Source of the DNA: Rebecca billardiae RCC1528
Lineage: Eukaryota; Protista; Haptophyta
Assembly: GCA_965240325.2 (NCBI GenBank)
Contig: OZ251238.1
Coordinates: forward strand, 682,001 to 746,000
DNA: 64,000 bases
Direction of reading: 5' to 3'
The translations under genes and the position numbers were made by a program. The number at the start of each line of letters is the position of its first letter. Position 1 is the stretch's first letter. This document shows, one piece after another, positions 1-64,000 of the stretch. The notes beneath the pieces are model-generated. The model saw nothing but the letters and a program-made list of their open reading frames with translations. It ran no database searches and was not told the DNA's origin.

Positions 1-2
1 GC

Positions 3-302
3 TGGCAGGCGTTTCTGGACGAGTCCAAGCGGCACGGCTGGCCCTCGTTCCGCACGAACGAGGTGGTGTGGGCGAATGTGCGCGTGCTGGGCAACGGCGA
101 GACGGTCTCGGTGAACGGCACGCACCTCGGGCACAACCTGCCGGACATGAAGGGGGCGCGGTTCTGTATCAACCTCGTGTCCGTCGCTGGGCATGCCCTC
201 GATGGTCGTGGCGACGACGAGCCGCCACCCGGCTTCGACGAGGATGGCGACGACGGCGACAGCGGTGGCGAGAGCGAGGAGGAGCAGGTTGCTGTGTCTT
301 AG
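3..302 (+). CDS. MsrB/SelR-like methionine sulfoxide reductase, 3' part (5' end outside window)
   Basis: Frame reads HGWPSFRTNEVVW...GTHLGHNLPD..GARFCINLVSV, matching the MsrB GWPSF, HLGH and RxCxN motifs; acidic tail. Confidence 0.75.
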   Translation, partial: WQAFLDESKRHGWPSFRTNEVVWANVRVLGNGETVSVNGTHLGHNLPDMKGARFCINLVSVAGHALDGRGDDEPPPGFDEDGDDGDSGGESEEEQVAVS

Positions 303-759
303 CTCGGCAGCAGCGTACGGTGTGCATCACGGTGTGACCGCCGCGCGGACTGTCACCGACCGTGCGACCGTTCAGTAGCGCAGCATCGCTGCGGAGCCGA
401 GCGGCCCACGTCGCCTGGCAGCCAGCGCAGCATCATGGCGGCCGCAGCGGCGCCGATTGCGGATTGGCCGGCGCGGCCGGCGACCGCGGGTCCGGGGCCC
501 GGCGCCGTGCGGCGGGCGCCCGCGCCGTGCCCTGTGGACCCTGTGCATCGCTGAGTGGCCCGGCCGCCGGCGGCCGCCACGTGCGGGCAGCATTGGCAGG
601 TGGCACACTGGCACTGAGGTAGTGTAAGTGGGCGGACCGATGGATGGGCCTTGAAGCGCGCTTCGCTGTAACCGGTGGAGACGCGTAGGTAGAGACGGTC
701 GTGGAGTACAATATTAATATTACGCGTCAGAACGACGGTACAATAGCTAGGGGCCCACG

Positions 760-2385
760 ATGGCGACAAGGCCTATGCCCTGGCGCAAGCGCCTTTTTGT
801 CGTGAAGGCTGGCCTAGCCGCGGGTGTCGGCGCGAGCATCGCGCTCATCCCCGCTGTGGGCGTGCTGGCGCGTGGCTATCAGGCGTGGCTCATGCTCGGC
901 GTCATTGGCCTTGCTGCGGGGCCAACACTCGGCGGCATTACCTCGAGGGGAGGTAATGTTCTCGCTGGAACGGCGGTGGCCGCGGCGCTGAGCGTGCCGT
1001 TTGAGCTCACATGCAGCACGCTGCCACTCGAGGCGGAGGCCGCTGTCATCGCCATCGCTATCACCAGCATGACCTCGCTCGGCATGCTGGCCATCATCCG
1101 CATGCGCACGGCCCCGTCGCTTGCCGCGTGGGAGTACGCCGCCGCCTCGTGTGTGCTCATCTTCGACATGCTGCTGGTCATGAACGTGATGGAGGGGAGC
1201 GCTGCCATCTCCGCCACGCGTGCAGGCGCTGTCGGCGCGGGCGTCGCCATCGGCGCGGTCTTCACGTTTGTGCTGCCGTACCGGGCAGTGGATGCGCTCC
1301 GGGATGACGTCGCCGACTCCCTTCGCGATGTGGCGCGCCTCGTGCCGCTCGTCACGGGCCACTTCACACAAGGTGTGCGAATCCCACCCGTACACGCGCT
1401 CATCACCGCCCGGCCCACCGCGGCGCCGGCTGCGGGGGCGGTCGACGCTGACCCGGCGCACACCCTCTTCCTGCGCCTCGTGGCTGGCCGTGAGCGCCAA
1501 GCCAAGCTGGGTTTTGAGGCCTCGTGGGAGCTCGGCCCGTTTTCGTGGCCTCGCGCGCTTCGCGGGGTGGCCCGCGCCGGCTCGCTGGCTGCAACGAGCA
1601 GCCCGTGCCCGTGCGCAGAGCGCCACACGACCGTGCCCCACCGGTGGCAGTACGCGCAGCTGGGCCGAGCCGTGCGCGCGCTGGCCTACGTCTCGCTGAG
1701 CATCGACGCGCACAACCGCACGTACGAGCAGGCACGCGCAGCAGGCGGCAGCAGCGAAGCGTGGGCGCCGCCACGGCCAGCATCGCAGTTCGAGGACGTG
1801 CCGGAGTTCCGCGCCCTCGTCCTGGCGCTGGAGGACCTGGCTGCAGCGATGGCGGCTTCTCTCGAGGCCGCCGCCGACGTGCTTGACGCCTCGGCGGCGG
1901 GCGGCGGCGCGGAGGTGCGAGGCGCGTGCGAACGGGCGCTGCATGGCGTGCACGGCTCAGGGAGCAGCGCAGCCACGGAGTCGTGCGCTGTGCCAGTACG
2001 CCTAGTCACGACATGTGCGGCGGTGGAGATGCGACTCGCAGCTTGGATCGCGAGAGCTGCCGCGCCGACTCCGCCAACAGCAGGTGGCGCGACGATTCAA
2101 GACGCCATCGGCTCGGCGCATGTGTCATCCGTGGCAGCGCTCATGCTGGAGATGGCGCATGTGCGATTGGCGCATGTTGGCGAACTTCTCGACGAGATCG
2201 TCGTGCGCTCGAGCCAATCGGAGGGCATTGTGCTGCCTTCCCACGCCGGCGAGGACGGAGTCGATGGCAGCGTGAGGGCTGTGTTCCACGATGCTCGGGA
2301 CAGTACAGGTGTCGAGGATGGTGCTGGCCCAAGACAGAGTGCTGCCATGGCACCCGGCTCATCATGCAGTGTCAGTCAGCATTGA
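760..2385 (+). CDS. ALMT/FUSC-like membrane transporter
   Basis: 541 aa; about 6 N-terminal hydrophobic helices ending in FVLPYRA..LR; helical C-domain with ASWE; layout typical of ALMT/FUSC. Confidence 0.65.
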   Translation: MATRPMPWRKRLFVVKAGLAAGVGASIALIPAVGVLARGYQAWLMLGVIGLAAGPTLGGITSRGGNVLAGTAVAAALSVPFELTCSTLPLEAEAAVIAIAITSMTSLGMLAIIRMRTAPSLAAWEYAAASCVLIFDMLLVMNVMEGSAAISATRAGAVGAGVAIGAVFTFVLPYRAVDALRDDVADSLRDVARLVPLVTGHFTQGVRIPPVHALITARPTAAPAAGAVDADPAHTLFLRLVAGRERQAKLGFEASWELGPFSWPRALRGVARAGSLAATSSPCPCAERHTTVPHRWQYAQLGRAVRALAYVSLSIDAHNRTYEQARAAGGSSEAWAPPRPASQFEDVPEFRALVLALEDLAAAMAASLEAAADVLDASAAGGGAEVRGACERALHGVHGSGSSAATESCAVPVRLVTTCAAVEMRLAAWIARAAAPTPPTAGGATIQDAIGSAHVSSVAALMLEMAHVRLAHVGELLDEIVVRSSQSEGIVLPSHAGEDGVDGSVRAVFHDARDSTGVEDGAGPRQSAAMAPGSSCSVSQH

Positions 2386-2739
2386 TGTGATTGAGTAATT
2401 TTAAGACTCATTGAGCCCGATGCTCAGACGATGCCGCGTCAGTATGAGTAATCGACGCGCGATAGATTCCGATGACACCGGTGACTCGTGAACCGTAGTC
2501 ACGTTTTAGAGGACGCGCATCTGGCCCTCACGGCCTGGTGTTGGCGTGCATCCCGGTCACCGTGCTGCCACTCTGGCGCCCCGCCTCGCCGGCAGTAGTT
2601 GGTGCTGTTGAGTCGTCAGCGGGCGCGGCAGAGTACCGTGGCCCCGCGGACTTGCTCCACCCTAGGTGGGGCAGATGGTGCGGGGTGCGACGAGCCCGGG
2701 GGCCAGGTTCCCCAGCATCAAGCACTGCATCTGCAGCAG

Positions 2740-2970
2740 CCCGCCGGCGGGCCGGGCTGCGACGTCAGCTACGGCAACAACCTCATCTGCTTCATCGCCC
2801 AGAGCGCACTAGGCGGCGCGCTAACCCGCTCCGCAAGCCCCGTTACCACGGGCCGGCACGCGGCGACGCGTACTACGACCTCATCCTCATCCAGGCGCTC
2901 ACGCGGGCGCCCGGGGGCGACAGCCGCGGCTTGTCCCCGCAGCTGCTCGCCGTCTGCCGTCGCCGCCGCG
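2740..2970 (+). repeat. Dispersed degenerate repeat/gene fragment, copy 1 (copy 2 at about 21940-22410)
   Basis: Shares CCGGCGGGCCGGGCTGCGACGTC, GCTTCATCGCCCAGAGCGCACTAGGCGGCGCGCT and CTACGACCTCAT.CTCATCCAGGCGC with the second copy. Confidence 0.8.
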
Positions 2971-3515
2971 TGCCCCAATCATATCATGTTTGTATCGGAG
3001 TACAGCCTAATCTGAATTTTGGCCGCTCTCAGATCCATGTGATACCCGCCCGGTCTATTAATCATATCAGGCTTGCGCGGGTTCAACAGCACATCCGTAT
3101 GTATCATGTGCTCTAGTTCAGACTGTCATCGGACCACTTGTGTCATATTTCCTGCGAGATTCGAGCGCGCCTTCGAGAATCATATTTACCCATTGACTCC
3201 TCGGCTTCAGAGTGCGACGAAGCGGTGGGAGTTGCGATGAGCAATTTTGCTTGAATATAGCCATCTTGCCTGATCATTTGAAACCTATCGGATAAGAGAG
3301 GATCGGTAGTATCGATCAGGGTCGTTTGGAGTTCATCAGTCAACACCAATTGCCAAGTGTGATCTTTGAGTTGCCTCCGCAGGCGATTCACGCCGTTTGA
3401 GAGAGAGTTTTAAGAGAGGAGATACTTGATTCGGGCAAGGGCCGGTGACTCCTCTCAGTCAGCAGGCGGATTGCGGCAGCGACGCAGCGAGGTGTGCCGT
3501 GCAAGTGCCAATCGA

Positions 3516-4956
3516 ATGCGCGGCGACGCGCTTCCGACGCCGGCTTCGGCTGCTGGGCGTGGGGCCGGCAGACGCAGCGCAGAGGCTGCCCCTGACGGGA
3601 TCGGCGCCCCCGGCCCCGCAGAGTCAGCGGTCCCTGCTGCCAGTGCTCCCCCGGACGGGCGCGCACCAGGCCCAGCGGACACATCGAGCACACCCTCGAG
3701 GGGCATGCCCAGTGACACACCGAGCGGAGATGCTACGACGTCACGCGCGCCGCGCGAGGTCGACAGCCAGCCCACAGCGACGGCACAGAGCGCAGCCGCC
3801 GCCGGCAGCCCCGCAGCTGCCCCTGCGAACGAGCCAGCCCCGAAGCGGCAGCGCAAACACGGCATCGCATACAAGGGCGTGTACGCATGCAAGGTGGGCA
3901 CTCGCAGCTACTGGCAGGTGCGTGCGTGCAGAGGGGCGACGCTTCGAGGCACGCCGCGTGGCTGGCTGGGAATGGCCATGCCCACCGTGACGGAAACTGC
4001 GGATCACACGCTCACGCATCGCGCGCCCTCGTGCGCGCCCCGGGCCCACACGCACACAGGCGCAAATCTCGATCAACGGCGGCACGGTGCACCTCGGCGT
4101 CTTCTCGACCGCCGAGGACGCGGCGCGCGCGTACGACGCGCAGGCGCGTGCGCTCGGGCGTCGGCCGAACTTCGACGACGACAGCGCGCCAATGTCGGCG
4201 TCAAGTGGTGCGGAGCGAGGCGGGGCTGGCGCCGGCGGCCATGCGAGGCATGTGCAGGTGATGCCACACGCGTCGACGGCTGGCATGCAGATGGGCGTGC
4301 CCGTGCCTTCGCACCCCGTACATCCCAAGGTCGAGGCGCACCTGCGCGATATACAGGGCGCGCAGCGTGGGTCGCAGCCCCAGGCACGCGTGATCAGCCA
4401 GCTCGACCCCTCCAAGCTGAGCGCCTTCTGGAAGGGGACCACCTCGCTGCACTTCACGTCGGAGCAGTGCGCGCCGCCGCCGGACTCGCCTGGGGCTGGC
4501 TACGTGTGCGCGCAGCAGTCCGGCTTTCCGACGCAGCAGCACGTCGGGGCTGGCTACGTGTGCGCGCATCAGCAGCACTCGCAGCAGGCTACTCCCCATC
4601 ATCATCCACACGCGCAGCCGCTGTCGGGCGTGTACACAGCCCAGCCTGTGCGGCAGCAGGGGCAGCTGATGGGCCCGCCTCCGCCACGCCACGGGGGGTT
4701 GTTGCACACTGGCCCCGTGCACCTTGAGCACGGGCCGTACGGGCCCAGCGGCGTGCTCTACCAGCAGGCGCCGACGGATGCCGATGCCGCTGCAGATGCG
4801 AGGCGCACGCAGCAGCAGCCATTGCAGCCACACCCCGCCTACGCCGAGGCCGCTGCGGGCACTCGGCTCGACACGGCGGCGCTGTCGTCCATCGCGATGG
4901 CCGTGCCCATGCCACAAGCACCTCTTCTACAAGAGCAGCAATGGCACCGCATGTGA
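3516..4956 (+). CDS. AP2/ERF-domain transcription factor (exons 3516-3917, 4060-4956)
   Basis: Removing GT-AG intron 3918-4059 joins YKGVYACKVGTRSYWQ to AQISINGGTVHLGVFSTAEDAARAYDAQARALG..NF (AP2 domain); NLS-like PKRQRK; Q/H/P-rich C-terminus. Confidence 0.85.
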
Positions 4957-5509
4957 TCGCCGTGCAGTCTCGCAGCACCGTGCGCTCAGCCGCACCGGCG
5001 ACTTGCCGATCCGGGCGTGGATGGCGCGGAGTGCGCGTGACCACCGGACTTGGCGGGCGGTTGGCCTCGCGAGTCGCGGGCTCGGCTGCGACGTAATCAC
5101 GATGTGGCTGTGTGTGAGTGTCACACTGACCGGTAGCGACGTACTGTAGTCTGACCATTGGTGACTGGGGACCATAGTGGCTGTCCGCGCATCACGATGC
5201 GATCGATGCCTCAGGGTCGTGATGACCTGCTGTACATGGTCGACTTGCGCGCACACTTATACTAATACTACCACTGATGATTACATCCGACTCGGTCACT
5301 GCTCGAGCGGGGTCAAGCGCTGACGGAGGCTGAGTGAAGCGCCATACCGTACGTAGCGTTACAATACCGTTGCAGTACGAGCGATAGCTAACTAACCGCT
5401 GCACACTTGGTTCGGCATGGGCGCGCGGCTGCAGTGGAGGCGAGCACCCGAAAAGGTCGCCGCCACCAGAGCGCGCCAAACGTAATTACGTCGACGCGCG
5501 ATCGCCATC

Positions 5510-7018
5510 ATGCCGAGGAGCATCGTCATCGTGACACTGCTCTGTGCGCTGCACGCGCCGATGAGCGCGCGGGCCAGCGCGCTCGCTCGTCCGCAGCTCG
5601 CGCTGCGTGGGCTGCCACGGCAGTCGCCGCGGCGCCTCTCGCCATCGATCAGCCACGCGCGCCGCGCGGCTCAGCCCGTGGCGAGCAGCGTCGCCGCCGT
5701 CGGCGAGCCGCGCCCGGAGCCAGCGCGTGCGCTCGTGGACGCTGGGCGCACGGTGGGCTCCCTCGGCCTCATCACGGGCATTGACCGCGCCCTCGCTGCC
5801 CTCTTTACCGCCGCTGGCATCGGCTTCCCGCCGACGCTCTTCGGCATGGCGGGCGTCTTTGCGCTGCTGTGTGCTGCGCGCGCACAGTCGGAGTCGCTCG
5901 CAGAGGCGCTGGCGGGCGTGCTGCGCCCCGGCTGCGCGTGGCTCACGCGGTGGATGGCCGTCTTCTTCGCGCCCTCCCTCGTGGCGCTGCCCGCCGTGCT
6001 CGCCGCCATCGGCCCCGCCGAGGCCGCGAAGCTGCCGGTGATCCTTCTCTCCGGGTTCTTTCTGACCCTCTTCAGCACGGCGGCCATGCTGAAGGCGGTG
6101 CCGGCCACGGCGGGGGACGTGAGCGCCGCGGGGCCGCCCGCCGTGCGCACGGGCCGCCCGCTGCTCGTGCCCGCGCTCAGCGCCGCGTGGGTCGCCTCCG
6201 CGGCCGCCGTGTGCGCCCGGCGCGCGGCGGAGGGCGCGCTCGCACCGAGCTGCGCACCGGTGCAGCTGCTGCTGGGGTGCACCACCGTCCTGCTCTTCCG
6301 CGCGGCCGAGCTGCTGCCCGCGCGCGTGCGCGCCGTGGCGCACCCGACGCTGCTCGCCGCGGGCGGCACGCTCGCCTTCGCCACCGCCACCGCGCGCGCC
6401 GTGCTCGCGCCAGCCGCCGCCGGCACCGCCGCACCCGGGGTCGCCCTTCTCGCAGCGTATGCAAGTCGTGCGGCGGGCGCGCTCGGCGGCGGCGGCTTGC
6501 TGGCGTCGATTTTGCCGCTGACGGTGCTCGGCCTCGCGCTGCAGCTGTACGACCGGCGCGCGCAGCTGGCGCAGGAGGCGCCGCGCATCGCGATCTCCGG
6601 CTTCTCCGGCCTGCTCACGGGCATCGTCGCCACCGGGCTGCTGGGGCGCGCCCTCGGCCTGTCGGGCGGCGTCGCGCGCGCGCTGCTGCCGCGCTGCGTG
6701 ACCGCGCCGCTCGCCCACCTCTCTGCGACCGCGCTCGGCGCGAACTCGAACGCGGCGGTGGGCGCGGTGGTGCTCACCGGCCTCCTGGGCGCCAACTTTG
6801 GGCAGCAGCTCCTCCGTGCCGTGGGCGTGACCGACGCGGTCTGCGTCGGCCTGTGCATGGGCACGTCTGCGCACGGGCTCGGCACGGCCGCGCTCAGCGC
6901 GTGGCCTGAGGCTCTCGCCTTCTCCGCAATCGCGCTCGCCATCAACGGCCTGCTCACCGCCTCGCTGCTCGTGAGCCCGATCGGCCAGGCGCTCGCGCGC
7001 ATGCTGCTCGGTGCGTAG
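5510..7018 (+). CDS. LrgB-family (CidA+LrgB fusion) plastid transporter, PLGG1-like
   Basis: Signal peptide plus R/S/A-rich transit-like region; W+A+FFAPSLV.LP (LrgA-like); PRCVTAPLA, TGLLGA, G+.+GTSAHGLGTAAL (LrgB motifs). Confidence 0.85.
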   Translation: MPRSIVIVTLLCALHAPMSARASALARPQLALRGLPRQSPRRLSPSISHARRAAQPVASSVAAVGEPRPEPARALVDAGRTVGSLGLITGIDRALAALFTAAGIGFPPTLFGMAGVFALLCAARAQSESLAEALAGVLRPGCAWLTRWMAVFFAPSLVALPAVLAAIGPAEAAKLPVILLSGFFLTLFSTAAMLKAVPATAGDVSAAGPPAVRTGRPLLVPALSAAWVASAAAVCARRAAEGALAPSCAPVQLLLGCTTVLLFRAAELLPARVRAVAHPTLLAAGGTLAFATATARAVLAPAAAGTAAPGVALLAAYASRAAGALGGGGLLASILPLTVLGLALQLYDRRAQLAQEAPRIAISGFSGLLTGIVATGLLGRALGLSGGVARALLPRCVTAPLAHLSATALGANSNAAVGAVVLTGLLGANFGQQLLRAVGVTDAVCVGLCMGTSAHGLGTAALSAWPEALAFSAIALAINGLLTASLLVSPIGQALARMLLGA

Positions 7019-7325
7019 CTTAGCGCGTACTGCAGCCAGAATACTGCTACTCGTCAACTCGATACTGTGTGAGTGTGTCGTACGGTGTCGTCGTGCCGTA
7101 TCCGTCGAATCCCGCATCGCCCCGCCGCCATCAATCATCATCATGCGCAGCGCGTGCGCGCAATATATTAATGCCGCCGAGTCGTCGTCATCATCGTCAT
7201 CATCGATCACGGGACACGGGCACGGCGGTGGCCATCGGCCCATCACTCGATGGCATGACGATGACGCCGCGCGGTAGTCGTATCCCGGCCGAAAATACTA
7301 AATAGTCCGACTGTGTGAGAGTCTA

Positions 7326-7783
7326 GAGGGGTCAGAGCCCCACTGGGGGGTGCGTGATGGCCCAAAATCCAACTTCCTGTCGTCTTGAGATGAGGCTCTC
7401 AAACTTCGGGATGTCAATATTCGCCTGAAATGAGCTGTGGGCCTGGGGTCACGCTGACAAGAGTTTGCGAAAAAATGTCACATACTGCTATGGAGATATA
7501 CGACCTCAATCTCGACGCGATCTCGGCAACATTAGTAGGGGAGATACACGATCTCCAAGGTGATGTCGCTATTTGCACCAGAATCGCACCGTCTAGATCA
7601 CATTTTGGCAGTCTGAAATTGGCACGTAGGCGGATTCTACACCCTGGAATTAGGCCTTAACGCCTACTAACTAGTTCGTCCAAGTAAATACCCTTATACC
7701 CGTGTGATAGTTCATATGCTAAGAGATTTCGGGAGATTGTGCTGGCACCCGAGCCAGTGTAACGGTCGGAGCTCTGACCCCAC
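7326..7783. mobile_element. MITE-like element, 13-bp TIR, flanked by TA
   Basis: TA-GAGGGGTCAGAGC ... GCTCTGACCCCAC-TA (1 mismatch); 458 bp, lower GC, no credible ORF. Confidence 0.55.
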
Positions 7784-7861
7784 TACACAGTGTGAGACTG
7801 TGATGCTGACGACGATGATGACGCGACGAGCGGAGCCGCCTATATCATCAACAGCAGTGCT

Positions 7862-10800
7862 GGCTCTGGCTCCGGTTGACCCCTGCCAGTCCGTCATAGA
7901 AACCGGGCGTACCGAAAATGATCTTCCCATTCCTGCGGCCGAATGAACGCCCGAAGTGTCCCACAGGGCTCCAAGTAGGGTTACTATGGATGGCCAATAA
8001 GTGCCCAGGGTGTGAAACTTTAACTCAGTTTGTGACTACTTCAGACTCTATTTTTCATAGTTATTTACCCAGTCCGGTGACATATTTCCAATAGCTACGG
8101 GTGCATCCGGATCGCGCTGCGTTCCTGAGCCGCAGCGCCAGAATTACGCGAGATCAGAGAACCTTTCTTTCCTCCCACGCGCGCCATTGGTCGAGACGTC
8201 GCTGAAGGGGGCCGAAAGTTGAGCAGCGGGTAACCTTCTGCTAATGACGTGAGTAAGTCTCGCCGTAGTGGGCCCAAAATTGCAACCTATGACTTTCGCT
8301 TGATCGTCCGATCTCTCGAACATCTGCCCCGAAGCGTCGCTTTTGTGAGGATACACAGCAGCATCTCTCCATCGGTTGATCCTGCAGGCCCTCAACGCTC
8401 CTAGACCCTTCGTCGGCGGACGATCTACGAGTGGCGACAGGCGACGCCTCCCCGGCACACTAGTACGAGGTCGATGGCGAACAAACGCTCGTGCACGGAC
8501 TAGGGGATGTTTGAGTGCGCGTAGCCTCGCTCGATACGACTGCGGGCAGGCGCGGCCGACGCAGTCCCGGCAGCTCCTGTTGTTTCTGCCTGCCACGCCT
8601 GCGCCGTTCATCATCCGTGCCGCGCGTGGCCCGACAACTTGCCAGCGCCGCCGACAAGTTGGTGATCGAAGGGCGCGATTTGAAGGTTCAGCCACCACTC
8701 AGGTGGGCATCCCGGGCCCACTTTGAGTTGTCTTCGATGCTGCCCACCGCGCTGCTCTCGACAGCCTGCGTGCCCTCGTGACAGCGCGCGCGTCCCGGCA
8801 GCTGCACGGTGCGGCATGTCGGCATGGCTTGCTCAGTCGCTCTTCACCTCTGCAGTGCAGAGGATGGGCCACAGCGATTACAGCGATATTGCGGTCGGTG
8901 GCAACGAGCATACTTCTCATGACCGCCGCCGCCGCGTGCCGCAGCTACCCGCCACCGGACGTGCTGCATCACACGTCGATGCTCATGGCTCATTAGACAG
9001 GATCTCACGCTCATCTGTGGGCACCGTTGTACGTGCGGCATGGCAAAGCCCTACTGACTTGGATGTGTGGATGCGTCGGCACGGCGGCAGTCGTCAGTGG
9101 CAGTGCTTGGCTCTGTGTCGCAGACGTGGCGCGGCGCCTGGCGCAGTCACGACGCACTCGTTGACCGGGCCACGCGCTGTCTCGGACACTGGACGGCGCG
9201 GCTCCGAGCAACACTCGCTCGCCGCTGGGCCTGGGCCTGCCGGCCCACAGGGCCTGGGCCGCCTCTGCCCACGCCGAGGCCTGGCCTGGCCTAAGACGGT
9301 AAGACCCCGGGTCACATAGCACGACGGCTCAGTGCCGCTGCCCTCTGGACCAGTGGCGGTGCTGCTCTGCCGGCTCGGGGCGACCCGCTCGCGCCACAGG
9401 CCATGGCAGCGCTCATCGACTCAAACGTGCCGCCGACTCGCGCTCAGCTTCATGGCTGACGGGCTGCGCGAAGCGTCGGCGCTACCGAGAACAGTCGTGC
9501 GCCCTACCCTCTATGCGCCTGCGATCATACGTACTCCGAAGCAGCGCCAGACATGGACGGTGGGCGGTCTCAGCGCCGCGGCGGCACCGCGGGGCGCGCA
9601 GCGCATCGGTGCGCGCCCGGTCATGCATCACCGCGAGCCGCAGAGTCTGAGCCCGAGGAGGCGGAGGACGGCCGGACTCCGGTGGCGCCGCTGGAATGTC
9701 ACATGTGGTGCGGTTCATCGGAGTCAGGATATTCGATCACAGACACGGTCGTCACTACGGTACAGTCGTCATCATGCATTTAGCGCAGCATGCCGCGTAT
9801 AGCGTGACTCACCTTAGTCATTGGGTCCGCGGGCGCGTGCTGACTGCTGCATCATCAGTATTCAGCCGTGCATATAATGGCAATGCTGTCAAGTGTCAGC
9901 ATCAGCTGCGCGCGCACGGACAGACGGTCAACGGAACCTTAGCCGCGTGCCCGTTAGTGAATAGTGCGGACGGTCCGCAGTATCGAGTGATGAGCAGTAG
10001 TCTTATAAAGCCCCGCGCCCGGTACGTTACTACGTACCGAGGCTCCGTAGTAAATGTTGCAGTGACTGGGCCCGGCGGGCGTGCGCCGGCAACACGCCGA
10101 CGGCTGACCCGGCTACGCCTCCAGTCTGAGTCGCAGATTACGGGCGCCCGCGCACTGGCAGCGGTCGAGCCGACTGGATTGTCAGAGTTAGTCAGCGAGT
10201 CGAGCCGCGGGCGCCGGCCAAGGCGGTACGGGCGGTACAGGCATTGCGTGCGCTCGCGTGCAGCCCCCGGAGCCAGCCTGGGGCTCCGAGGGTGTGCTTG
10301 CAGCTGGTGCGTGACCTTACGAGTACTGCACACCGCTTGTTGACACTGCACGCCAAGCCGATCGAAGGCACAACGTGAGGATGTGAACTGGCGGCAGCTT
10401 TCTGCGGATCTGGGCCGTGACCTCTGTAGGCGCGTGGGCACAGAGTGTCCGACGGCGAGGAAAGAGCTCGAGTGGCCGCTATCGGGGCCGAATAGGAAAC
10501 GTGCGACTCGCCGTACATCGCACGCCGACTGCTGGCAGGCTCGCCCCCCCCGCCCGCACCTGCACGATCAGCGTCAGGAGCAATGATTGCGGAGTGCGCA
10601 TTAGCCGCAGAAGAGGACCAGGTGCGCACGCGCGTGTGCAAGCAAAGGGCGACGCCCAATGTGGACCTACGAAGGTGTGCACGCGGCTGACACTGAGCGC
10701 TGATGTCCCTGGACCCGCGCGAGAGCTCCTCAGCCACGCCAATGTCGCAGAGACTCTCTGGCGGCCTGGCCTGGCCGGGCTGCGTTCGAAGCCCTGCCGC

Positions 10801-11250
10801 CCGCCGACGACCGGCGACAAAACACTCTCGTCTTGGCCTCTTGAACCCTCGGTGGCAATCTCTCGCGATCCGCCTCGCCCGCATAGCACGGCTTTGGGCT
10901 CGTTCGCTCATCAATCGAAGACCGCCAACCGATGCGGGTGCGCTGAAAATGCGATTCTTCGTATGTGAACAATTCCGCGGCTTTATTCTCGCGTAATTCT
11001 GGCGCTGGGGCTCAGGAACGCAGCGGCACCCGGACCGTGTTCTGACCAGAGTCTGAAATGGGTAAATACATAGTAAAAATAGAGTCTGAACTATAGAGGA
11101 AGTGCTTGTTGGCCCAATATCGCTCTGAAGTCATCATCTATAGGCATCCATTGAGGTCCTCCTGTGCAGTTTTCACGAGTGACTTCATGAAGGAGCTCAC
11201 AGTGCCCGTCTCTGGCAGGGGTCTGAACCGAACTGTCCGAAGCCAGAGCC
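7862..11250. mobile_element. TIR element family A, copy A1 (non-autonomous), TSD TGCT
   Basis: Left end GGCTCTGGCTCCGGTTGACCCCTGCCAG; right end CTGGCAGGGGTC...CCGAAGCCAGAGCC; TGCT at 7858-7861 and 11251-11254; both ends homologous to the ends of 54443-57809. Confidence 0.85.
8040..11090. repeat. Inner inverted-repeat pair of A1 (8040-8071/11059-11090 and 8115-8153/10987-11025)
   Basis: TTCAGACTCTATTTTT...TATTTACCCA inverted; 39-bp CGCTGCGTTCCTGAGCC(G/C)CAGCGCCAGAATTACGCGAGA inverted with 1 mismatch. Confidence 0.85.
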
Positions 11251-11428
11251 TGCTCAGCAGTCAACTAATTACAACGGCTCACTCGCTCAAGATCGACCCA
11301 ATAAGACAGACAAGCAGAGTAGTGCTGCTGCATGCTGTGCTGCATGCTCAGCAGCAGTCATATATCGTCGGCGTCACGTACTACGTAGGTCTACGCTCGT
11401 GTGAACACCCAGTCCGACCTGCACGAGT

Positions 11429-12405
11429 TCACAGCTGCACGAACGCGGCGGCGAGTGAGCTGCGCCCCTCGCGCCGCACGAGCAGCGCCTCGATCAGCCT
11501 CGGGCCGTCCGCGCCGGCGGCGAACGAGGCGCGGAGCGCATCGGCCAGCGCCTCGACGGTGCTGACGCGCTCGGCCTGCACGCCGCAGCCCTGCGCTAGG
11601 TGCAGCTGCACGCGCGCAGGGGGCGGGGCGCGCGGGGTGCACCGTGAGCGCGCGCTCGACAGCTGCCGCGCCCTTCGCTGCGTCCGCGGCAAACCCCGTG
11701 GGCTCGCACGGCGGGCGGGGGCACTGCCCCGGCGGCTGGCACGTACCCAGTCCAGCGGCGGGTGGGAGAGCGACATCAGACCGTCCACCCGCCGCGCCTG
11801 CTCCGCCACGTCCGCGCGCGCGCTCGGCTCGGCCGCGCGCGCGTGCGCCGGACTCTGCATCCGCATCTCCAGCTGCAGGATGTTGTACGCGTCGTTCGCG
11901 CACACCACGACGGTGAGGTTGTGCAGCTGCGCGCGCGCCATCGTCCACAACGCCTGCGCGTCGGGCGGGGGCGCGCGGGGGCTCGGCTGCGGCCGGCCGA
12001 CACGCGGCTGTGCCGAGCGGGCGCGCGGGGCGGGAAGCCGGACTACGGACCGACACAGCGACACGCGCGAGGCTGTCTGTCCCCACTGGGGGCGGCCCAA
12101 AGCTCGGCGCGGCGCATCGCTCGCGCGCACCTGCACCGAGTACATCCCCGAGCCGTCCGCCTGCAGGGCGAGCACGTGGCGCTCGGGGCAGGCGACGGCC
12201 GCGCCGAGCGCCATCGGCAGCCCGCTGCCGATCGCACCGCCGGTGAGCGCAAGGTGCGAAAACGCATGCGCGCAGCCCTCCGACTCGGCCCAGTACTGCG
12301 TGCCCGAGGTGAGCGACTCGTCCACGACGATGGCGCCCGCCGGCTGCAGCGCGGCGACCGTTGCGCACAGCTTGGCCGCGCTCAGCGGCCCGCCTGCCGG
12401 CACCA

Positions 12406-12441
<36 letters not shown>

Positions 12442-14295
12442 TCGTCACGCCGCGCGCGGCGCGCAGCGCGGCCGCGAGCGCGCGCAGGACACCGCTGAGG
12501 TCTGCCTCGTCCAGCTGTGTGACAAGGGGCGGCGGGCGAGCCGTGCCCGCGCCGTCCTGCGACGCGCCCGCCGGCACCAGCTCGCTCGGTCCGTCCTTGT
12601 ACCCGAACTGCGCGACGGGCGCGCGCGTGCCGCACAGCACGAGCGCGCCGAAGCCGCGCAGGTAGCGCTCAGCCTGCGCGGGGAAATACGGCAGACGCTG
12701 CAAGCGCGCGTGCGCGCCGCCGCGCTCGACCCGCGAGAAGCTGCTGACCACCGCGACCTCACTGCCGCGGCCGGCGGCGGCGGCGGCCGGCGGCACGGCC
12801 TCGCGAGACGGCGCCGCGGCCGGGGCATTCAGGACGTCGCGCACGGCGGCGGCGGCTGCGACGATGTCCGCGTCCGCGCACGCAGTCCCACCGAGCAGCA
12901 GCAGCACACGCCCTGGCCCTGGCCCGGAGCGCGCCGCCTCGGGCTGCTGCGCGGCCGCGCCGCCGAGCACGCCGTCCTCGGCGGGCACGCCGTCGACGAG
13001 ACGCGCCAGCGCAGCCGCCACGCGCTCAACCCGCTCCGCGCTCGGCGAGTGGCCGCACCCCTGCGCCGCCTCCGCCGCGCAGCTCGATTCAAACGAGAGA
13101 GTGATCGGGTCGGCGGCCGCGACGCCGGCCCCCGTGCTGTCGTCGTCGCCAGGCCCGCCCGCCTCGAGCCCTGCGTCAGCGCCGCGCGCCCCCGCGAGCA
13201 GCGCGCGGACGACGCGCGCGGGCACGCCGCCGGCGCTCGTGCGCGCGCGCCCGAGCATGCCGTCCAACTGCCCGGACACGCTCTGGGCGAGGGCCGCAGG
13301 AGCCGAGCGCGCGCCGAGGGGAGCGGAAGACTCGGCGCCGCCGTCGCGCTCCGCGCCGCAGGCTGGCGCGCGCGGGCTTGGCGGCGGGCTGCGCAGGCAC
13401 GGCGCGAGGGCGCCCGCGGGGCACGCCTCCCACGAGAGGTCGTGCGCGAGCACGAGCGCGGCGACGCGGCCTGTGCCGAGCGGGCCGGCGGGCGTGTCGT
13501 TGGCGGCGGTGAGCACCGGTGGCCAGAGCGTGTGCGCGAGCGCGGCGCACGCCTCCGCCGCCACCTCCGACGGCGCGCGCGGCGTGCGCACCGCTCCGGC
13601 CTCGCACACCTACGCGACGGCGCGGCATGCGCACGCACGCGTGCGAGCGCGTGAGCGCACGCGGGGCGCACGCCCGCGCTGCTCGGCGTCCTCCCGAGAG
13701 AGTGCGAGGTGCGGTGCGTCGAACACGCGCCGCGCTTCGGGGGCGCGGGGTCGGGCGCACGGCGGGCGCGCGGGCGCACCGTCGCGGCGAGGCCCGCGAT
13801 GTCCGAGCACAGCGGCGCGTCCGACGCCTGGTGCCAGGTGGCCATGTCCCCGACGAGTACGAGGACGGGCGTGCACGCGCGCTTCGCGTTGTGAAGGTTT
13901 GCCAGGCCATTCGCGAGGCCCGGGCCGAGGTGGAGGAGGACGAGGGCGGGGCGGCCGGTCATCCGCGCGTACCCGTCCGCCGCGCCCGTCGCGACGTTCT
14001 CGTGCAGGCACAGGATCGGCCGGATCGACGGCGTCGCCTTGAGTGCGTCGACAATGTGCATCTCCGTCGTGCCTGCGCGCGTCAGCGCCAGGGACGTGTC
14101 GGCGGCGACGCGCGCGCACACGCGCGGACGCGGAGATGCGCGGTGCTGGGCGCGAGGGGCTGGATGCAGGGAGCGGGCGGGAGTGCGCGCGAGCTCAAGC
14201 GCGCGCGCACCTGGGTTGGCGAAGCACACGCGCACCCCCGCGTGCGCGCATATCCGGAGCACCACCTCAGCGCCGGCCGGCGCCGCGTCCGCCAT
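11429..14295 (-). CDS. ThDP-dependent enzyme, bacterial acetolactate synthase large subunit-like (introns 14073-14210, 13610-13779, 11954-12130, 11606-11746)
   Basis: Spliced product: CFANPG/TTEMH, LHENVATGAADGYARM, LHLGPGLANGLANLHNA, LTGGAIGSGLP, QADGSGMYSVQ/ALWT, CANDAYNIL; all four introns GT-AG and frame-consistent. Confidence 0.85.
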
Positions 14296-14414
14296 ATTGT
14301 CGTCGCCGCGCGAAAGGCGAAAGACGAGTGGTCCGGGTGCTTGAACGTTCCGGACCCTTGCTTCCCTGCCGCCGCCGCGCCCGTCCACTCGTAGACGAGC
14401 GTGCTCACCCCGCG

Positions 14415-15128
14415 ATGCGCGGCCGCCTGGTGCGCGGCTTTGGCCGACCATGTATCGCCATGCTATCCGGGCAGTCTGGTCGCACCTCGCCGTCCCTCTC
14501 GGGCATGCGCGTGGCGCCCGCCGAGACGCAGAGCACCTACGACGAATGGGCTGGCGCCTACGAGACGGACGTGCGCTCGTGGGGGTACGATGCGCCCGAG
14601 TTCGTCGCGCGCATGCTGAGCGCGCACGCCTGGCGGCTCGGCATGCCCGCGGATGACGTGCGCGTGCTCGACGCCGGGGCGGGCAGCGGCCTCCTCGGGC
14701 GCGCGCTCGCGGAGGTCAACTTTTCAAAACACATCACGGCCACCGACCTTTCCGCCGAGATCCTCCGGTTGGCCGAGGGCACGTGCGTGTACGAGCGCAC
14801 CGAGGTGGCCGATCTGAACGAAGGGCTCACAGCCTTTGCTGCGGGCGAGTTCGACGCGGTCGGCTGCGTCGGCGTGCTCACGTACCTCGACCCCGGGCGC
14901 ACACCGTGCGCGCTGGACGAGCTCGTGCGCGTGACGCGCGCCGGCGGGCTCATTGCGTACACCGGCCGCACGGATCGGCTGCACGAGTGGGCGCCGGTGG
15001 AGAGCCGGCTGAGCGACGCGCGCGCGTGGGAGGTACTCGAAGTGTCGCCGCCGCTCGCGTACCTGCCCGGGCACGCGGAGTATGCGGACAAGATCCAGTG
15101 CGTGGTGACCGTGTGCCAAGTCCTATGA
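14415..15128 (+). CDS. Class I SAM-dependent methyltransferase (METTL27-like); start could be 14505
   Basis: YDEWA..YE.D...WGY, motif I VLDAGAGSGLLG, DLS, FDAVGCVGVLTY, ELVRVTRAGG. Confidence 0.85.
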   Translation: MRGRLVRGFGRPCIAMLSGQSGRTSPSLSGMRVAPAETQSTYDEWAGAYETDVRSWGYDAPEFVARMLSAHAWRLGMPADDVRVLDAGAGSGLLGRALAEVNFSKHITATDLSAEILRLAEGTCVYERTEVADLNEGLTAFAAGEFDAVGCVGVLTYLDPGRTPCALDELVRVTRAGGLIAYTGRTDRLHEWAPVESRLSDARAWEVLEVSPPLAYLPGHAEYADKIQCVVTVCQVL

Positions 15129-15476
15129 GTCTGTTAGCGGGGTCTGAGCCGTGCCATTGCCAAGCCTCACGCCCTCAGCCACCCTTTAGAGAGCTCGTCG
15201 ACGTCGCTGCTGCAAGTGCTCGTCCGGCACCACGCCCACGAAAAATTTGACGATGAGCGAACTTGACGCGTTCATCAAGGAAAGCGTGCGCGCTGCCTTG
15301 AATTCACAGGCCTGCGCCCGCGGCCGCGGAGCCGTCACGCTGCAGCAGCCGGAACTCGGCGGTGACTGAGGCCTGAGCGTCGCTCGCTGCGTATATATAT
15401 AATAATATACTACTATATATATGTGTATAATCCACTTCGTTAATATAATACGGATGGTCTACACAAATATATTCAT

Positions 15477-15480
15477 AGTA

Positions 15481-15511
<31 letters not shown>

Positions 15512-15516
15512 CATAT
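15477..15516. repeat. (TA)n microsatellite in an AT-rich patch
   Basis: Direct reading. Confidence 0.9.
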
Positions 15517-16203
15517 GCACACCATCTGAGCTGCTAGCAGGCTCGGCTCAGGCGCTCCGAGCCGTGCCACTGCATTCAGCCGGTCGACAAGCAGTCAAGC
15601 TACCAGCTATAAGATTTGGTGAGACGCATGCAGTGCTCTGTGCTGAATGGCCTGCAACTTGACCCCTCCGTTTAGCTGGGCTACGAACAAATATTCTGGA
15701 TGTCTTGAGAATTCTCATCGCGCGTTCTATTATTGTAAAGATTGGCGCTGCACGTGATACAGCAGCAGCGGATAATACGTACAAGTCATGCAATTCGAGA
15801 TATATCCATCATTGATTACGACCGGTGCGCACACTTATCTCTCTGAGCTAGTACATAGTGCAAACGCTGTTGCGACCCGTCCTGCGTCCATATACTCGTA
15901 CAGGAGTACTTATTACTGTGTGCACGTTAAAACATAGTAAACTGTATACTCCTGTTCATCCAATATCTGTTTCAGACTCATAGCCTATTCCCGAGCTGAC
16001 GGTTGTAATCTCGTCGATTACGAGAGCACGAGTGCGTGTCGAGTACTGAGTAGCTACTGTGTGTAGTCTTGGATATGGCGTCAATCAGTAATCACGCGCC
16101 TTATAACCAAGTGTGCACGTTATAAATCATCGTAAATATAACTACTGTATACTTCCGACGTACTGATATCTAGACGATATATGTACATCAAGTATAAGCT
16201 CGC

Positions 16204-16205
<2 letters not shown>

Positions 16206-16276
<71 letters not shown>
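16206..16276. repeat. (TA)n microsatellite, about 35 units
   Basis: Direct reading. Confidence 0.95.
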
Positions 16277-16279
<3 letters not shown>

Positions 16280-16949
16280 GTTACTGTTACGGCCTAGCCA
16301 AGCTGTATCTGTGCCGCAGTGCGCCGCCGGACCCGTAGCACTACGACTTGCTGTTGCGTACGAATCCAAACGATGTGGGAAGCCTGCCTCATTCGTGACA
16401 TGTCTACCCCGCCGACGCTCATCGCAAGGTGTGTGCGGCAGCTCGAGGCGCTCTTCCAACGCGATGCCAGCGACGTGCACGCAGCCATCTGGTGCGGACA
16501 CGCTCTACCCACGCCGCCCTGCGCCGGTACCTGCTGCAGCAGTGCATGCGGTTCCATCTGGCGCCTTCACCGAGGATGTCGTCTGCTCATCATCGACGAC
16601 GCATCATCGACTCGCTGCGCACCTGACTAACTGGTCCTGCCAGCCGCACCTTAGTAGCTGATCCTCAGTCGTGCTCTCTTGCGGGCTTGTCAGTGACGAC
16701 GACTGTCGGTACGTCGTCGTAGTCGTAACGTATAGTACGACGACGGGTACTGCTACGTACTCAGATGAAAAACTGTGCCCTGGCGGGCGGGGGTGTCGGC
16801 GGGCCGTGCCAGTGCTCACAGTGCTGTCGCAATGTTTCCTCTGCGGCGGGTTCGCGTCTTTTCACATTCGCTCGTGGCCGTGGGTGACGGACAGTCGGAC
16901 CAGTGACACCTGAAGTTCTCACCAGGCGAGTGTACACGTCCGTGCGCTA

Positions 16950-17560
16950 ATCAGCGAGGCCCACACCCACGAGGAAATGTGCAGCACGCGGGGCGGGGCG
17001 GGTTGCCCGTTGCTCCGCGCGAGCGCGGGTACGCGGTGTATGTGCCGCCTGCCAGCCGAGAGCGGTCGTCGCGAGGATGCTTGCCGATGTCCGCTCCGGG
17101 CATGATGGGCTCGGCGCAGGTCGCGTTGACATCGTACACGGCCGCCAGGCTGAGTACGAGCGCGTTGACGTTCACGCGGTCGTCGCTCTTCGCCTCTTTG
17201 ACAGGTCTGGCGCCCGCGTGTTTGGCGGCACGAGGAGCTGTTGGTTGTGCGCGCGCGCGCACAGCGACAGCGTGTGCCACTCGCGATCGAGAGTGGGCAC
17301 GAGCTGCTCGAGCAAACACACGAATCGCAGCGCATCCGTCACCGACGTCCCTCGTCCCGCAGCGCCTGCGCCATGCTCGACGTTTCATCTCTCTGCGGAT
17401 GGCATCACGGGCTTGTCTGCGTCGCGCTGCGGCGAGGGTCGCCAACTCGCGAAGACACGGTTGCTGCCACGGCGACAGACCCGGGAGGTGCGTCCGCTGC
17501 GCGTCGTACGCCGTTGGCGCTGCGTTTCCGTCGCATTGGTCACCGTCGACGCCATGCAGG
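16950..17560 (-). pseudogene. Frameshifted gene relic, unknown family
   Basis: Protein-like segments in different frames: LPGLSPWQQPCLRELATL / MAQALRDEG / VTDALRFVCLLEQLVPTLDREWHTLSLC / VNVNALVLSLAAVYDVNA. Confidence 0.35.
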
Positions 17561-18261
17561 CCGGACGTGGGCTTCGGCTGAGGGACCGCGAGCGAAGCAG
17601 AGTCCGGCGCGCGGATTCCGGCGATCGAGTTCCCCGGAAGGCCGCGCCAAATCTTGCGTCGCGTGCGATGGCGCTCCCGCCCGCGAGACACCTCGTCATG
17701 AGGGCCTTTCCGCACCGAGCCCGACGCGCGGCGGTGGATCGCGCGAGGCGGCTGTCGTGCGCAGCGCTTGATGCTATGACCAGTGCGAGCGCTCGACGTG
17801 CAAGTCGGGCGAGGACCGCCCCAGGTCGCACGATCGTGTCGACGCGCCGAGCGTACCTCCAAACGCGTCGACTTTGGCCCCCGTTCGACCTGCACGCGAG
17901 ACGACGAGGGCAGCAATCGCGAATCGGGCGAAAATGTCCCTCGGGAGTCCTCGCGCGATGTCCGCGCCGGCGTTGGATCTGGCGCGCGCCGCCCACGCGC
18001 TCCGCGCCGTGACGCACTCGCTTTTCGGCCGAGCGTCCCCAGTGGGAGCTGCGAGGGCGCCCGGTAGTGAGCGAGGCGATTTCTTTTCTTGGCGAGGCGA
18101 TTTTCTTTTCCGCGCCACCATTTCTTTCGGTTTTCCTACCGGGTTTACGGCCCGCCCGGGCCGCCCCATTCCGGGAAGGATACGAATTATTCGCGTTATC
18201 GAGTGATCGAGTCGCGCGGGGCTCGAGCTCGTCTTTTCCACCCGCGCCCACCCGGGCTACG

Positions 18262-20495
18262 CCGCCGGGCGACGCGCGCGCCAGCCGGTGCGCTGCGCAC
18301 ACGCTGGCCGGCATGATCGATGTGAGGAGCCGCATGTGTGATCACGCGGGCTGCACCACGCATGCTTCGTTCGGCATGGCGGGCGGCGCGTGCGCCAGCC
18401 GCTGCGCTACGCACAAGCTGGCCGGCATGGTCAACCTGAAGCACCGTAAGTGCGATCATGCGGGTTGCACCAAGGCGCCTTCATTCGGCATGCCGGGCGA
18501 GAAGCGCGCCAGCCGGTGCGCCACGCACAAGCTGGCCGGCATGGTCGACGTGGTGAACCGCAAGTGTGACCACGCGGACTGCACCAAGGCGCCTTCGTTC
18601 GGCATGCCGGGCGACTCGCGCGCCAGCCGGTGCGCCACTCACAAGCTGGCCGGCATGGTGAACGTGGTGAGCCCCAACTGTGATCACGCGGACTGCACCA
18701 AGTGGCCTTTGTTCGGCATGCCGGGCGACGCGCGCGCCAGCCGGTGCGCCACGCACAAGCTGGCCGGCATGGTCGACTTGAAGAACCGCAAGTGCGATCA
18801 TGCGGGTTGCACCAAGCATCCTTCTTACGGCATGCCGGGCGAGAAGCGCGCCAGCCGGTGCGCCACTCACAAGCTGGCCGGCATGGTGAACGTTAGGAGC
18901 CCCAACTGTGATCACGCGGACTGCACCAAGCAGCCTGCGTTCGGCATGCCGGGCGACTCGCGCGCCAGCCGGTGCGCCACTCACAAGCTGGCCGGCATGG
19001 TGAACGTGGTGAGCCCCAAGTGTGATCACGCGGACTGCACCAAGGGGCCTTCGTTCGGCATGCCGGGCGACTCGCGCGCCAGCCGGTGCGCCACTCACAA
19101 GCTGGCCGGCATGGTCGACGTGAGGAGCCCCAAGTGTGATCACGCGGACTGCACCAAGGGGCCTTCGTTCGGCATGCCGGGCGACGCGCGCGCCAGCCGA
19201 TGCGCCATGCACAAGCTGGCAGGCATGGTCGGCATGAGGGGCTCCAACTGTGATCACGCGGACTGCACCAAGGGGCCTTCGTACGGCATGCCGGGCGACT
19301 CGCGCGCCAGCCGGTGCGCCACTCACAAGCTGGCCGGCATGGTGAACGTGGTGAGCCCCAAGTGTGATCACGCGGACTGCACCAAGGGGCCTTCGTACGG
19401 CATGCCGGGCGACGCGCGCGCCAGCCGCTGCGCTACGCACAAGCTGGCAGGCATGGTCAACGTGGTGAGCCCCCAGTGCGATCACGCTGGCTGCACCAAG
19501 GGGCCTTCGTTTGGCATGCCGGGCGAGAAGCGCGCCAGCCGGTGCGCCACGCACAAGCTGGCCGGCATGGTCGACGTGGTGAGCCGCAAGTGTGATCACG
19601 CGGACTGCACCAAGGCGCCTTCGTTCGGCATGCCGGGCAACTCGCGCCCCAGCCGGTGCGCTACGCACAAGCTGGTCGGCATGGTCGCCATGAATAACCG
19701 CACGTGTGATCACGCTGGCTGCACCGCACGGTCTTACTTTGGCATGCCGGCTGACGAGCGCGCCAGCCGGTGCGCTGAGCACAAGCTGGCCGGCATGGTC
19801 AACGTGAGTAGCCCCAGGTGTGATCACGCGGGCTGCACCACACGGCCTTCGTGCGGCATGCCGGGCGACGCGCGTGCCAGCCGGTGCGCTACGCACAAGC
19901 TGGCCGGCATGATCGACCTGAGGCACCCCAAGTGTGATCACGCAGGCTGCACCAAGGTGCCTTCATTCGGCATGCCGGGCGAGAAGCGCTCCAGCCGGTG
20001 CGCTTCGCACAGGCTGCCCGACATGGTCAACGTGAGGAGCCGGCTGTGTGAGCACGCGGGCTGCACCAAGTGGCCTTCGTTCGGCATGCCGGGCGACTCG
20101 CGCGCCAGCCGGTGCGCCACTCACAAGCTGGCCGGCATGGTGAACGTGGTGAGCCCCAACTGTGATCACGCGGACTGCACCAAGCAGCCTGCGTTCGGCA
20201 TGCCGGGCGACGCGCGCGCCAGCCGGTGCGCCACGCACAAGCTGGCCGGCATGGTAAACGTGGCGAAGCTCACGACGTGTCATCACGATGGTTGCACCAA
20301 GAGGCCTGTGTTCGGCATGGCGGGCGACGCGCGCGGCAGCCGGTGCGCTATGCACAAGCTGGCCGGCATGGTCGACGTGGTGAGCCGCAAGTGTGATCAC
20401 GCCGGCTGCACCAAGGGGCCTGTGTTCGGCATGCCGGGCGAGAAGCGCGCCAGCCGGTGCGCCACGCACAAGCTGGCCGGCATGGTGAACGTGGG
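18262..20495 (+). repeat. 114-bp coding tandem array (19 full units plus a 5' partial unit)
   Basis: Recurrent GCCAGCCGGTGCGCCAC.CACAAGCTGGCCGGCATGGT every 114 bp; one unit is 117 bp. Confidence 0.95.
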
Positions 20496-21183
20496 CAGCG
20501 TCCCCAAGCGCAGGCTGGAGCATGGCACCGAAGGCCAGGGCACGCGCGCCGCGAAGCGATGGCGCACTCACAGCAGCCACATCGCCGCCGTTTCGGACGT
20601 CCCGCAGCTGCTATCGCCACCGCCGCCACTGGTGGCAGTTGGCACGCCACTGGTGGCATTCGGCATCCCACTGGTCGCAGTCAGCACAGTCCGCTGGCGC
20701 TCGCCATATGGCACGATCCATCCGGTTGGCGACGGGGTGGTCAATGGTTATGGTGGTGCCTGGGCCCTGGACGAGCAGCATCTGTGTGGCAATGCAGGTG
20801 ACGCAACTCGGGCTGCGCCTGGCTGGGCTGGCATCTACGACCAGGGACTACCAGCAGGCATCAACACCACCGCTGCGCCAGCACTAGCATTATCATCGAT
20901 GGCGGCTGGAGCAGGTGCAGGATGGCAGCAAACGCCACAGGTCGCGCCTGCGGTGACGGCGAGCAGGGCCCTGGTCGACAATGCTGGCGGCTCAGAAGCG
21001 CGTCACACTCACAGCTCCGGGGTCTTGAGACCGCTGCTCGAGAGATGCAACGGTGCAGGTTACCTCCGAACAGTACCACCACACTGCGACGACACAGGTC
21101 ACGCTGCTGAATCTGACGACGACCATTGGACAGTCATGTCTTTGGATCTGCCGTCGGATGATGATGACGACTCGTATTATTAA
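18313..21183 (+). CDS. EsV-1-7-type Cys/His tandem-repeat protein (19 x 38 aa) with candidate NLS and acidic tail
   Basis: Unit C-x4-C-TKxPSFGMPG-x6-C-x2-HKLAGMV(D/N)V resembles the EsV-1-7 motif; ORF open from 18067, first ATG 18313; no introns needed. Confidence 0.85.
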   Translation: MIDVRSRMCDHAGCTTHASFGMAGGACASRCATHKLAGMVNLKHRKCDHAGCTKAPSFGMPGEKRASRCATHKLAGMVDVVNRKCDHADCTKAPSFGMPGDSRASRCATHKLAGMVNVVSPNCDHADCTKWPLFGMPGDARASRCATHKLAGMVDLKNRKCDHAGCTKHPSYGMPGEKRASRCATHKLAGMVNVRSPNCDHADCTKQPAFGMPGDSRASRCATHKLAGMVNVVSPKCDHADCTKGPSFGMPGDSRASRCATHKLAGMVDVRSPKCDHADCTKGPSFGMPGDARASRCAMHKLAGMVGMRGSNCDHADCTKGPSYGMPGDSRASRCATHKLAGMVNVVSPKCDHADCTKGPSYGMPGDARASRCATHKLAGMVNVVSPQCDHAGCTKGPSFGMPGEKRASRCATHKLAGMVDVVSRKCDHADCTKAPSFGMPGNSRPSRCATHKLVGMVAMNNRTCDHAGCTARSYFGMPADERASRCAEHKLAGMVNVSSPRCDHAGCTTRPSCGMPGDARASRCATHKLAGMIDLRHPKCDHAGCTKVPSFGMPGEKRSSRCASHRLPDMVNVRSRLCEHAGCTKWPSFGMPGDSRASRCATHKLAGMVNVVSPNCDHADCTKQPAFGMPGDARASRCATHKLAGMVNVAKLTTCHHDGCTKRPVFGMAGDARGSRCAMHKLAGMVDVVSRKCDHAGCTKGPVFGMPGEKRASRCATHKLAGMVNVGSVPKRRLEHGTEGQGTRAAKRWRTHSSHIAAVSDVPQLLSPPPPLVAVGTPLVAFGIPLVAVSTVRWRSPYGTIHPVGDGVVNGYGGAWALDEQHLCGNAGDATRAAPGWAGIYDQGLPAGINTTAAPALALSSMAAGAGAGWQQTPQVAPAVTASRALVDNAGGSEARHTHSSGVLRPLLERCNGAGYLRTVPPHCDDTGHAAESDDDHWTVMSLDLPSDDDDDSYY

Positions 21184-21756
21184 TATACCGTTGACGACTA
21201 CGATCGGTCATCATCAGACCCAACGCAGCGGTAGCCTTGATGAGTAATGTCGCGTATATAGTACGGTAGTAGTCCCGTCCGTGCTGGCGAGCAGCCGTGC
21301 TATATATATTATGGCCGCATCGACATCGTCCGGCCGGCGCGGCCGATCGACTATTCGACTGCGCGCTGCTATCATCGAGTAGTTATACAAGCAGCGCTAA
21401 CTGCTAGTCAGATCATCAGCGCGGCAAGCACGTCGCAGCCGCAAGTACCCTGGTGGCACAGTGGGCTGCGACCACTCGGACCTCCACTTGGAGGTATCCC
21501 AACTGTCGATCGACTAACGTCGCCGATCTGGTGACTGCGCCGCAGTGGGCACAACATTATTATTTAAGCTACTACGACATCATATTACATTGGCATTGCT
21601 AATCATGCGGCGAACAAAGATGAAGGAACAAGGACCGCTTGTCATAGAATCCGGTAAATGTAAAATCATCTCATCGTCAGTAAAATGGAATGTGGGCGGT
21701 AATCGGGCGGCTCGACAGATGCTCGTCGCAACCGTGTTACTGCAGACGACTACGAA

Positions 21757-21901
<145 letters not shown>

Positions 21902-21939
21902 TATGTATGTACGTATATATATATGCATGCATCAACAGC

Positions 21940-22410
21940 CCGCCCGCCGCCGGCGGGCCGGGCTGCGACGTCGACTACATGACCTCATCCGCTTCATCGC
22001 CCAGAGCGCACTAGGCGGCGCGCTCACTCTCCAAGCCCCTCTTCTGCAGCTGCGCGCCGCTTGGCCGCCGGCGCCGCGGCGCAGCGTACTAACTACGACC
22101 TCATTCCTCATCCAGGCGCCCACGTGGGCGCACGCAGGGGCGACAGCCGCGCCTACCGCCTGCCGGCGCAGCTGCTCGCAGCTAGGTCGGCGGGCGGCGA
22201 CATCGACTACGACCTCACCCTCATCCAAGTGCTCCGGAAGGCGCTCGGCCGCGGCGGCATCTGCCGTCGTCGCCGCCGCGCGCCCCAGGCCGAGGCGGTG
22301 CTCCATCCCGGCCCCGGCTCCCGTAGGGGGGCAGGGCTGCGGGTGGCGCACTGCCTGACCTGGTCGGAAGACGCGGACGAATTCTATGTAGTGTCCGCTG
22401 CACTCTGAGC
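21940..22410 (+). pseudogene. Degenerate gene fragment with internal YDLxLIQ repeats, copy 2
   Basis: Homologous to 2740-2970 with indels; peptide GGDIDYDLTLIQVLRKALGRGG...HCLTWSEDADEFYVV. Confidence 0.55.
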
Positions 22411-22496
22411 CTGACGCTTGCCCGTTGCATACCACGTCGTTAAATGTACAGTACGACAGAATATATTATACGTAACTATACTATGCTGCTACTTAA

Positions 22497-22602
22497 TCTC
22501 TCTCTCTCTCTAGATCTAGATCTAGATCTAGATCTAGATCTAGATCTACTAGATCTAGAGATCTAGATCTAGATCTACTAGATCTAGAGATCTAGATCTA
22601 GA
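22497..22602. repeat. (TC)n followed by self-complementary (TAGATC)n array
   Basis: Direct reading; about 15 hexamer units with a duplicated variant block. Confidence 0.95.
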
Positions 22603-23719
22603 TATACATATATATACTGACAATGACTCATCTTGGCCCGCGGTGCAGGGCGGAGCGCGCAGCGTGGAGCCCGCACCAGCGGGCCCGAACCACAATTCAA
22701 AAAGATCTTTGATCAAAGAAAAAAGGGACGGGGGACGATTTTCAGGGCTGGAGGAGACCGAGTTTCGAATTTTGAGACTCCCTTACAGGTGCATCCTCGT
22801 CGAAAAAGGGCGCGGCCGCCGTCTTGAATAGTGAACAGAGGAATCAACGAAACCCACGCCCAAGTGTGCCAGGGTGAGTAATTACGGGTGGACTCAGTCG
22901 TTCATGTGTGACCATAGTAAATAAATATGGGCCTCGCCGCCGCAAGAACGACTCTCACCAACTCCAATACTGCGAGACATTGAAAAATACCCGCAGCTAT
23001 TCGTCGCCAGCCCATTTCATAGTCACTGATCAACGCACCGAGCTGGCGAGCCTCAAAACTGCCGTCGTCGCAAGGCAGCAGGTTTTGAGCCCGTTTCGGA
23101 GGTGGCGAGGGCGCCGCGCGACTCTCGCCTCCAAGCAAGGGCGGGCGATGGGCAGGTGCGCGCGGCCAGTGGCGCCTGGAGCGCGCGTCTGCGGCGGGTC
23201 CCGACGGCCGTCGACATCGTGTTCGTGCCCCGCTCACTAGTCACTCCGCGCGCCCCTGCCGCCCTGTCGATGCCTGCGCGGCCGGGGCCGCGCGTCAGCG
23301 CAGCCGCCGCCCTTTGTTCGGGCTCTCGCAAGCTCGGGGGCAGCGGCGCCTGACTGATGCCGGACTGATCGATCTCTGAGTCTCCGACTTCACCACACGC
23401 CCCCCTTGTCATGCCTCTCCGCCAGGGTCTCCCAGAACTCTTCTTCAGAGCAGGCGCGCCAACCCGAATCCATCGATCTGTTCCGTGCCGGCACTCTCGG
23501 CCCGCGCCGGCAAGTCTGTCTGCAGCGCTGGACGGGCGGACCTAGGAGGACGAGCTGCGGCGCGGACGACGGTGGTGCGCGACGTCCCCAGAGCTGGCCG
23601 TGCCTCTGCGACGCGTGCCGAGCCTGACCGAGGTGTGTCACCCCGTGACCCCGTGCAGTGCAACCGCGGCGTGCGGAGTGAATAACAATCACCGGTGCCC
23701 TCGCACCTCGGCACACACA

Positions 23720-24047
23720 GTGCTCCCTCTGGCTGTCTGCTCCGCGTGGCCTGGCGTGCACGTAGATAGAGTTGCGCTCATGCGTCGATCACGCCTCGCG
23801 CCCGCCTGTCGGCCGTCGCGCAGGCGCTGGTCGAACCCTACTCGGACCAGTGCAAATCATCTACTCCTGGCTGGCGCTGCCCGGCGGCGCGCGGTGACGA
23901 CAGACAGCGCGGTCAGCAGCAGCGGCCCGAACGAATCCGCGGCCCCGCACCGTGTTCCCTGGCTGTCAGAGTGTCAGCTCCACGTGGCCTGGCGTGCACG
24001 TGGAGTCGCGCTCATGCGTCGATCACGCCTCGTCGCATCCGCCTGTA
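23720..24047 (+). repeat. Local direct duplication of about 90 bp (23720-23810, 23952-24047)
   Basis: CGTGGCCTGGCGTGCACGT...GCGCTCATGCGTCGATCACGCCTCG occurs twice. Confidence 0.85.
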
Positions 24048-24304
24048 CACAATCCGGGCGCCGGCGCCGGCGGCTGCGATGGGCCCGCGCCCGGCGCCGG
24101 CACCGGGGCGCAGCGGCGCGCCGCTGGAGTCTAGTTGTACGGGCATGCAACTGGTCTGTCAATAGACGACTGCGACGGAGGGTGCACCGCCACCGCGGGC
24201 CCCGAACTACGTTCGTTCTACGGAAAAGGACCGCGGAACGCGGTCATATTAATCTCGCGCTGTGCCTGTGTCGATCGTATACGGCTAGGCCGTTAATCAG
24301 CGCG

Positions 24305-24306
<2 letters not shown>

Positions 24307-24343
<37 letters not shown>

Positions 24344-24364
24344 AGAGAGAGAGAGAGAGAGAGA
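24307..24364. repeat. (GA)n microsatellite
   Basis: Direct reading. Confidence 0.95.
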
Positions 24365-25740
24365 GGAAGAGGAACTTAGCGTGCTGCCTTGATGAACACG
24401 GGCCTGCGGCGCGTCGCTACTCGCTAGCTGCGATGGTAGACCTACATCAATGTACTACTCAGCAATACATCAATACTCAATTAGTGAGTCAATAGCTGCC
24501 TAGACCAGTTGCACGCGTGAGCGCCGAAAAAACGACTCTTTGGCAGTGATAGTCACAGTCGCCCCCGGCGGGCATGCCGCTGCCGCCGGTGGCGGCGGCA
24601 GCGGGAGCGTGGCAGCGATCTACCACATTCCGCGTTACACGCTGCGCCGCGCGCGCCAGGTGCCAGGTGCCCCCGGTCCGCCGCGCGGAAGGCAGCGCGG
24701 TCGGCGAGCGCAGAGGTGAGAAGGAGGCGCGCATCGTGAGAGCTTCAGCAGCTTGCCCGCGCTTCACGTAGGGTTGCGTGCGCACGCGGTCTGTACCCGT
24801 ACACGCGATCGTGGCGTGAGCCACTCCAGGTCCTGCCTGCGCCTCGCGGGCCGTGCCGCCGGCGCCTCATCTCCTGAATCCTCGTCCACGTTCATGAGGA
24901 TAGCACTGAGCACGCGCATCGGTTCGCGCGCTCGCGGCCGATGGCGCGGGCAGCTCCTCGCGTCGAGGGCGTTTGGTTGGAGGTGCATCCACGAATGTTG
25001 GCACGGTGCTGCCCGATCCTAACGCTGAGGCGGCGCGCTTCCCGAAGGCAGCAGCATTGGCTGATGCCTTCTACCTTTGGGCAAGAAGGTTGCGCAGGGT
25101 TGCCCTGCGCAACCGCGCGCTGACGCTGCCGGCGCCGACGGGCGCGCGCGCGGCGTGGCTTCTGGTGGGCACCTGCCCTGGGTTTTTCCGTTCGTTCTCA
25201 GCGACGGTGGGGCCGATTGACATGCGGATTGGATTGGTGCATTGCGAATCGGCTTCGCAATGCACCATTGCGCTCGGATCGGCGCGGAAGTCTAGCGGAA
25301 AAACCGAGATTTCACGCATGACGGATACTCACCCGTGCTGTTGAGAGCTACCAGCAAGATTTGGTGAGATGCAGTGGTGCTTGAACATTATATTTTAGTG
25401 CGCTGACCCCCGAGATTCCAGAGACCAATTCTATGATTTAAAGACACAGGCACGAGGGCGCAGCTCTCCTGATTCGTCTGTCGAAGTACTGAATGGAGTT
25501 AATGGAGGATGTCGGAGCGCGTTGGCCGCGGGTGAGGGAGTCGTCGTAACCGATGCTGATCACACGGTCACTGAGGTAGTAGGCGCCCGGGGATGCCGCT
25601 GTTTTGCAGTCGTCGTCGGCCTTGGTCATCATGTAGTTGCCCGTGTCGTCGTCGTCCGAGGCTGTTCAAGTTGATGCCGTAGTGCAGGTAGTGGATGTGG
25701 TCGCCCGGGCCGGTGTGCGCGGCCTAGTGGCCTTGCCGAG

Positions 25741-25866
25741 TTGAGGGAGTAGTCGCCCTTGCCGTTGAGGAAGTCGTCGTCCTTGCCGTTGAGGAAGTCG
25801 TCGCCCTGGCCGCAGAGGAAGTCGTCGCCCTTGCCGTTGAGGAAGTCGTCGTCCTGGCCGCTGAGG
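25741..25866 (-). repeat. 24-bp tandem repeat x5 in element X (also about 55896-56021)
   Basis: Unit AAGG(A/G)CGACGACTTCCTCAACGGC on the minus strand. Confidence 0.9.
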
Positions 25867-25919
25867 GTGCCTGCGCTGCCCAACCGGGCGCGTCTGGCGC
25901 GCCAGCGCCGCGCGCGGCT

Positions 25920-27023
25920 CTACGCCAGCGACTGCGGCGCGGCGGCAGCCAGGTCACGGGGGGGGTCGCCGAGGGACGCGGTGCGAGCCTGCTTGGCCGG
26001 CTTGGCGTCGCTCCCGCCAGCGGAGGAGGGCCCATCCTCCTCCGCCGGCGTGGACGGCTCGGTCGCCGCGCGCTTGCCGGCTGCCGCGGCGCCGGGGGGC
26101 AGGACCAGGCGGTAGTTGGACTCCCCGAGCGCCGGCCTGGCCTGTTGCACCTCGGGCCCGTCCGACGGCGCGGCCGCGGTTGGTGGCTGGGGTGGCGGGA
26201 TGGCATCGTCCGAACCCTCCCCCTCGGGCTCCTCCGCCTCCGGGCCGGCGGGGTCCGCCGCCTGTTGGTCGGCCGGCTGAGGAGCAGGGCGGCGCGCAGC
26301 GGCGGGCGGCGCGGGCGGCACAGGCGGCGCGGGCGGCACGCCCCACAGGTTGTGTGGGACGCGGGCGGCGCCGGCGATGCGGCGGCTCGGCTTGAGCGGC
26401 GCGAAGAAGATGGGGTGCTCGGGGTCGATGGGCATGAAACGCAGGCGGAGGAAGATCAGGTTCACACCGCCGGAGTAGATGTTGGTCTCGACGTGCTCAC
26501 CGTTGGTCACGTACTTGTTGATGTCGGGCACGATCTGCTCGTAGAGGGCCCTGTGAAACTGCACGAGCGTCATCGTGGGGCTAACCGGGAGCGTGAGGGA
26601 CACGTCCTTCGCCTGGGTTGCGAGGTCGGCCGCCGACAGCGCGAGCATCTCCTGCGTGAGCTCCGTGGTGCACGCCGTGAGAATGTTCGGCATGCACAGG
26701 CTGGTGGCCAGGCGGCGGCAGATGGTCATGTTCTCGAGCACCGAGCCGGTGAAGGAGAAAACGTGCTTATTGCCTTTGGGGTCCTGGGTGAGTCCTGAGA
26801 GCAGTCGCCCGCCTTGCGAGTTGGGCGCCACGTCGCTCAGGCAGCGCGCGCTCAGCTTGATCATCGTCGTGCACATCTGCTGGCCCGCATCCCGCCTGGC
26901 GGTGGGGGTGCTCGGCCGTTCCACCTGCAGCCCGCGCTCGAAGTTGTTGGAAGAGGGGAAGAAGCTCAAGGCGCTCCTGCTGTTGAGACGGTCGCGGAAA
27001 AAGCCGTGCTGGTAAGGGGGCAT
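25920..27023 (-). CDS. Element X ORF, 367 aa, unknown (possibly ORF1/Gag-like)
   Basis: ATG 27023 (MPPYQHGFF); globular-looking N-terminal ~220 aa followed by a P/A/E-rich tail; intact in both copies. Confidence 0.65.
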   Translation of the reverse strand: MPPYQHGFFRDRLNSRSALSFFPSSNNFERGLQVERPSTPTARRDAGQQMCTTMIKLSARCLSDVAPNSQGGRLLSGLTQDPKGNKHVFSFTGSVLENMTICRRLATSLCMPNILTACTTELTQEMLALSAADLATQAKDVSLTLPVSPTMTLVQFHRALYEQIVPDINKYVTNGEHVETNIYSGGVNLIFLRLRFMPIDPEHPIFFAPLKPSRRIAGAARVPHNLWGVPPAPPVPPAPPAAARRPAPQPADQQAADPAGPEAEEPEGEGSDDAIPPPQPPTAAAPSDGPEVQQARPALGESNYRLVLPPGAAAAGKRAATEPSTPAEEDGPSSAGGSDAKPAKQARTASLGDPPRDLAAAAPQSLA

Positions 27024-27739
27024 GGTGGCCGGTGTGGCGGGCGCGGGGCTGCGGAGGGCCGGGGGGCGGGTGCGGAAGCACTGCGGTGCGAGCGAGGTCG
27101 GTGCTGGTGCCAAAGGCATTTCGGCGCGCGGGGTTGAAATCAAATTTCAAAACCCAGGTCCGGAGTGGCCCCGCCGGTCCCCCGGACCACGGCGGCCCGT
27201 CGTGCGTTTCGGGGGGAGAGGGGTTTGTCGCGAAACGGGCAGGATGGGGAAAAGGGGGGGGGGGGGGGGGGGGCTCGCGGCCGCCGCGGGGAGGCCGGGA
27301 CGGGCGCGGTCTCCACCTGAGGGCCGGGCGCTGCTCAGGAAGGAGGGCGGCCCACACTCCGCGTGTCGCTCCCCAGTGCCTCCGCACAGGCACACCGCAG
27401 GTGTTCGCCGTCGTGTCGGGATGAGCATGCGCTTGGCGTCCGCACCCGGGGCCAGTCCTTTCATGGTCAGCAAGCAGGCGGGGGGGGGGGCGTGCGTGTG
27501 CAAGCGCGGGTGGATATGTCGTGTCTGCGATATGCGGAGTGTTGGATGCGGGTTGCGCCGGTGCCCCAGGGCACCGGTGAGTGTGTCGCCGCCCGCGGCG
27601 CGGCAATTATTTTTTGAATCGATCGACGGGTGGACGAAAATAGACCAGCCGGGGCGGTCACAAAGTTATTATAATATTACAGTTTACTAAGAATAAGAGA
27701 CGCACGCAGCTCAGGCGTGCGATTCCAGTCGGGGGCGGC

Positions 27740-29460
27740 ATTTGGCGATGCCTGCCCCCTCTGCGATCATGCTCCACTGCTACATCCAGCGCCAGATACT
27801 GAGCACCACCTCTTCTCTGACTTCTGAGTGCCCTGAGGTCGATGCCTACCGCATGGCTGCTGCCAGAAGCGTATCGCATGTAATTGAGCCCTTCATGCAG
27901 GGACAGGCTGCAGCATGGAACTTGGCACGTCACGTGTGCTCTGGGGCTGCCCTCATGGACAGGGTGCCCAGCACACTGAAGACCACTGTGGCCGTGTGGG
28001 GGGCAACGTGCATCTCGGCAGGACCATGCACGTGGCCTTACTGAAGGCAGGGCTAGGCTGCATCATGCAGGCCCGCAAGGACGTGGACTCCCAGCTGTCA
28101 AAGGCAGGACGTCTCCTTCGGCTTCGACATGCCAGGGAGCTTCGGCCGCCGCCTGGGCACGGCCAGGGGGGGCAGCCCCCACCCCCACAGGCACAGGCAG
28201 GCCCAGGAGGGGCGATTGCCATGAATAATCAAGTTGCAAGGACCACCTGTCATCCAGCAGCAACCCCCTGCCCAGGCTGGCCAGGGCTGGCAGGCAGGCG
28301 CGGGGCAGGCCAACCTGCACCAGCCCATAGCGCGCGGTCACCACGTGCGCCCCCAGCTACTCTTGCGGGCGTGGCCTCTTCAGCGTGCTCGCCCCCTCCC
28401 TATGGTGATTGCGTGGCCACTGCAGCCTGCCACACCTCTTGTGGCATGGCCGCTCCAATATGCCACCCAGCTGGCTCGCAGCGATGTGGGTCCACCGGAC
28501 AATGTGTTGACACATGGGGGCCCTGAGATGGAGGCAGACCCGGCTGCTGGCAGTCACACTGGTAACGGAGCTCAAAGCGGCCTTACGCAGTCAGACACTG
28601 GACAGCAGGCCACACAGACACCTGCTGGCTCTGCCAGGCCACTGGCAGCCCCCAGGCGCAGGCTGCCTCCTCCTAGTCAAGCTCAGCAAGACAGACCCCC
28701 GACCCAACGACACTGCCCACCCCGCCAGGCAAATGTGCCGCAGCAGAGCACGCTACCCCCTGCAAAGCGCAGCAGGAAGAGGCGAGCAAACGACACCTCC
28801 CCAGGCGTATTAGCCATCGCCACCACTTTGCTTGCTTCCTACAGCGGCCCACGCCCTGACTTGATGCCCGATGTAGCACACATGTCTGACATGACCCCCT
28901 TTGCCTCCATAGCTGCACGAGTGAAATACAGGCGCCTCGCTGCCAGGGCCAGTGCGGCCCAGACCCCTGCCCAGCTACTGGGCTCGATGACAGTCCCCTC
29001 AGTCCCCTTCCCCGCGCAGGGATCGGCTAGTGGCTGGCCCTCTGCCCCACACTGCCAGGGCACCCTAGGGGGTGCCCCTTCTGCCGACTCGGCTCAAACT
29101 CGATGATCTTGAATTGCAAGGCCGTGCACTGCTTGTACCTGGGACCACCCCACAGTGTTGGGCTTGTATGCTGTAGTTGGCAATGGCATACCCCCGCCCC
29201 CTCTGGCTAGGCGGGCTGTCCACAGTGGAGTGGTGTCAAGACACTACGGGTGTCTCGGTCAGTGGTTTGAAGTTGGGTGAGGGTGGTGGTTGGTTGGGGG
29301 CTGGCCAGGGTAGGGCTGGAGGCTTCGGCCGCCAGCCTGATCACCCGGAGCCCGTTATAAAGGGGAATTTTACTAGGCGAGATTACTGTGTATGGGGGTA
29401 TGGAGCGCTCGCTGTGGAACTTGAGCCGGGTGGAACTTGACTTTGAGCCCGCATTTCCCA
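27740..29460 (+). pseudogene. CpG-depleted decayed coding-like/TE-like segment
   Basis: GC-rich but few CpG with many TG/CA; broken ORFs 27742-28044 and 28234-29106 (Q/P-rich, PAKRSRKRR). Confidence 0.45.
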
Positions 29461-30109
29461 GCGAAGTGCCCCATCTCGACGTGGCTGGCACGGTCGGCAC
29501 ACGCTCCTGATAGCTCGTTTCGCGGTGCTGCAGACCTTGGGCAGACCAGGCAGACATGCCGCGACCGAATTACCGGGCCATGTGCGCACCACATCCGCGC
29601 TACGTGGCCTGCGCGCTGGACGACTGAGAGTCAACGCCGAACCACTGCCATTCCACTGCCCCGCATGCACCCCGAGTCACCTTCAGAGGGCGTCGACGAG
29701 CGCAGAGCGGGTGCGCTGGAGTTCGACCAACTCGTGTACCTTCTTGCAAGCACCAGCGGCGAGGTCGCAAGCTGAACCTTGACAAGCCGTGGAACTTGAG
29801 CTGGTCGGCAGCAAAACCACCACTTGGCACCGGATCAAGTTAGCAGCGTGCGAGGAGGAGGCGCGGTGCGCGTCCGCGGCTGGCGAGAGGCGTCCGGACC
29901 GTGCCGTTCTCGGCCGCGCCCGCGCGCTTCCCGCCGCCGCCGGCCCCGTGTACGCCCGTCGTCGCCCTCGCCGCGCGGGCGCCAAACCGGCTCAAGTTCG
30001 AGGTCTCCCGGCAGCCATCGTGTGTGAATTCACACCAGACAAGCGCGAGCCAACGGTGCGGAATCAGCGGCGGCGGCGCCAGGCGTACAGTAGCGGTAGA
30101 CTGGCGCCC

Positions 30110-30233
30110 ATGGACGAGAAGTTCGTCGCCTTGCTCGGGCGGCTTGAGACGGTCACTTCGCGGCTCGAGGCAGTCGACCTGCGGAGTGCGCCAGCTGCCG
30201 GCTCGGCCAGCGCGGCTGTGGCCAGCGCGCCAC

Positions 30234-30275
<42 letters not shown>

Positions 30276-31095
30276 CATCTGCCTCCTCTGGCGGCGGCGT
30301 GCCCGCGGGTGCCAGTGCGACGGGCTCGGCCTTCTTGAAGGGGTTCGACGACCTGATCGCCTCGCACGTGAACGTCTGGGCGGGCCACGCCGAGAAGGTC
30401 GGGCCAGACACGGCGAAGCAGGCCACGCACGTGCGCGCCGCCTTTGACGCGCAGCGCAAGTTCCTCGAGGCGGCGGCCGCGTGCAAGAAGCCCTCGGGCG
30501 AGGAGCTGCCGATGATGCTGAAGGAGACGTCGAACGCGATCGCGGCGACGCAGGCCGCCGTCGAGCGCCGCTCGAAGGACTTCGAGCTGCTCAACGCCGT
30601 CGGCGAGGGCATCGCTGCGCTCGGCTGGGTCGCGGTCGAGCCGTTGCCCGTGCCTCACGTGGAGGAGATGAAGAATGCCTCCGACTTCTACGGGACCAAG
30701 GTGCTGATGAAGAACAAGAACGACTCGGCGGCGGAGGCGCAGGTGCGCGTGGCCTTCGCCAACGCGTGGAAGGAGCTGCTCATCGCGCTCGGCGCGTACG
30801 TCAAGGAGCACCACCGCACCGGCGTCAGCTGGAACCCCAAGGTGCGCCCGGCGCCTGCGCCCGGTGGCGCACCCAGCCGGCTGCCCGCGCGGCCGCGCGC
30901 TGCGGCGGGCGGGGCGAAGGCAGCCGCCGTGCCGCCGCGCGCCGCGTCATCGCGTGCGCGTGGAGCGTGCCGGCCGCGCACGGCTCACGTGGCGCCCCCC
31001 CCGCGCCCCCCGCGCGCGCCCTCGCGCAGGGCGTCCTGGTGCATGAGTGGTCAGGCAGCGGCGCCGGAGCTGCGCCGAGCACAGGCGGCGGTGGC

Positions 31096-31128
<33 letters not shown>

Positions 31129-31941
31129 GCGCCCGTGGACGGAGCGTCCGCCGGCGGAAGTATGAGCGGCGGGATGGCCTCTGTCTTCTCGCAGATCAAC
31201 CAAACCGGCCTGGCTGTCACCTCGGGCCTCCGCCACGTGACCAAAGGCGACAAGAGCGCGCCGCCGGCCGCAGGCGCGAAGAAGCCGGCTGGCGGCGCGT
31301 CTGCCGGCGCGGGCTCGACCGCGGCGGCGGCCGCGCCCGTCGAGGGGCGCAAGAAGCTCGAGGGCAAGAAGTGGATGGTCGAGCACTTCAAGGGCGACGC
31401 CAGCATCGTCATCGACCAGGCGAGGCTTCAGGTGCGCAGCGCCTCCGCGCGCTGCGCCCTCCCTCCCACCCGCCCGCCTCGCGCCAACCAGCTGAGCGCG
31501 CGCGCGCCCTCCCGCGCCGCGCCCGCCCGCCTGCCGCCGTTCGGTGCGCAGGAGAGCGTCTACCTGTTCAAGTGCGACGGTTGCGTCGTGCAGGTGAAGG
31601 GCAAGGTGAACCAGATCGCGATCGACTCGTGCAAGAAGACGCAGGTGGTCTTCGACTCGGTGATGGCGGGCCTTGAGGTGATCAACTCGACGGGGTGCAA
31701 GGTGCAGGTGACCGGCTCGGTCGGCACGATCAACGTGGAGAAGTCGGAGGGCACGCAGCTCATCCTCTCCACAGAGGCGCTCAAGGCCGACATCATCTCC
31801 GCCAAGTCGTCCGAGCTCAACATCATCGTGCCCGGCGCAACAGAGAAGGACGAGTACAAGGAGCACGCCATCCCCGAGCAGTTCATCTCCAAGTACGACG
31901 GCAAGCGCTTTGTGACGACCACGCTCGAGCACGCGGCGTGA
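30110..31941 (+). CDS. CAP1: Adenylyl cyclase-associated protein CAP/Srv2 (introns 30842-31029, 31432-31551)
   Basis: RLE..SRLE N-terminal motif, EGIAALGWV, YVKEHHRTGVSWN, polyproline, WH2-like VTSGLRHV, CARP domain KGKVNQIAIDSCKK...EHAIPEQF. Confidence 0.95.
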
Positions 31942-33128
31942 GGCGGAGGCTGGGTGCGCTCGCCGGCTGGGCAGAGCCGGGCGCTGCGCAGGAGCGCTCC
32001 GAGGGGCCCTCGCTCGGCCGGAGTGGGGCCCATGGCGCCGTGCGCGTGCGGACGCGGTTGGACGCGCGCCAGCCAGCCTGCCACCTCAGCCTGGCCTGAG
32101 CCAGGGCGGCTGGGCACCAGCGCGCGTACCGACCGGCGCTGGCCTCTGAGTCCGAGGCCGTGAGACAATAACACCGTGACTACCGTGTCCGTGAGACCGC
32201 GCGAGCCGCACGAGACGACGAGGATGAGATCGCGCGTCCGAGTGAACCGCGCGCCGGTAACCGGTTCGGCCAGCCCGGTCACACGGGTCAGTCCGGGTCG
32301 GAGCCCCACGGCAGCCCCACGTCAGCCGCACGGGCGCACGGCCCACGCGCCGGGCGGCAGTCTCACTACCGCAGTCGGTGAGTCTGGCTGCCCGCTGTCG
32401 GCCCGGGCCCGGGCCCGGGGCCGGAAGTCCTGTCGGTCCGAGACCGAGTCGTTCCGACAGCTCCGCCGCGCGACGAAACTTAGTAATAATCCGGAAACCG
32501 TACTCGCGACTACTGTCTGACTCTATCGAAAGTAACGAAAGTGACACTCTGATTGATGTCTGATCCGATGACGAAAGTCGTCGTCGTCGGCGACGAAGAC
32601 TCCGGATGAAGAGGCTCAGCGCCGCAGGCTTGCCTCAGCTCACAGCTGCCGCCTGTGCCGCTGTGCGGAGTGTGCCTCTAAGTCTGACAGTGTGCCTGCT
32701 GATGGCTGATGATCGGATGACTGCGCCACTCGGACTAAGTACATCCGAGTCATTGACATTTGTCATTTGACACTCCGAGTCATCCGACCGGACCGCATCG
32801 TCAGCCAGCGGCACGGTGCCGCCACTCGGGCCCGGGCAGCTGCTATTATATCGTCGGCATAAGTATATCGCTGTATACATATATATCGTCGTCGGCACTC
32901 CGTATAGTGAGTCCGGACTCTGCCGTCTCTGGTCGGACCGGGCGGTCGCCGCGATCGGTCCGCCGGTCGCGCAGCAGCGCCGCAGCGCGCACGACTGCAG
33001 TCGTCAGCTAAGCTGGCGCGCACTAGCACTGCGGCATCGTCAGCTGCCGAACAGCGGCGTCACACGCGCACACGCGCCCACCACACGCCCACGGCTCGGC
33101 CGTCGCGCCCGCCGCCGCGCCGCGGCCC

Positions 33129-34048
33129 TCACCAGCCGTTCCTCCGGTGGTGCTGCAGCATGCGCGAGAAGGCGGCGCTCGCCTCCGCCTCGCTGTATTC
33201 CGTGAGCGGCGGGTGGCCGTACTCGGAGCGGAGGTCGATGCGCAGCGGGCCGCTGCGCCCGCCTGGCCCGGTGGCCGTGCGCACGACGGTCGACTCGCAG
33301 TCGATCATGTTGGCGAGCGCGACGAGCAGCACGCCCTCCACCGTGAACGACGCCTGCCAGCTGTTGGCCGTGCCGGATGTCGTCAGCATCTCCATGCAGA
33401 CCGAGCCGCCCGCCTGCGGGCCGGGCCGGGCGGGCGGGGGCGTGAGCGGCGCGCGGTGAGGGGCGCGCGCGCGGAGGGGCGCGCCGGGCACACACCGCCC
33501 CAGCCCGCGCGCACCGTCACGTGCCCGGTGTACCAGCGCATCCGCGGCAGCACGACCCTGAGTGCGAGCGGCGAGGTCGGGTAGTCCCGAGGGAAGCCGA
33601 TCTCCATCAGCACGTGGTCGTGGCCGTGCCGCCGCTTGAGCTCGGCCAGGTCGCGGTTGAGGGCGCGGCCGCCGGGCACGGCGTCGTCGAACTGCCGGAT
33701 TCGGAAGCGCCAGCGCATCGCGTCGTCGCCCACCATCTCGAGCCGCTCGACCGGCAGCTGCCGCTGCGCAATCAGCTCCTGCATGGCGCCAAACTCAGCC
33801 ATCACGCGCTTCACGCCGTTCCACTTGAGCCAGCTGGGCTCGGTGTCCTTGCTCTTCGCGCGTGGTGGCGCGCTGGGCGCGCTCGCGCCGCGCTTCCCTG
33901 CCGCGTCCTCCTCGTCGCTGTCGTCCAGTAGGATGATCTCGGCGGAGGCGGGCGTCGCGCGCCGATCGGCGTGCGCGCCGCGCCGCGCCTTGAGCTCGGG
34001 CTCGTCGTCGTCGAGCAAGTCGATCACCTCGACCTTGCGCGTGGTCAT
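33129..34048 (-). CDS. Ubiquitin-conjugating enzyme E2, UBE2Q-like (intron 33414-33514)
   Basis: FPRDYPTSPLALRVVLPR..YTGHVT/AGGSVCMEMLT (catalytic Cys); C-terminal YSEAEA.AAF.R+...H..NGW typical of UBE2Q. Confidence 0.9.
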
Positions 34049-34252
34049 TGCACCGGCCGAGTGCCGACGGTGCGGCCCTCGCGCAGTCCGCGCCGCGGGC
34101 CCGCTTCTCGCGGCGGGTGCACGGAAAGCCACTCGGGCGGAGCCTCCGCGTTCGTCCGGTTGCGCTGTCCGCGCTGCAGCGCGACGTGCAAGCACTGGCC
34201 GACGTCGCGTGCGAGTCGCCATCGTGGATCGGCGAGGCATTTCGCGCGCGGA

Positions 34253-35853
34253 ATGTTCGGCGCGGCAGGTGCCACGCCCAACCCGTTCGCCGCCGCCGGC
34301 GGTGCGCCGGCGACGCCAGCGCCGACGCCGTCCCTCTTCGGCGCGCCGCCGGCCGCGTCGGGGGCGCAGGGCGCAACTCCGTCGCTCTTTGGCGCACCGC
34401 CCGCGGCAGGGCAGACGCCCGGGCAGGCGCAGCCGGCGTTATCGCTGTTCGGCGGGGCGCAGCCGGCGTCCTCTGCGGCGCCATTCGGCGCGCCGACGGC
34501 TGGCGGCCTCTTCTCCGCACCCACCACCTCGGCGCCACCGCTCGGTGCGTGCAGCCAGCCATGCGCGCCGCGCCGCGCGCTGCGCATGCATCGGAGCTCG
34601 CGCGCGCGGGAGGCGCAGCTGGTGCGAACGCGTGCGCCTGAGTGTTGCGCGTCGCGCGCGCGCGCGCGCGCCTTGCCGCACCCGGCGCCCGCCGCGCAGG
34701 GGGCTCGCTCTTCGGCGCGCCCACGAGCACGGCTCTCACGTTTGGCGGCGGCGGCGGCGGCGGCGCGGCCGGCTTTGGCGCCGGCGCCTATGGCAGCGGT
34801 GCCGGCGCGTTCGGCGGGTTCGGCGCGGCGTCCGGCGGGCTTGCGGGCGGCGGCGGGTTCGGCGCCGCGCCCGGCATGGGCGCGCAGCAGCCCGCCGCCG
34901 CCGCCGCCCCCGCGCCGGGCACCGACATCTTCCCCCTCTTCCGCGCGCAGATGATGGCGGCGTGGGACCCCTCCAACCCGCGCACGTGCGCGTTCCGGCA
35001 TGTCCTCTTCGACGACGCGTCGCGCGAGGCGGCGGACGGCACGCTCGCGCCGCCGCCGGCGGAGGAGCTGCAGAAGCTGCGCAGCGCGAACCGCGCGGCC
35101 GCCGACGACCTGCTCTGGGACCAGGCCGACGCGCACAACCCCGAGCCGCGCCGGCTCGTGCCGACGCAGCTGACGGGCTTCCAAGCGCTCGTGTCGCGCG
35201 CGGAGGCGCAGCGCGCCGAGGTGCGCACGCAGACGCGGCGCGTGAGCGACCTGGACGCGGCGGTGACGGAGCTCGCGGACCGGCGCGACGTGGACATGCG
35301 CGTCAAGCTCGACGCGTACCGCGCGCGCCACGTCACGCTCGTGCACCGGCTGCTCGGGCTGATGGGTAAAGTTGAGTACCTGCGCGCGCGCCGCGCCGCG
35401 CACCACCACCACGCGGCGGCGGCGCTCGGCGCGCCGGGCGGCGGCGGCGGCGGCGGCGGCGCGGGCGGCGCGGCCGCGGGCACGTCGACGTGGACCTCCG
35501 AGCTCTCGCTGTCCGAGCTGCAGCTGCACAACCAGTTCGGCGCGCTGCTCGAGGAGGTGGTGCACACCAAGGCGCTGCGCGCGCGCCTGCACTCGCTCCA
35601 CGCGAGGATGGCGCAGCTGCCGCCCGCCGAGCTGCCGCCCGCCGGCACGGCCGAGCTCACCGCCGACGGCGTGCAGCACCTGGCCGCCGTGCTCATGCAG
35701 CAGCAGGCTGCGATCACGCAGCTCGTGCGCGTGATCGACACGGACGCGCGCGATCTGGAGATCATGCGCGCGTCGCTCGGCGGCGCCGCCGACCACGCGA
35801 TGGCGGATGGCGCGGGCGGCGCCGCGCACCAGTACGCCGCCTACACCAGGTGA
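34253..35853 (+). CDS. NUP54: Nucleoporin Nup54/Nup57 (intron 34545-34699)
   Basis: SLFG/FG repeats, then WDP.NP..CAFRHV, LWDQA...NP.P.RLVP...GF.AL..R and coiled coils. Confidence 0.85.
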
Positions 35854-36519
35854 TCGCGCACGGCCGCGGGTGGCAGCGCCAACTGGTGGGGCCTGTCCCA
35901 CCGGCGAGTGTGTCCGTCACTGCGGCCACCGTCTTCATGGCGCACTCGCAACCTCTGCCGTCGCTCTGTGGCCCTCCGCCCTCGCCGCCCTCGAATCGCC
36001 GATCACGGCCCACGGGCCCGGACACGCGGTCGCGGGGCGCGGCTGTCAGTCAATATCACGACAATTACAAATATGCCATGTTGGGGCGCGGCAATAATTC
36101 GCCAATTCCCGTGGCCAAGGCAACGGTGAATCCGATCCGGCGTGAACCGGGTTGTACTCAGAGGTGCCAGAATCATCGCCGACTACAAGATCGTACAAGA
36201 TTAGCGTTCTTCGGTTGATCACACAACCTACCCACATCAATACATCACCGATAAAATCTGGGTAAGCATCGCTTCACTTGATGTTCTTGATGATTGTTCG
36301 TGTCATTCCGAGTCAAGAGTGGGCCGTCCTTTGTTCAGGGAATACGGGCGGGAGTTCAGGGAATTATAGGGTCTTAGAGTGCGAGAAAGGGGAGATCGGC
36401 AGGCAGATGTGTCCTAGACTCCTCCTCACTACCGATTCCTTCTCAGGACGAATTTTGACTGTCCCAAGGAATATGGACCATTCGCATTTCGTCGTTGGGT
36501 CGACGTGCGCTCACAAGTC

Positions 36520-37822
36520 ATGGTGAACGACAGGTCGCATCTCCCCGGCAACAACCAGCAGCCCAACGCGATGTACCCAGCGGGGATGCCGATGCAGAGC
36601 GCAGCGCCCGCGCCGCCCTTCTACCCGTCGAGCATGTTCGCCATGCCGACGATGGCGCACGTGACGCCTGCCGCCACGGCGCACCCACACGCGCTCGCCC
36701 AGGCGCACCCGGCGGGCGGCGCGCGGGGGCCGACGGCCGGGTGCATGCCGCGCATGGGCGCGGGCATGCGCGCGAACGAGGGCGCCGACATGAGCACGCT
36801 CGCCAGCGTCTGCACGGCAGACCTGCCCGAGAGGAGAGCCAGCACAGTCGCGTCGAACGCGGCGCCGTCGACGCCGGCCGACTTTGTGTACGGGGGCAAC
36901 TGCCCGGGCCTGCAGCTGCTGACGCACTTCGACGGCAAGGCGGAGGCGGAGACGCCCGAGGCGCTCCTGGCGCAGATCAACCCCGTCAAGACGATGGTGA
37001 TCAACAAGCTGGGCAAGGTCGACTGCCCCAACCCGAAGCGTTGGAACGAGTCGCAGAAAGTCCTGTACCCGTGCCGCGAGCACTCGTCCATCTCCCTCAA
37101 CGTGCGCATCGGGCCGCCGGGGAGGCGAGTGCTGACCAAAGTGGAGATCGTGTGCTGCTTCTCGACCAACTGCAAGCGCTCGTACTGGTGCGCACGCGCG
37201 CCCCCCTCCCCCCCCCCCTCCCGCGCGCGCGCCTCCCCGTGCTCGATCGGCCGCGCGGCCCGCTCGCTGACGCGCGCGCCGCCCGCCCGCGCCGCCGGCC
37301 GGTGCGGTCCGCAGGAAGCTCAAGAGCTCCGCGCGCAACTGGATGTGCTACTTCGACAACACGGAGCTCTCGGAGCAGTGCCGCGTCAAGTGCATGTGCA
37401 TGCCGCAGCGCTGCTCGTCGTGCGACGAGGCCAAGTGCGCGGGCACAGACACGCTCACCGCCAAGCCCTTGCTCAAGCAGCTCGAGTGGCTGTGGGAGCG
37501 GCACAAGGCGCCGCAGGCGATGACGGACATCTCGCACGCCGAGCGGATGCAGGCCATCGCGATCACGGAGCGGCTGCTCGAGCGGCTACGCGACACCGCG
37601 CCGCCAGGCACGCTGCCGCCGCCGTCGCTCGGCGGGCTCACCATGCCCTCCCTGCTGATGGGCACGGCCGCCGGCGCCGGAGGGGGCGTCGGCGCGGCGG
37701 TGTCGCTGATGACAAACGAGCAGCACGCCGTGATGGGCATGCTCCCGCCCGCGTCCGGGGCTGAGCACGGCGCGCAGGACGGCGCAGATGCGCAGGCGAG
37801 CAAGCGGATGCGCGCGGCGTGA
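36520..37822 (+). CDS. Cys-rich hypothetical protein, probably nuclear (intron 37188-37314)
   Basis: Splicing joins VEIVCCFSTNCKRSYW to KLKSSARNWMCYFDN..CRVKCMC..RCSSCDEAKC; strong GC3 bias; C-terminal SKRMR. Confidence 0.7.
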
Positions 37823-38267
37823 CGTGCGGATGACGCGCTCGGTCGGTTGTGTGGACATAATGTCGCCTGTCGGTGTGGCGCCGCCCGCGGAGCAGCAGCG
37901 CGTCGCGGACGCGGGCCTCGGAAGTGATGAACGGACTTTGAGCTTTCAGAGTCCGCCGAGGACTTGTGCCGACCGTGTGTGCATCCGTGAACCCGGGCCG
38001 CTGGCACGGTGGCACCGAACAGCTTATTGCGCTCTTGACTTTGAATCGTCTAATTGCTGCCAGTCTTGGCGCTTCGATCCGTGACCCCGGGCCGTTTGCG
38101 TTACGAGTGAACTCTGACATCAATTCTTATTCGTTGCCATCAAAGCAGACTTCTGCTGATCGACGGTGATTTTCATCATGTCGGATTTCCGTCCGTATGT
38201 CCGAATATTCTGCCCGAAATGCGCGACGGCCGAGCGGCGAGCGGCGCCGCGGCGGCCGCATCCAACA

Positions 38268-39170
38268 ATGACGGCCTGCGCCCCCGGCACGCCTGACGAG
38301 CGGCCTGCGGATAAGAAGCACGTCGCGATGGAGCGGTACGCGGCGTTCGGTACGCGTGTGCGCCAGCTCTTCGGCGTGCGCCGCTCGCCACTGCGCTCTC
38401 CGACACCGCCTATCCCGAAGCCGCCTGCCAGGGCCGCGGCAACGGCCGCAGGGGATGTGCGTGCGCTCGCGGCTAGGCTCGGCCGCGCTGAGGGCATGCT
38501 CGGCACTGAAGGCTACCTCATGCGCGATGCTGAGCGTGCGCTTGCGCATGCGTCGGAGACTCGCGCGGCCGTGTCCACGGCCGCTCGCACCGGTGCGCGC
38601 GGATCCAAGGCGGGAAAGGGTGCGGCGGCGGCGGCTGCGCGCGCAAGCAGACCAGCACGCGCAGGGGCTTTGCGGTCTAGCGACGCGCTGAGCGCACAGG
38701 CGCACACCGTGCTGAGCCACACGAGCGAAGTGGCCGACGCCGTCTACCCGAGTGTGCCCGCTTGGTTCGCCGCTGCGGGCACCGCGGTCGCAGCCATCTA
38801 CATGGCGGCCGACATCGCCGGCCGAGCACGCCTAGAGGCAAGTCGCCCGCCAGCGGAGCGCAACGTCGGGCGCGCCGTGCTCGCCGGCTGCGTCTTCCAC
38901 GGCATAGCAAGCGTCGCAGCGCCGACTGTGCTCGTACATGGCGCGATGCGGGCGGCGCATGTGGCGATCGGGCGGCGCCGCGGCTCCTGGGCAAGATACG
39001 CCCCGACGGCCGCCGGCCTCGCGGTGATTCCGCTCATGCCAGTCCTCGTGGACGCGCCCGTGGAGGCGGGCGTTCAGGCGGCGTTCGCACTTCTTTGGCC
39101 CGTCCCACCAGCAGAGGCGACGGCGTCGACGGTCTATGACGTCTCCAGAGGACGCGCGCCTCCGGAGTAG
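38268..39170 (+). CDS. MTFP1/MTP18-like mitochondrial fission protein (divergent)
   Basis: HTSEVADAVYPSVP, IY+AAD, VFHGIASVAAP.VLVH, PTAAGLAVIPLMP..VDAPVE match the MTP18 pattern; start uncertain. Confidence 0.7.
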   Translation: MTACAPGTPDERPADKKHVAMERYAAFGTRVRQLFGVRRSPLRSPTPPIPKPPARAAATAAGDVRALAARLGRAEGMLGTEGYLMRDAERALAHASETRAAVSTAARTGARGSKAGKGAAAAAARASRPARAGALRSSDALSAQAHTVLSHTSEVADAVYPSVPAWFAAAGTAVAAIYMAADIAGRARLEASRPPAERNVGRAVLAGCVFHGIASVAAPTVLVHGAMRAAHVAIGRRRGSWARYAPTAAGLAVIPLMPVLVDAPVEAGVQAAFALLWPVPPAEATASTVYDVSRGRAPPE

Positions 39171-39978
39171 GCATGGTTGCGGGTTGGGTGGTCGGCCATG
39201 GGGAGGGATATCTCAACAATCAATCTGGAGATAATACGACTCGGGGGCCGGGATCGGGGAGATTTCGATCTTGTCCCATATTGAGGATGGATGCCGTTTC
39301 GGGTGTTCCGGTTCGCGGCCATCGCCAACACCATCTTCAATCTCTCCACGGGAGATAGAGAATCTTTGATAGGGTGGAGGGCTGCCTCCAGAAGTTTGAG
39401 TCCCGTCGGCGTCCGTGGGGAGCTCAGAATGTACCCTATGATCCCTGCATCTATATCGCGGAACCAACCACTTGGCTCATGAGATTCCCCGTCCTCGTCA
39501 CTACTTGATGACCGATGGCGAAATGTCGTACTCACGCCCAAAGACGCCAACCCACCACGAACCACTTTCCGTATTCATCCTGAGCCACGTCAAACTCTGT
39601 GCGAGTGGTATACGGTTTAAATAGAACTCTGTCGGCGTTTATCCCGCGCGAAAAGCGCAATCTTGTAACACCCGTATAAAGATAGCACAAGTTCGCGGCG
39701 TCTTGGTGGGTAACCCTCACCAGTCCTCCCACAGGCCGAGATGGTGCAGATGATGAGGAGGGGAGGCACTCGCACGGATAGGGTTCGCCTGAAAGGGTTG
39801 AAACGAATCCGAGTTGCTTATGTTTCAGGCTGGGATCATCGGCTTTAAAAGCGGCTCGTAAGCAACGAGCCGCCGGTTCACCAACTTTTTCCGCGGAGGC
39901 CGCCAAACGCGCGGGTGAGATTCCGACAATCTGTGCAGCATCTCGAGCGTGGATTCCTGATGATGCGCACTCCCACAT
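39134..39978 (-). pseudogene. Lower-GC pair of overlapping ORFs (148 and 143 aa), unknown
   Basis: Stop-free frames in lower-GC sequence with normal amino-acid composition, overlapping by 34 bp. Confidence 0.3.
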
Positions 39979-40063
39979 AGCCGCGCGCGGTTTTCGGAGT
40001 GGCCGACGATTTCGCCGTGGAACTTTGCGGCAGACCGAACCTCACTGCCACCCCGCGAACGTG

Positions 40064-41209
40064 ATGTGCGCCGCGTTGGACTCCGTGCTCGGCAGCGACG
40101 ACCTGCTCACGCACATCCTGGGCCACCTCGTGCGCGGCTGCCCTCGCGCTCGACGAGCCACCGGCGTGTGCCGCCGCTGGCGTGAGCTCTACCCCCGCGC
40201 CGACGACGTGCTCGGCGAGCTCGGCGCGTCCGGCGCCGGCATCGCGCAAGGGCAGCTCGCCCAGCTGCTGGCGCTGCCCACGACGAGCCTCCGCGCATTC
40301 CCCTCGGAGAAGCGTCCGCGTACATTCGGCGGTCAGTACATCGCCTACGACGTGCGCAACGTCGTCCCCGCCATCGTGCGTGCGCACGGCGGCTGGGCGG
40401 CCGTCGAGCGGAGGCACGCGCAGCGCATCCGCCTCTCCCAGCGCGCGCACAAGGCGGTGCACACCCGGCGCGCGGCGAGCGAGGAGTCGGTAAGCAAGCG
40501 GCGCTCGCAGGCCCTCTCGGCGCGCATCGCGCGCCTCGACGCCGCCCTCGTCGCCGCCGGCCTCCCCTTCCGCAGCACGACGCAGCTGCTCGAGTTTGCC
40601 CTCAACGCGTGCCCGCCAAGCTACCCGGCGCGCCACCTGTTCGGCCGGTACCTGCGGCACGCGATCGCGCCGAGCACCTCGCTCAAGTCGCTCGTGGCGA
40701 GCGCCAGCGCGCTTGCGCGGCTGCACGCGTGCGCGGTGCGCGAGGCCGCCGAGGCCGAGCTGATCGCGAGCGCGCACGACGCCGGACAGCCGCTGGCTGT
40801 CGGCGCGCATGCGCTGGCGCGCGCCATGCACGCGCGGCGCGTGCCCGCCGCGTGCGCTCTGGTGGGGCTGAGCGACGCCGAGTTTGCGCACGTGCTCGCC
40901 CTGCCCGACTTCCAGCTCCGCGCCACCTTCGCCCACGCCTACGCCCTCGCCCTCGACGTCTCCATCGAGTCGGCGCGCATCGCGACCGAGGCGGCGCTTC
41001 TCGAGCAGGAGAGCCTGGACGACATGCGCTGCGCGCTCGAGGCGCGCGTGCACGAGCTCGAGGCGGAGGGCCTGGACTCGTCGCTGGGCGAGACGTTGCT
41101 CGCGGCTGCGACGCGGCCGGCGCCCGACGGCGAGCCGATCACGACCTGCCCCTGGGCAGCCTGCGACGAGATGTCGACGGACATCCACGGCGCCGACATG
41201 GAGCTTTGA
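40064..41209 (+). CDS. F-box protein, possible XPA-C-like domain
   Basis: N-terminal VLGSDDLLTHILGHL...TGVCRRWR (F-box-like), then LLALP..SLRAFP..KRP....YIAYDVR.V......HGGW. Confidence 0.6.
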   Translation: MCAALDSVLGSDDLLTHILGHLVRGCPRARRATGVCRRWRELYPRADDVLGELGASGAGIAQGQLAQLLALPTTSLRAFPSEKRPRTFGGQYIAYDVRNVVPAIVRAHGGWAAVERRHAQRIRLSQRAHKAVHTRRAASEESVSKRRSQALSARIARLDAALVAAGLPFRSTTQLLEFALNACPPSYPARHLFGRYLRHAIAPSTSLKSLVASASALARLHACAVREAAEAELIASAHDAGQPLAVGAHALARAMHARRVPAACALVGLSDAEFAHVLALPDFQLRATFAHAYALALDVSIESARIATEAALLEQESLDDMRCALEARVHELEAEGLDSSLGETLLAAATRPAPDGEPITTCPWAACDEMSTDIHGADMEL

Positions 41210-42683
41210 CTTTGAGCCCCGGCGGCCCGTGCTCACAGCTCAGGCCCAGGGGCAGGTCACCGCGGTGACATCCTGACGCAGCCAGCCAGCCACTGCACGC
41301 CCGTCAGTGCCCTGCCGTCTGCTGAGCTGGCATGACATGTGAGCTACACTAGCCAGGTGCCGTTCAATGTCGCCGCCCTGTTCTGAGGTCATCCTGAGTC
41401 CTGACTCGTCACTCACCAGGCGGCGGTTGCAGTGCATGGCTTGATTTTAATAACGACGCCTGCGGACCAGAATAAATGCTCAACAGGCATTTTCTCCCGG
41501 TCCCTCGGTAGCTTTGCTGAAGTTGAATTCAGGAGCACATAGTGAGATTCGAGATGAAAATCTTCAGATGTGATCTTTCCCTCTGTCATCACCGATCTCA
41601 AAAATCTGAAGTCCACGAGGAATCGGTGGATGCAGCAAACTTGCTCAAGAGTCGACGGGACCAACCTCGGTAACCACCGCCCCGCAACCCTCCTCCTCCC
41701 TGCGCGCATCGGCTTCTCTCTCGGCGTCGCAGATCGAGTGCCTCCACCCGGACGAGTCCGGTAGAGCGAATATACTCCAACCTCCGACACGTAAGGGTAC
41801 GCCCCATCCACCCAGATGCGCGCGAGTTGGTCCTGTTGTAGCCCGAAGCACCTCCTTGTGCTCGGCCCCTTTCGTCACACCGCCAGTCGTGAGACGGCCC
41901 ACGACCCGCTGCGGACCGCACCGTGTGCAAGAGGACAGCCCCACTCGAAGAGCTGCGCGGCGATCGGAGGTGTGGTCGGCAGCCGTAGGCGTGAATCTGT
42001 GCATATGCCTCCCGTGCGCACGGTGCCGCCTCCGTGCAATCACCTCTGGCGGTGCCGGCTGGCCGAGTGGCGAGTGCCGAGCCGCCAGCCGGCGCCGCGC
42101 GGCATCGTCTCGTGACTTCGACCGCGCGTCATCAGTCATCTGGTTGATGCTGGAGTGATGATGAGTAGCCGGCGGATCCTCGGACTCTGATGCGCACCCC
42201 GCACTGTATGAGTGGGCACGCAGCGGCATCCAGGTACTGGCTTACATGGCAGCCTGATCAATGGCGGCGGCCCCGCGCCGGGGTGGCCCGACGAGTAAGA
42301 CGCTATAAGAGTTACTCAAACTGAGTTAGTCACTCAGACCGCAGACGAGTGACGGCCCGAGTCGAGGACTCGCCAGGCTCCGCAGTAGTGAGTAGGAGAC
42401 GCCAGACGGCCGACGCGCGGGGAGTCGCAGACGCGGGCGCGGTGGCGGCAGTCGCGCCAGCAGTGTTCCGAGACCGAGTGGGCGTGGCGGGCGTGGCCCG
42501 CGAGCCCCGCGACGGCCCGACGGCCGACGGCCGGGCGACGGCGACGACGACGATCTGATTACACCGCCCGAACCAACCGCGCGACGCCGCCGTGACGATT
42601 GTGTCAGATTTGTGACTATCGTGGGGCCCTGCGCACTCAGCTGTGGGCTCGGCCGATGCCACCGCCCGAGCGGCGAGCGCGGG

Positions 42684-44504
42684 TCACGACTTTGCCCGGC
42701 CGCTGATGGCTTTGCCCGTCGTCGCCGTGGAGGCGGCGCCGCTTTTGCGCACGCCGCCTGCTGCGATGCCGGTGTGTCCCCCTGACGCCGCGCCCGAGCC
42801 TGCGCCCGCGCCCAGCTTGCCCGCGCTGTCTGTGCGCGGGATGTCCCCGGAGGACACGCGTCGCGGCGCGCCCGACCCCGCGCGGGGCGGGCCCAGCATG
42901 TTGGACGAGCCCGTGCCAGTCGAGTCCCCCGACTGCCTCAACCCGCCGCGCGAGGCGCGCGTCGCGGAGCCGAGCGCGCTCGCGCCAACCTTGGCGCCGC
43001 TGGCGCGCGCCGCTGACGCCTTGTCTGGCGCAGCCACCCGAGGCACGCTGCTAGATGAGCCGCCGCCCGCGCCACCGCGCTTCCCCATCTTGACCGAGTC
43101 CTTGCCGCCGAGCTTCTCGGCGGCCTGCTCGGCCGCGCGCCGCTTCGCCTCGTTCAGCGCCGCCTCCGCCTCCGCCTCGAGCTGCGCCTCCTCCTCGGCG
43201 TGCTTGGCCGCGTCCTCGGGCGAGAGGGGCGCCGAGCCGCTCACGAGTCTGATGCGACTGCACTCGTCCGCGGCGTCGTCCGCGGCCTCGCGCACGTCCG
43301 CCATGGCGTCCTTGCTCGCAAGCCTGCGCGCGAGTGCCGCGGCGCGAGGGCGGTGCGCGTAGAGGCAGGGGCGGGGGCGTGAGCCGCGCGCTGCGCGGCG
43401 CCGCTGCGCGCGCGCCACCGCGCGTCGGGAGGGCGCGCCCATCCGCGCGCGCGCGTCCGCACCGCTCTAGGTGCGCCTTGAGTGTGTCCGCAAGCTTGGC
43501 GTCGACGGGCAGACGCAGCCGCTTCTTCACGTCGGGCAGGATGCGCACCGCGGCGAGCCGCACGTTCGAGACGGCGTCCTCGCAGAAGGAGAGCAGCGTC
43601 TCTAAGTAGCCGCTCGACTGCGCGCCGCAGCGCAACGGGCCGGGCCGCGGGCGCCGCCGACGGATGAGCACGGGCGCGCGGCGCGAGGGGCGCGAGGGGC
43701 GCACGGGTGCGTGGCACACGGCGGCGTGCAGCAGCGGCTGGCGCCGCACGAGCCGCGCTCTCCCCCGCCCGTCGGCAATCCGAGGCCTGAGGGCCGCTCG
43801 CTCGCCCGCCCGCTCGCTCGCCCGCTCGCCCACGCGCCCACACGCGCCCACACGCGCGCCCGCACCTGAAAGTAGTGCGCTGAGAAGCGAGCCATCACCT
43901 GCGCGCACACGTGCACAAAGAGCAGCCGCTGCCCGTACGAGCTGCCGTGGCCGAACTCGCGGAGGAGGCGCTGCGAGATGAGCGAGCGCTGCGCGGGCTT
44001 GGCCTGCGCGACGCGCGCGGGCGGGGCGGGGTGAGGCGCAGGTGAGCACCGGGGGGCGCCACGCACCGCGCGTGCGCGCGCGCGTGCGCGCGCGCGCGGC
44101 TCACGCCCCCGCGGGCGCGCGCGCGACACGGGGCTCCAGGGAGCGCGCTCGCGCCACCGCGCGCGCTCACCGCACGCATGAGGTACACGAGCACCGACGC
44201 CGCCTCCTGCCGCACCGACGGCACGCCGGTGGCCATGTACTCGTACAGCGAGGGCAGGAAGTGCGCGTGGATTTGCTCGGTATCGAACCAGTGCGGTAGC
44301 CTGTAGTAGTGGGACAGGAGGCTGAGCAGCCGGCGCCACGAGGGGGCGGCTCTGCTCTCCAGCTCGACCAGGTCGCCGAGGAGCTGGCCCGCGAGCGCGG
44401 TGCGCGCCGTGTTGCGCGCGGGCGTGGCGGTGCCCGCGCCGCCGCCGCCGCCGGAGCCGTTCGCCGCGCCGCCCCCCGCCTTTGCGCCCTTTGCCGAGGC
44501 CGCG

Positions 44505-44551
<47 letters not shown>

Positions 44552-46182
44552 CCCGGGAGCGCTCGCGTCCGCGCCCTCGCCGCCGAGCAGCAGGTCGACC
44601 ATGTCGCCCAGCTTGGGCAGCAGCGCGTCGAGCACCTGCGGCTCCTCCGTCTTGAGGAGCGAGCGGTACTCGAACGCGAGGTGGCGCACCGCAGCCTCCG
44701 GCCCCAGCAGCCGCGCCACCTCGTGTACGCCGGCCGCGACGCGCCGCCGCACGCCGGCATCTGAGTCGGACATGAGGGCGCCGACGGAGTCGACGAGCGG
44801 CGACTCGAGGAAGCGCTGCGCGCCGATCGACGCGACGAGGGCGGGCAGGTTCCGCGCCGCCTCCTGCCGCACGCCCACGTCCGCGTGGCTCGCGAGCCCG
44901 GCGAACACGCCGAGTGCGAACGTGAGGTCGGTGCTCCGTTCGCTTTGCGCGACCGGCCCGCTGAGCGCCGCGCCAGAGCCCTCGGCCTTGGCGGCCGCCT
45001 CGTCGGTGTCCGCGCAGAGCTTGACGAGCAGCGGGCCGAAGCCCGCGGCGACGCGGCGGATCAGCTCGCACTCCTCCGCGTTGAGCACCTCGCCCTCCGC
45101 GCCCAGCCGCGTCGACGTCTCCACGACCGCCTTCACAGCCGGCAGCACGGCCGCGCGCCGCTTCTGTGGCTCTTTGTCCCAGCTGAGGTAGGTCTGCACG
45201 GCGGCCTCGAAGGCGGCGGCGCGCACGAGCGGCTGCTCGTCGCGCAGCAGCTCGAGCAGCTCGGGCAGCAGCCGCTGCTTCGCCACCGCCGGCCCCAGCG
45301 CGCGCGAGATCGGCTCGATCTGCGCGCACATGGCGCAGCGCACCTCGCCGTCCGTGTCCTGGCACAGCGCGAGCGCCTGGTCGACGAAGGTGGACTGCAC
45401 GAAGCCCTGGCTGTCGGTGGAGACGGCGGCGATCTTGCCGAAGAGCACGGCCGAGGTCATCCGCCCCTCCGCGCTGCTCGACGGGTCCGACTTGGCCAGC
45501 GCCAGGTCGAGGACCTGCCCTCTCACCTGCATCCGCGGCACGAGCCGCGCGCTCAGCAGCTCGAGCAGCACGTGGAGCCATGGCTCGGCGGACGGCCCGC
45601 CCGCCTGCAGCTGCTGCACGATGTACGGGAGCAGCAGCTCGGCGACCGGCGTGTCGGAGAGGCAGCCCTCCGAGATGGCCGTGCACAGGCTCTCCGCCGC
45701 CTTTGCCTGCTGCATGCCGTCCATCGACGGCAGTTGTTGCTGCGCGCGCGCGCGCGCGGCGAGGGTGGGCGGGGCACGCGCGCGGGCAGAGGGCGGGCGG
45801 GCGGCGGCGGGGTGAGCGTGCCAGACGCGCGCGGACACGCCGGCGCGGCCAGCCGCTCGGCACGCCCCGCGCGTGCTGTCCCGCGGCGCCGCACGCTCGG
45901 CCGCGCCGCTGCCGCGCGGCTCCGCACCGTCAGCACGGGCACGAGGCGCTCGACGGCCTCGCCGCGGAAAATGCGCAGCGTGCGCGCGAGCGTGTTGATC
46001 ACGCACTCGCGCTGCACTTTCTGCCCGTTGCCCAGGAAGAGCGCCTGGGCCTCGAGCTCGGGCGTGTCGTCTGGCACAACGAGCGCCTCGATCTCCTCGT
46101 CCGATTTGCTCAGATTCTTGAGGACGCCGACCTCGTCGCGGTCCTTGCGCCCGTCAAAGTCGAAGTCGAGCAGGTCGTCCAT
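42684..46182 (-). CDS. PPP4R4: Protein phosphatase 4 regulatory subunit 4-like HEAT protein (introns 45740-45927, 44004-44170, 43618-43865, 43324-43462)
   Basis: N-terminal KSDEEIEAL.V......L..GQ.VQ...VI.TL; HEAT motifs LCQDTDGEVR, LLRDEQPLVR, VRQEAARNLPA, SWR, CEDAVSNVR. Confidence 0.8.
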
Positions 46183-46418
46183 GGCCCACCCTCGCGCCAC
46201 CCGCGCGTCGCCGCCCCGCGGCTGTCACCAGCGTCGAAGGGTGCCCGCAGGGAAAGCGAGGCGAGGTGTCGCACCCACCCCGCGGTGCGCTGCCACAGCA
46301 CCGGTAACAAGTTGCTTGTTCTATTTGCGAGATGAAAGAATTTCGCGCGGAAAAACGACGAATGTACAGTTTTTCCGTCCGCCGGTATTTCTGATTGATT
46401 TTTTCGTCGACCGCCGCG

Positions 46419-47561
46419 ATGATGACACTGCTCGCCGCGCGCTCCGCGCGCGCGCGCCATGCACACGCGGCGGCACGATGGCGCCTCTCGTGCGCACGCC
46501 TGTGCTCGGCGCGCACGCCTCAGCCGCCGCCGTCGCCGCTCCGCACGCCTGACCAGCCCACGCCGGCCGCCAGCTCGTACACCGACATCAGCACGGGCAC
46601 ATGGGCCGAGCGGCTGCTGCCGGCGGCGGCGGGGCCCTACCTGCGGCTCGCGCGATGGGACCGGCCGACGGGGACGTACTTGCTCCTCTGGCCGTGCGTC
46701 TGGGGCACTGCCCTCGCCGCCCCCGCGGGCGGCCTGCCGGACGCGCGCCTGATCGCGCTCTTTGCCGTCGGCGCCCTCGCGATGCGCGGCGCCGGCTGCA
46801 CGATCAACGACATGTGGGATCGGGACATCGACCGGCAGGTGGAGCGGACGCGCGGCCGGCCGCTGGCGTCGGGCGAGGTCTCGATGGCGCAGGCGAGCGC
46901 CTTCCTCGCCGCGCAGCTCGGCGTCGGCCTCTGCGTGCTCACCCAGCTCAGCGCGCCCACCGTCGGCCTCGCGCTCGCGTCCGTCCCGCTGGTGGTGGCA
47001 TACCCTCTCGCCAAGCGCTTCACCGGCTGGCCGCAGCTGGTGCTCGGGCTGACGATCAACTGGGGCGCGCTGGTGGGCTGGACCGCGGCCACAGGCTCGC
47101 TCGTGCCCGGCCCGCAGCTCCTCCTGTACGCGGGCGCGCTCTGCTGGACGCTCCACTACGACACGGTGTACGCGTACCAGGACCTGACCGACGACGAGCG
47201 CATCGGCGTGCGCTCGAGCGCGCGCACGCTGGGCAGGGAGGGCGCGGCGAGGCTGGCGCTCGGGCTGTGGGCGGCGGGCGCGGCGGTGGGGGTCGCGGGC
47301 GCTGGCGCCGTCGCGGGCCTCGGCGCCTCCGCCCCCTTCCTCGGAGGCACGGCGCTCGCGGGCGCCGCGCTGGGCGCGCAGGCGGCCACGGTGAGGCTGG
47401 ACGAGCGCGCAGACTGTCTGCGTGCCTTCCGGCGGTCGGCGGCGTTCGGCCTCGCCATCTCCGCCGCGATCATTCTCGGGCGGCTCCTGCAACCCGCGGG
47501 GGAGCAGGTGCGTGACGAGCAGGCGGAGGGCGCGCGCCGTGACGCGCGCGGCACGGCGTGA
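46419..47561 (+). CDS. COQ2: 4-hydroxybenzoate polyprenyltransferase, mitochondrial
   Basis: R-rich presequence; LARWDRPTGTYLL, GCTINDMWDRDID..VERT..RPLASG, YPLAKRFT.WPQ, YDTVYAYQD..DD. Confidence 0.95.
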   Translation: MMTLLAARSARARHAHAAARWRLSCARLCSARTPQPPPSPLRTPDQPTPAASSYTDISTGTWAERLLPAAAGPYLRLARWDRPTGTYLLLWPCVWGTALAAPAGGLPDARLIALFAVGALAMRGAGCTINDMWDRDIDRQVERTRGRPLASGEVSMAQASAFLAAQLGVGLCVLTQLSAPTVGLALASVPLVVAYPLAKRFTGWPQLVLGLTINWGALVGWTAATGSLVPGPQLLLYAGALCWTLHYDTVYAYQDLTDDERIGVRSSARTLGREGAARLALGLWAAGAAVGVAGAGAVAGLGASAPFLGGTALAGAALGAQAATVRLDERADCLRAFRRSAAFGLAISAAIILGRLLQPAGEQVRDEQAEGARRDARGTA

Positions 47562-48097
47562 CCGGCGGGCCCAGCCCGTGGGCAGGCCAGGCTCCGCGCA
47601 CGGTCGCGCGGCCTAGTGGCTAGTGCTCCTCGCCCATGGGGCCGTCCGTGGGCGTGGGCGCGTGGCTCGTGGCTCCGGTCCGCTGAGTCCGACGGTCCGA
47701 AGCTCTCAGACTCAGTCGCATCTGGAGAGCAGCCTGGCCGTCTGACGATGCGGACTCGATGAAACCTGCCACGACTGCGATGGCCTAGTGGCCCGTACTA
47801 GCCCTACTACGGGCCGGCGCCTCTAGCTAGTGTGCGGGCTGCGCAGCAGCGTACACTCGCTAGTCGCTACACGTCTCCGGTTGACGAAGCGGGGCGATTC
47901 CGGCGCTGAGAAAGCGGCGCACTCCGGACGACGCAGCCATCAACTTCAAACGATGCCGGTGGTTGAAAGCTAGAGCGATCGAAAAGCAAACAGTCGTCGC
48001 TTACCGGCAGCACTGCCCCGTGCAGCCGCTTGCCCAGCAGCGCGAGCGCGCGGGAGGAGCGCGGCTCGCGCTGAGCGCGCGGGGCTGAGCGGCCGGT

Positions 48098-51000
48098 ATG
48101 CGCGGCATGTTCGGCGCGCGCCGACGCGCGCCCGAGTCGCCCGACATCGACGTGCACCAGCGGCTGCAGCTCTTCCAGTCGACGCTGCGCACCGAGCTGG
48201 GCGATGTGAGCTCGCAGCTGCCGGCCAATGCCGCGACGCTTGTGCGCATCGGCGCGATGGACGAGCGCGAGCGGATCAGCGAGCTGCTCCAGCGCAAGGC
48301 CGAGCTCGAGCGCCAGGTGCCCTTCTGCGACGAGTTCGTCGCGCGCCTCCTCGCGCTGCAGAAGCGCTGCCGCGCGGTGCGCTCGGAGCTCGACTCTGGC
48401 AGCCTGGTCACGGCCTCGCGCGAGCTGCACTCGATCACGGCGCACACGGACGAGCTGGTGGAGGCGGTGGGTGACGTGGTGGAGTCGACGCCCGCGCTGC
48501 ACGACTACATGATGGCGCAGCTGCGCCGCCTCGGCCACCGCATCCACGCGCTGCTGCTGCGCGCGAGCGCGAGCGCTGGCGGCGCGGCCGCCCTCGACGC
48601 GAGCTCGGCAGAGGCGGAGGCGGCGGCTGAGGCGGCGGCGACGACGGGTTGGGGCGAGGCGGGGCCGTCGTGGCTCGGCACCGCCTCGCCCTCGCCGCGC
48701 TCGCCCACCTCGCCCTCCGCCCTCGGCCGGCAGGTCTCGTTCGGCGCCGCCTCGTCTGTCGGCGAGAGCGCGCGGGGTGTGCGAGGCCTCGAGCAGCTGC
48801 CGCGCTCGCGCCCCAGCTCGCCCGCGCGCTCGGCGGCGCGCTCCGCGGGCGGCGGCGCGAGCGAGGCCGGCGACCTGGCGCTCGACTCGCCCACCGGCGC
48901 CGGCCTGCGCGCCCGCGGCCTCCCGAGCGGCGAGCAGTCGCAGCTGCGGCACGCGCAGCTGATCGAGGCGGCCGCGCGCCGCTGGGCATCGCGCACAGAC
49001 GTGACGCTGCGACAGAGCGCGCCCCCCGAGTCGGTGCTGTTCCCGGGGCGCGCGGCGGGGCCCGCGTCGCACAGCACGCGTGGGTGCAGGCCGCGCTCGC
49101 CGCGCTCGCCGCCCGCGCCGCAGGGCAGCCTCTCGCCGCCGCGATACGACGCCGACCCGTCGCCGCACGGCCGCGCAGCGTCGCGCGCGAGGCCGTCGCT
49201 TCAGTCTCCGGCGCCGCCGCCCGCCGTCACCATCACGGCTCACTCGGACACCGCGTCGTCCGTGGCGGAGGGCAGCACGCCGCGCTCGCCCCGGCCACGC
49301 TCGCCTGGCCTGCGCCCAGCCCGCCCGGCCGCGCGCGAGGCCGCCGCCGCCCGCCCGCCCGTGCGCGAGGCCACGGCGGCGCGGCCTCCGATTCGGGACA
49401 CCATTGTTGAGTCCGTGGCGGCGCGTCCGCCCGTTGTTGTGCGCAGCTGCGCCCGCGGCTGCGTGCCCCGGCCGCTGGCGCAGCCGCCGAGCGCGGCGGT
49501 GCAGCGCGTGGCGGCGCCGGCGCCGCTGCCTCGCGTGGAGTGCGTGCGCTCACGCCCGCCGCCCGTGCCCACCGAGTCATCACGACCGGCCGCTGTCGCC
49601 GCTCCGACCACCCCGCCGCGCTCGCCTCCGCGCGCGCGGCGCTCATCGCTCGGCACTGCGCCGGAGACACCCGAGCTGCCGCCGCGCACGCCGTCGCCGT
49701 TGAGGAACGCCGCGGTGGCCCCCGCGCCCGAGCTCGAGCTCCCGCCCTCCGAGACCGCCGCGCGCGCAGGTCCCAGCCGACCGCCCGTCTCGCTCACCGC
49801 GCGCGTGACGCAGCACTCTGCCCTGGGCCTCCGCCCGACCGCAGCCTCGAGCGCGGCGGAGGCGGCGGACTGGCCGGAGGCGGGTGAGGCGCGGGCGCAG
49901 TCGCCCGAGTGCGCGAGCGAGTTCGGTGGGAGCACCGTGGCCTCGCGCCCGTCGTGCCGCGAGCTGCGCCAGCGCGGCGAGGTGCACGCGAAGCTCACGG
50001 CCATCGACGCCGCCATCGCCGCCGCGCGCATGCGCCAATCTCGCCAGCTCAGATCGCCGCCGCAGACGACGGCAGCCATGCTGGAGGGAAGGGGGCGGTT
50101 TCGGGACCGCGGCGCGCTGGGCCCGGCGGGCTCGACCGCCATCGTGCCGCTCTCGCCGCAGCCGTCCACCAAGGGCGGCGCCGCCTCGTCCAAGCTGCGC
50201 GCCGCCGGCACCAAGAAGGGCGCAGCCGCAGCCAGCTCGCGCAAGAAGCCGGCGGCGGCGCACGGCGGCCGCGGGGGCGGTGCGTCTGTGCTCGGCCTCG
50301 TGGCCGAGCGAGAGAGAGGCTCGGCGAGCGCCTCGCGCGGCGGGCTCGTCGAGCGGCACGAGACGACGGTTGTGAGCGTGGAGGAGGAGCGGGACGAGGC
50401 GAAGAAGAGCGCGCGCAGGACCCGCCTCGCGCTCTGCTGCTGCGCGTGCTGCGCGCTGCTGCTGTGTCTGCTGCTGCTGCTGCTGCTGCTGCTCGCATCG
50501 CGCTGCGCCGCGGACGCTCGCGACGACGACGACGGCGACGGCCTCGTCGACGCGCCCACCGGCGGCTTCTGCGGCTGGCTGCTCGTGCGCGTGTTCGTGC
50601 CCGGCGGGCGCGAGTACGTGGCGCGCCCGCCGCTCTCACCGCCGCCCTCGCCCATCGTCGACCGCGCCGCGCTCGACGCCGCCGCGTCGGCGGCGTGGGG
50701 GCAGCACGGCAGTCTGTACCGGAGCCCGCCGGCGCCGCCGCGCGGCTTGGCGCACGTGCACACGCCTCGGGAGACCGAGTTTGAGTTCGCGTCGCACAGG
50801 CGCGGCTTCGACTCGATCCTGGCGGGCATGCAGAGCCCGCCGCCGCCGCTCACCCCGCCCGCCGCGCCGCCGAGCCCGCCCAGCCCGCCGATCCCCCCGA
50901 GCCCGAGGCCGCCCGCTCCGCCGCCGCCCGACGAGCCAACCGCGCCGCCACCCTCACCGTCCCCGCCACCGTGGCCGCCGACGCCGCCCAAGATGCAGCC

Positions 51001-54000
51001 GAGGACGGGCCTGCTCTCGGGCGCGCACCACCGCCCACGCGGGCAGCGCGCGGTGCACGGCGTCTCCATCTCGCCGCCGCCGCCCGCGCACCCGCCGCCG
51101 CCGCCCGCACACCCGCCGCCGCCGGCCTCGCCGCCGCCGCCGCCGCCGCCGCCGTCCGCGCCGCCGCCTTCCCGCCCGCCCGCGGCGCGCGAGCCGCCGC
51201 CCCCGCCGCTCTTGCCGCCCGGCTCGCCGCCGCCCGCGCTGCCGCCGCCGCCCGCGCCGGAGGCCCCGCCACCGCCGCCCGCGCCGCCCTCGCCGCCGCC
51301 CGCGCCGCGCTCGCCGCCGCCGCTCGACCTGGGCCGCTGGCACGAGCAGCACCGCGGCGGTCGGGACGGCGTGCCGGGCTCGCCCGCAGAGCACCCGCAC
51401 TCGCGGCACCGCGCACATGCCAATGACGGGCGGTCGCGGCACGGGCGGCACCGAGGGGGCAACCCGCCGCCGTCGGCGCCGCCGCCACCGCCGGGGCTCA
51501 GCCCGCCGCCGCCGCACCGGCCGCCGGCGCGGCCGCATCCGCCGCCGCCAGCATGGCCGCCCTACCCGCCGCCGCCAAGCCCGAGCCCTCCGCCGCCGTC
51601 GCCGAGCCCGCCGCCGCCGCCGCCGAGCCCGCGCCCGCCGCCGCCCGCCCCGAGCAGCCCGCCCCTGCGCAACGCGCTGGGAGACCTGTACCTCCAGACG
51701 CACTACTCGCCCGGCCGCAGGCCGCGTCGCGGCCGGCCGCCGCACATGTCTGCCTGGTCCTCGCGTCTCGCGCTGTCACAGTATGCACCCTCGCCGCCGC
51801 CGTACCCTCCCCTCGCGCCGGGTGGCGGCGGCAGCCGCTCGCACGGCGCGGACGGGGCGCGCAGGCACCACGGGACGGGCGGCAGGACGGGCGCGCTGAG
51901 CTCGCCGCCTCCGCCGCCGCCCACGCACCCGCCGCCGCCCGCGCCCGCGCTCGAGGCCGTGCTCTCGGTCTCTGTCGGCGATTGCCACGTCTGCGTCGTG
52001 GCCACGTGCGGAGGTGCGGTGCCGCCTGCGCGCGCGCCGTCTCCGAGACGCGTGACTCGGAAGCGACGGCGCGCGCGCGGCTCGGAAGCGCCTCCGAGCC
52101 GCGCGCGCCGTCGTCTGCCAGCCCGACGCGTGCGGCGTGTTGGCGGCGGCGCGGCGCCCCCCGGCGCGCGCGCCGCGGCCAGCGCTCACGCGCTCCCCTT
52201 CCTCGCGCGCGCTCGACCTCGCCGCGCGCAGCCGCCGACGGCGCGACCCTTGTGAAATGCTTCGGGTGCAACGAGTACGGCCAGCTCGGCGCAGGCGACG
52301 CGCACGACCGCGGCGCGACCGCCGAGACGGCGCCGGCGTTGCTGCCGCCGGTCGACCTCGGGGTGGGCGGGCCGGTCGGGCCGTTCCGAGACGTGCGCGC
52401 CGTGGCCGTCTCGTGCGGCGACTTCCACTCGTGTGCTCTGCTCTCCGATGGTGCGCGGCTGCGCGCCGGGCCGCGATGGCGCGTGCCGCGCCGTGCGTGC
52501 CCGCGCATGCGGCCACGCCTGCGCGCGCGCGGCTCGCGAGCTCAGCCGGAGCCCACGGCGTCCGCCGCCGCCCCGCCCGCCGTACCGTGCAGGCTCGGTC
52601 AAGTGCTGGGGGGACAACGGGTACGGCCAGCTCGGCATCGGCTCAGACGTTCCCACAGTCGGCACCTCCGCGGTCACCACCGGGCACTGGATGCAGTCTG
52701 TCAACCTGGGGCGCGAAGTGCGCGCCGTGCAGCTCGAGGCGCGCGGCCACCACCACGCCTGCGTGCGCACAGACGAGGGCGCGGTCAAGTGCTGGTGCGC
52801 GCGCGGCGCCGCGCGGCGCGGCGCGGCGAGTGCGCGCGCGCGCAGCGATCCTCGGCGCGTGTTTTGCCGCCGCGCACGCATCCCTTGAGCCACGCGTGCT
52901 GTGCGCCGCCGCTCGCCCGCCCGCCCGCCCGCCGCGCAGGGGCGGCAACTACTGGGGCGAGCTCGGGTACGGCGACAAGAAGCAGCGCGGCACGGAGCGC
53001 GCACAGATGGGCGACGCGCTCCCCGAGGTCGAGCTGGGCGACGGATCGCGCGCGCTCGACATTGCGCTCGGCGGCTTCCATAGCTGCGCGCTGCTGCGCA
53101 CGCCCGGCGCCGCGGCGGCGGTGGCCAAGTGCTGGGGCTCGAACGAGTGGGGCGAGCTTGGGCTGGGCGACACCCACGCGCGCGGCGAGCGGAAGGGCCA
53201 GATGGGGAAGCGTCTGCCGCCAATCGACCTGGGCACGGGCGCGCAGCCGACGCAGCTCACAGCGGGTAAGCACTTCAGCTGTGCGCAGCTCGACACCGGC
53301 GACGTCAAGTGCTGGGGCGCGAACGTGTGGGAGCAGCTCGGGCACGGCTCGGGCGCGGACGAGCGCGGCGCGCGCCGCGGCGAGATGGGCGACCGCCTCG
53401 GGCCGGTCGTCGGGCTGGAGGGCGCGGCGGAGCTGCTCGAGTCGTCGGCGTCAGGCTACTTCTCGTGCGCGCGGCCCAGGCTGCACGCGGACGGCGCCGT
53501 CGGCCGCGCCGCGCTGCACTGCTGGCCTCTCCCGGACGGGCTGCCGCCCCACGGCGGCGAGCAGTACGAGGAGGACTCGGACAACTATGGCGAGGAGCAC
53601 GGCAAGTGGAAGCACCACGCCGGGCTGCCGCGGCTGCGGGGCAAGCTGCCGCCGATGCCGGCGGTGGCGCTCACAGACGGGCGCGACGACGGCGACGACG
53701 GCGACGACGACGACTCGCCGCCGAGCCGCGCGCACCACTTCGTCGAGTCCATGTCCCTCGGCGCGCACTCGCTCTGCGTCATCATCGCGGGCGCGCACGC
53801 CCACGCGCTGCACTGCTATGGGCTCAACGACCGCGGGCAGCTCGGCACCGGCGACGCGCTGCCGCGGCCCGTGCCGCCCTTTGGCAACGTGACCGTCGTC
53901 GACCTTGGGCTCGATGGGTGTGACGCGCGCGCCGACGGAGGAGGGGACGACGGAGGCAGCAGCGCCGCCTTCCTGGCCGCTGCGCAGGAGGGCGCGCGGG

Positions 54001-54263
54001 AGGGCTCTCGCGCGCGGGCGGGCAGCGCGCCCGGTGCGCAGGGGCGCGGCGCGCGGCGCGCGCTTGCCGCCGCCCTCGCCGCGCTCACAGCACTGGGCGC
54101 GGCGGCGTTTGCCGTCGCGGCTCGGCGGCGCGCGGCGCGCCGACGGGCGTCGATTGGTGCCATCACTGCGATTGGTGCGCGCACTGCCACTGGCGCCGCG
54201 TGGCCGCAAACGGACGGTGTCGCGATACGAGACGACCCGGCATCAGCGTTCGCGATGTTGTGA
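48098..54263 (+). CDS. About 1,890-aa membrane protein: helical/S-P-rich N-terminus, TM, polyproline stalk, RCC1/BLIP-II repeats, C-terminal TM (introns 52014-52231, 52451-52592, 52795-52939)
   Basis: Repeated VKCWG.N..G(Q/E)LG.GD and G..HSC motifs restored by three GT-AG introns; summed exon length is a multiple of 3. Confidence 0.75.
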
Positions 54264-54710
54264 TCTCGGACGACGGTTGTTTGACTTGTTTGTCACCAGG
54301 CCCGGTAGCGGCGGCGCGTGCTGCCATATCGCATCAGCAGTTCATTCGTCATCTGTCGCGCCGCACACCGTTGCGATATAATCGTGATGATGATATCGAT
54401 CGAATTATAAGCAGCGCCGCCGCCTGCTGATTATTGACGATGGGCTCCGGATTCGGTTGACCCCTGCCAGTGGCGGGCATTCTGAGAACCGAGTCGAAGT
54501 CACTCGAGCGGACCATATAGCCGGGTCCCTCCCGACCCCCGATTGATGACTTCCAAGCGACATTGAGCATACACCCACCTCCCAATAGGATTCAGACTCA
54601 TTTTTATAAGTGACACATACAAAAATGCGACCGAAATCCGAAACATGGGTAACTGTATATTAACATGGGTATCTCTGACGGAACTTGTATTCAGACAGTG
54701 ATGTCACAGC

Positions 54711-55577
54711 TCACCGCCCCGCACTCGCGAGCGCGCTCTGGTTGGTCAGCTGCGCGCGGAGAGCATTGTGCCGCTCCTCGCTCAGCTGGTACACCGCTGG
54801 GCGCGGCCGCTCCGCCGCCGCTGCCGCGTGCCTCCGCCTCGTGCCGCGTGCTGGGGCGCCGCTGAAAGCCGGCGTGATCGGTTGCACGGGCGTGAGCTCG
54901 ACAACGCCGCGGATGTTGCTGGAGTTGACGATGAAGCGCGTGTCGCCGTCGTTCCCAGCGGCAACTGCGTCCCATTCGGCAAACGAGAGCCCGCTCGCGT
55001 CGTCCGGGATGCGGTCCCACCACTTGATGGCCACCGCGGCCTCGTTGGCTGCAAACGACACGTTGTCAAGGGAGCCGGCCACCTGGAACTTCTTGACAAT
55101 GCACGAGCCGTCGCCTGCGTCCACGGTGCGCGCGATCCAGTAGCCCTGGCGGAGCCACTGGTCCTCGACGTCGCCCGCGCGCCGCCTCCCGAACCGACGC
55201 TGCGGCTTCACCTCGATGGCGATCCACAACTCCGGCACGAGCGAGTCGAGCAGATTGGCTGCAGCTGTGGCGGCGCCGCTGCGCAGGCGGCGGTCGGTGG
55301 TGGTGTCCACCGTGTGCACGATCGCGAGGTCACGCGCGACCGCCAGGAGGTGCTCGGCATCGCGTTCGCCAAGAGTAGCTCGCAGCTGTTCGTCCGAGAC
55401 GTCGGCGTCGAACACGCTGCGCACGTCGCGCCCGCACCACCATGGCAGTGGGCAAAAGTACCCGGACTCCCAGTAGAAATGGTGAAATTCGGGCTCTGAC
55501 GCCGTGTAAAAACAAGCGATCGCGGCAAACGGTGCGGATTCGCGCTCAGCACGCCAGCCCGAGTCCAGCAAGCCTTC
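54711..55577 (-). pseudogene. 5'-truncated ORF inside A2 (about 288 aa; possible C-terminus of an element-encoded protein)
   Basis: Stop-free, W-rich globular-looking frame (GYWIART, IKWWDR, FIVNSSNIRGV) that begins at the element X junction with no ATG. Confidence 0.55.
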
Positions 55578-57408
55578 GACCAATTCTATGATTTAAAGAC
55601 ACAGGCACGAGGGCGCAGCTCTCCTGATTCGTCTGTCGAAGTACTGAATGGAGTTAATGGAGGATGTCGGAGCGCGTTGGCCGCGGGTGAGGGAGTCGTC
55701 GTAACCGATGCTGATCACACGGTCACTGAGGTAGTAGGCGCCCGGGGATGCCGCTGTTTTGCAGTCGTCGTCGGCCTTGGTCATCATGTAGTTGCCCGTG
55801 TCGTCGTCGTCCGAGGCTGTTCAAGTTGATGCCGTAGTGCAGGTAGTGGATGTGGTCGCCCGGGCCGGTGTGCGCGGCCTAGTGGCCTTGCCGAGTTGAG
55901 GGAGTAGTCGCCCTTGCCGTTGAGGAAGTCGTCGTCCTTGCCGTTGAGGAAGTCGTCGCCCTGGCCGCAGAGGAAGTCGTCGCCCTTGCCGTTGAGGAAG
56001 TCGTCGTCCTGGCCGCTGAGGGTGCCTGCGCTGCCCAACCGGGCGCGTCTGGCGCGCCAGCGCCGCGCGCGGCTCTACGCCAGCGACTGCGGCACGGCGG
56101 CAGCCAGGTCACGGGGGGGGTCGCCGAGGGACGCGGTGCGAGCCTGCTTGGCCGGCTTGGCGTCGCTCCCGCCAGCGGAGGAGGGCCCATCCTCCTCCGC
56201 CGGCGTGGACGGCTCGGTCGCCGCGCGCTTGCCGGCTGCCGCGGCGCCGGGGGGCAGGACCAGGCGGTAGTTGGACTCCCCGAGCGCCGGCCTGGCCTGT
56301 TGCACCTCGGGCCCGTCCGACGGCGCGGCCGCGGTTGGTGGCTGGGGTGGCGGGATGGCATCGTCCGAACCCTCCCCCTCGGGCTCCTCCGCCTCCGGGC
56401 CGGCGGGGTCCGCCGCCTGTTGGTCGGCCGGCTGAGGAGCAGGGCGGCGCGCAGCGGCGGGCGGCGCGGGCGGCACAGGCGGCGCGGGCGGCACGCCCCA
56501 CAGGTTGTGTGGGACGCGGGCGGCGCCGGCGATGCGGCGGCTCGGCTTGAGCGGCGCGAAGAAGATGGGGTGCTCGGGGTCGATGGGCATGAAACGCAGG
56601 CGGAGGAAAATCAGGTTCACACCGCCGGAGTAGATGTTGGTCTCGACGTGCTCACCGTTGGTCACGTACTTGTTGATGTCGGGCACGATCTGCTCGTAGA
56701 GGGCCCTGTGAAACTGCACGAGCGTCATCGTGGGGCTAACCGGGAGCGTGAGGGACACGTCCTTCGCCTGGGTTGCGAGGTCGGCCGCCGACAGCGCGAG
56801 CATCTCCTGCGTGAGCTCCGTGGTGCACGCCGTGAGAATGTTCGGCATGCACAGGCTGGTGGCCAGGCGGCGGCAGATGGTCATGTTCTCGAGCACCGAG
56901 CCGGTGAAGGAGAAAACGTGCTTATTGCCTTTGGGGTCCTGGGTGAGTCCTGAGAGCAGTCGCCCGCCTTGCGAGTTGGGCGCCACGTCGCTCAGGCAGC
57001 GCGCGCTCAGCTTGATCATCGTCGTGCACATCTGCTGGCCCGCATCCCGCCTGGCGGTGGGGGTGCTCGGCCGTTCCACCTGCAGCCCGCGCTCGAAGTT
57101 GTTGGAAGAGGGGAAGAAGCTCAAGGCGCTCCTGCTGTTGAGACGGTCGCGGAAAAAGCCGTGCTGGTAAGGGGGCATGGTGGCCGGTGTGGCGGGCGCG
57201 GGGCTGCGGAGGGCCGGGGGGCGGGTGCGGAAGCACTGCGGTGCGAGCGAGGTCGGTGCTGGTGCCAAAGGCATTTCGGCGCGCGGGGTTGAAATCAAAT
57301 TTCAAAACCCAGGTCCGGAGTGGCCCCGCCGGTCCCCCGGACCACGGCGGCCCGTCGTGCGTTTCGGGGGGAGAGGGGTTTGTCGCGAAACGGGCAGGAT
57401 GGGGAAAA

Positions 57409-57442
<34 letters not shown>

Positions 57443-57720
57443 CTCGCGGCCGCCGCGGGGAGGCCGGGACGGGCGCGGTCTCCACCTGAGGGCCGGGCGC
57501 TGCTCAGGAAGGAGGGCGGCCCACACTCCGCGTGTCGCTCCCCAGTGCCTCCGCACAGGCACACCGCAGGTGTTCGCCGTCGTGTCGGGATGAGCATGCG
57601 CTTGGCGTCCGCACCCGGGGCCAGTCCTTTCATGGTCAGCAAGCAGGCGGGGGGGGGGGCGTGCGTGTGCAAGCGCGGGTGGATATGTCGTGTCTGCGAT
57701 ATGCGGAGTGTTGGATGCGG
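55578..57720 (-). mobile_element. 2.1-kb dispersed element X, copy 2 (nested in A2)
   Basis: Near-identical to 25423-27551. Confidence 0.9.
56075..57178 (-). CDS. Element X ORF, copy 2
   Basis: Same 367-aa protein as copy 1 with one A>V change near the C-terminus. Confidence 0.65.
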   Translation of the reverse strand: MPPYQHGFFRDRLNSRSALSFFPSSNNFERGLQVERPSTPTARRDAGQQMCTTMIKLSARCLSDVAPNSQGGRLLSGLTQDPKGNKHVFSFTGSVLENMTICRRLATSLCMPNILTACTTELTQEMLALSAADLATQAKDVSLTLPVSPTMTLVQFHRALYEQIVPDINKYVTNGEHVETNIYSGGVNLIFLRLRFMPIDPEHPIFFAPLKPSRRIAGAARVPHNLWGVPPAPPVPPAPPAAARRPAPQPADQQAADPAGPEAEEPEGEGSDDAIPPPQPPTAAAPSDGPEVQQARPALGESNYRLVLPPGAAAAGKRAATEPSTPAEEDGPSSAGGSDAKPAKQARTASLGDPPRDLAAAVPQSLA

Positions 57721-58045
57721 CCTCCGTGCGACCTCGCGAAGGTCGTTTTCATTTTCGGTACGCCCGGTTTCTATGACCGGACTGGCAGGGGTCAACCGAA
57801 GCCGGAGCCGATGACGATCGATGACTACGACTATAGTCACGACATTATTCACTGGGCTACTTTTCACTTGAGTCTTATTGAGACTGAGGCGTCCCGTGAC
57901 CGTCAGCACCGTGACCGTGTCCGTGTCCGTGACCGCTGTCCGTGACTGATGTCGTGAAGTGTGATGACGAGTGATCGGCACGCGACGACTCGACTATGCT
58001 GAGAGTAGAGCATCAGCATCATCATCATCATAGAGAATCATCATC

Positions 58046-58047
<2 letters not shown>

Positions 58048-58110
<63 letters not shown>
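58048..58110. repeat. (GA)n microsatellite
   Basis: Direct reading. Confidence 0.95.
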
Positions 58111-58111
<1 letters not shown>

Positions 58112-58155
58112 GAGACGATACGTGCTGGGCGGTCGCGACCTAGCTCGTCGTCGCG

Positions 58156-60486
58156 TCACAGACGACTGCCATGTCCGCCGCCACCATGAGTACGGTGCTG
58201 TTGAGTTAAGCCGCCGCCGCTGTTGCTGCGGTAGTGATGACTGCTGCTGCTGCTGTGATGTGATGCTGCTCGTCGCCCAAACGCACGCGGGAGCTCGTCC
58301 TCGCTGCGCAGGTGCTGCGTGCCATTGTACCTTCCGTAGCACGTCATCCTCGTCTCACGCATGATGCCGTTTCTCTCGGAGGTCCACTGCTTGAGCCGCT
58401 GGATGCCCGTTGGCGCCAACCTGTCGATGCCAGGGAGCAGAGTGAAGAGCTTGCTCGCTGTCGGCATCGGGGAGCACAGGTTCATGTCCTGCCGCCCGTA
58501 GTTGGGGTACTGCGCACGCGCGCGCGCGCGCGCGACGACGCACAGCATTGCGCGGCGCGGTCATTCGTCGCCACCGTGCCGCGGCAAGCGGATCGGCGGC
58601 GGCGGCGGCGGCGCGCGCGTGCGCGCGCGCTGTCTCGAGGCGCTGGCGCGCGTGCACGCGCGCGTGCGCGCACGTAGTAGACAAAGTCTGTGCACATCTC
58701 CGACTTGGACTTGTAGCCGAAGAGGACGTCCTTCGCCTGCGCGTCTGGCACGCGGTACGTGCACTCGGTGACGAACGAGTCACCTCGCTCGACGGGGATG
58801 CCCGCGCCCACCGAGCGTGGTTCGGGCAGCCCCGATGCGCCGAAGTCGTAAAAGTCGAGCGCGTCCACGTGCTTGACGTGGCCCTGCTTGTCGTACTGCG
58901 TCGTCTGCATGTGCACGCCGTGGCTATGCATGTGCAGCATGCGGCCGAAGATGACCATCGGGTGGCCGCTCGAGGTGCATTTGGGCGGGCAGACAAAGGT
59001 GTACTTGTTCAGCCCCCCGCCGATCGGCCTGCCCGTCAGCGCGACCAGCGGGTCCCCGAGCTGGATCATGCCGACGTCGTGCTGCCGCAGCGTGTCCGCC
59101 ACGTACAGGTCGACGCCCGACGCGTCCGTCACCTCCTCGCCCTCGTCGATCTCGTAGTGGAGCTGGGCGGGATGGTCGGGGGCGTGTGGCGCAAGGGGCG
59201 GGCGTGGCGTGAGCACGCGCAGCACGCACGCTCCGGAGCAGCCTCGGCGTGCGTCACCCAGCCAAAGGAGGCGCGCGGCGCGCGCGAGAGGGAGGCGGCG
59301 CGCCCGTCAGGCGCCTCACCTCGAGCGTGAACGAGCGGTAGTGCTTCGGGCCCACGCGGATGCCGGCCTCGGGGGGCGTGACGAGGGGCGCGACACCCTG
59401 CGCCCAGAACCACAGGTCGTCGCCGTAGTGGTCGCTCACCAGCTTGATGCACGGCGCCGTCGAGCCCTTGAAGCCAAAGTGGTGGATCACACGAGTGTTC
59501 TCTGCGGGCTCGATGTGCGCATCGACAGCGACCACGTGCACCGACTCGCGCTGCAGCAGGTTGCGCACGGAGCGGGCGTCGATGCACACGTGGGTGTATT
59601 CGGCGACGCTGTCGCCCGCCATCTTGCGCACCTTCCGCGGTTTGCCCGTCAGCGTGACGACGCGCACGCTCGGGTCGGCCTTGAGCGAGGCGAGCGGGTC
59701 GTACACGCAGCGGCGCGCGTGGAAGCGCAGGGTTGTCACGATGAGGCCTCCGCCCACCGGCGGCGCGCGCGGCACGGCGGCAGCATGATGGCCTGGCGCG
59801 TGCGCGGCTGCTGCATCGTACGCGCCAACGCCAGCCATGAGCACCACCTTCGTCGCCAGCCATGGCGGAGCGCCGTCCAGCTCGAAGTCGCGGTCCTGCA
59901 TGCGGTCGGTTGAGCGCACCGCACGCCAGAAGCGCACGCGCGCGCGCACGCCGCCGTCCGGCTGGGGCGCGAGGCTGGCATCCTTGAGGTGCAAGTCCGA
60001 GTGCGAATCCACGATCAGCCTGGGCGTCTCGCGCGTGTGCATGTCGGACAGCTTGCCCTTCGACGACGCGTAGTACGCCACATCCGCGCCGAGCATCCGC
60101 CCGGCCTCTGACAGTCCGAACAGCACCCACCAACCCTGGCTGTGCACCGCCTTGGCGGTCGCCGCGTCGAAGCGGGCCACGAGCATGAGGCTGATCGTGC
60201 GGTTGCCGCATGCCGTACGCTCGGGGTTGACGCCCCTGTCTGCCATCCGCGAGCCGTGCTGCCCCGACGGCGGCAGCTTTGCGAGAGCGCGCGACTCTGC
60301 AGCAAAGTCGCACTTGTGCGCGGACTCAAACCCCCAGTGAAGCTCGACGCTCACGGGCGCATCCCGGCGGTAGATGGCGCTGCAGTCGTACGCAGAAACC
60401 TTCGATGGGCCCAACACGTCTGGCGACGTGTGCAGGCCGGCGAGCACCAGGGGAACCAGCGCCACGAGGGCGCCCAGCGTCGCCAT
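58156..60486 (-). CDS. DOMON-domain copper type II ascorbate-dependent monooxygenase (DBH/MOXD1-like; introns 59163-59319, 58510-58673)
   Basis: Signal peptide; DOMON-like GWWVLFGLSEAGRMLGAD; copper ligands VIHHF, LE/LHYE, HMHSHG, EMC..F.YY/YP. Confidence 0.85.
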
Positions 60487-60781
60487 CTGCGAAGCCTCCT
60501 TTTTGTGAGCAGCCCATGCACCTCGCGCCGCCGCGCGGGGGCGCCGCGGGAGCGCTTTTTGCATGCATGCGGCCATCACCCGAATCTCTCTGATGCTTGA
60601 AGATCCAAGATCTAGCGGTTCCTGAGAGCTTGGATGATCATGAGCGACGGACGGATTTAGATTGCGGAATAATTGGCCGCACCGGCGGCAGGCCGGCCAA
60701 AAGCAAAGAAATGATGGGTGATCCGATGATCTGGGCGCGCGGCCACGGCATCGTCATTGTCAGCGGCGGCGGCACGCTTCG

Positions 60782-62034
60782 ATGGCGATCGCCATGCGGA
60801 TCGAGGGCTCCACAACCATCGTCTGCATTGTGGCGCTTCTCGTGGTCGGGCCCACCGTAGCGTACGCGGCCACTCGCAAGCGTGCTCGCCAGGATGACGG
60901 CAAGTCAGTCCCGAGCTTCATGCGCGAGCCGACGGCGCGCCTGAGCCGCGTGTCCGCGCCCGCGTGCGACGACATTGGCTGGATGATGCGCGAGCTGGGG
61001 CCACCCGCCGGGAATGTCACGGTGCGGGCGCACGCGCGGCGCGCCCACTTGCACGCGCGGCAGCCCTGTTCTCACGGCTCGACCTTGCGCCGCCGCACGC
61101 GCGCCCACCGTCTCCGCAGGGAGTGTACCTGCGCACGCTCAAGCTTGTGCAGAGCAACGTGCACTCCGCGGTGTTGACCTCGGACTACGTGTACGTGCTC
61201 GTGCCCGGGCTGCTGTCCTCGTACTCGCCCGGCTACTTCCGCCAGGCGCTCGAGCGCCTGCGCGACCTGGGCCTGGATGCGCGCTACCTCGGCGTGGACA
61301 GCTCGACCGATGCGACCAGCGAAGCAAACGCCGCGCGGCTGCGGCTGGCGTTCACGAACGTGCACCGCGGGTCGGGCGGGAAGAAGCTGGTCATCATCGC
61401 GCACTCGAAGGGCTGCTTAGACTCCAGCCTCGCTCTCACGCGATTCCCCGAGCTCGCCGGCATGGTGCACGCGGTCGTGGCACTGCAGGCGCCATACGGT
61501 GGCGCCGCCATCGCGGATGACATCGCTGTCGCAAACCCGGCGATGCGCGAGCTGCTTGAGCGCGCGCTCGCGGGCTTCGGGCTTGGCATCGCCTCGCTGC
61601 GCGACATGTCGTACGGCGTCCGCCGTGTACTCATCGGCACGCACGGCCACCTGTGCGCCCGCCATCCATCGCTGCGCGTGATCTCGCTCGCTTCGTGCGG
61701 CCCGCGCACGCTCGCCAGCCCACTCGCGCCGACGGCCGCCTACCTGCGGCAGGCCCACGACGCGGACAGCGATGGCCTCGTGTGCGTCGAGGATGCGCTC
61801 TTCCCGGGCTCGCTCGCGATCGTGCTGGACGACGACGCCGCGCTCGACTCGGACCACGGCACGCCGGTGCTCCCAGCGATGCCCGGCGCTCGGCTGCGTG
61901 GCGATGACATGGTGGAGGCGGCAGTCACCATCGCGCTCACGCCGGACTCGGAGCTCGAAGGGTCGATCCATCCCTGGGTCTGGGAGTCCGCGGCTGCGGC
62001 CGACCCGACGATCTCGGATGAAGGTGCTGCGTGA
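60782..62034 (+). CDS. Alpha/beta-hydrolase, lipase-like, with N-terminal anchor (intron 61022-61119)
   Basis: YVLVPGL, nucleophile elbow IAHSKG, QAPYGG, SDGLV, DHG. Confidence 0.85.
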
Positions 62035-62455
62035 GGCGGCGCGTGCTGCGCTCCGTATGTGCGCATCGCGTCGTCGTACGGTGCCAGACTCCCGTAGGCG
62101 GCGCGAACGACGGGCCCGCGCCGCGGACTGCGGACGAGGCCTGCCGGGCCCTGAATAAGCAGCCTTATAGAATATAGGATCCGACTGCTGATGTTGACCC
62201 AGCCAGTACTCAGTGATGACGATGAGTCTGTCGACGATATATCTTATTTAATATATATATATATATATAATTATATTCTGATGAGATCATCGTCGTCATC
62301 ATGCATCGATCAGATCGACGCGCGCAGCAGCCTCACGAGCAGCGTCGTGCTAAGCAGCCATAAGCCATACGATACAGCAGGCGTCAGCAGCCCGGCAGTC
62401 TCCACCGCCCGCCAACGTCTGAACGTGGACTCGCGCGCGGTTGGCTCGCGTCGGC

Positions 62456-64000
62456 TCAGTCGCACTTGATCGCGCGGTAGATGCGGCGCACGAATGCGAA
62501 CGCCGAGAAGAAGCCGATCATGCCGAGCATGGTGAACGCCGCGAACGACATCATCGCCATGTACCCGAAGAAGAAGGAGGTCTGCATGAAGCCAAACATG
62601 TTCGATCGCTCAAAGTAGTAGAAGATGGAGTAGGCGAACACAAAGAAGCCGGTCGAGCCTGCGTGCACGGCGCAGCGCCGCATGGCAGCGGGCGCGCGCG
62701 TGGTGAGCGCGGCGCCCTCGCAGCGCCCCCACCCCGCCCCGCCGCAGCGCGCGCGCGGCACGTGCTCGGGGCGGTGCGCGGCGCGCACCGCCCGAGAAGA
62801 AGGAGCGCCACCACCACCGGTGGTCCTCGATCGCCAGCTGGAAGTAGGTGAGCGCGATTGTGATGAACGAGGTCACGATGATCAGCATCGAGAAGGCGAT
62901 GAAGAGCACGCCGTACAGCGTGTACAGCTTGTGCCCCCACACGCTCGCAAAGATGTAGTGCAGCTCGATGTAGATGGCTGAGAAGGGCAGGAAGCCTGCA
63001 GCAGCCAGCCGACAACACGTGCGAGCGCGTGGCGCGCGGGCCACAGGGCGCGTGGGCACCCGCGCCGCGCGCCGCGCGCGCACTGACCGGTCTCCGCGCG
63101 CGCGTGCGCGCGCGGTGTGTGTGCACGCGCGCGCGCGCGCCCACCTGCCATGAAGACCTGGCACGCGGACTGGCGGTACCACGGGATCGGCGGGATCTCG
63201 CGCGGGATCTTGCTCGTGCGGCACGGCGGCTCAAACGCGTTTCGCTGCGCCCAGCTGCGGCCGGCAAGCCCGCCGAGCACGGCGAGAGGGAGCGACACGA
63301 GTGCCCAGAGCAGGATGACGATGACGATCGTGCCGAACGGCAGCGCCGCCGTCGAGTCGTACGCGATGGCCACGGTGTTGAGGAAGCAGAACGTGCAGAA
63401 GAACGGCACGGGGAACAGGCACGCCGCGAGCACCAGATTCCACGCCCACCGCCCGCCTGCGCCCGCGCCCGAGAAATTGCTGTACGCGGCCGCGGAGACG
63501 AAGCCGGCGATGCCCGCCGTCGTGGCGTACAGCACCACCGCCGCCGAGTAGATCGCGCCGCGGTTGCCCGGGTAGAACGTGTTCATCAGCGCGAGGATGA
63601 GCAGGCAGAAGACGAGCGCCAGCAGCTGCCCGCCCGTCCCGAGCAGCGCGCACAGCAGCGAGCCCTGCGGCGGCACCCGGAACACGTCTCCGTGCACCAG
63701 CTTCCAGCCTGCGAAGGCGGCGGGCGGCGTGGCGGGCGGCGTGGCGGGCGCGGGCGGCGCCGCTCGGCACCGCGCGGCCCGCCGTGCGCGCGCCGCGCGC
63801 GCGCCGCCGGTGCGCGGGCGTCGGCGCAGCACCGCGTGTGCGTGCGCACGCGCACCTGTCTCGTCCTCGTCGTCCTCCTCCTCGTCTGCGCGTGTGTACC
63901 GTGTGAAGTCGTTCTTGAGGACTCGCATGAGGATGATCGCGAGGAAGCCGGTGAGCAGGAGCACGAGCACGAACGAGTTGATGATCGAGAGCCAGTGGAT
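62456..64000 (-). CDS. Transmembrane 9 superfamily (EMP70/TM9SF) protein, 3' part (introns 63709-63855, 62996-63144, 62659-62788)
   Basis: [55 protein letters not shown]-terminal IKCD. Confidence 0.95.

What the first reader, a model, noticed from the sequence alone, without database searches (positions are those of the whole stretch)
18262..21183. TALE-like modular zinc-repeat protein: 19 near-identical EsV-1-7 repeats with a hypervariable codon, plus NLS and acidic tail
Seen: the 38-aa units have an almost fixed scaffold (C-x4-C...C-x2-H). The residue two after the second Cys+Thr (CTKxP) reads H,A,A,W,H,Q,G,G,G,G,G,A,R,R,V,W,Q,R,G. Its codons differ by multiple bases (GCG, TGG, CAT, CAG, GGG, GTG, AGG, CGG) between largely conserved AAG and CCT flanks. 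A second variable patch is the four residues before each first Cys (KHRK, VNRK, VSPN, RSPK, RGSN, NNRT, RSRL). After the array come PKRR-x11-KRWR (bipartite NLS-like) and an acidic/aromatic end (DDDHWTVMSLDLPSDDDDDSYY). Known: EsV-1-7 repeats occur in algal giant viruses and algal hosts (e.g. Ectocarpus IMM), and their ligand is not established as far as I know. Inference: repeat array + NLS + acidic tail mirrors TAL effectors, so this may be a programmable, one-repeat-per-unit nucleic-acid reader, perhaps for anti-virus/anti-TE recognition or transcriptional control.
Basis: partly seen in the sequence, partly recalled or inferred. Interest (0 to 1): 0.9.

Follow-up and report, generated by a model that had tools for sequence, protein, structure and literature searches.

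The report
Algal zinc-repeat protein with DNA code
A microalgal gene encodes 19 near-identical small cysteine/histidine repeats (likely zinc-binding) that differ mainly at a few fixed positions, and giant-virus relatives suggest each repeat likely reads three DNA letters by a partly decodable code, so the protein would be a reprogrammable DNA reader, though binding, target and expression are untested.

Summary
Observation confirmed: an intact 956-aa ORF (18313-21183) holds 19 EsV-1-7 repeats (PF19114), a basic cluster and an acidic end, in a likely Pavlovales haptophyte. The variable codon X has pN 0.61 against pS 0.18 in the scaffold columns.

The TALE analogy is only partly right. In 40 homogeneous viral arrays three columns vary (linker L-3, X, X+2), as in PRDM9-type zinc-finger arrays. 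114 of 156 homologues carry a nuclease-like motif.

Scanning such arrays against neighbouring viral genes gave a candidate code at an assumed 3 bp per repeat, read antiparallel: X R=G, Q=A, I=C; L-3 N=A, H=G, D=C, S=T (z 8.7; shuffled maximum 5.9). Top sites fall on conserved motifs. Held-out support is modest (77 arrays; beat 40 of 40 shuffles; rank 10 of 576), and two earlier candidate codes failed.

In the window, 17 of 19 L-3 but only 5 of 19 X residues decode, and no target was found. The array-NLS-tail layout is common in algal EsV-1-7 proteins. This scan earlier noted a three-letter code on other (viral) DNA. Seven literature searches found no such code in print.

The parts
18313..21183 (+). 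Single-exon ORF, 956 aa: EsV-1-7 array + basic cluster + low-complexity tail, no nuclease motif
   Evidence: tail has no Pfam hit and no usable Atlas hit
18313..20493 (+). 19 EsV-1-7 (PF19114) repeats, C-x4-C-x16-C-x2-H, period 38 aa (one gap of 39); coding minisatellite, mean 17 of 114 nt different between units, shuffled by recombination
   Evidence: 93 of 210 informative site pairs incompatible; AF2 model of repeats 2-7 pLDDT 93
18361..20418 (+). X codons (second Cys +3; first 18361-18363, last 20416-20418): H,A,A,W,H,Q,G,G,G,G,G,A,R,R,V,W,Q,R,G; inferred to read the middle base of each triplet
   Evidence: code from viral relatives
18328..20385 (+). L-3 codons (first Cys -3; first 18328-18330, last 20383-20385): S x12, N x3, H x2, G, L; inferred to read the 3' base of each triplet
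18367..20424 (+). X+2 codons (second Cys +5): third variable column of the family, mostly Ser here; no base preference recovered at 22 confident viral sites
18264..18312 (+). Degenerate half repeat upstream of the first ATG; relic of a longer array or part of an unseen upstream exon
20503..20565 (+). Two basic clusters, PKRR-x13-KRWR, resembling a bipartite NLS (pattern only, untested)
20566..21093 (+). Ala/Gly/Pro-rich low-complexity tail; GC3 of the whole tail 0.64 against 0.87 in the array and 0.89-0.93 in two neighbouring genes
21094..21180 (+). Acidic end: 10 Asp/Glu and 5 W/F/Y/L in 29 aa, no Lys/Arg (activation-domain-like composition, untested)
16754..18050 (.). Probable high-copy dispersed repeat ending about 260 bp upstream of the ATG; context, probably not part of the gene
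   Evidence: summed contig depth 30-237 against about 4-5 over the tail in one related run; summed depth is a weak copy measure

Best explanation
The gene encodes a likely nuclear, likely sequence-specific DNA-binding protein whose 19 EsV-1-7 repeats would each read about 3 bp like a zinc-finger array, with specificity predicted to come from the variable loop residue X and the linker residue L-3, and a tail that likely regulates transcription rather than cutting DNA. Shown: the array, its tandem shuffling, purifying selection on the scaffold with excess amino-acid change at X and the linker, and the same variable columns across viral relatives that mostly carry a nuclease-like tail and often lie beside core genes. 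Inferred from statistics on those relatives: the array runs antiparallel to the strand read; X R=G, Q=A, I=C; L-3 N=A, H=G, D=C, S=T; X+2 is weak. In many viral cases X and L-3 fall on the first two bases of codons, so the array would follow a conserved protein motif and ignore the wobble base. Inferred by transfer to the alga: a site of up to 57 bp with T at every third base for 12 of 19 repeats, retargeted by unequal crossing-over and point changes as in PRDM9. The target is unknown.
For: Selection pattern in the window and in 38 of 40 homogeneous viral arrays, with three high-entropy columns L-3 1.56, X 1.42, X+2 1.62 bits against at most 1.04 elsewhere. Nuclease-like motif in 114 of 156 homologues with 3 or more repeats. 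Neighbours include major capsid protein, RPB2, topoisomerase II, helicase and D5 primase. Exhaustive pair scan (576 maps x 19 settings, 107 arrays): best z 8.7, shuffled maximum 5.9 in that setting and 7.0 in any. With the third position added: 8.7 against -7.2 +/- 3.7 in 40 shuffles; 8 of the top 12 sites share one of six strand/frame strata and lie on P-loop, topoisomerase and capsid motifs. Split halves: worse-half rank median 17 of 576. Held-out 77 arrays: the three coding-strand classes beat 39, 40 and 37 of 40 shuffles, the other four classes did not; pooled z 2.6, rank 10 of 576, three controls ranked 109, 222 and 133. A capsid-start site outside the discovery windows ranks 1 of 11920 (L140), 1 of 5960 (L257), 2 of 6224 (L136). 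R=G, Q=A, N=A, H=G, D=C match C2H2 finger preferences (recalled, no call). 17 of 19 window L-3 residues use the code alphabet.
Against: The code was reached after many failed routes, and two earlier candidates with equally attractive hits failed on held-out data. Two rival pair solutions scored z 7.7 and 7.2. Held-out support is modest: the three-position code over all strata gave 1.4 against -1.6 +/- 2.7; mean per-array p was 0.50 with 6 of 77 under 0.05; nine other maps outranked the code, and that pooling was chosen after on the same arrays. Discovery leans on few arrays (L266 5.1, L045 2.3). Only 5 of 18 capsid-adjacent arrays put their best nearby site at the gene start. Period 3 was assumed for the final code; other periods were not tested with it. 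Only 5 of 19 window X residues decode (G, A, H, W, V are unassigned). Nuclease-free proteins use the L-3 alphabet less (56% against 75%). No target in the window (p 0.23) or in the viral loci (inside the null). No structure match, so DNA contact is not shown structurally.
Confidence: 0.55

Rival explanations
1. The array binds DNA specifically, but not by the code derived here: another step size or mapping, or context-dependent reading with no simple code, including the first reader's one repeat to one base.
For: Modest held-out statistics and rival pair solutions; failed de novo sampling; two earlier scan notes on such arrays found no code.
Against: The chosen code passed split-half, held-out strand-class and capsid-start checks that the two rejected codes did not. 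X-only one-base tests at period 1 gave at most z 1.6 on 9 arrays.
Confidence: 0.2
2. The gene is a functionless or decaying relic of a virus-derived array, amplified as a minisatellite beside a repeat element; X varies through a mutation hotspot in a G run and gene conversion.
For: Half repeat upstream of the ATG and an adjacent high-copy repeat; X codons are one-step neighbours of GGG inside a G run; five G-type repeats in a row; heavy recombination.
Against: The frame is open over 19 repeats plus tail; all 76 Cys/His ligand codons are kept; scaffold pN is half of pS. The same columns vary in AT-rich viral arrays that use other residues. Similar array-plus-tail proteins occur in other algae.
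Confidence: 0.12
3. The repeats bind RNA or proteins (a scaffold or pathogen-protein sensor), and the variable residues tune that surface.
For: No solved DNA-binding relative; the weak, non-significant Foldseek rows include LIM and PHD domains as well as GATA; no binding assay for the family in the passages read.
Against: Fusion to a nuclease-like domain in most homologues and to a transposase; statistical link between residues and neighbouring DNA.
Confidence: 0.13

Closest known systems
EsV-1-7 domain proteins (Pfam PF19114 / IPR043822), including Ectocarpus IMMEDIATE UPRIGHT
   Same: Same repeat (19 Pfam hits); nuclease-free array with an unrelated low-complexity region; family expanded in brown algae and proposed as a novel zinc finger and developmental regulator (10.1101/2024.02.19.579948 and 10.64898/2026.04.27.720984, passages).
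   Different: Likely haptophyte host; 19 near-identical repeats, against five in IMM and at most 14 in the homologues; the passages read give no ligand or code.
Giant-virus EsV-1-7 arrays fused to a nuclease-like domain (label PD-(D/E)XK / Vsr-like recalled and taken from earlier scan notes)
   Same: Same scaffold and the same variable columns; the closest viral-type scaffolds are 52-56% identical (P0124, P0132, P0130).
   Different: No nuclease motif in the window protein; X uses G, A, H, W, V where the nucleases use R 27%, Q 24%, I 17%.
PRDM9 and other C2H2 zinc-finger arrays
   Same: Coding minisatellite under concerted evolution whose diversity concentrates at three DNA-contact codons per unit (PMC3890296, passages); about 3 bp per unit, antiparallel, similar residue-base pairs (recalled).
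   Different: Different fold: C-x4-C-x16-C-x2-H with loops and short strands, no recognition helix in the model; no KRAB or SET domain; no PDB match.
TAL effectors
   Same: Near-identical tandem repeats with variable positions, followed by basic clusters and an acidic end.
   Different: TALE units are helical hairpins with an adjacent di-residue reading one base (one repeat per base: PMC5499867 abstract start; fold recalled). Here the units are Cys/His modules, the variable residues are 11-13 apart, and the best model is 3 bp per repeat. No TALE Pfam hit.

Membership tests
EsV-1-7 domain proteins (PF19114) | Match to PF19114 above the curated cut-off | tested here: met
   838.9 bits against cut-off 25, 19 stretches
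EsV-1-7 domain proteins (PF19114) | Conserved C-x4-C...C-x2-H in each repeat | tested here: met
   all four columns invariant in 19 of 19 repeats
EsV-1-7 domain proteins (PF19114) | Zinc binding | not testable with these tools
   inferred from the ligand pattern only
TAL effectors | TALE repeat sequence and helical hairpin fold | tested here: not met
   only PF19114 is hit; model has no helices of 4 or more residues
TAL effectors | One repeat reads one base through an adjacent di-residue | tested here: inconclusive
   three separated variable columns; X-only period-1 test null on 9 arrays; final code not run at period 1
TAL effectors | Working NLS and acidic activation domain | not testable with these tools
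   patterns present, function untested
C2H2 zinc-finger arrays (PRDM9-like) | C2H2 beta-beta-alpha finger | tested here: not met
   no zf-C2H2 Pfam hit; no structural match
C2H2 zinc-finger arrays (PRDM9-like) | Works like it: diversity concentrated at three codons per unit | tested here: met
C2H2 zinc-finger arrays (PRDM9-like) | Works like it: triplet, antiparallel residue-base code | tested here: inconclusive
   supported in viral relatives at modest strength; no target for the window array
EsV-1-7 nucleases of giant viruses | C-terminal nuclease-like motif | tested here: not met
   motif absent from the window tail

The most novel reading that the evidence does not exclude
EsV-1-7 repeats are a third natural class of programmable DNA-reading repeat beside C2H2 fingers and TALEs, with a simple triplet code. 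Giant viruses use it to aim nucleases at conserved codons of core genes. This haptophyte has domesticated it as a fast-retargeting 19-repeat nuclear regulator, a PRDM9/KRAB-finger-like system in an alga, possibly aimed at T-periodic foreign or microsatellite DNA. The code would let the hundreds of brown-algal EsV-1-7 genes, IMM included, be assigned targets.
Probability: 0.4. Interest if true: 0.92.

Novelty: new variant of a known kind. Interest (0 to 1): 0.72.

Why it matters
EsV-1-7 genes form the largest orthogroup in brown algae and include a known developmental regulator, yet the papers read give the domain no ligand. A residue-to-base code makes that question directly testable with a few binding assays. 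It would also offer a compact 38-aa scaffold for engineered DNA binding. The window protein is a natural test case: one scaffold, many variants, and residues (G, A, H, W, V) that would complete the code.

Tried and rejected
Code searches that failed:
- X-only mappings at periods 1-6 on 9 capsid-adjacent arrays, at periods 2-4 on 142 arrays and on 94 arrays: nothing reproducible.
- One fixed site in the capsid gene for 12 related arrays: G 31.9 against null maxima 28-42.
- De novo and seeded Gibbs sampling and soft-posterior scans: no clear mode. The unnormalised runs (59, 61) were artefacts of GC-rich patches.
- Candidate R=C, Q=G, I=T on the parallel strand, with striking hits on helicase motifs: failed on 150 held-out arrays (3.2 against 2.8 +/- 1.7) and on 57 and 66 arrays in conserved windows.
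- Candidate R=G, Q=T, I=C, with hits on topoisomerase, RPB2 and capsid motifs: rank 100 of 144 on 21 held-out arrays.
- An idea tested as a fixed rule scored -6.3; that scan was confounded by GC content.
- X+2 specificity: suggested, not seen at 22 confident sites.

Target search for the window array: best window hit p 0.23, sub-arrays p 0.29-0.89, viral loci 14.3 within null 12.5-16.0.

Structure: no PDB sequence hit, no Foldseek hit at E 0.001, no VIA hit at Z 2. No model of a two-repeat unit was obtained.

Other blanks: no RNA holder listed; no whole genome held, so paralogues could not be counted; no usable Atlas hit for the tail; the IMM paper is not held; the first viral scan with a single protein found no locus; the TRP survey PMC11417379 had no hit for EsV, cysteine, virus or alga in its main text. 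Supplements were not read; the EsV-1-7 tables of the brown-algal preprints could bear on repeat counts and distribution.
Full report
What is there. The window is GC-rich eukaryotic DNA with ordinary genes. A neighbouring UbiA gene has its best named hit in Diacronema lutheri at 68%, so the host is likely a Pavlovales haptophyte. The finding is one ORF, 18313-21183, of 956 aa, with 19 EsV-1-7 repeats, then PKRR-x13-KRWR, an Ala/Gly/Pro-rich stretch and an acidic end. A degenerate half repeat lies just before the ATG. The first repeat starts as in the closest homologue P0145 (63%), which also has a basic cluster and a low-complexity tail, so the ATG is a plausible start. A probable high-copy repeat ends about 260 bp upstream. 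The same run holds short contigs 80-90% alike over the last repeats and the tail start, which hints at paralogues; it shares only 7% of the words and was not shown to be the same strain.

Is the variation real? X is the most variable of 38 columns. Its pN is 0.61 against pS 0.18 and pN 0.09 in the scaffold, and the linker has pN 0.41. The repeats recombine freely (93 of 210 informative pairs incompatible), so tree-based counts are inflated. The X codons differ by single steps around GGG, 10 of 11 edges non-synonymous; this weakens the multi-base argument and leaves room for a local hotspot. The family argues for selection. Of 100 arrays from viral and metagenome contigs with 6 or more canonical repeats, 40 have scaffolds at least 65% identical. 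In these, three columns stand out (L-3 1.56, X 1.42, X+2 1.62 bits; next 1.04), and pN at X exceeds pS elsewhere in 38 of 40 (20 of 27 and 21 of 33 in the more diverged groups). X ranks first in only 2 of the 40 and in the top three in 22. The pattern resembles PRDM9 (PMC3890296, passages) more than a TALE.

What relatives say. Of the 240 proteins listed by two searches, 156 have 3 or more canonical repeats and 114 of these carry a nuclease-like motif by my own regex. Pfam and a PDB profile search do not name that domain; the label is recalled and taken from earlier scan notes. Among the neighbours scanned for 79 viral loci are capsid protein, RPB2, topoisomerase II, helicases and D5 primase, the setting of free-standing homing endonucleases (own knowledge). 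An Ectocarpus transposase also carries the domain (PMC12477816, one passage). The nuclease-free homologues include brown and green algal proteins with an array, a basic cluster and a disordered region; 16 of 42 have a basic cluster early in the tail. AlphaFold models six repeats with pLDDT 93 as loop-rich modules with short strands, with no match among solved structures.

Search for a code. An earlier scan note claimed three letters per repeat without details. I gathered 834 loci and asked whether repeat order predicts neighbouring DNA, using shuffled repeat order as the null. Many routes failed, and two attractive X-only codes were rejected on held-out arrays. After one search pointed to L-3, an exhaustive scan of 576 pair maps in 19 settings on 107 arrays, limited to conserved windows of neighbouring genes, gave one best solution at z 8.7 (7.6 with Ser included), against shuffled maxima of 5.9 in that setting and 7.0 overall; rivals reached 7.7 and 7.2. 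On the complementary strand it reads X R=G, Q=A, I=C and L-3 N=A, H=G, D=C, S=T, antiparallel, close to C2H2 preferences (recalled). Eight of the top 12 sites fall in one of six strand/frame strata, where X and L-3 meet the first two bases of codons. They lie in P-loop motifs (L266, L028, L158, L008), a topoisomerase motif (L045) and the capsid C-terminus (L244); three of these share a neighbour family, and motif names are recalled.

How far it holds. In 200 split halves the code's worse rank had median 17 of 576. On 77 arrays outside the discovery set, the three-position code over all positions was not significant. The pair code beat 39, 40 and 37 of 40 shuffles in the three coding-strand classes and showed no excess in the other four, with mean per-array p 0.50 in the class named beforehand. 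Pooled afterwards, it beat 40 of 40 shuffles and ranked 10 of 576, while three controls ranked 109-222. Among 18 capsid-adjacent arrays, five placed their best nearby site at the gene start: L140, L257 and L136 (one family; site outside the discovery windows; ranks 1, 1, 2 among 6,000-12,000) and L336 and L314 (ranks 2, 3); the other 13 did not. I put the code at about 60% likely to be right in its main rules. X+2 showed no preference at 22 confident sites.

Back to the window. Seventeen of 19 L-3 residues are S, N or H, and all four one-base edges among its codons are non-synonymous. Only five X residues are R or Q. The partial prediction is a 57-bp site with T at every third base in 12 repeats. 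It matched nothing significantly in the window (best p 0.23, on a TCTAGA microsatellite at 22568) or in about 5.5 Mb of viral loci. The Ser-Gly-Ser repeat type that fills repeats 7, 8, 10 and 11 recurs in runs in other nuclease-free homologues (P0027, P0038, P0043, P0126, P0170, P0228), which would suit a trinucleotide repeat. Brown-algal promoters carry a CAGCAG/CTGCTG motif (10.64898/2026.04.27.720984, passages). The link is a guess, since Gly at X is unassigned.

Verdict. The protein is a member of the EsV-1-7 family, not a TALE or a C2H2 array, but it most likely works like a PRDM9-type triplet reader. The family and the algal layout are known (passages of 10.1101/2024.02.19.579948, 10.64898/2026.04.27.720984 and PMC12993054). 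Searches (listings only) found no paper giving DNA binding or a code for it; the IMM paper was not available and supplements were not read. This scan had noted viral array-nuclease fusions several times and a three-letter code once, on other DNA. What this window adds is an unusually long, homogeneous, nuclease-free eukaryotic array and an explicit code derived here from locus data.

Noticed in passing
window 25423-27551 and 55578-57720: A 2.1-kb element present twice at 99.3% identity, with a 408-aa minus-strand frame that has no Pfam hit; probably a recently mobile element.
   Followed up: partly
window 8106-8153 and 10987-11034: Inverted repeats of 48 nt at 92% flank about 2.9 kb, like a DNA transposon; four ORFs inside have no Pfam hit.
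   Followed up: partly
window 16754-18050: Probable high-copy dispersed repeat directly upstream of the gene, with no Pfam hit in its long frames.
   Followed up: partly
window 22509-22603: A TCTAGA microsatellite 1.3 kb downstream of the gene is the best window match to the partial predicted site, but not significant (p 0.23).
   Followed up: partly
window 28225-29106: A 293-aa low-complexity frame with a basic cluster and a short internal repeat similar in style to the gene's tail; no Pfam hit.
   Followed up: partly
window 2741-2950 and 21947-22179; 15600-15670 and 25345-25415: Dispersed diverged repeats: the first pair is 75% alike; the second was seen by eye.
   Followed up: no
L266, L028, L158 (neighbouring P-loop ATPase genes): Three viral arrays are predicted to read the P-loop codons of the same ATPase family; good first targets for a binding test.
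   Followed up: partly
L027, L033, L047, L049, L347 arrays: Some viral repeats carry one or more extra residues in the X loop; my parser skipped them as gaps. They may read differently.
   Followed up: no
L305, L083, L094, L131, L349, L106, L355, L143, L329, L134: One nuclease lineage sits 17-38 bp before a capsid gene, with conserved first repeats but wholly reshuffled later repeats, which suggests rapid retargeting at a fixed locus.
   Followed up: partly
P0185: An EsV-1-7 array protein is named from the fungus Funneliformis geosporum.
   Followed up: no
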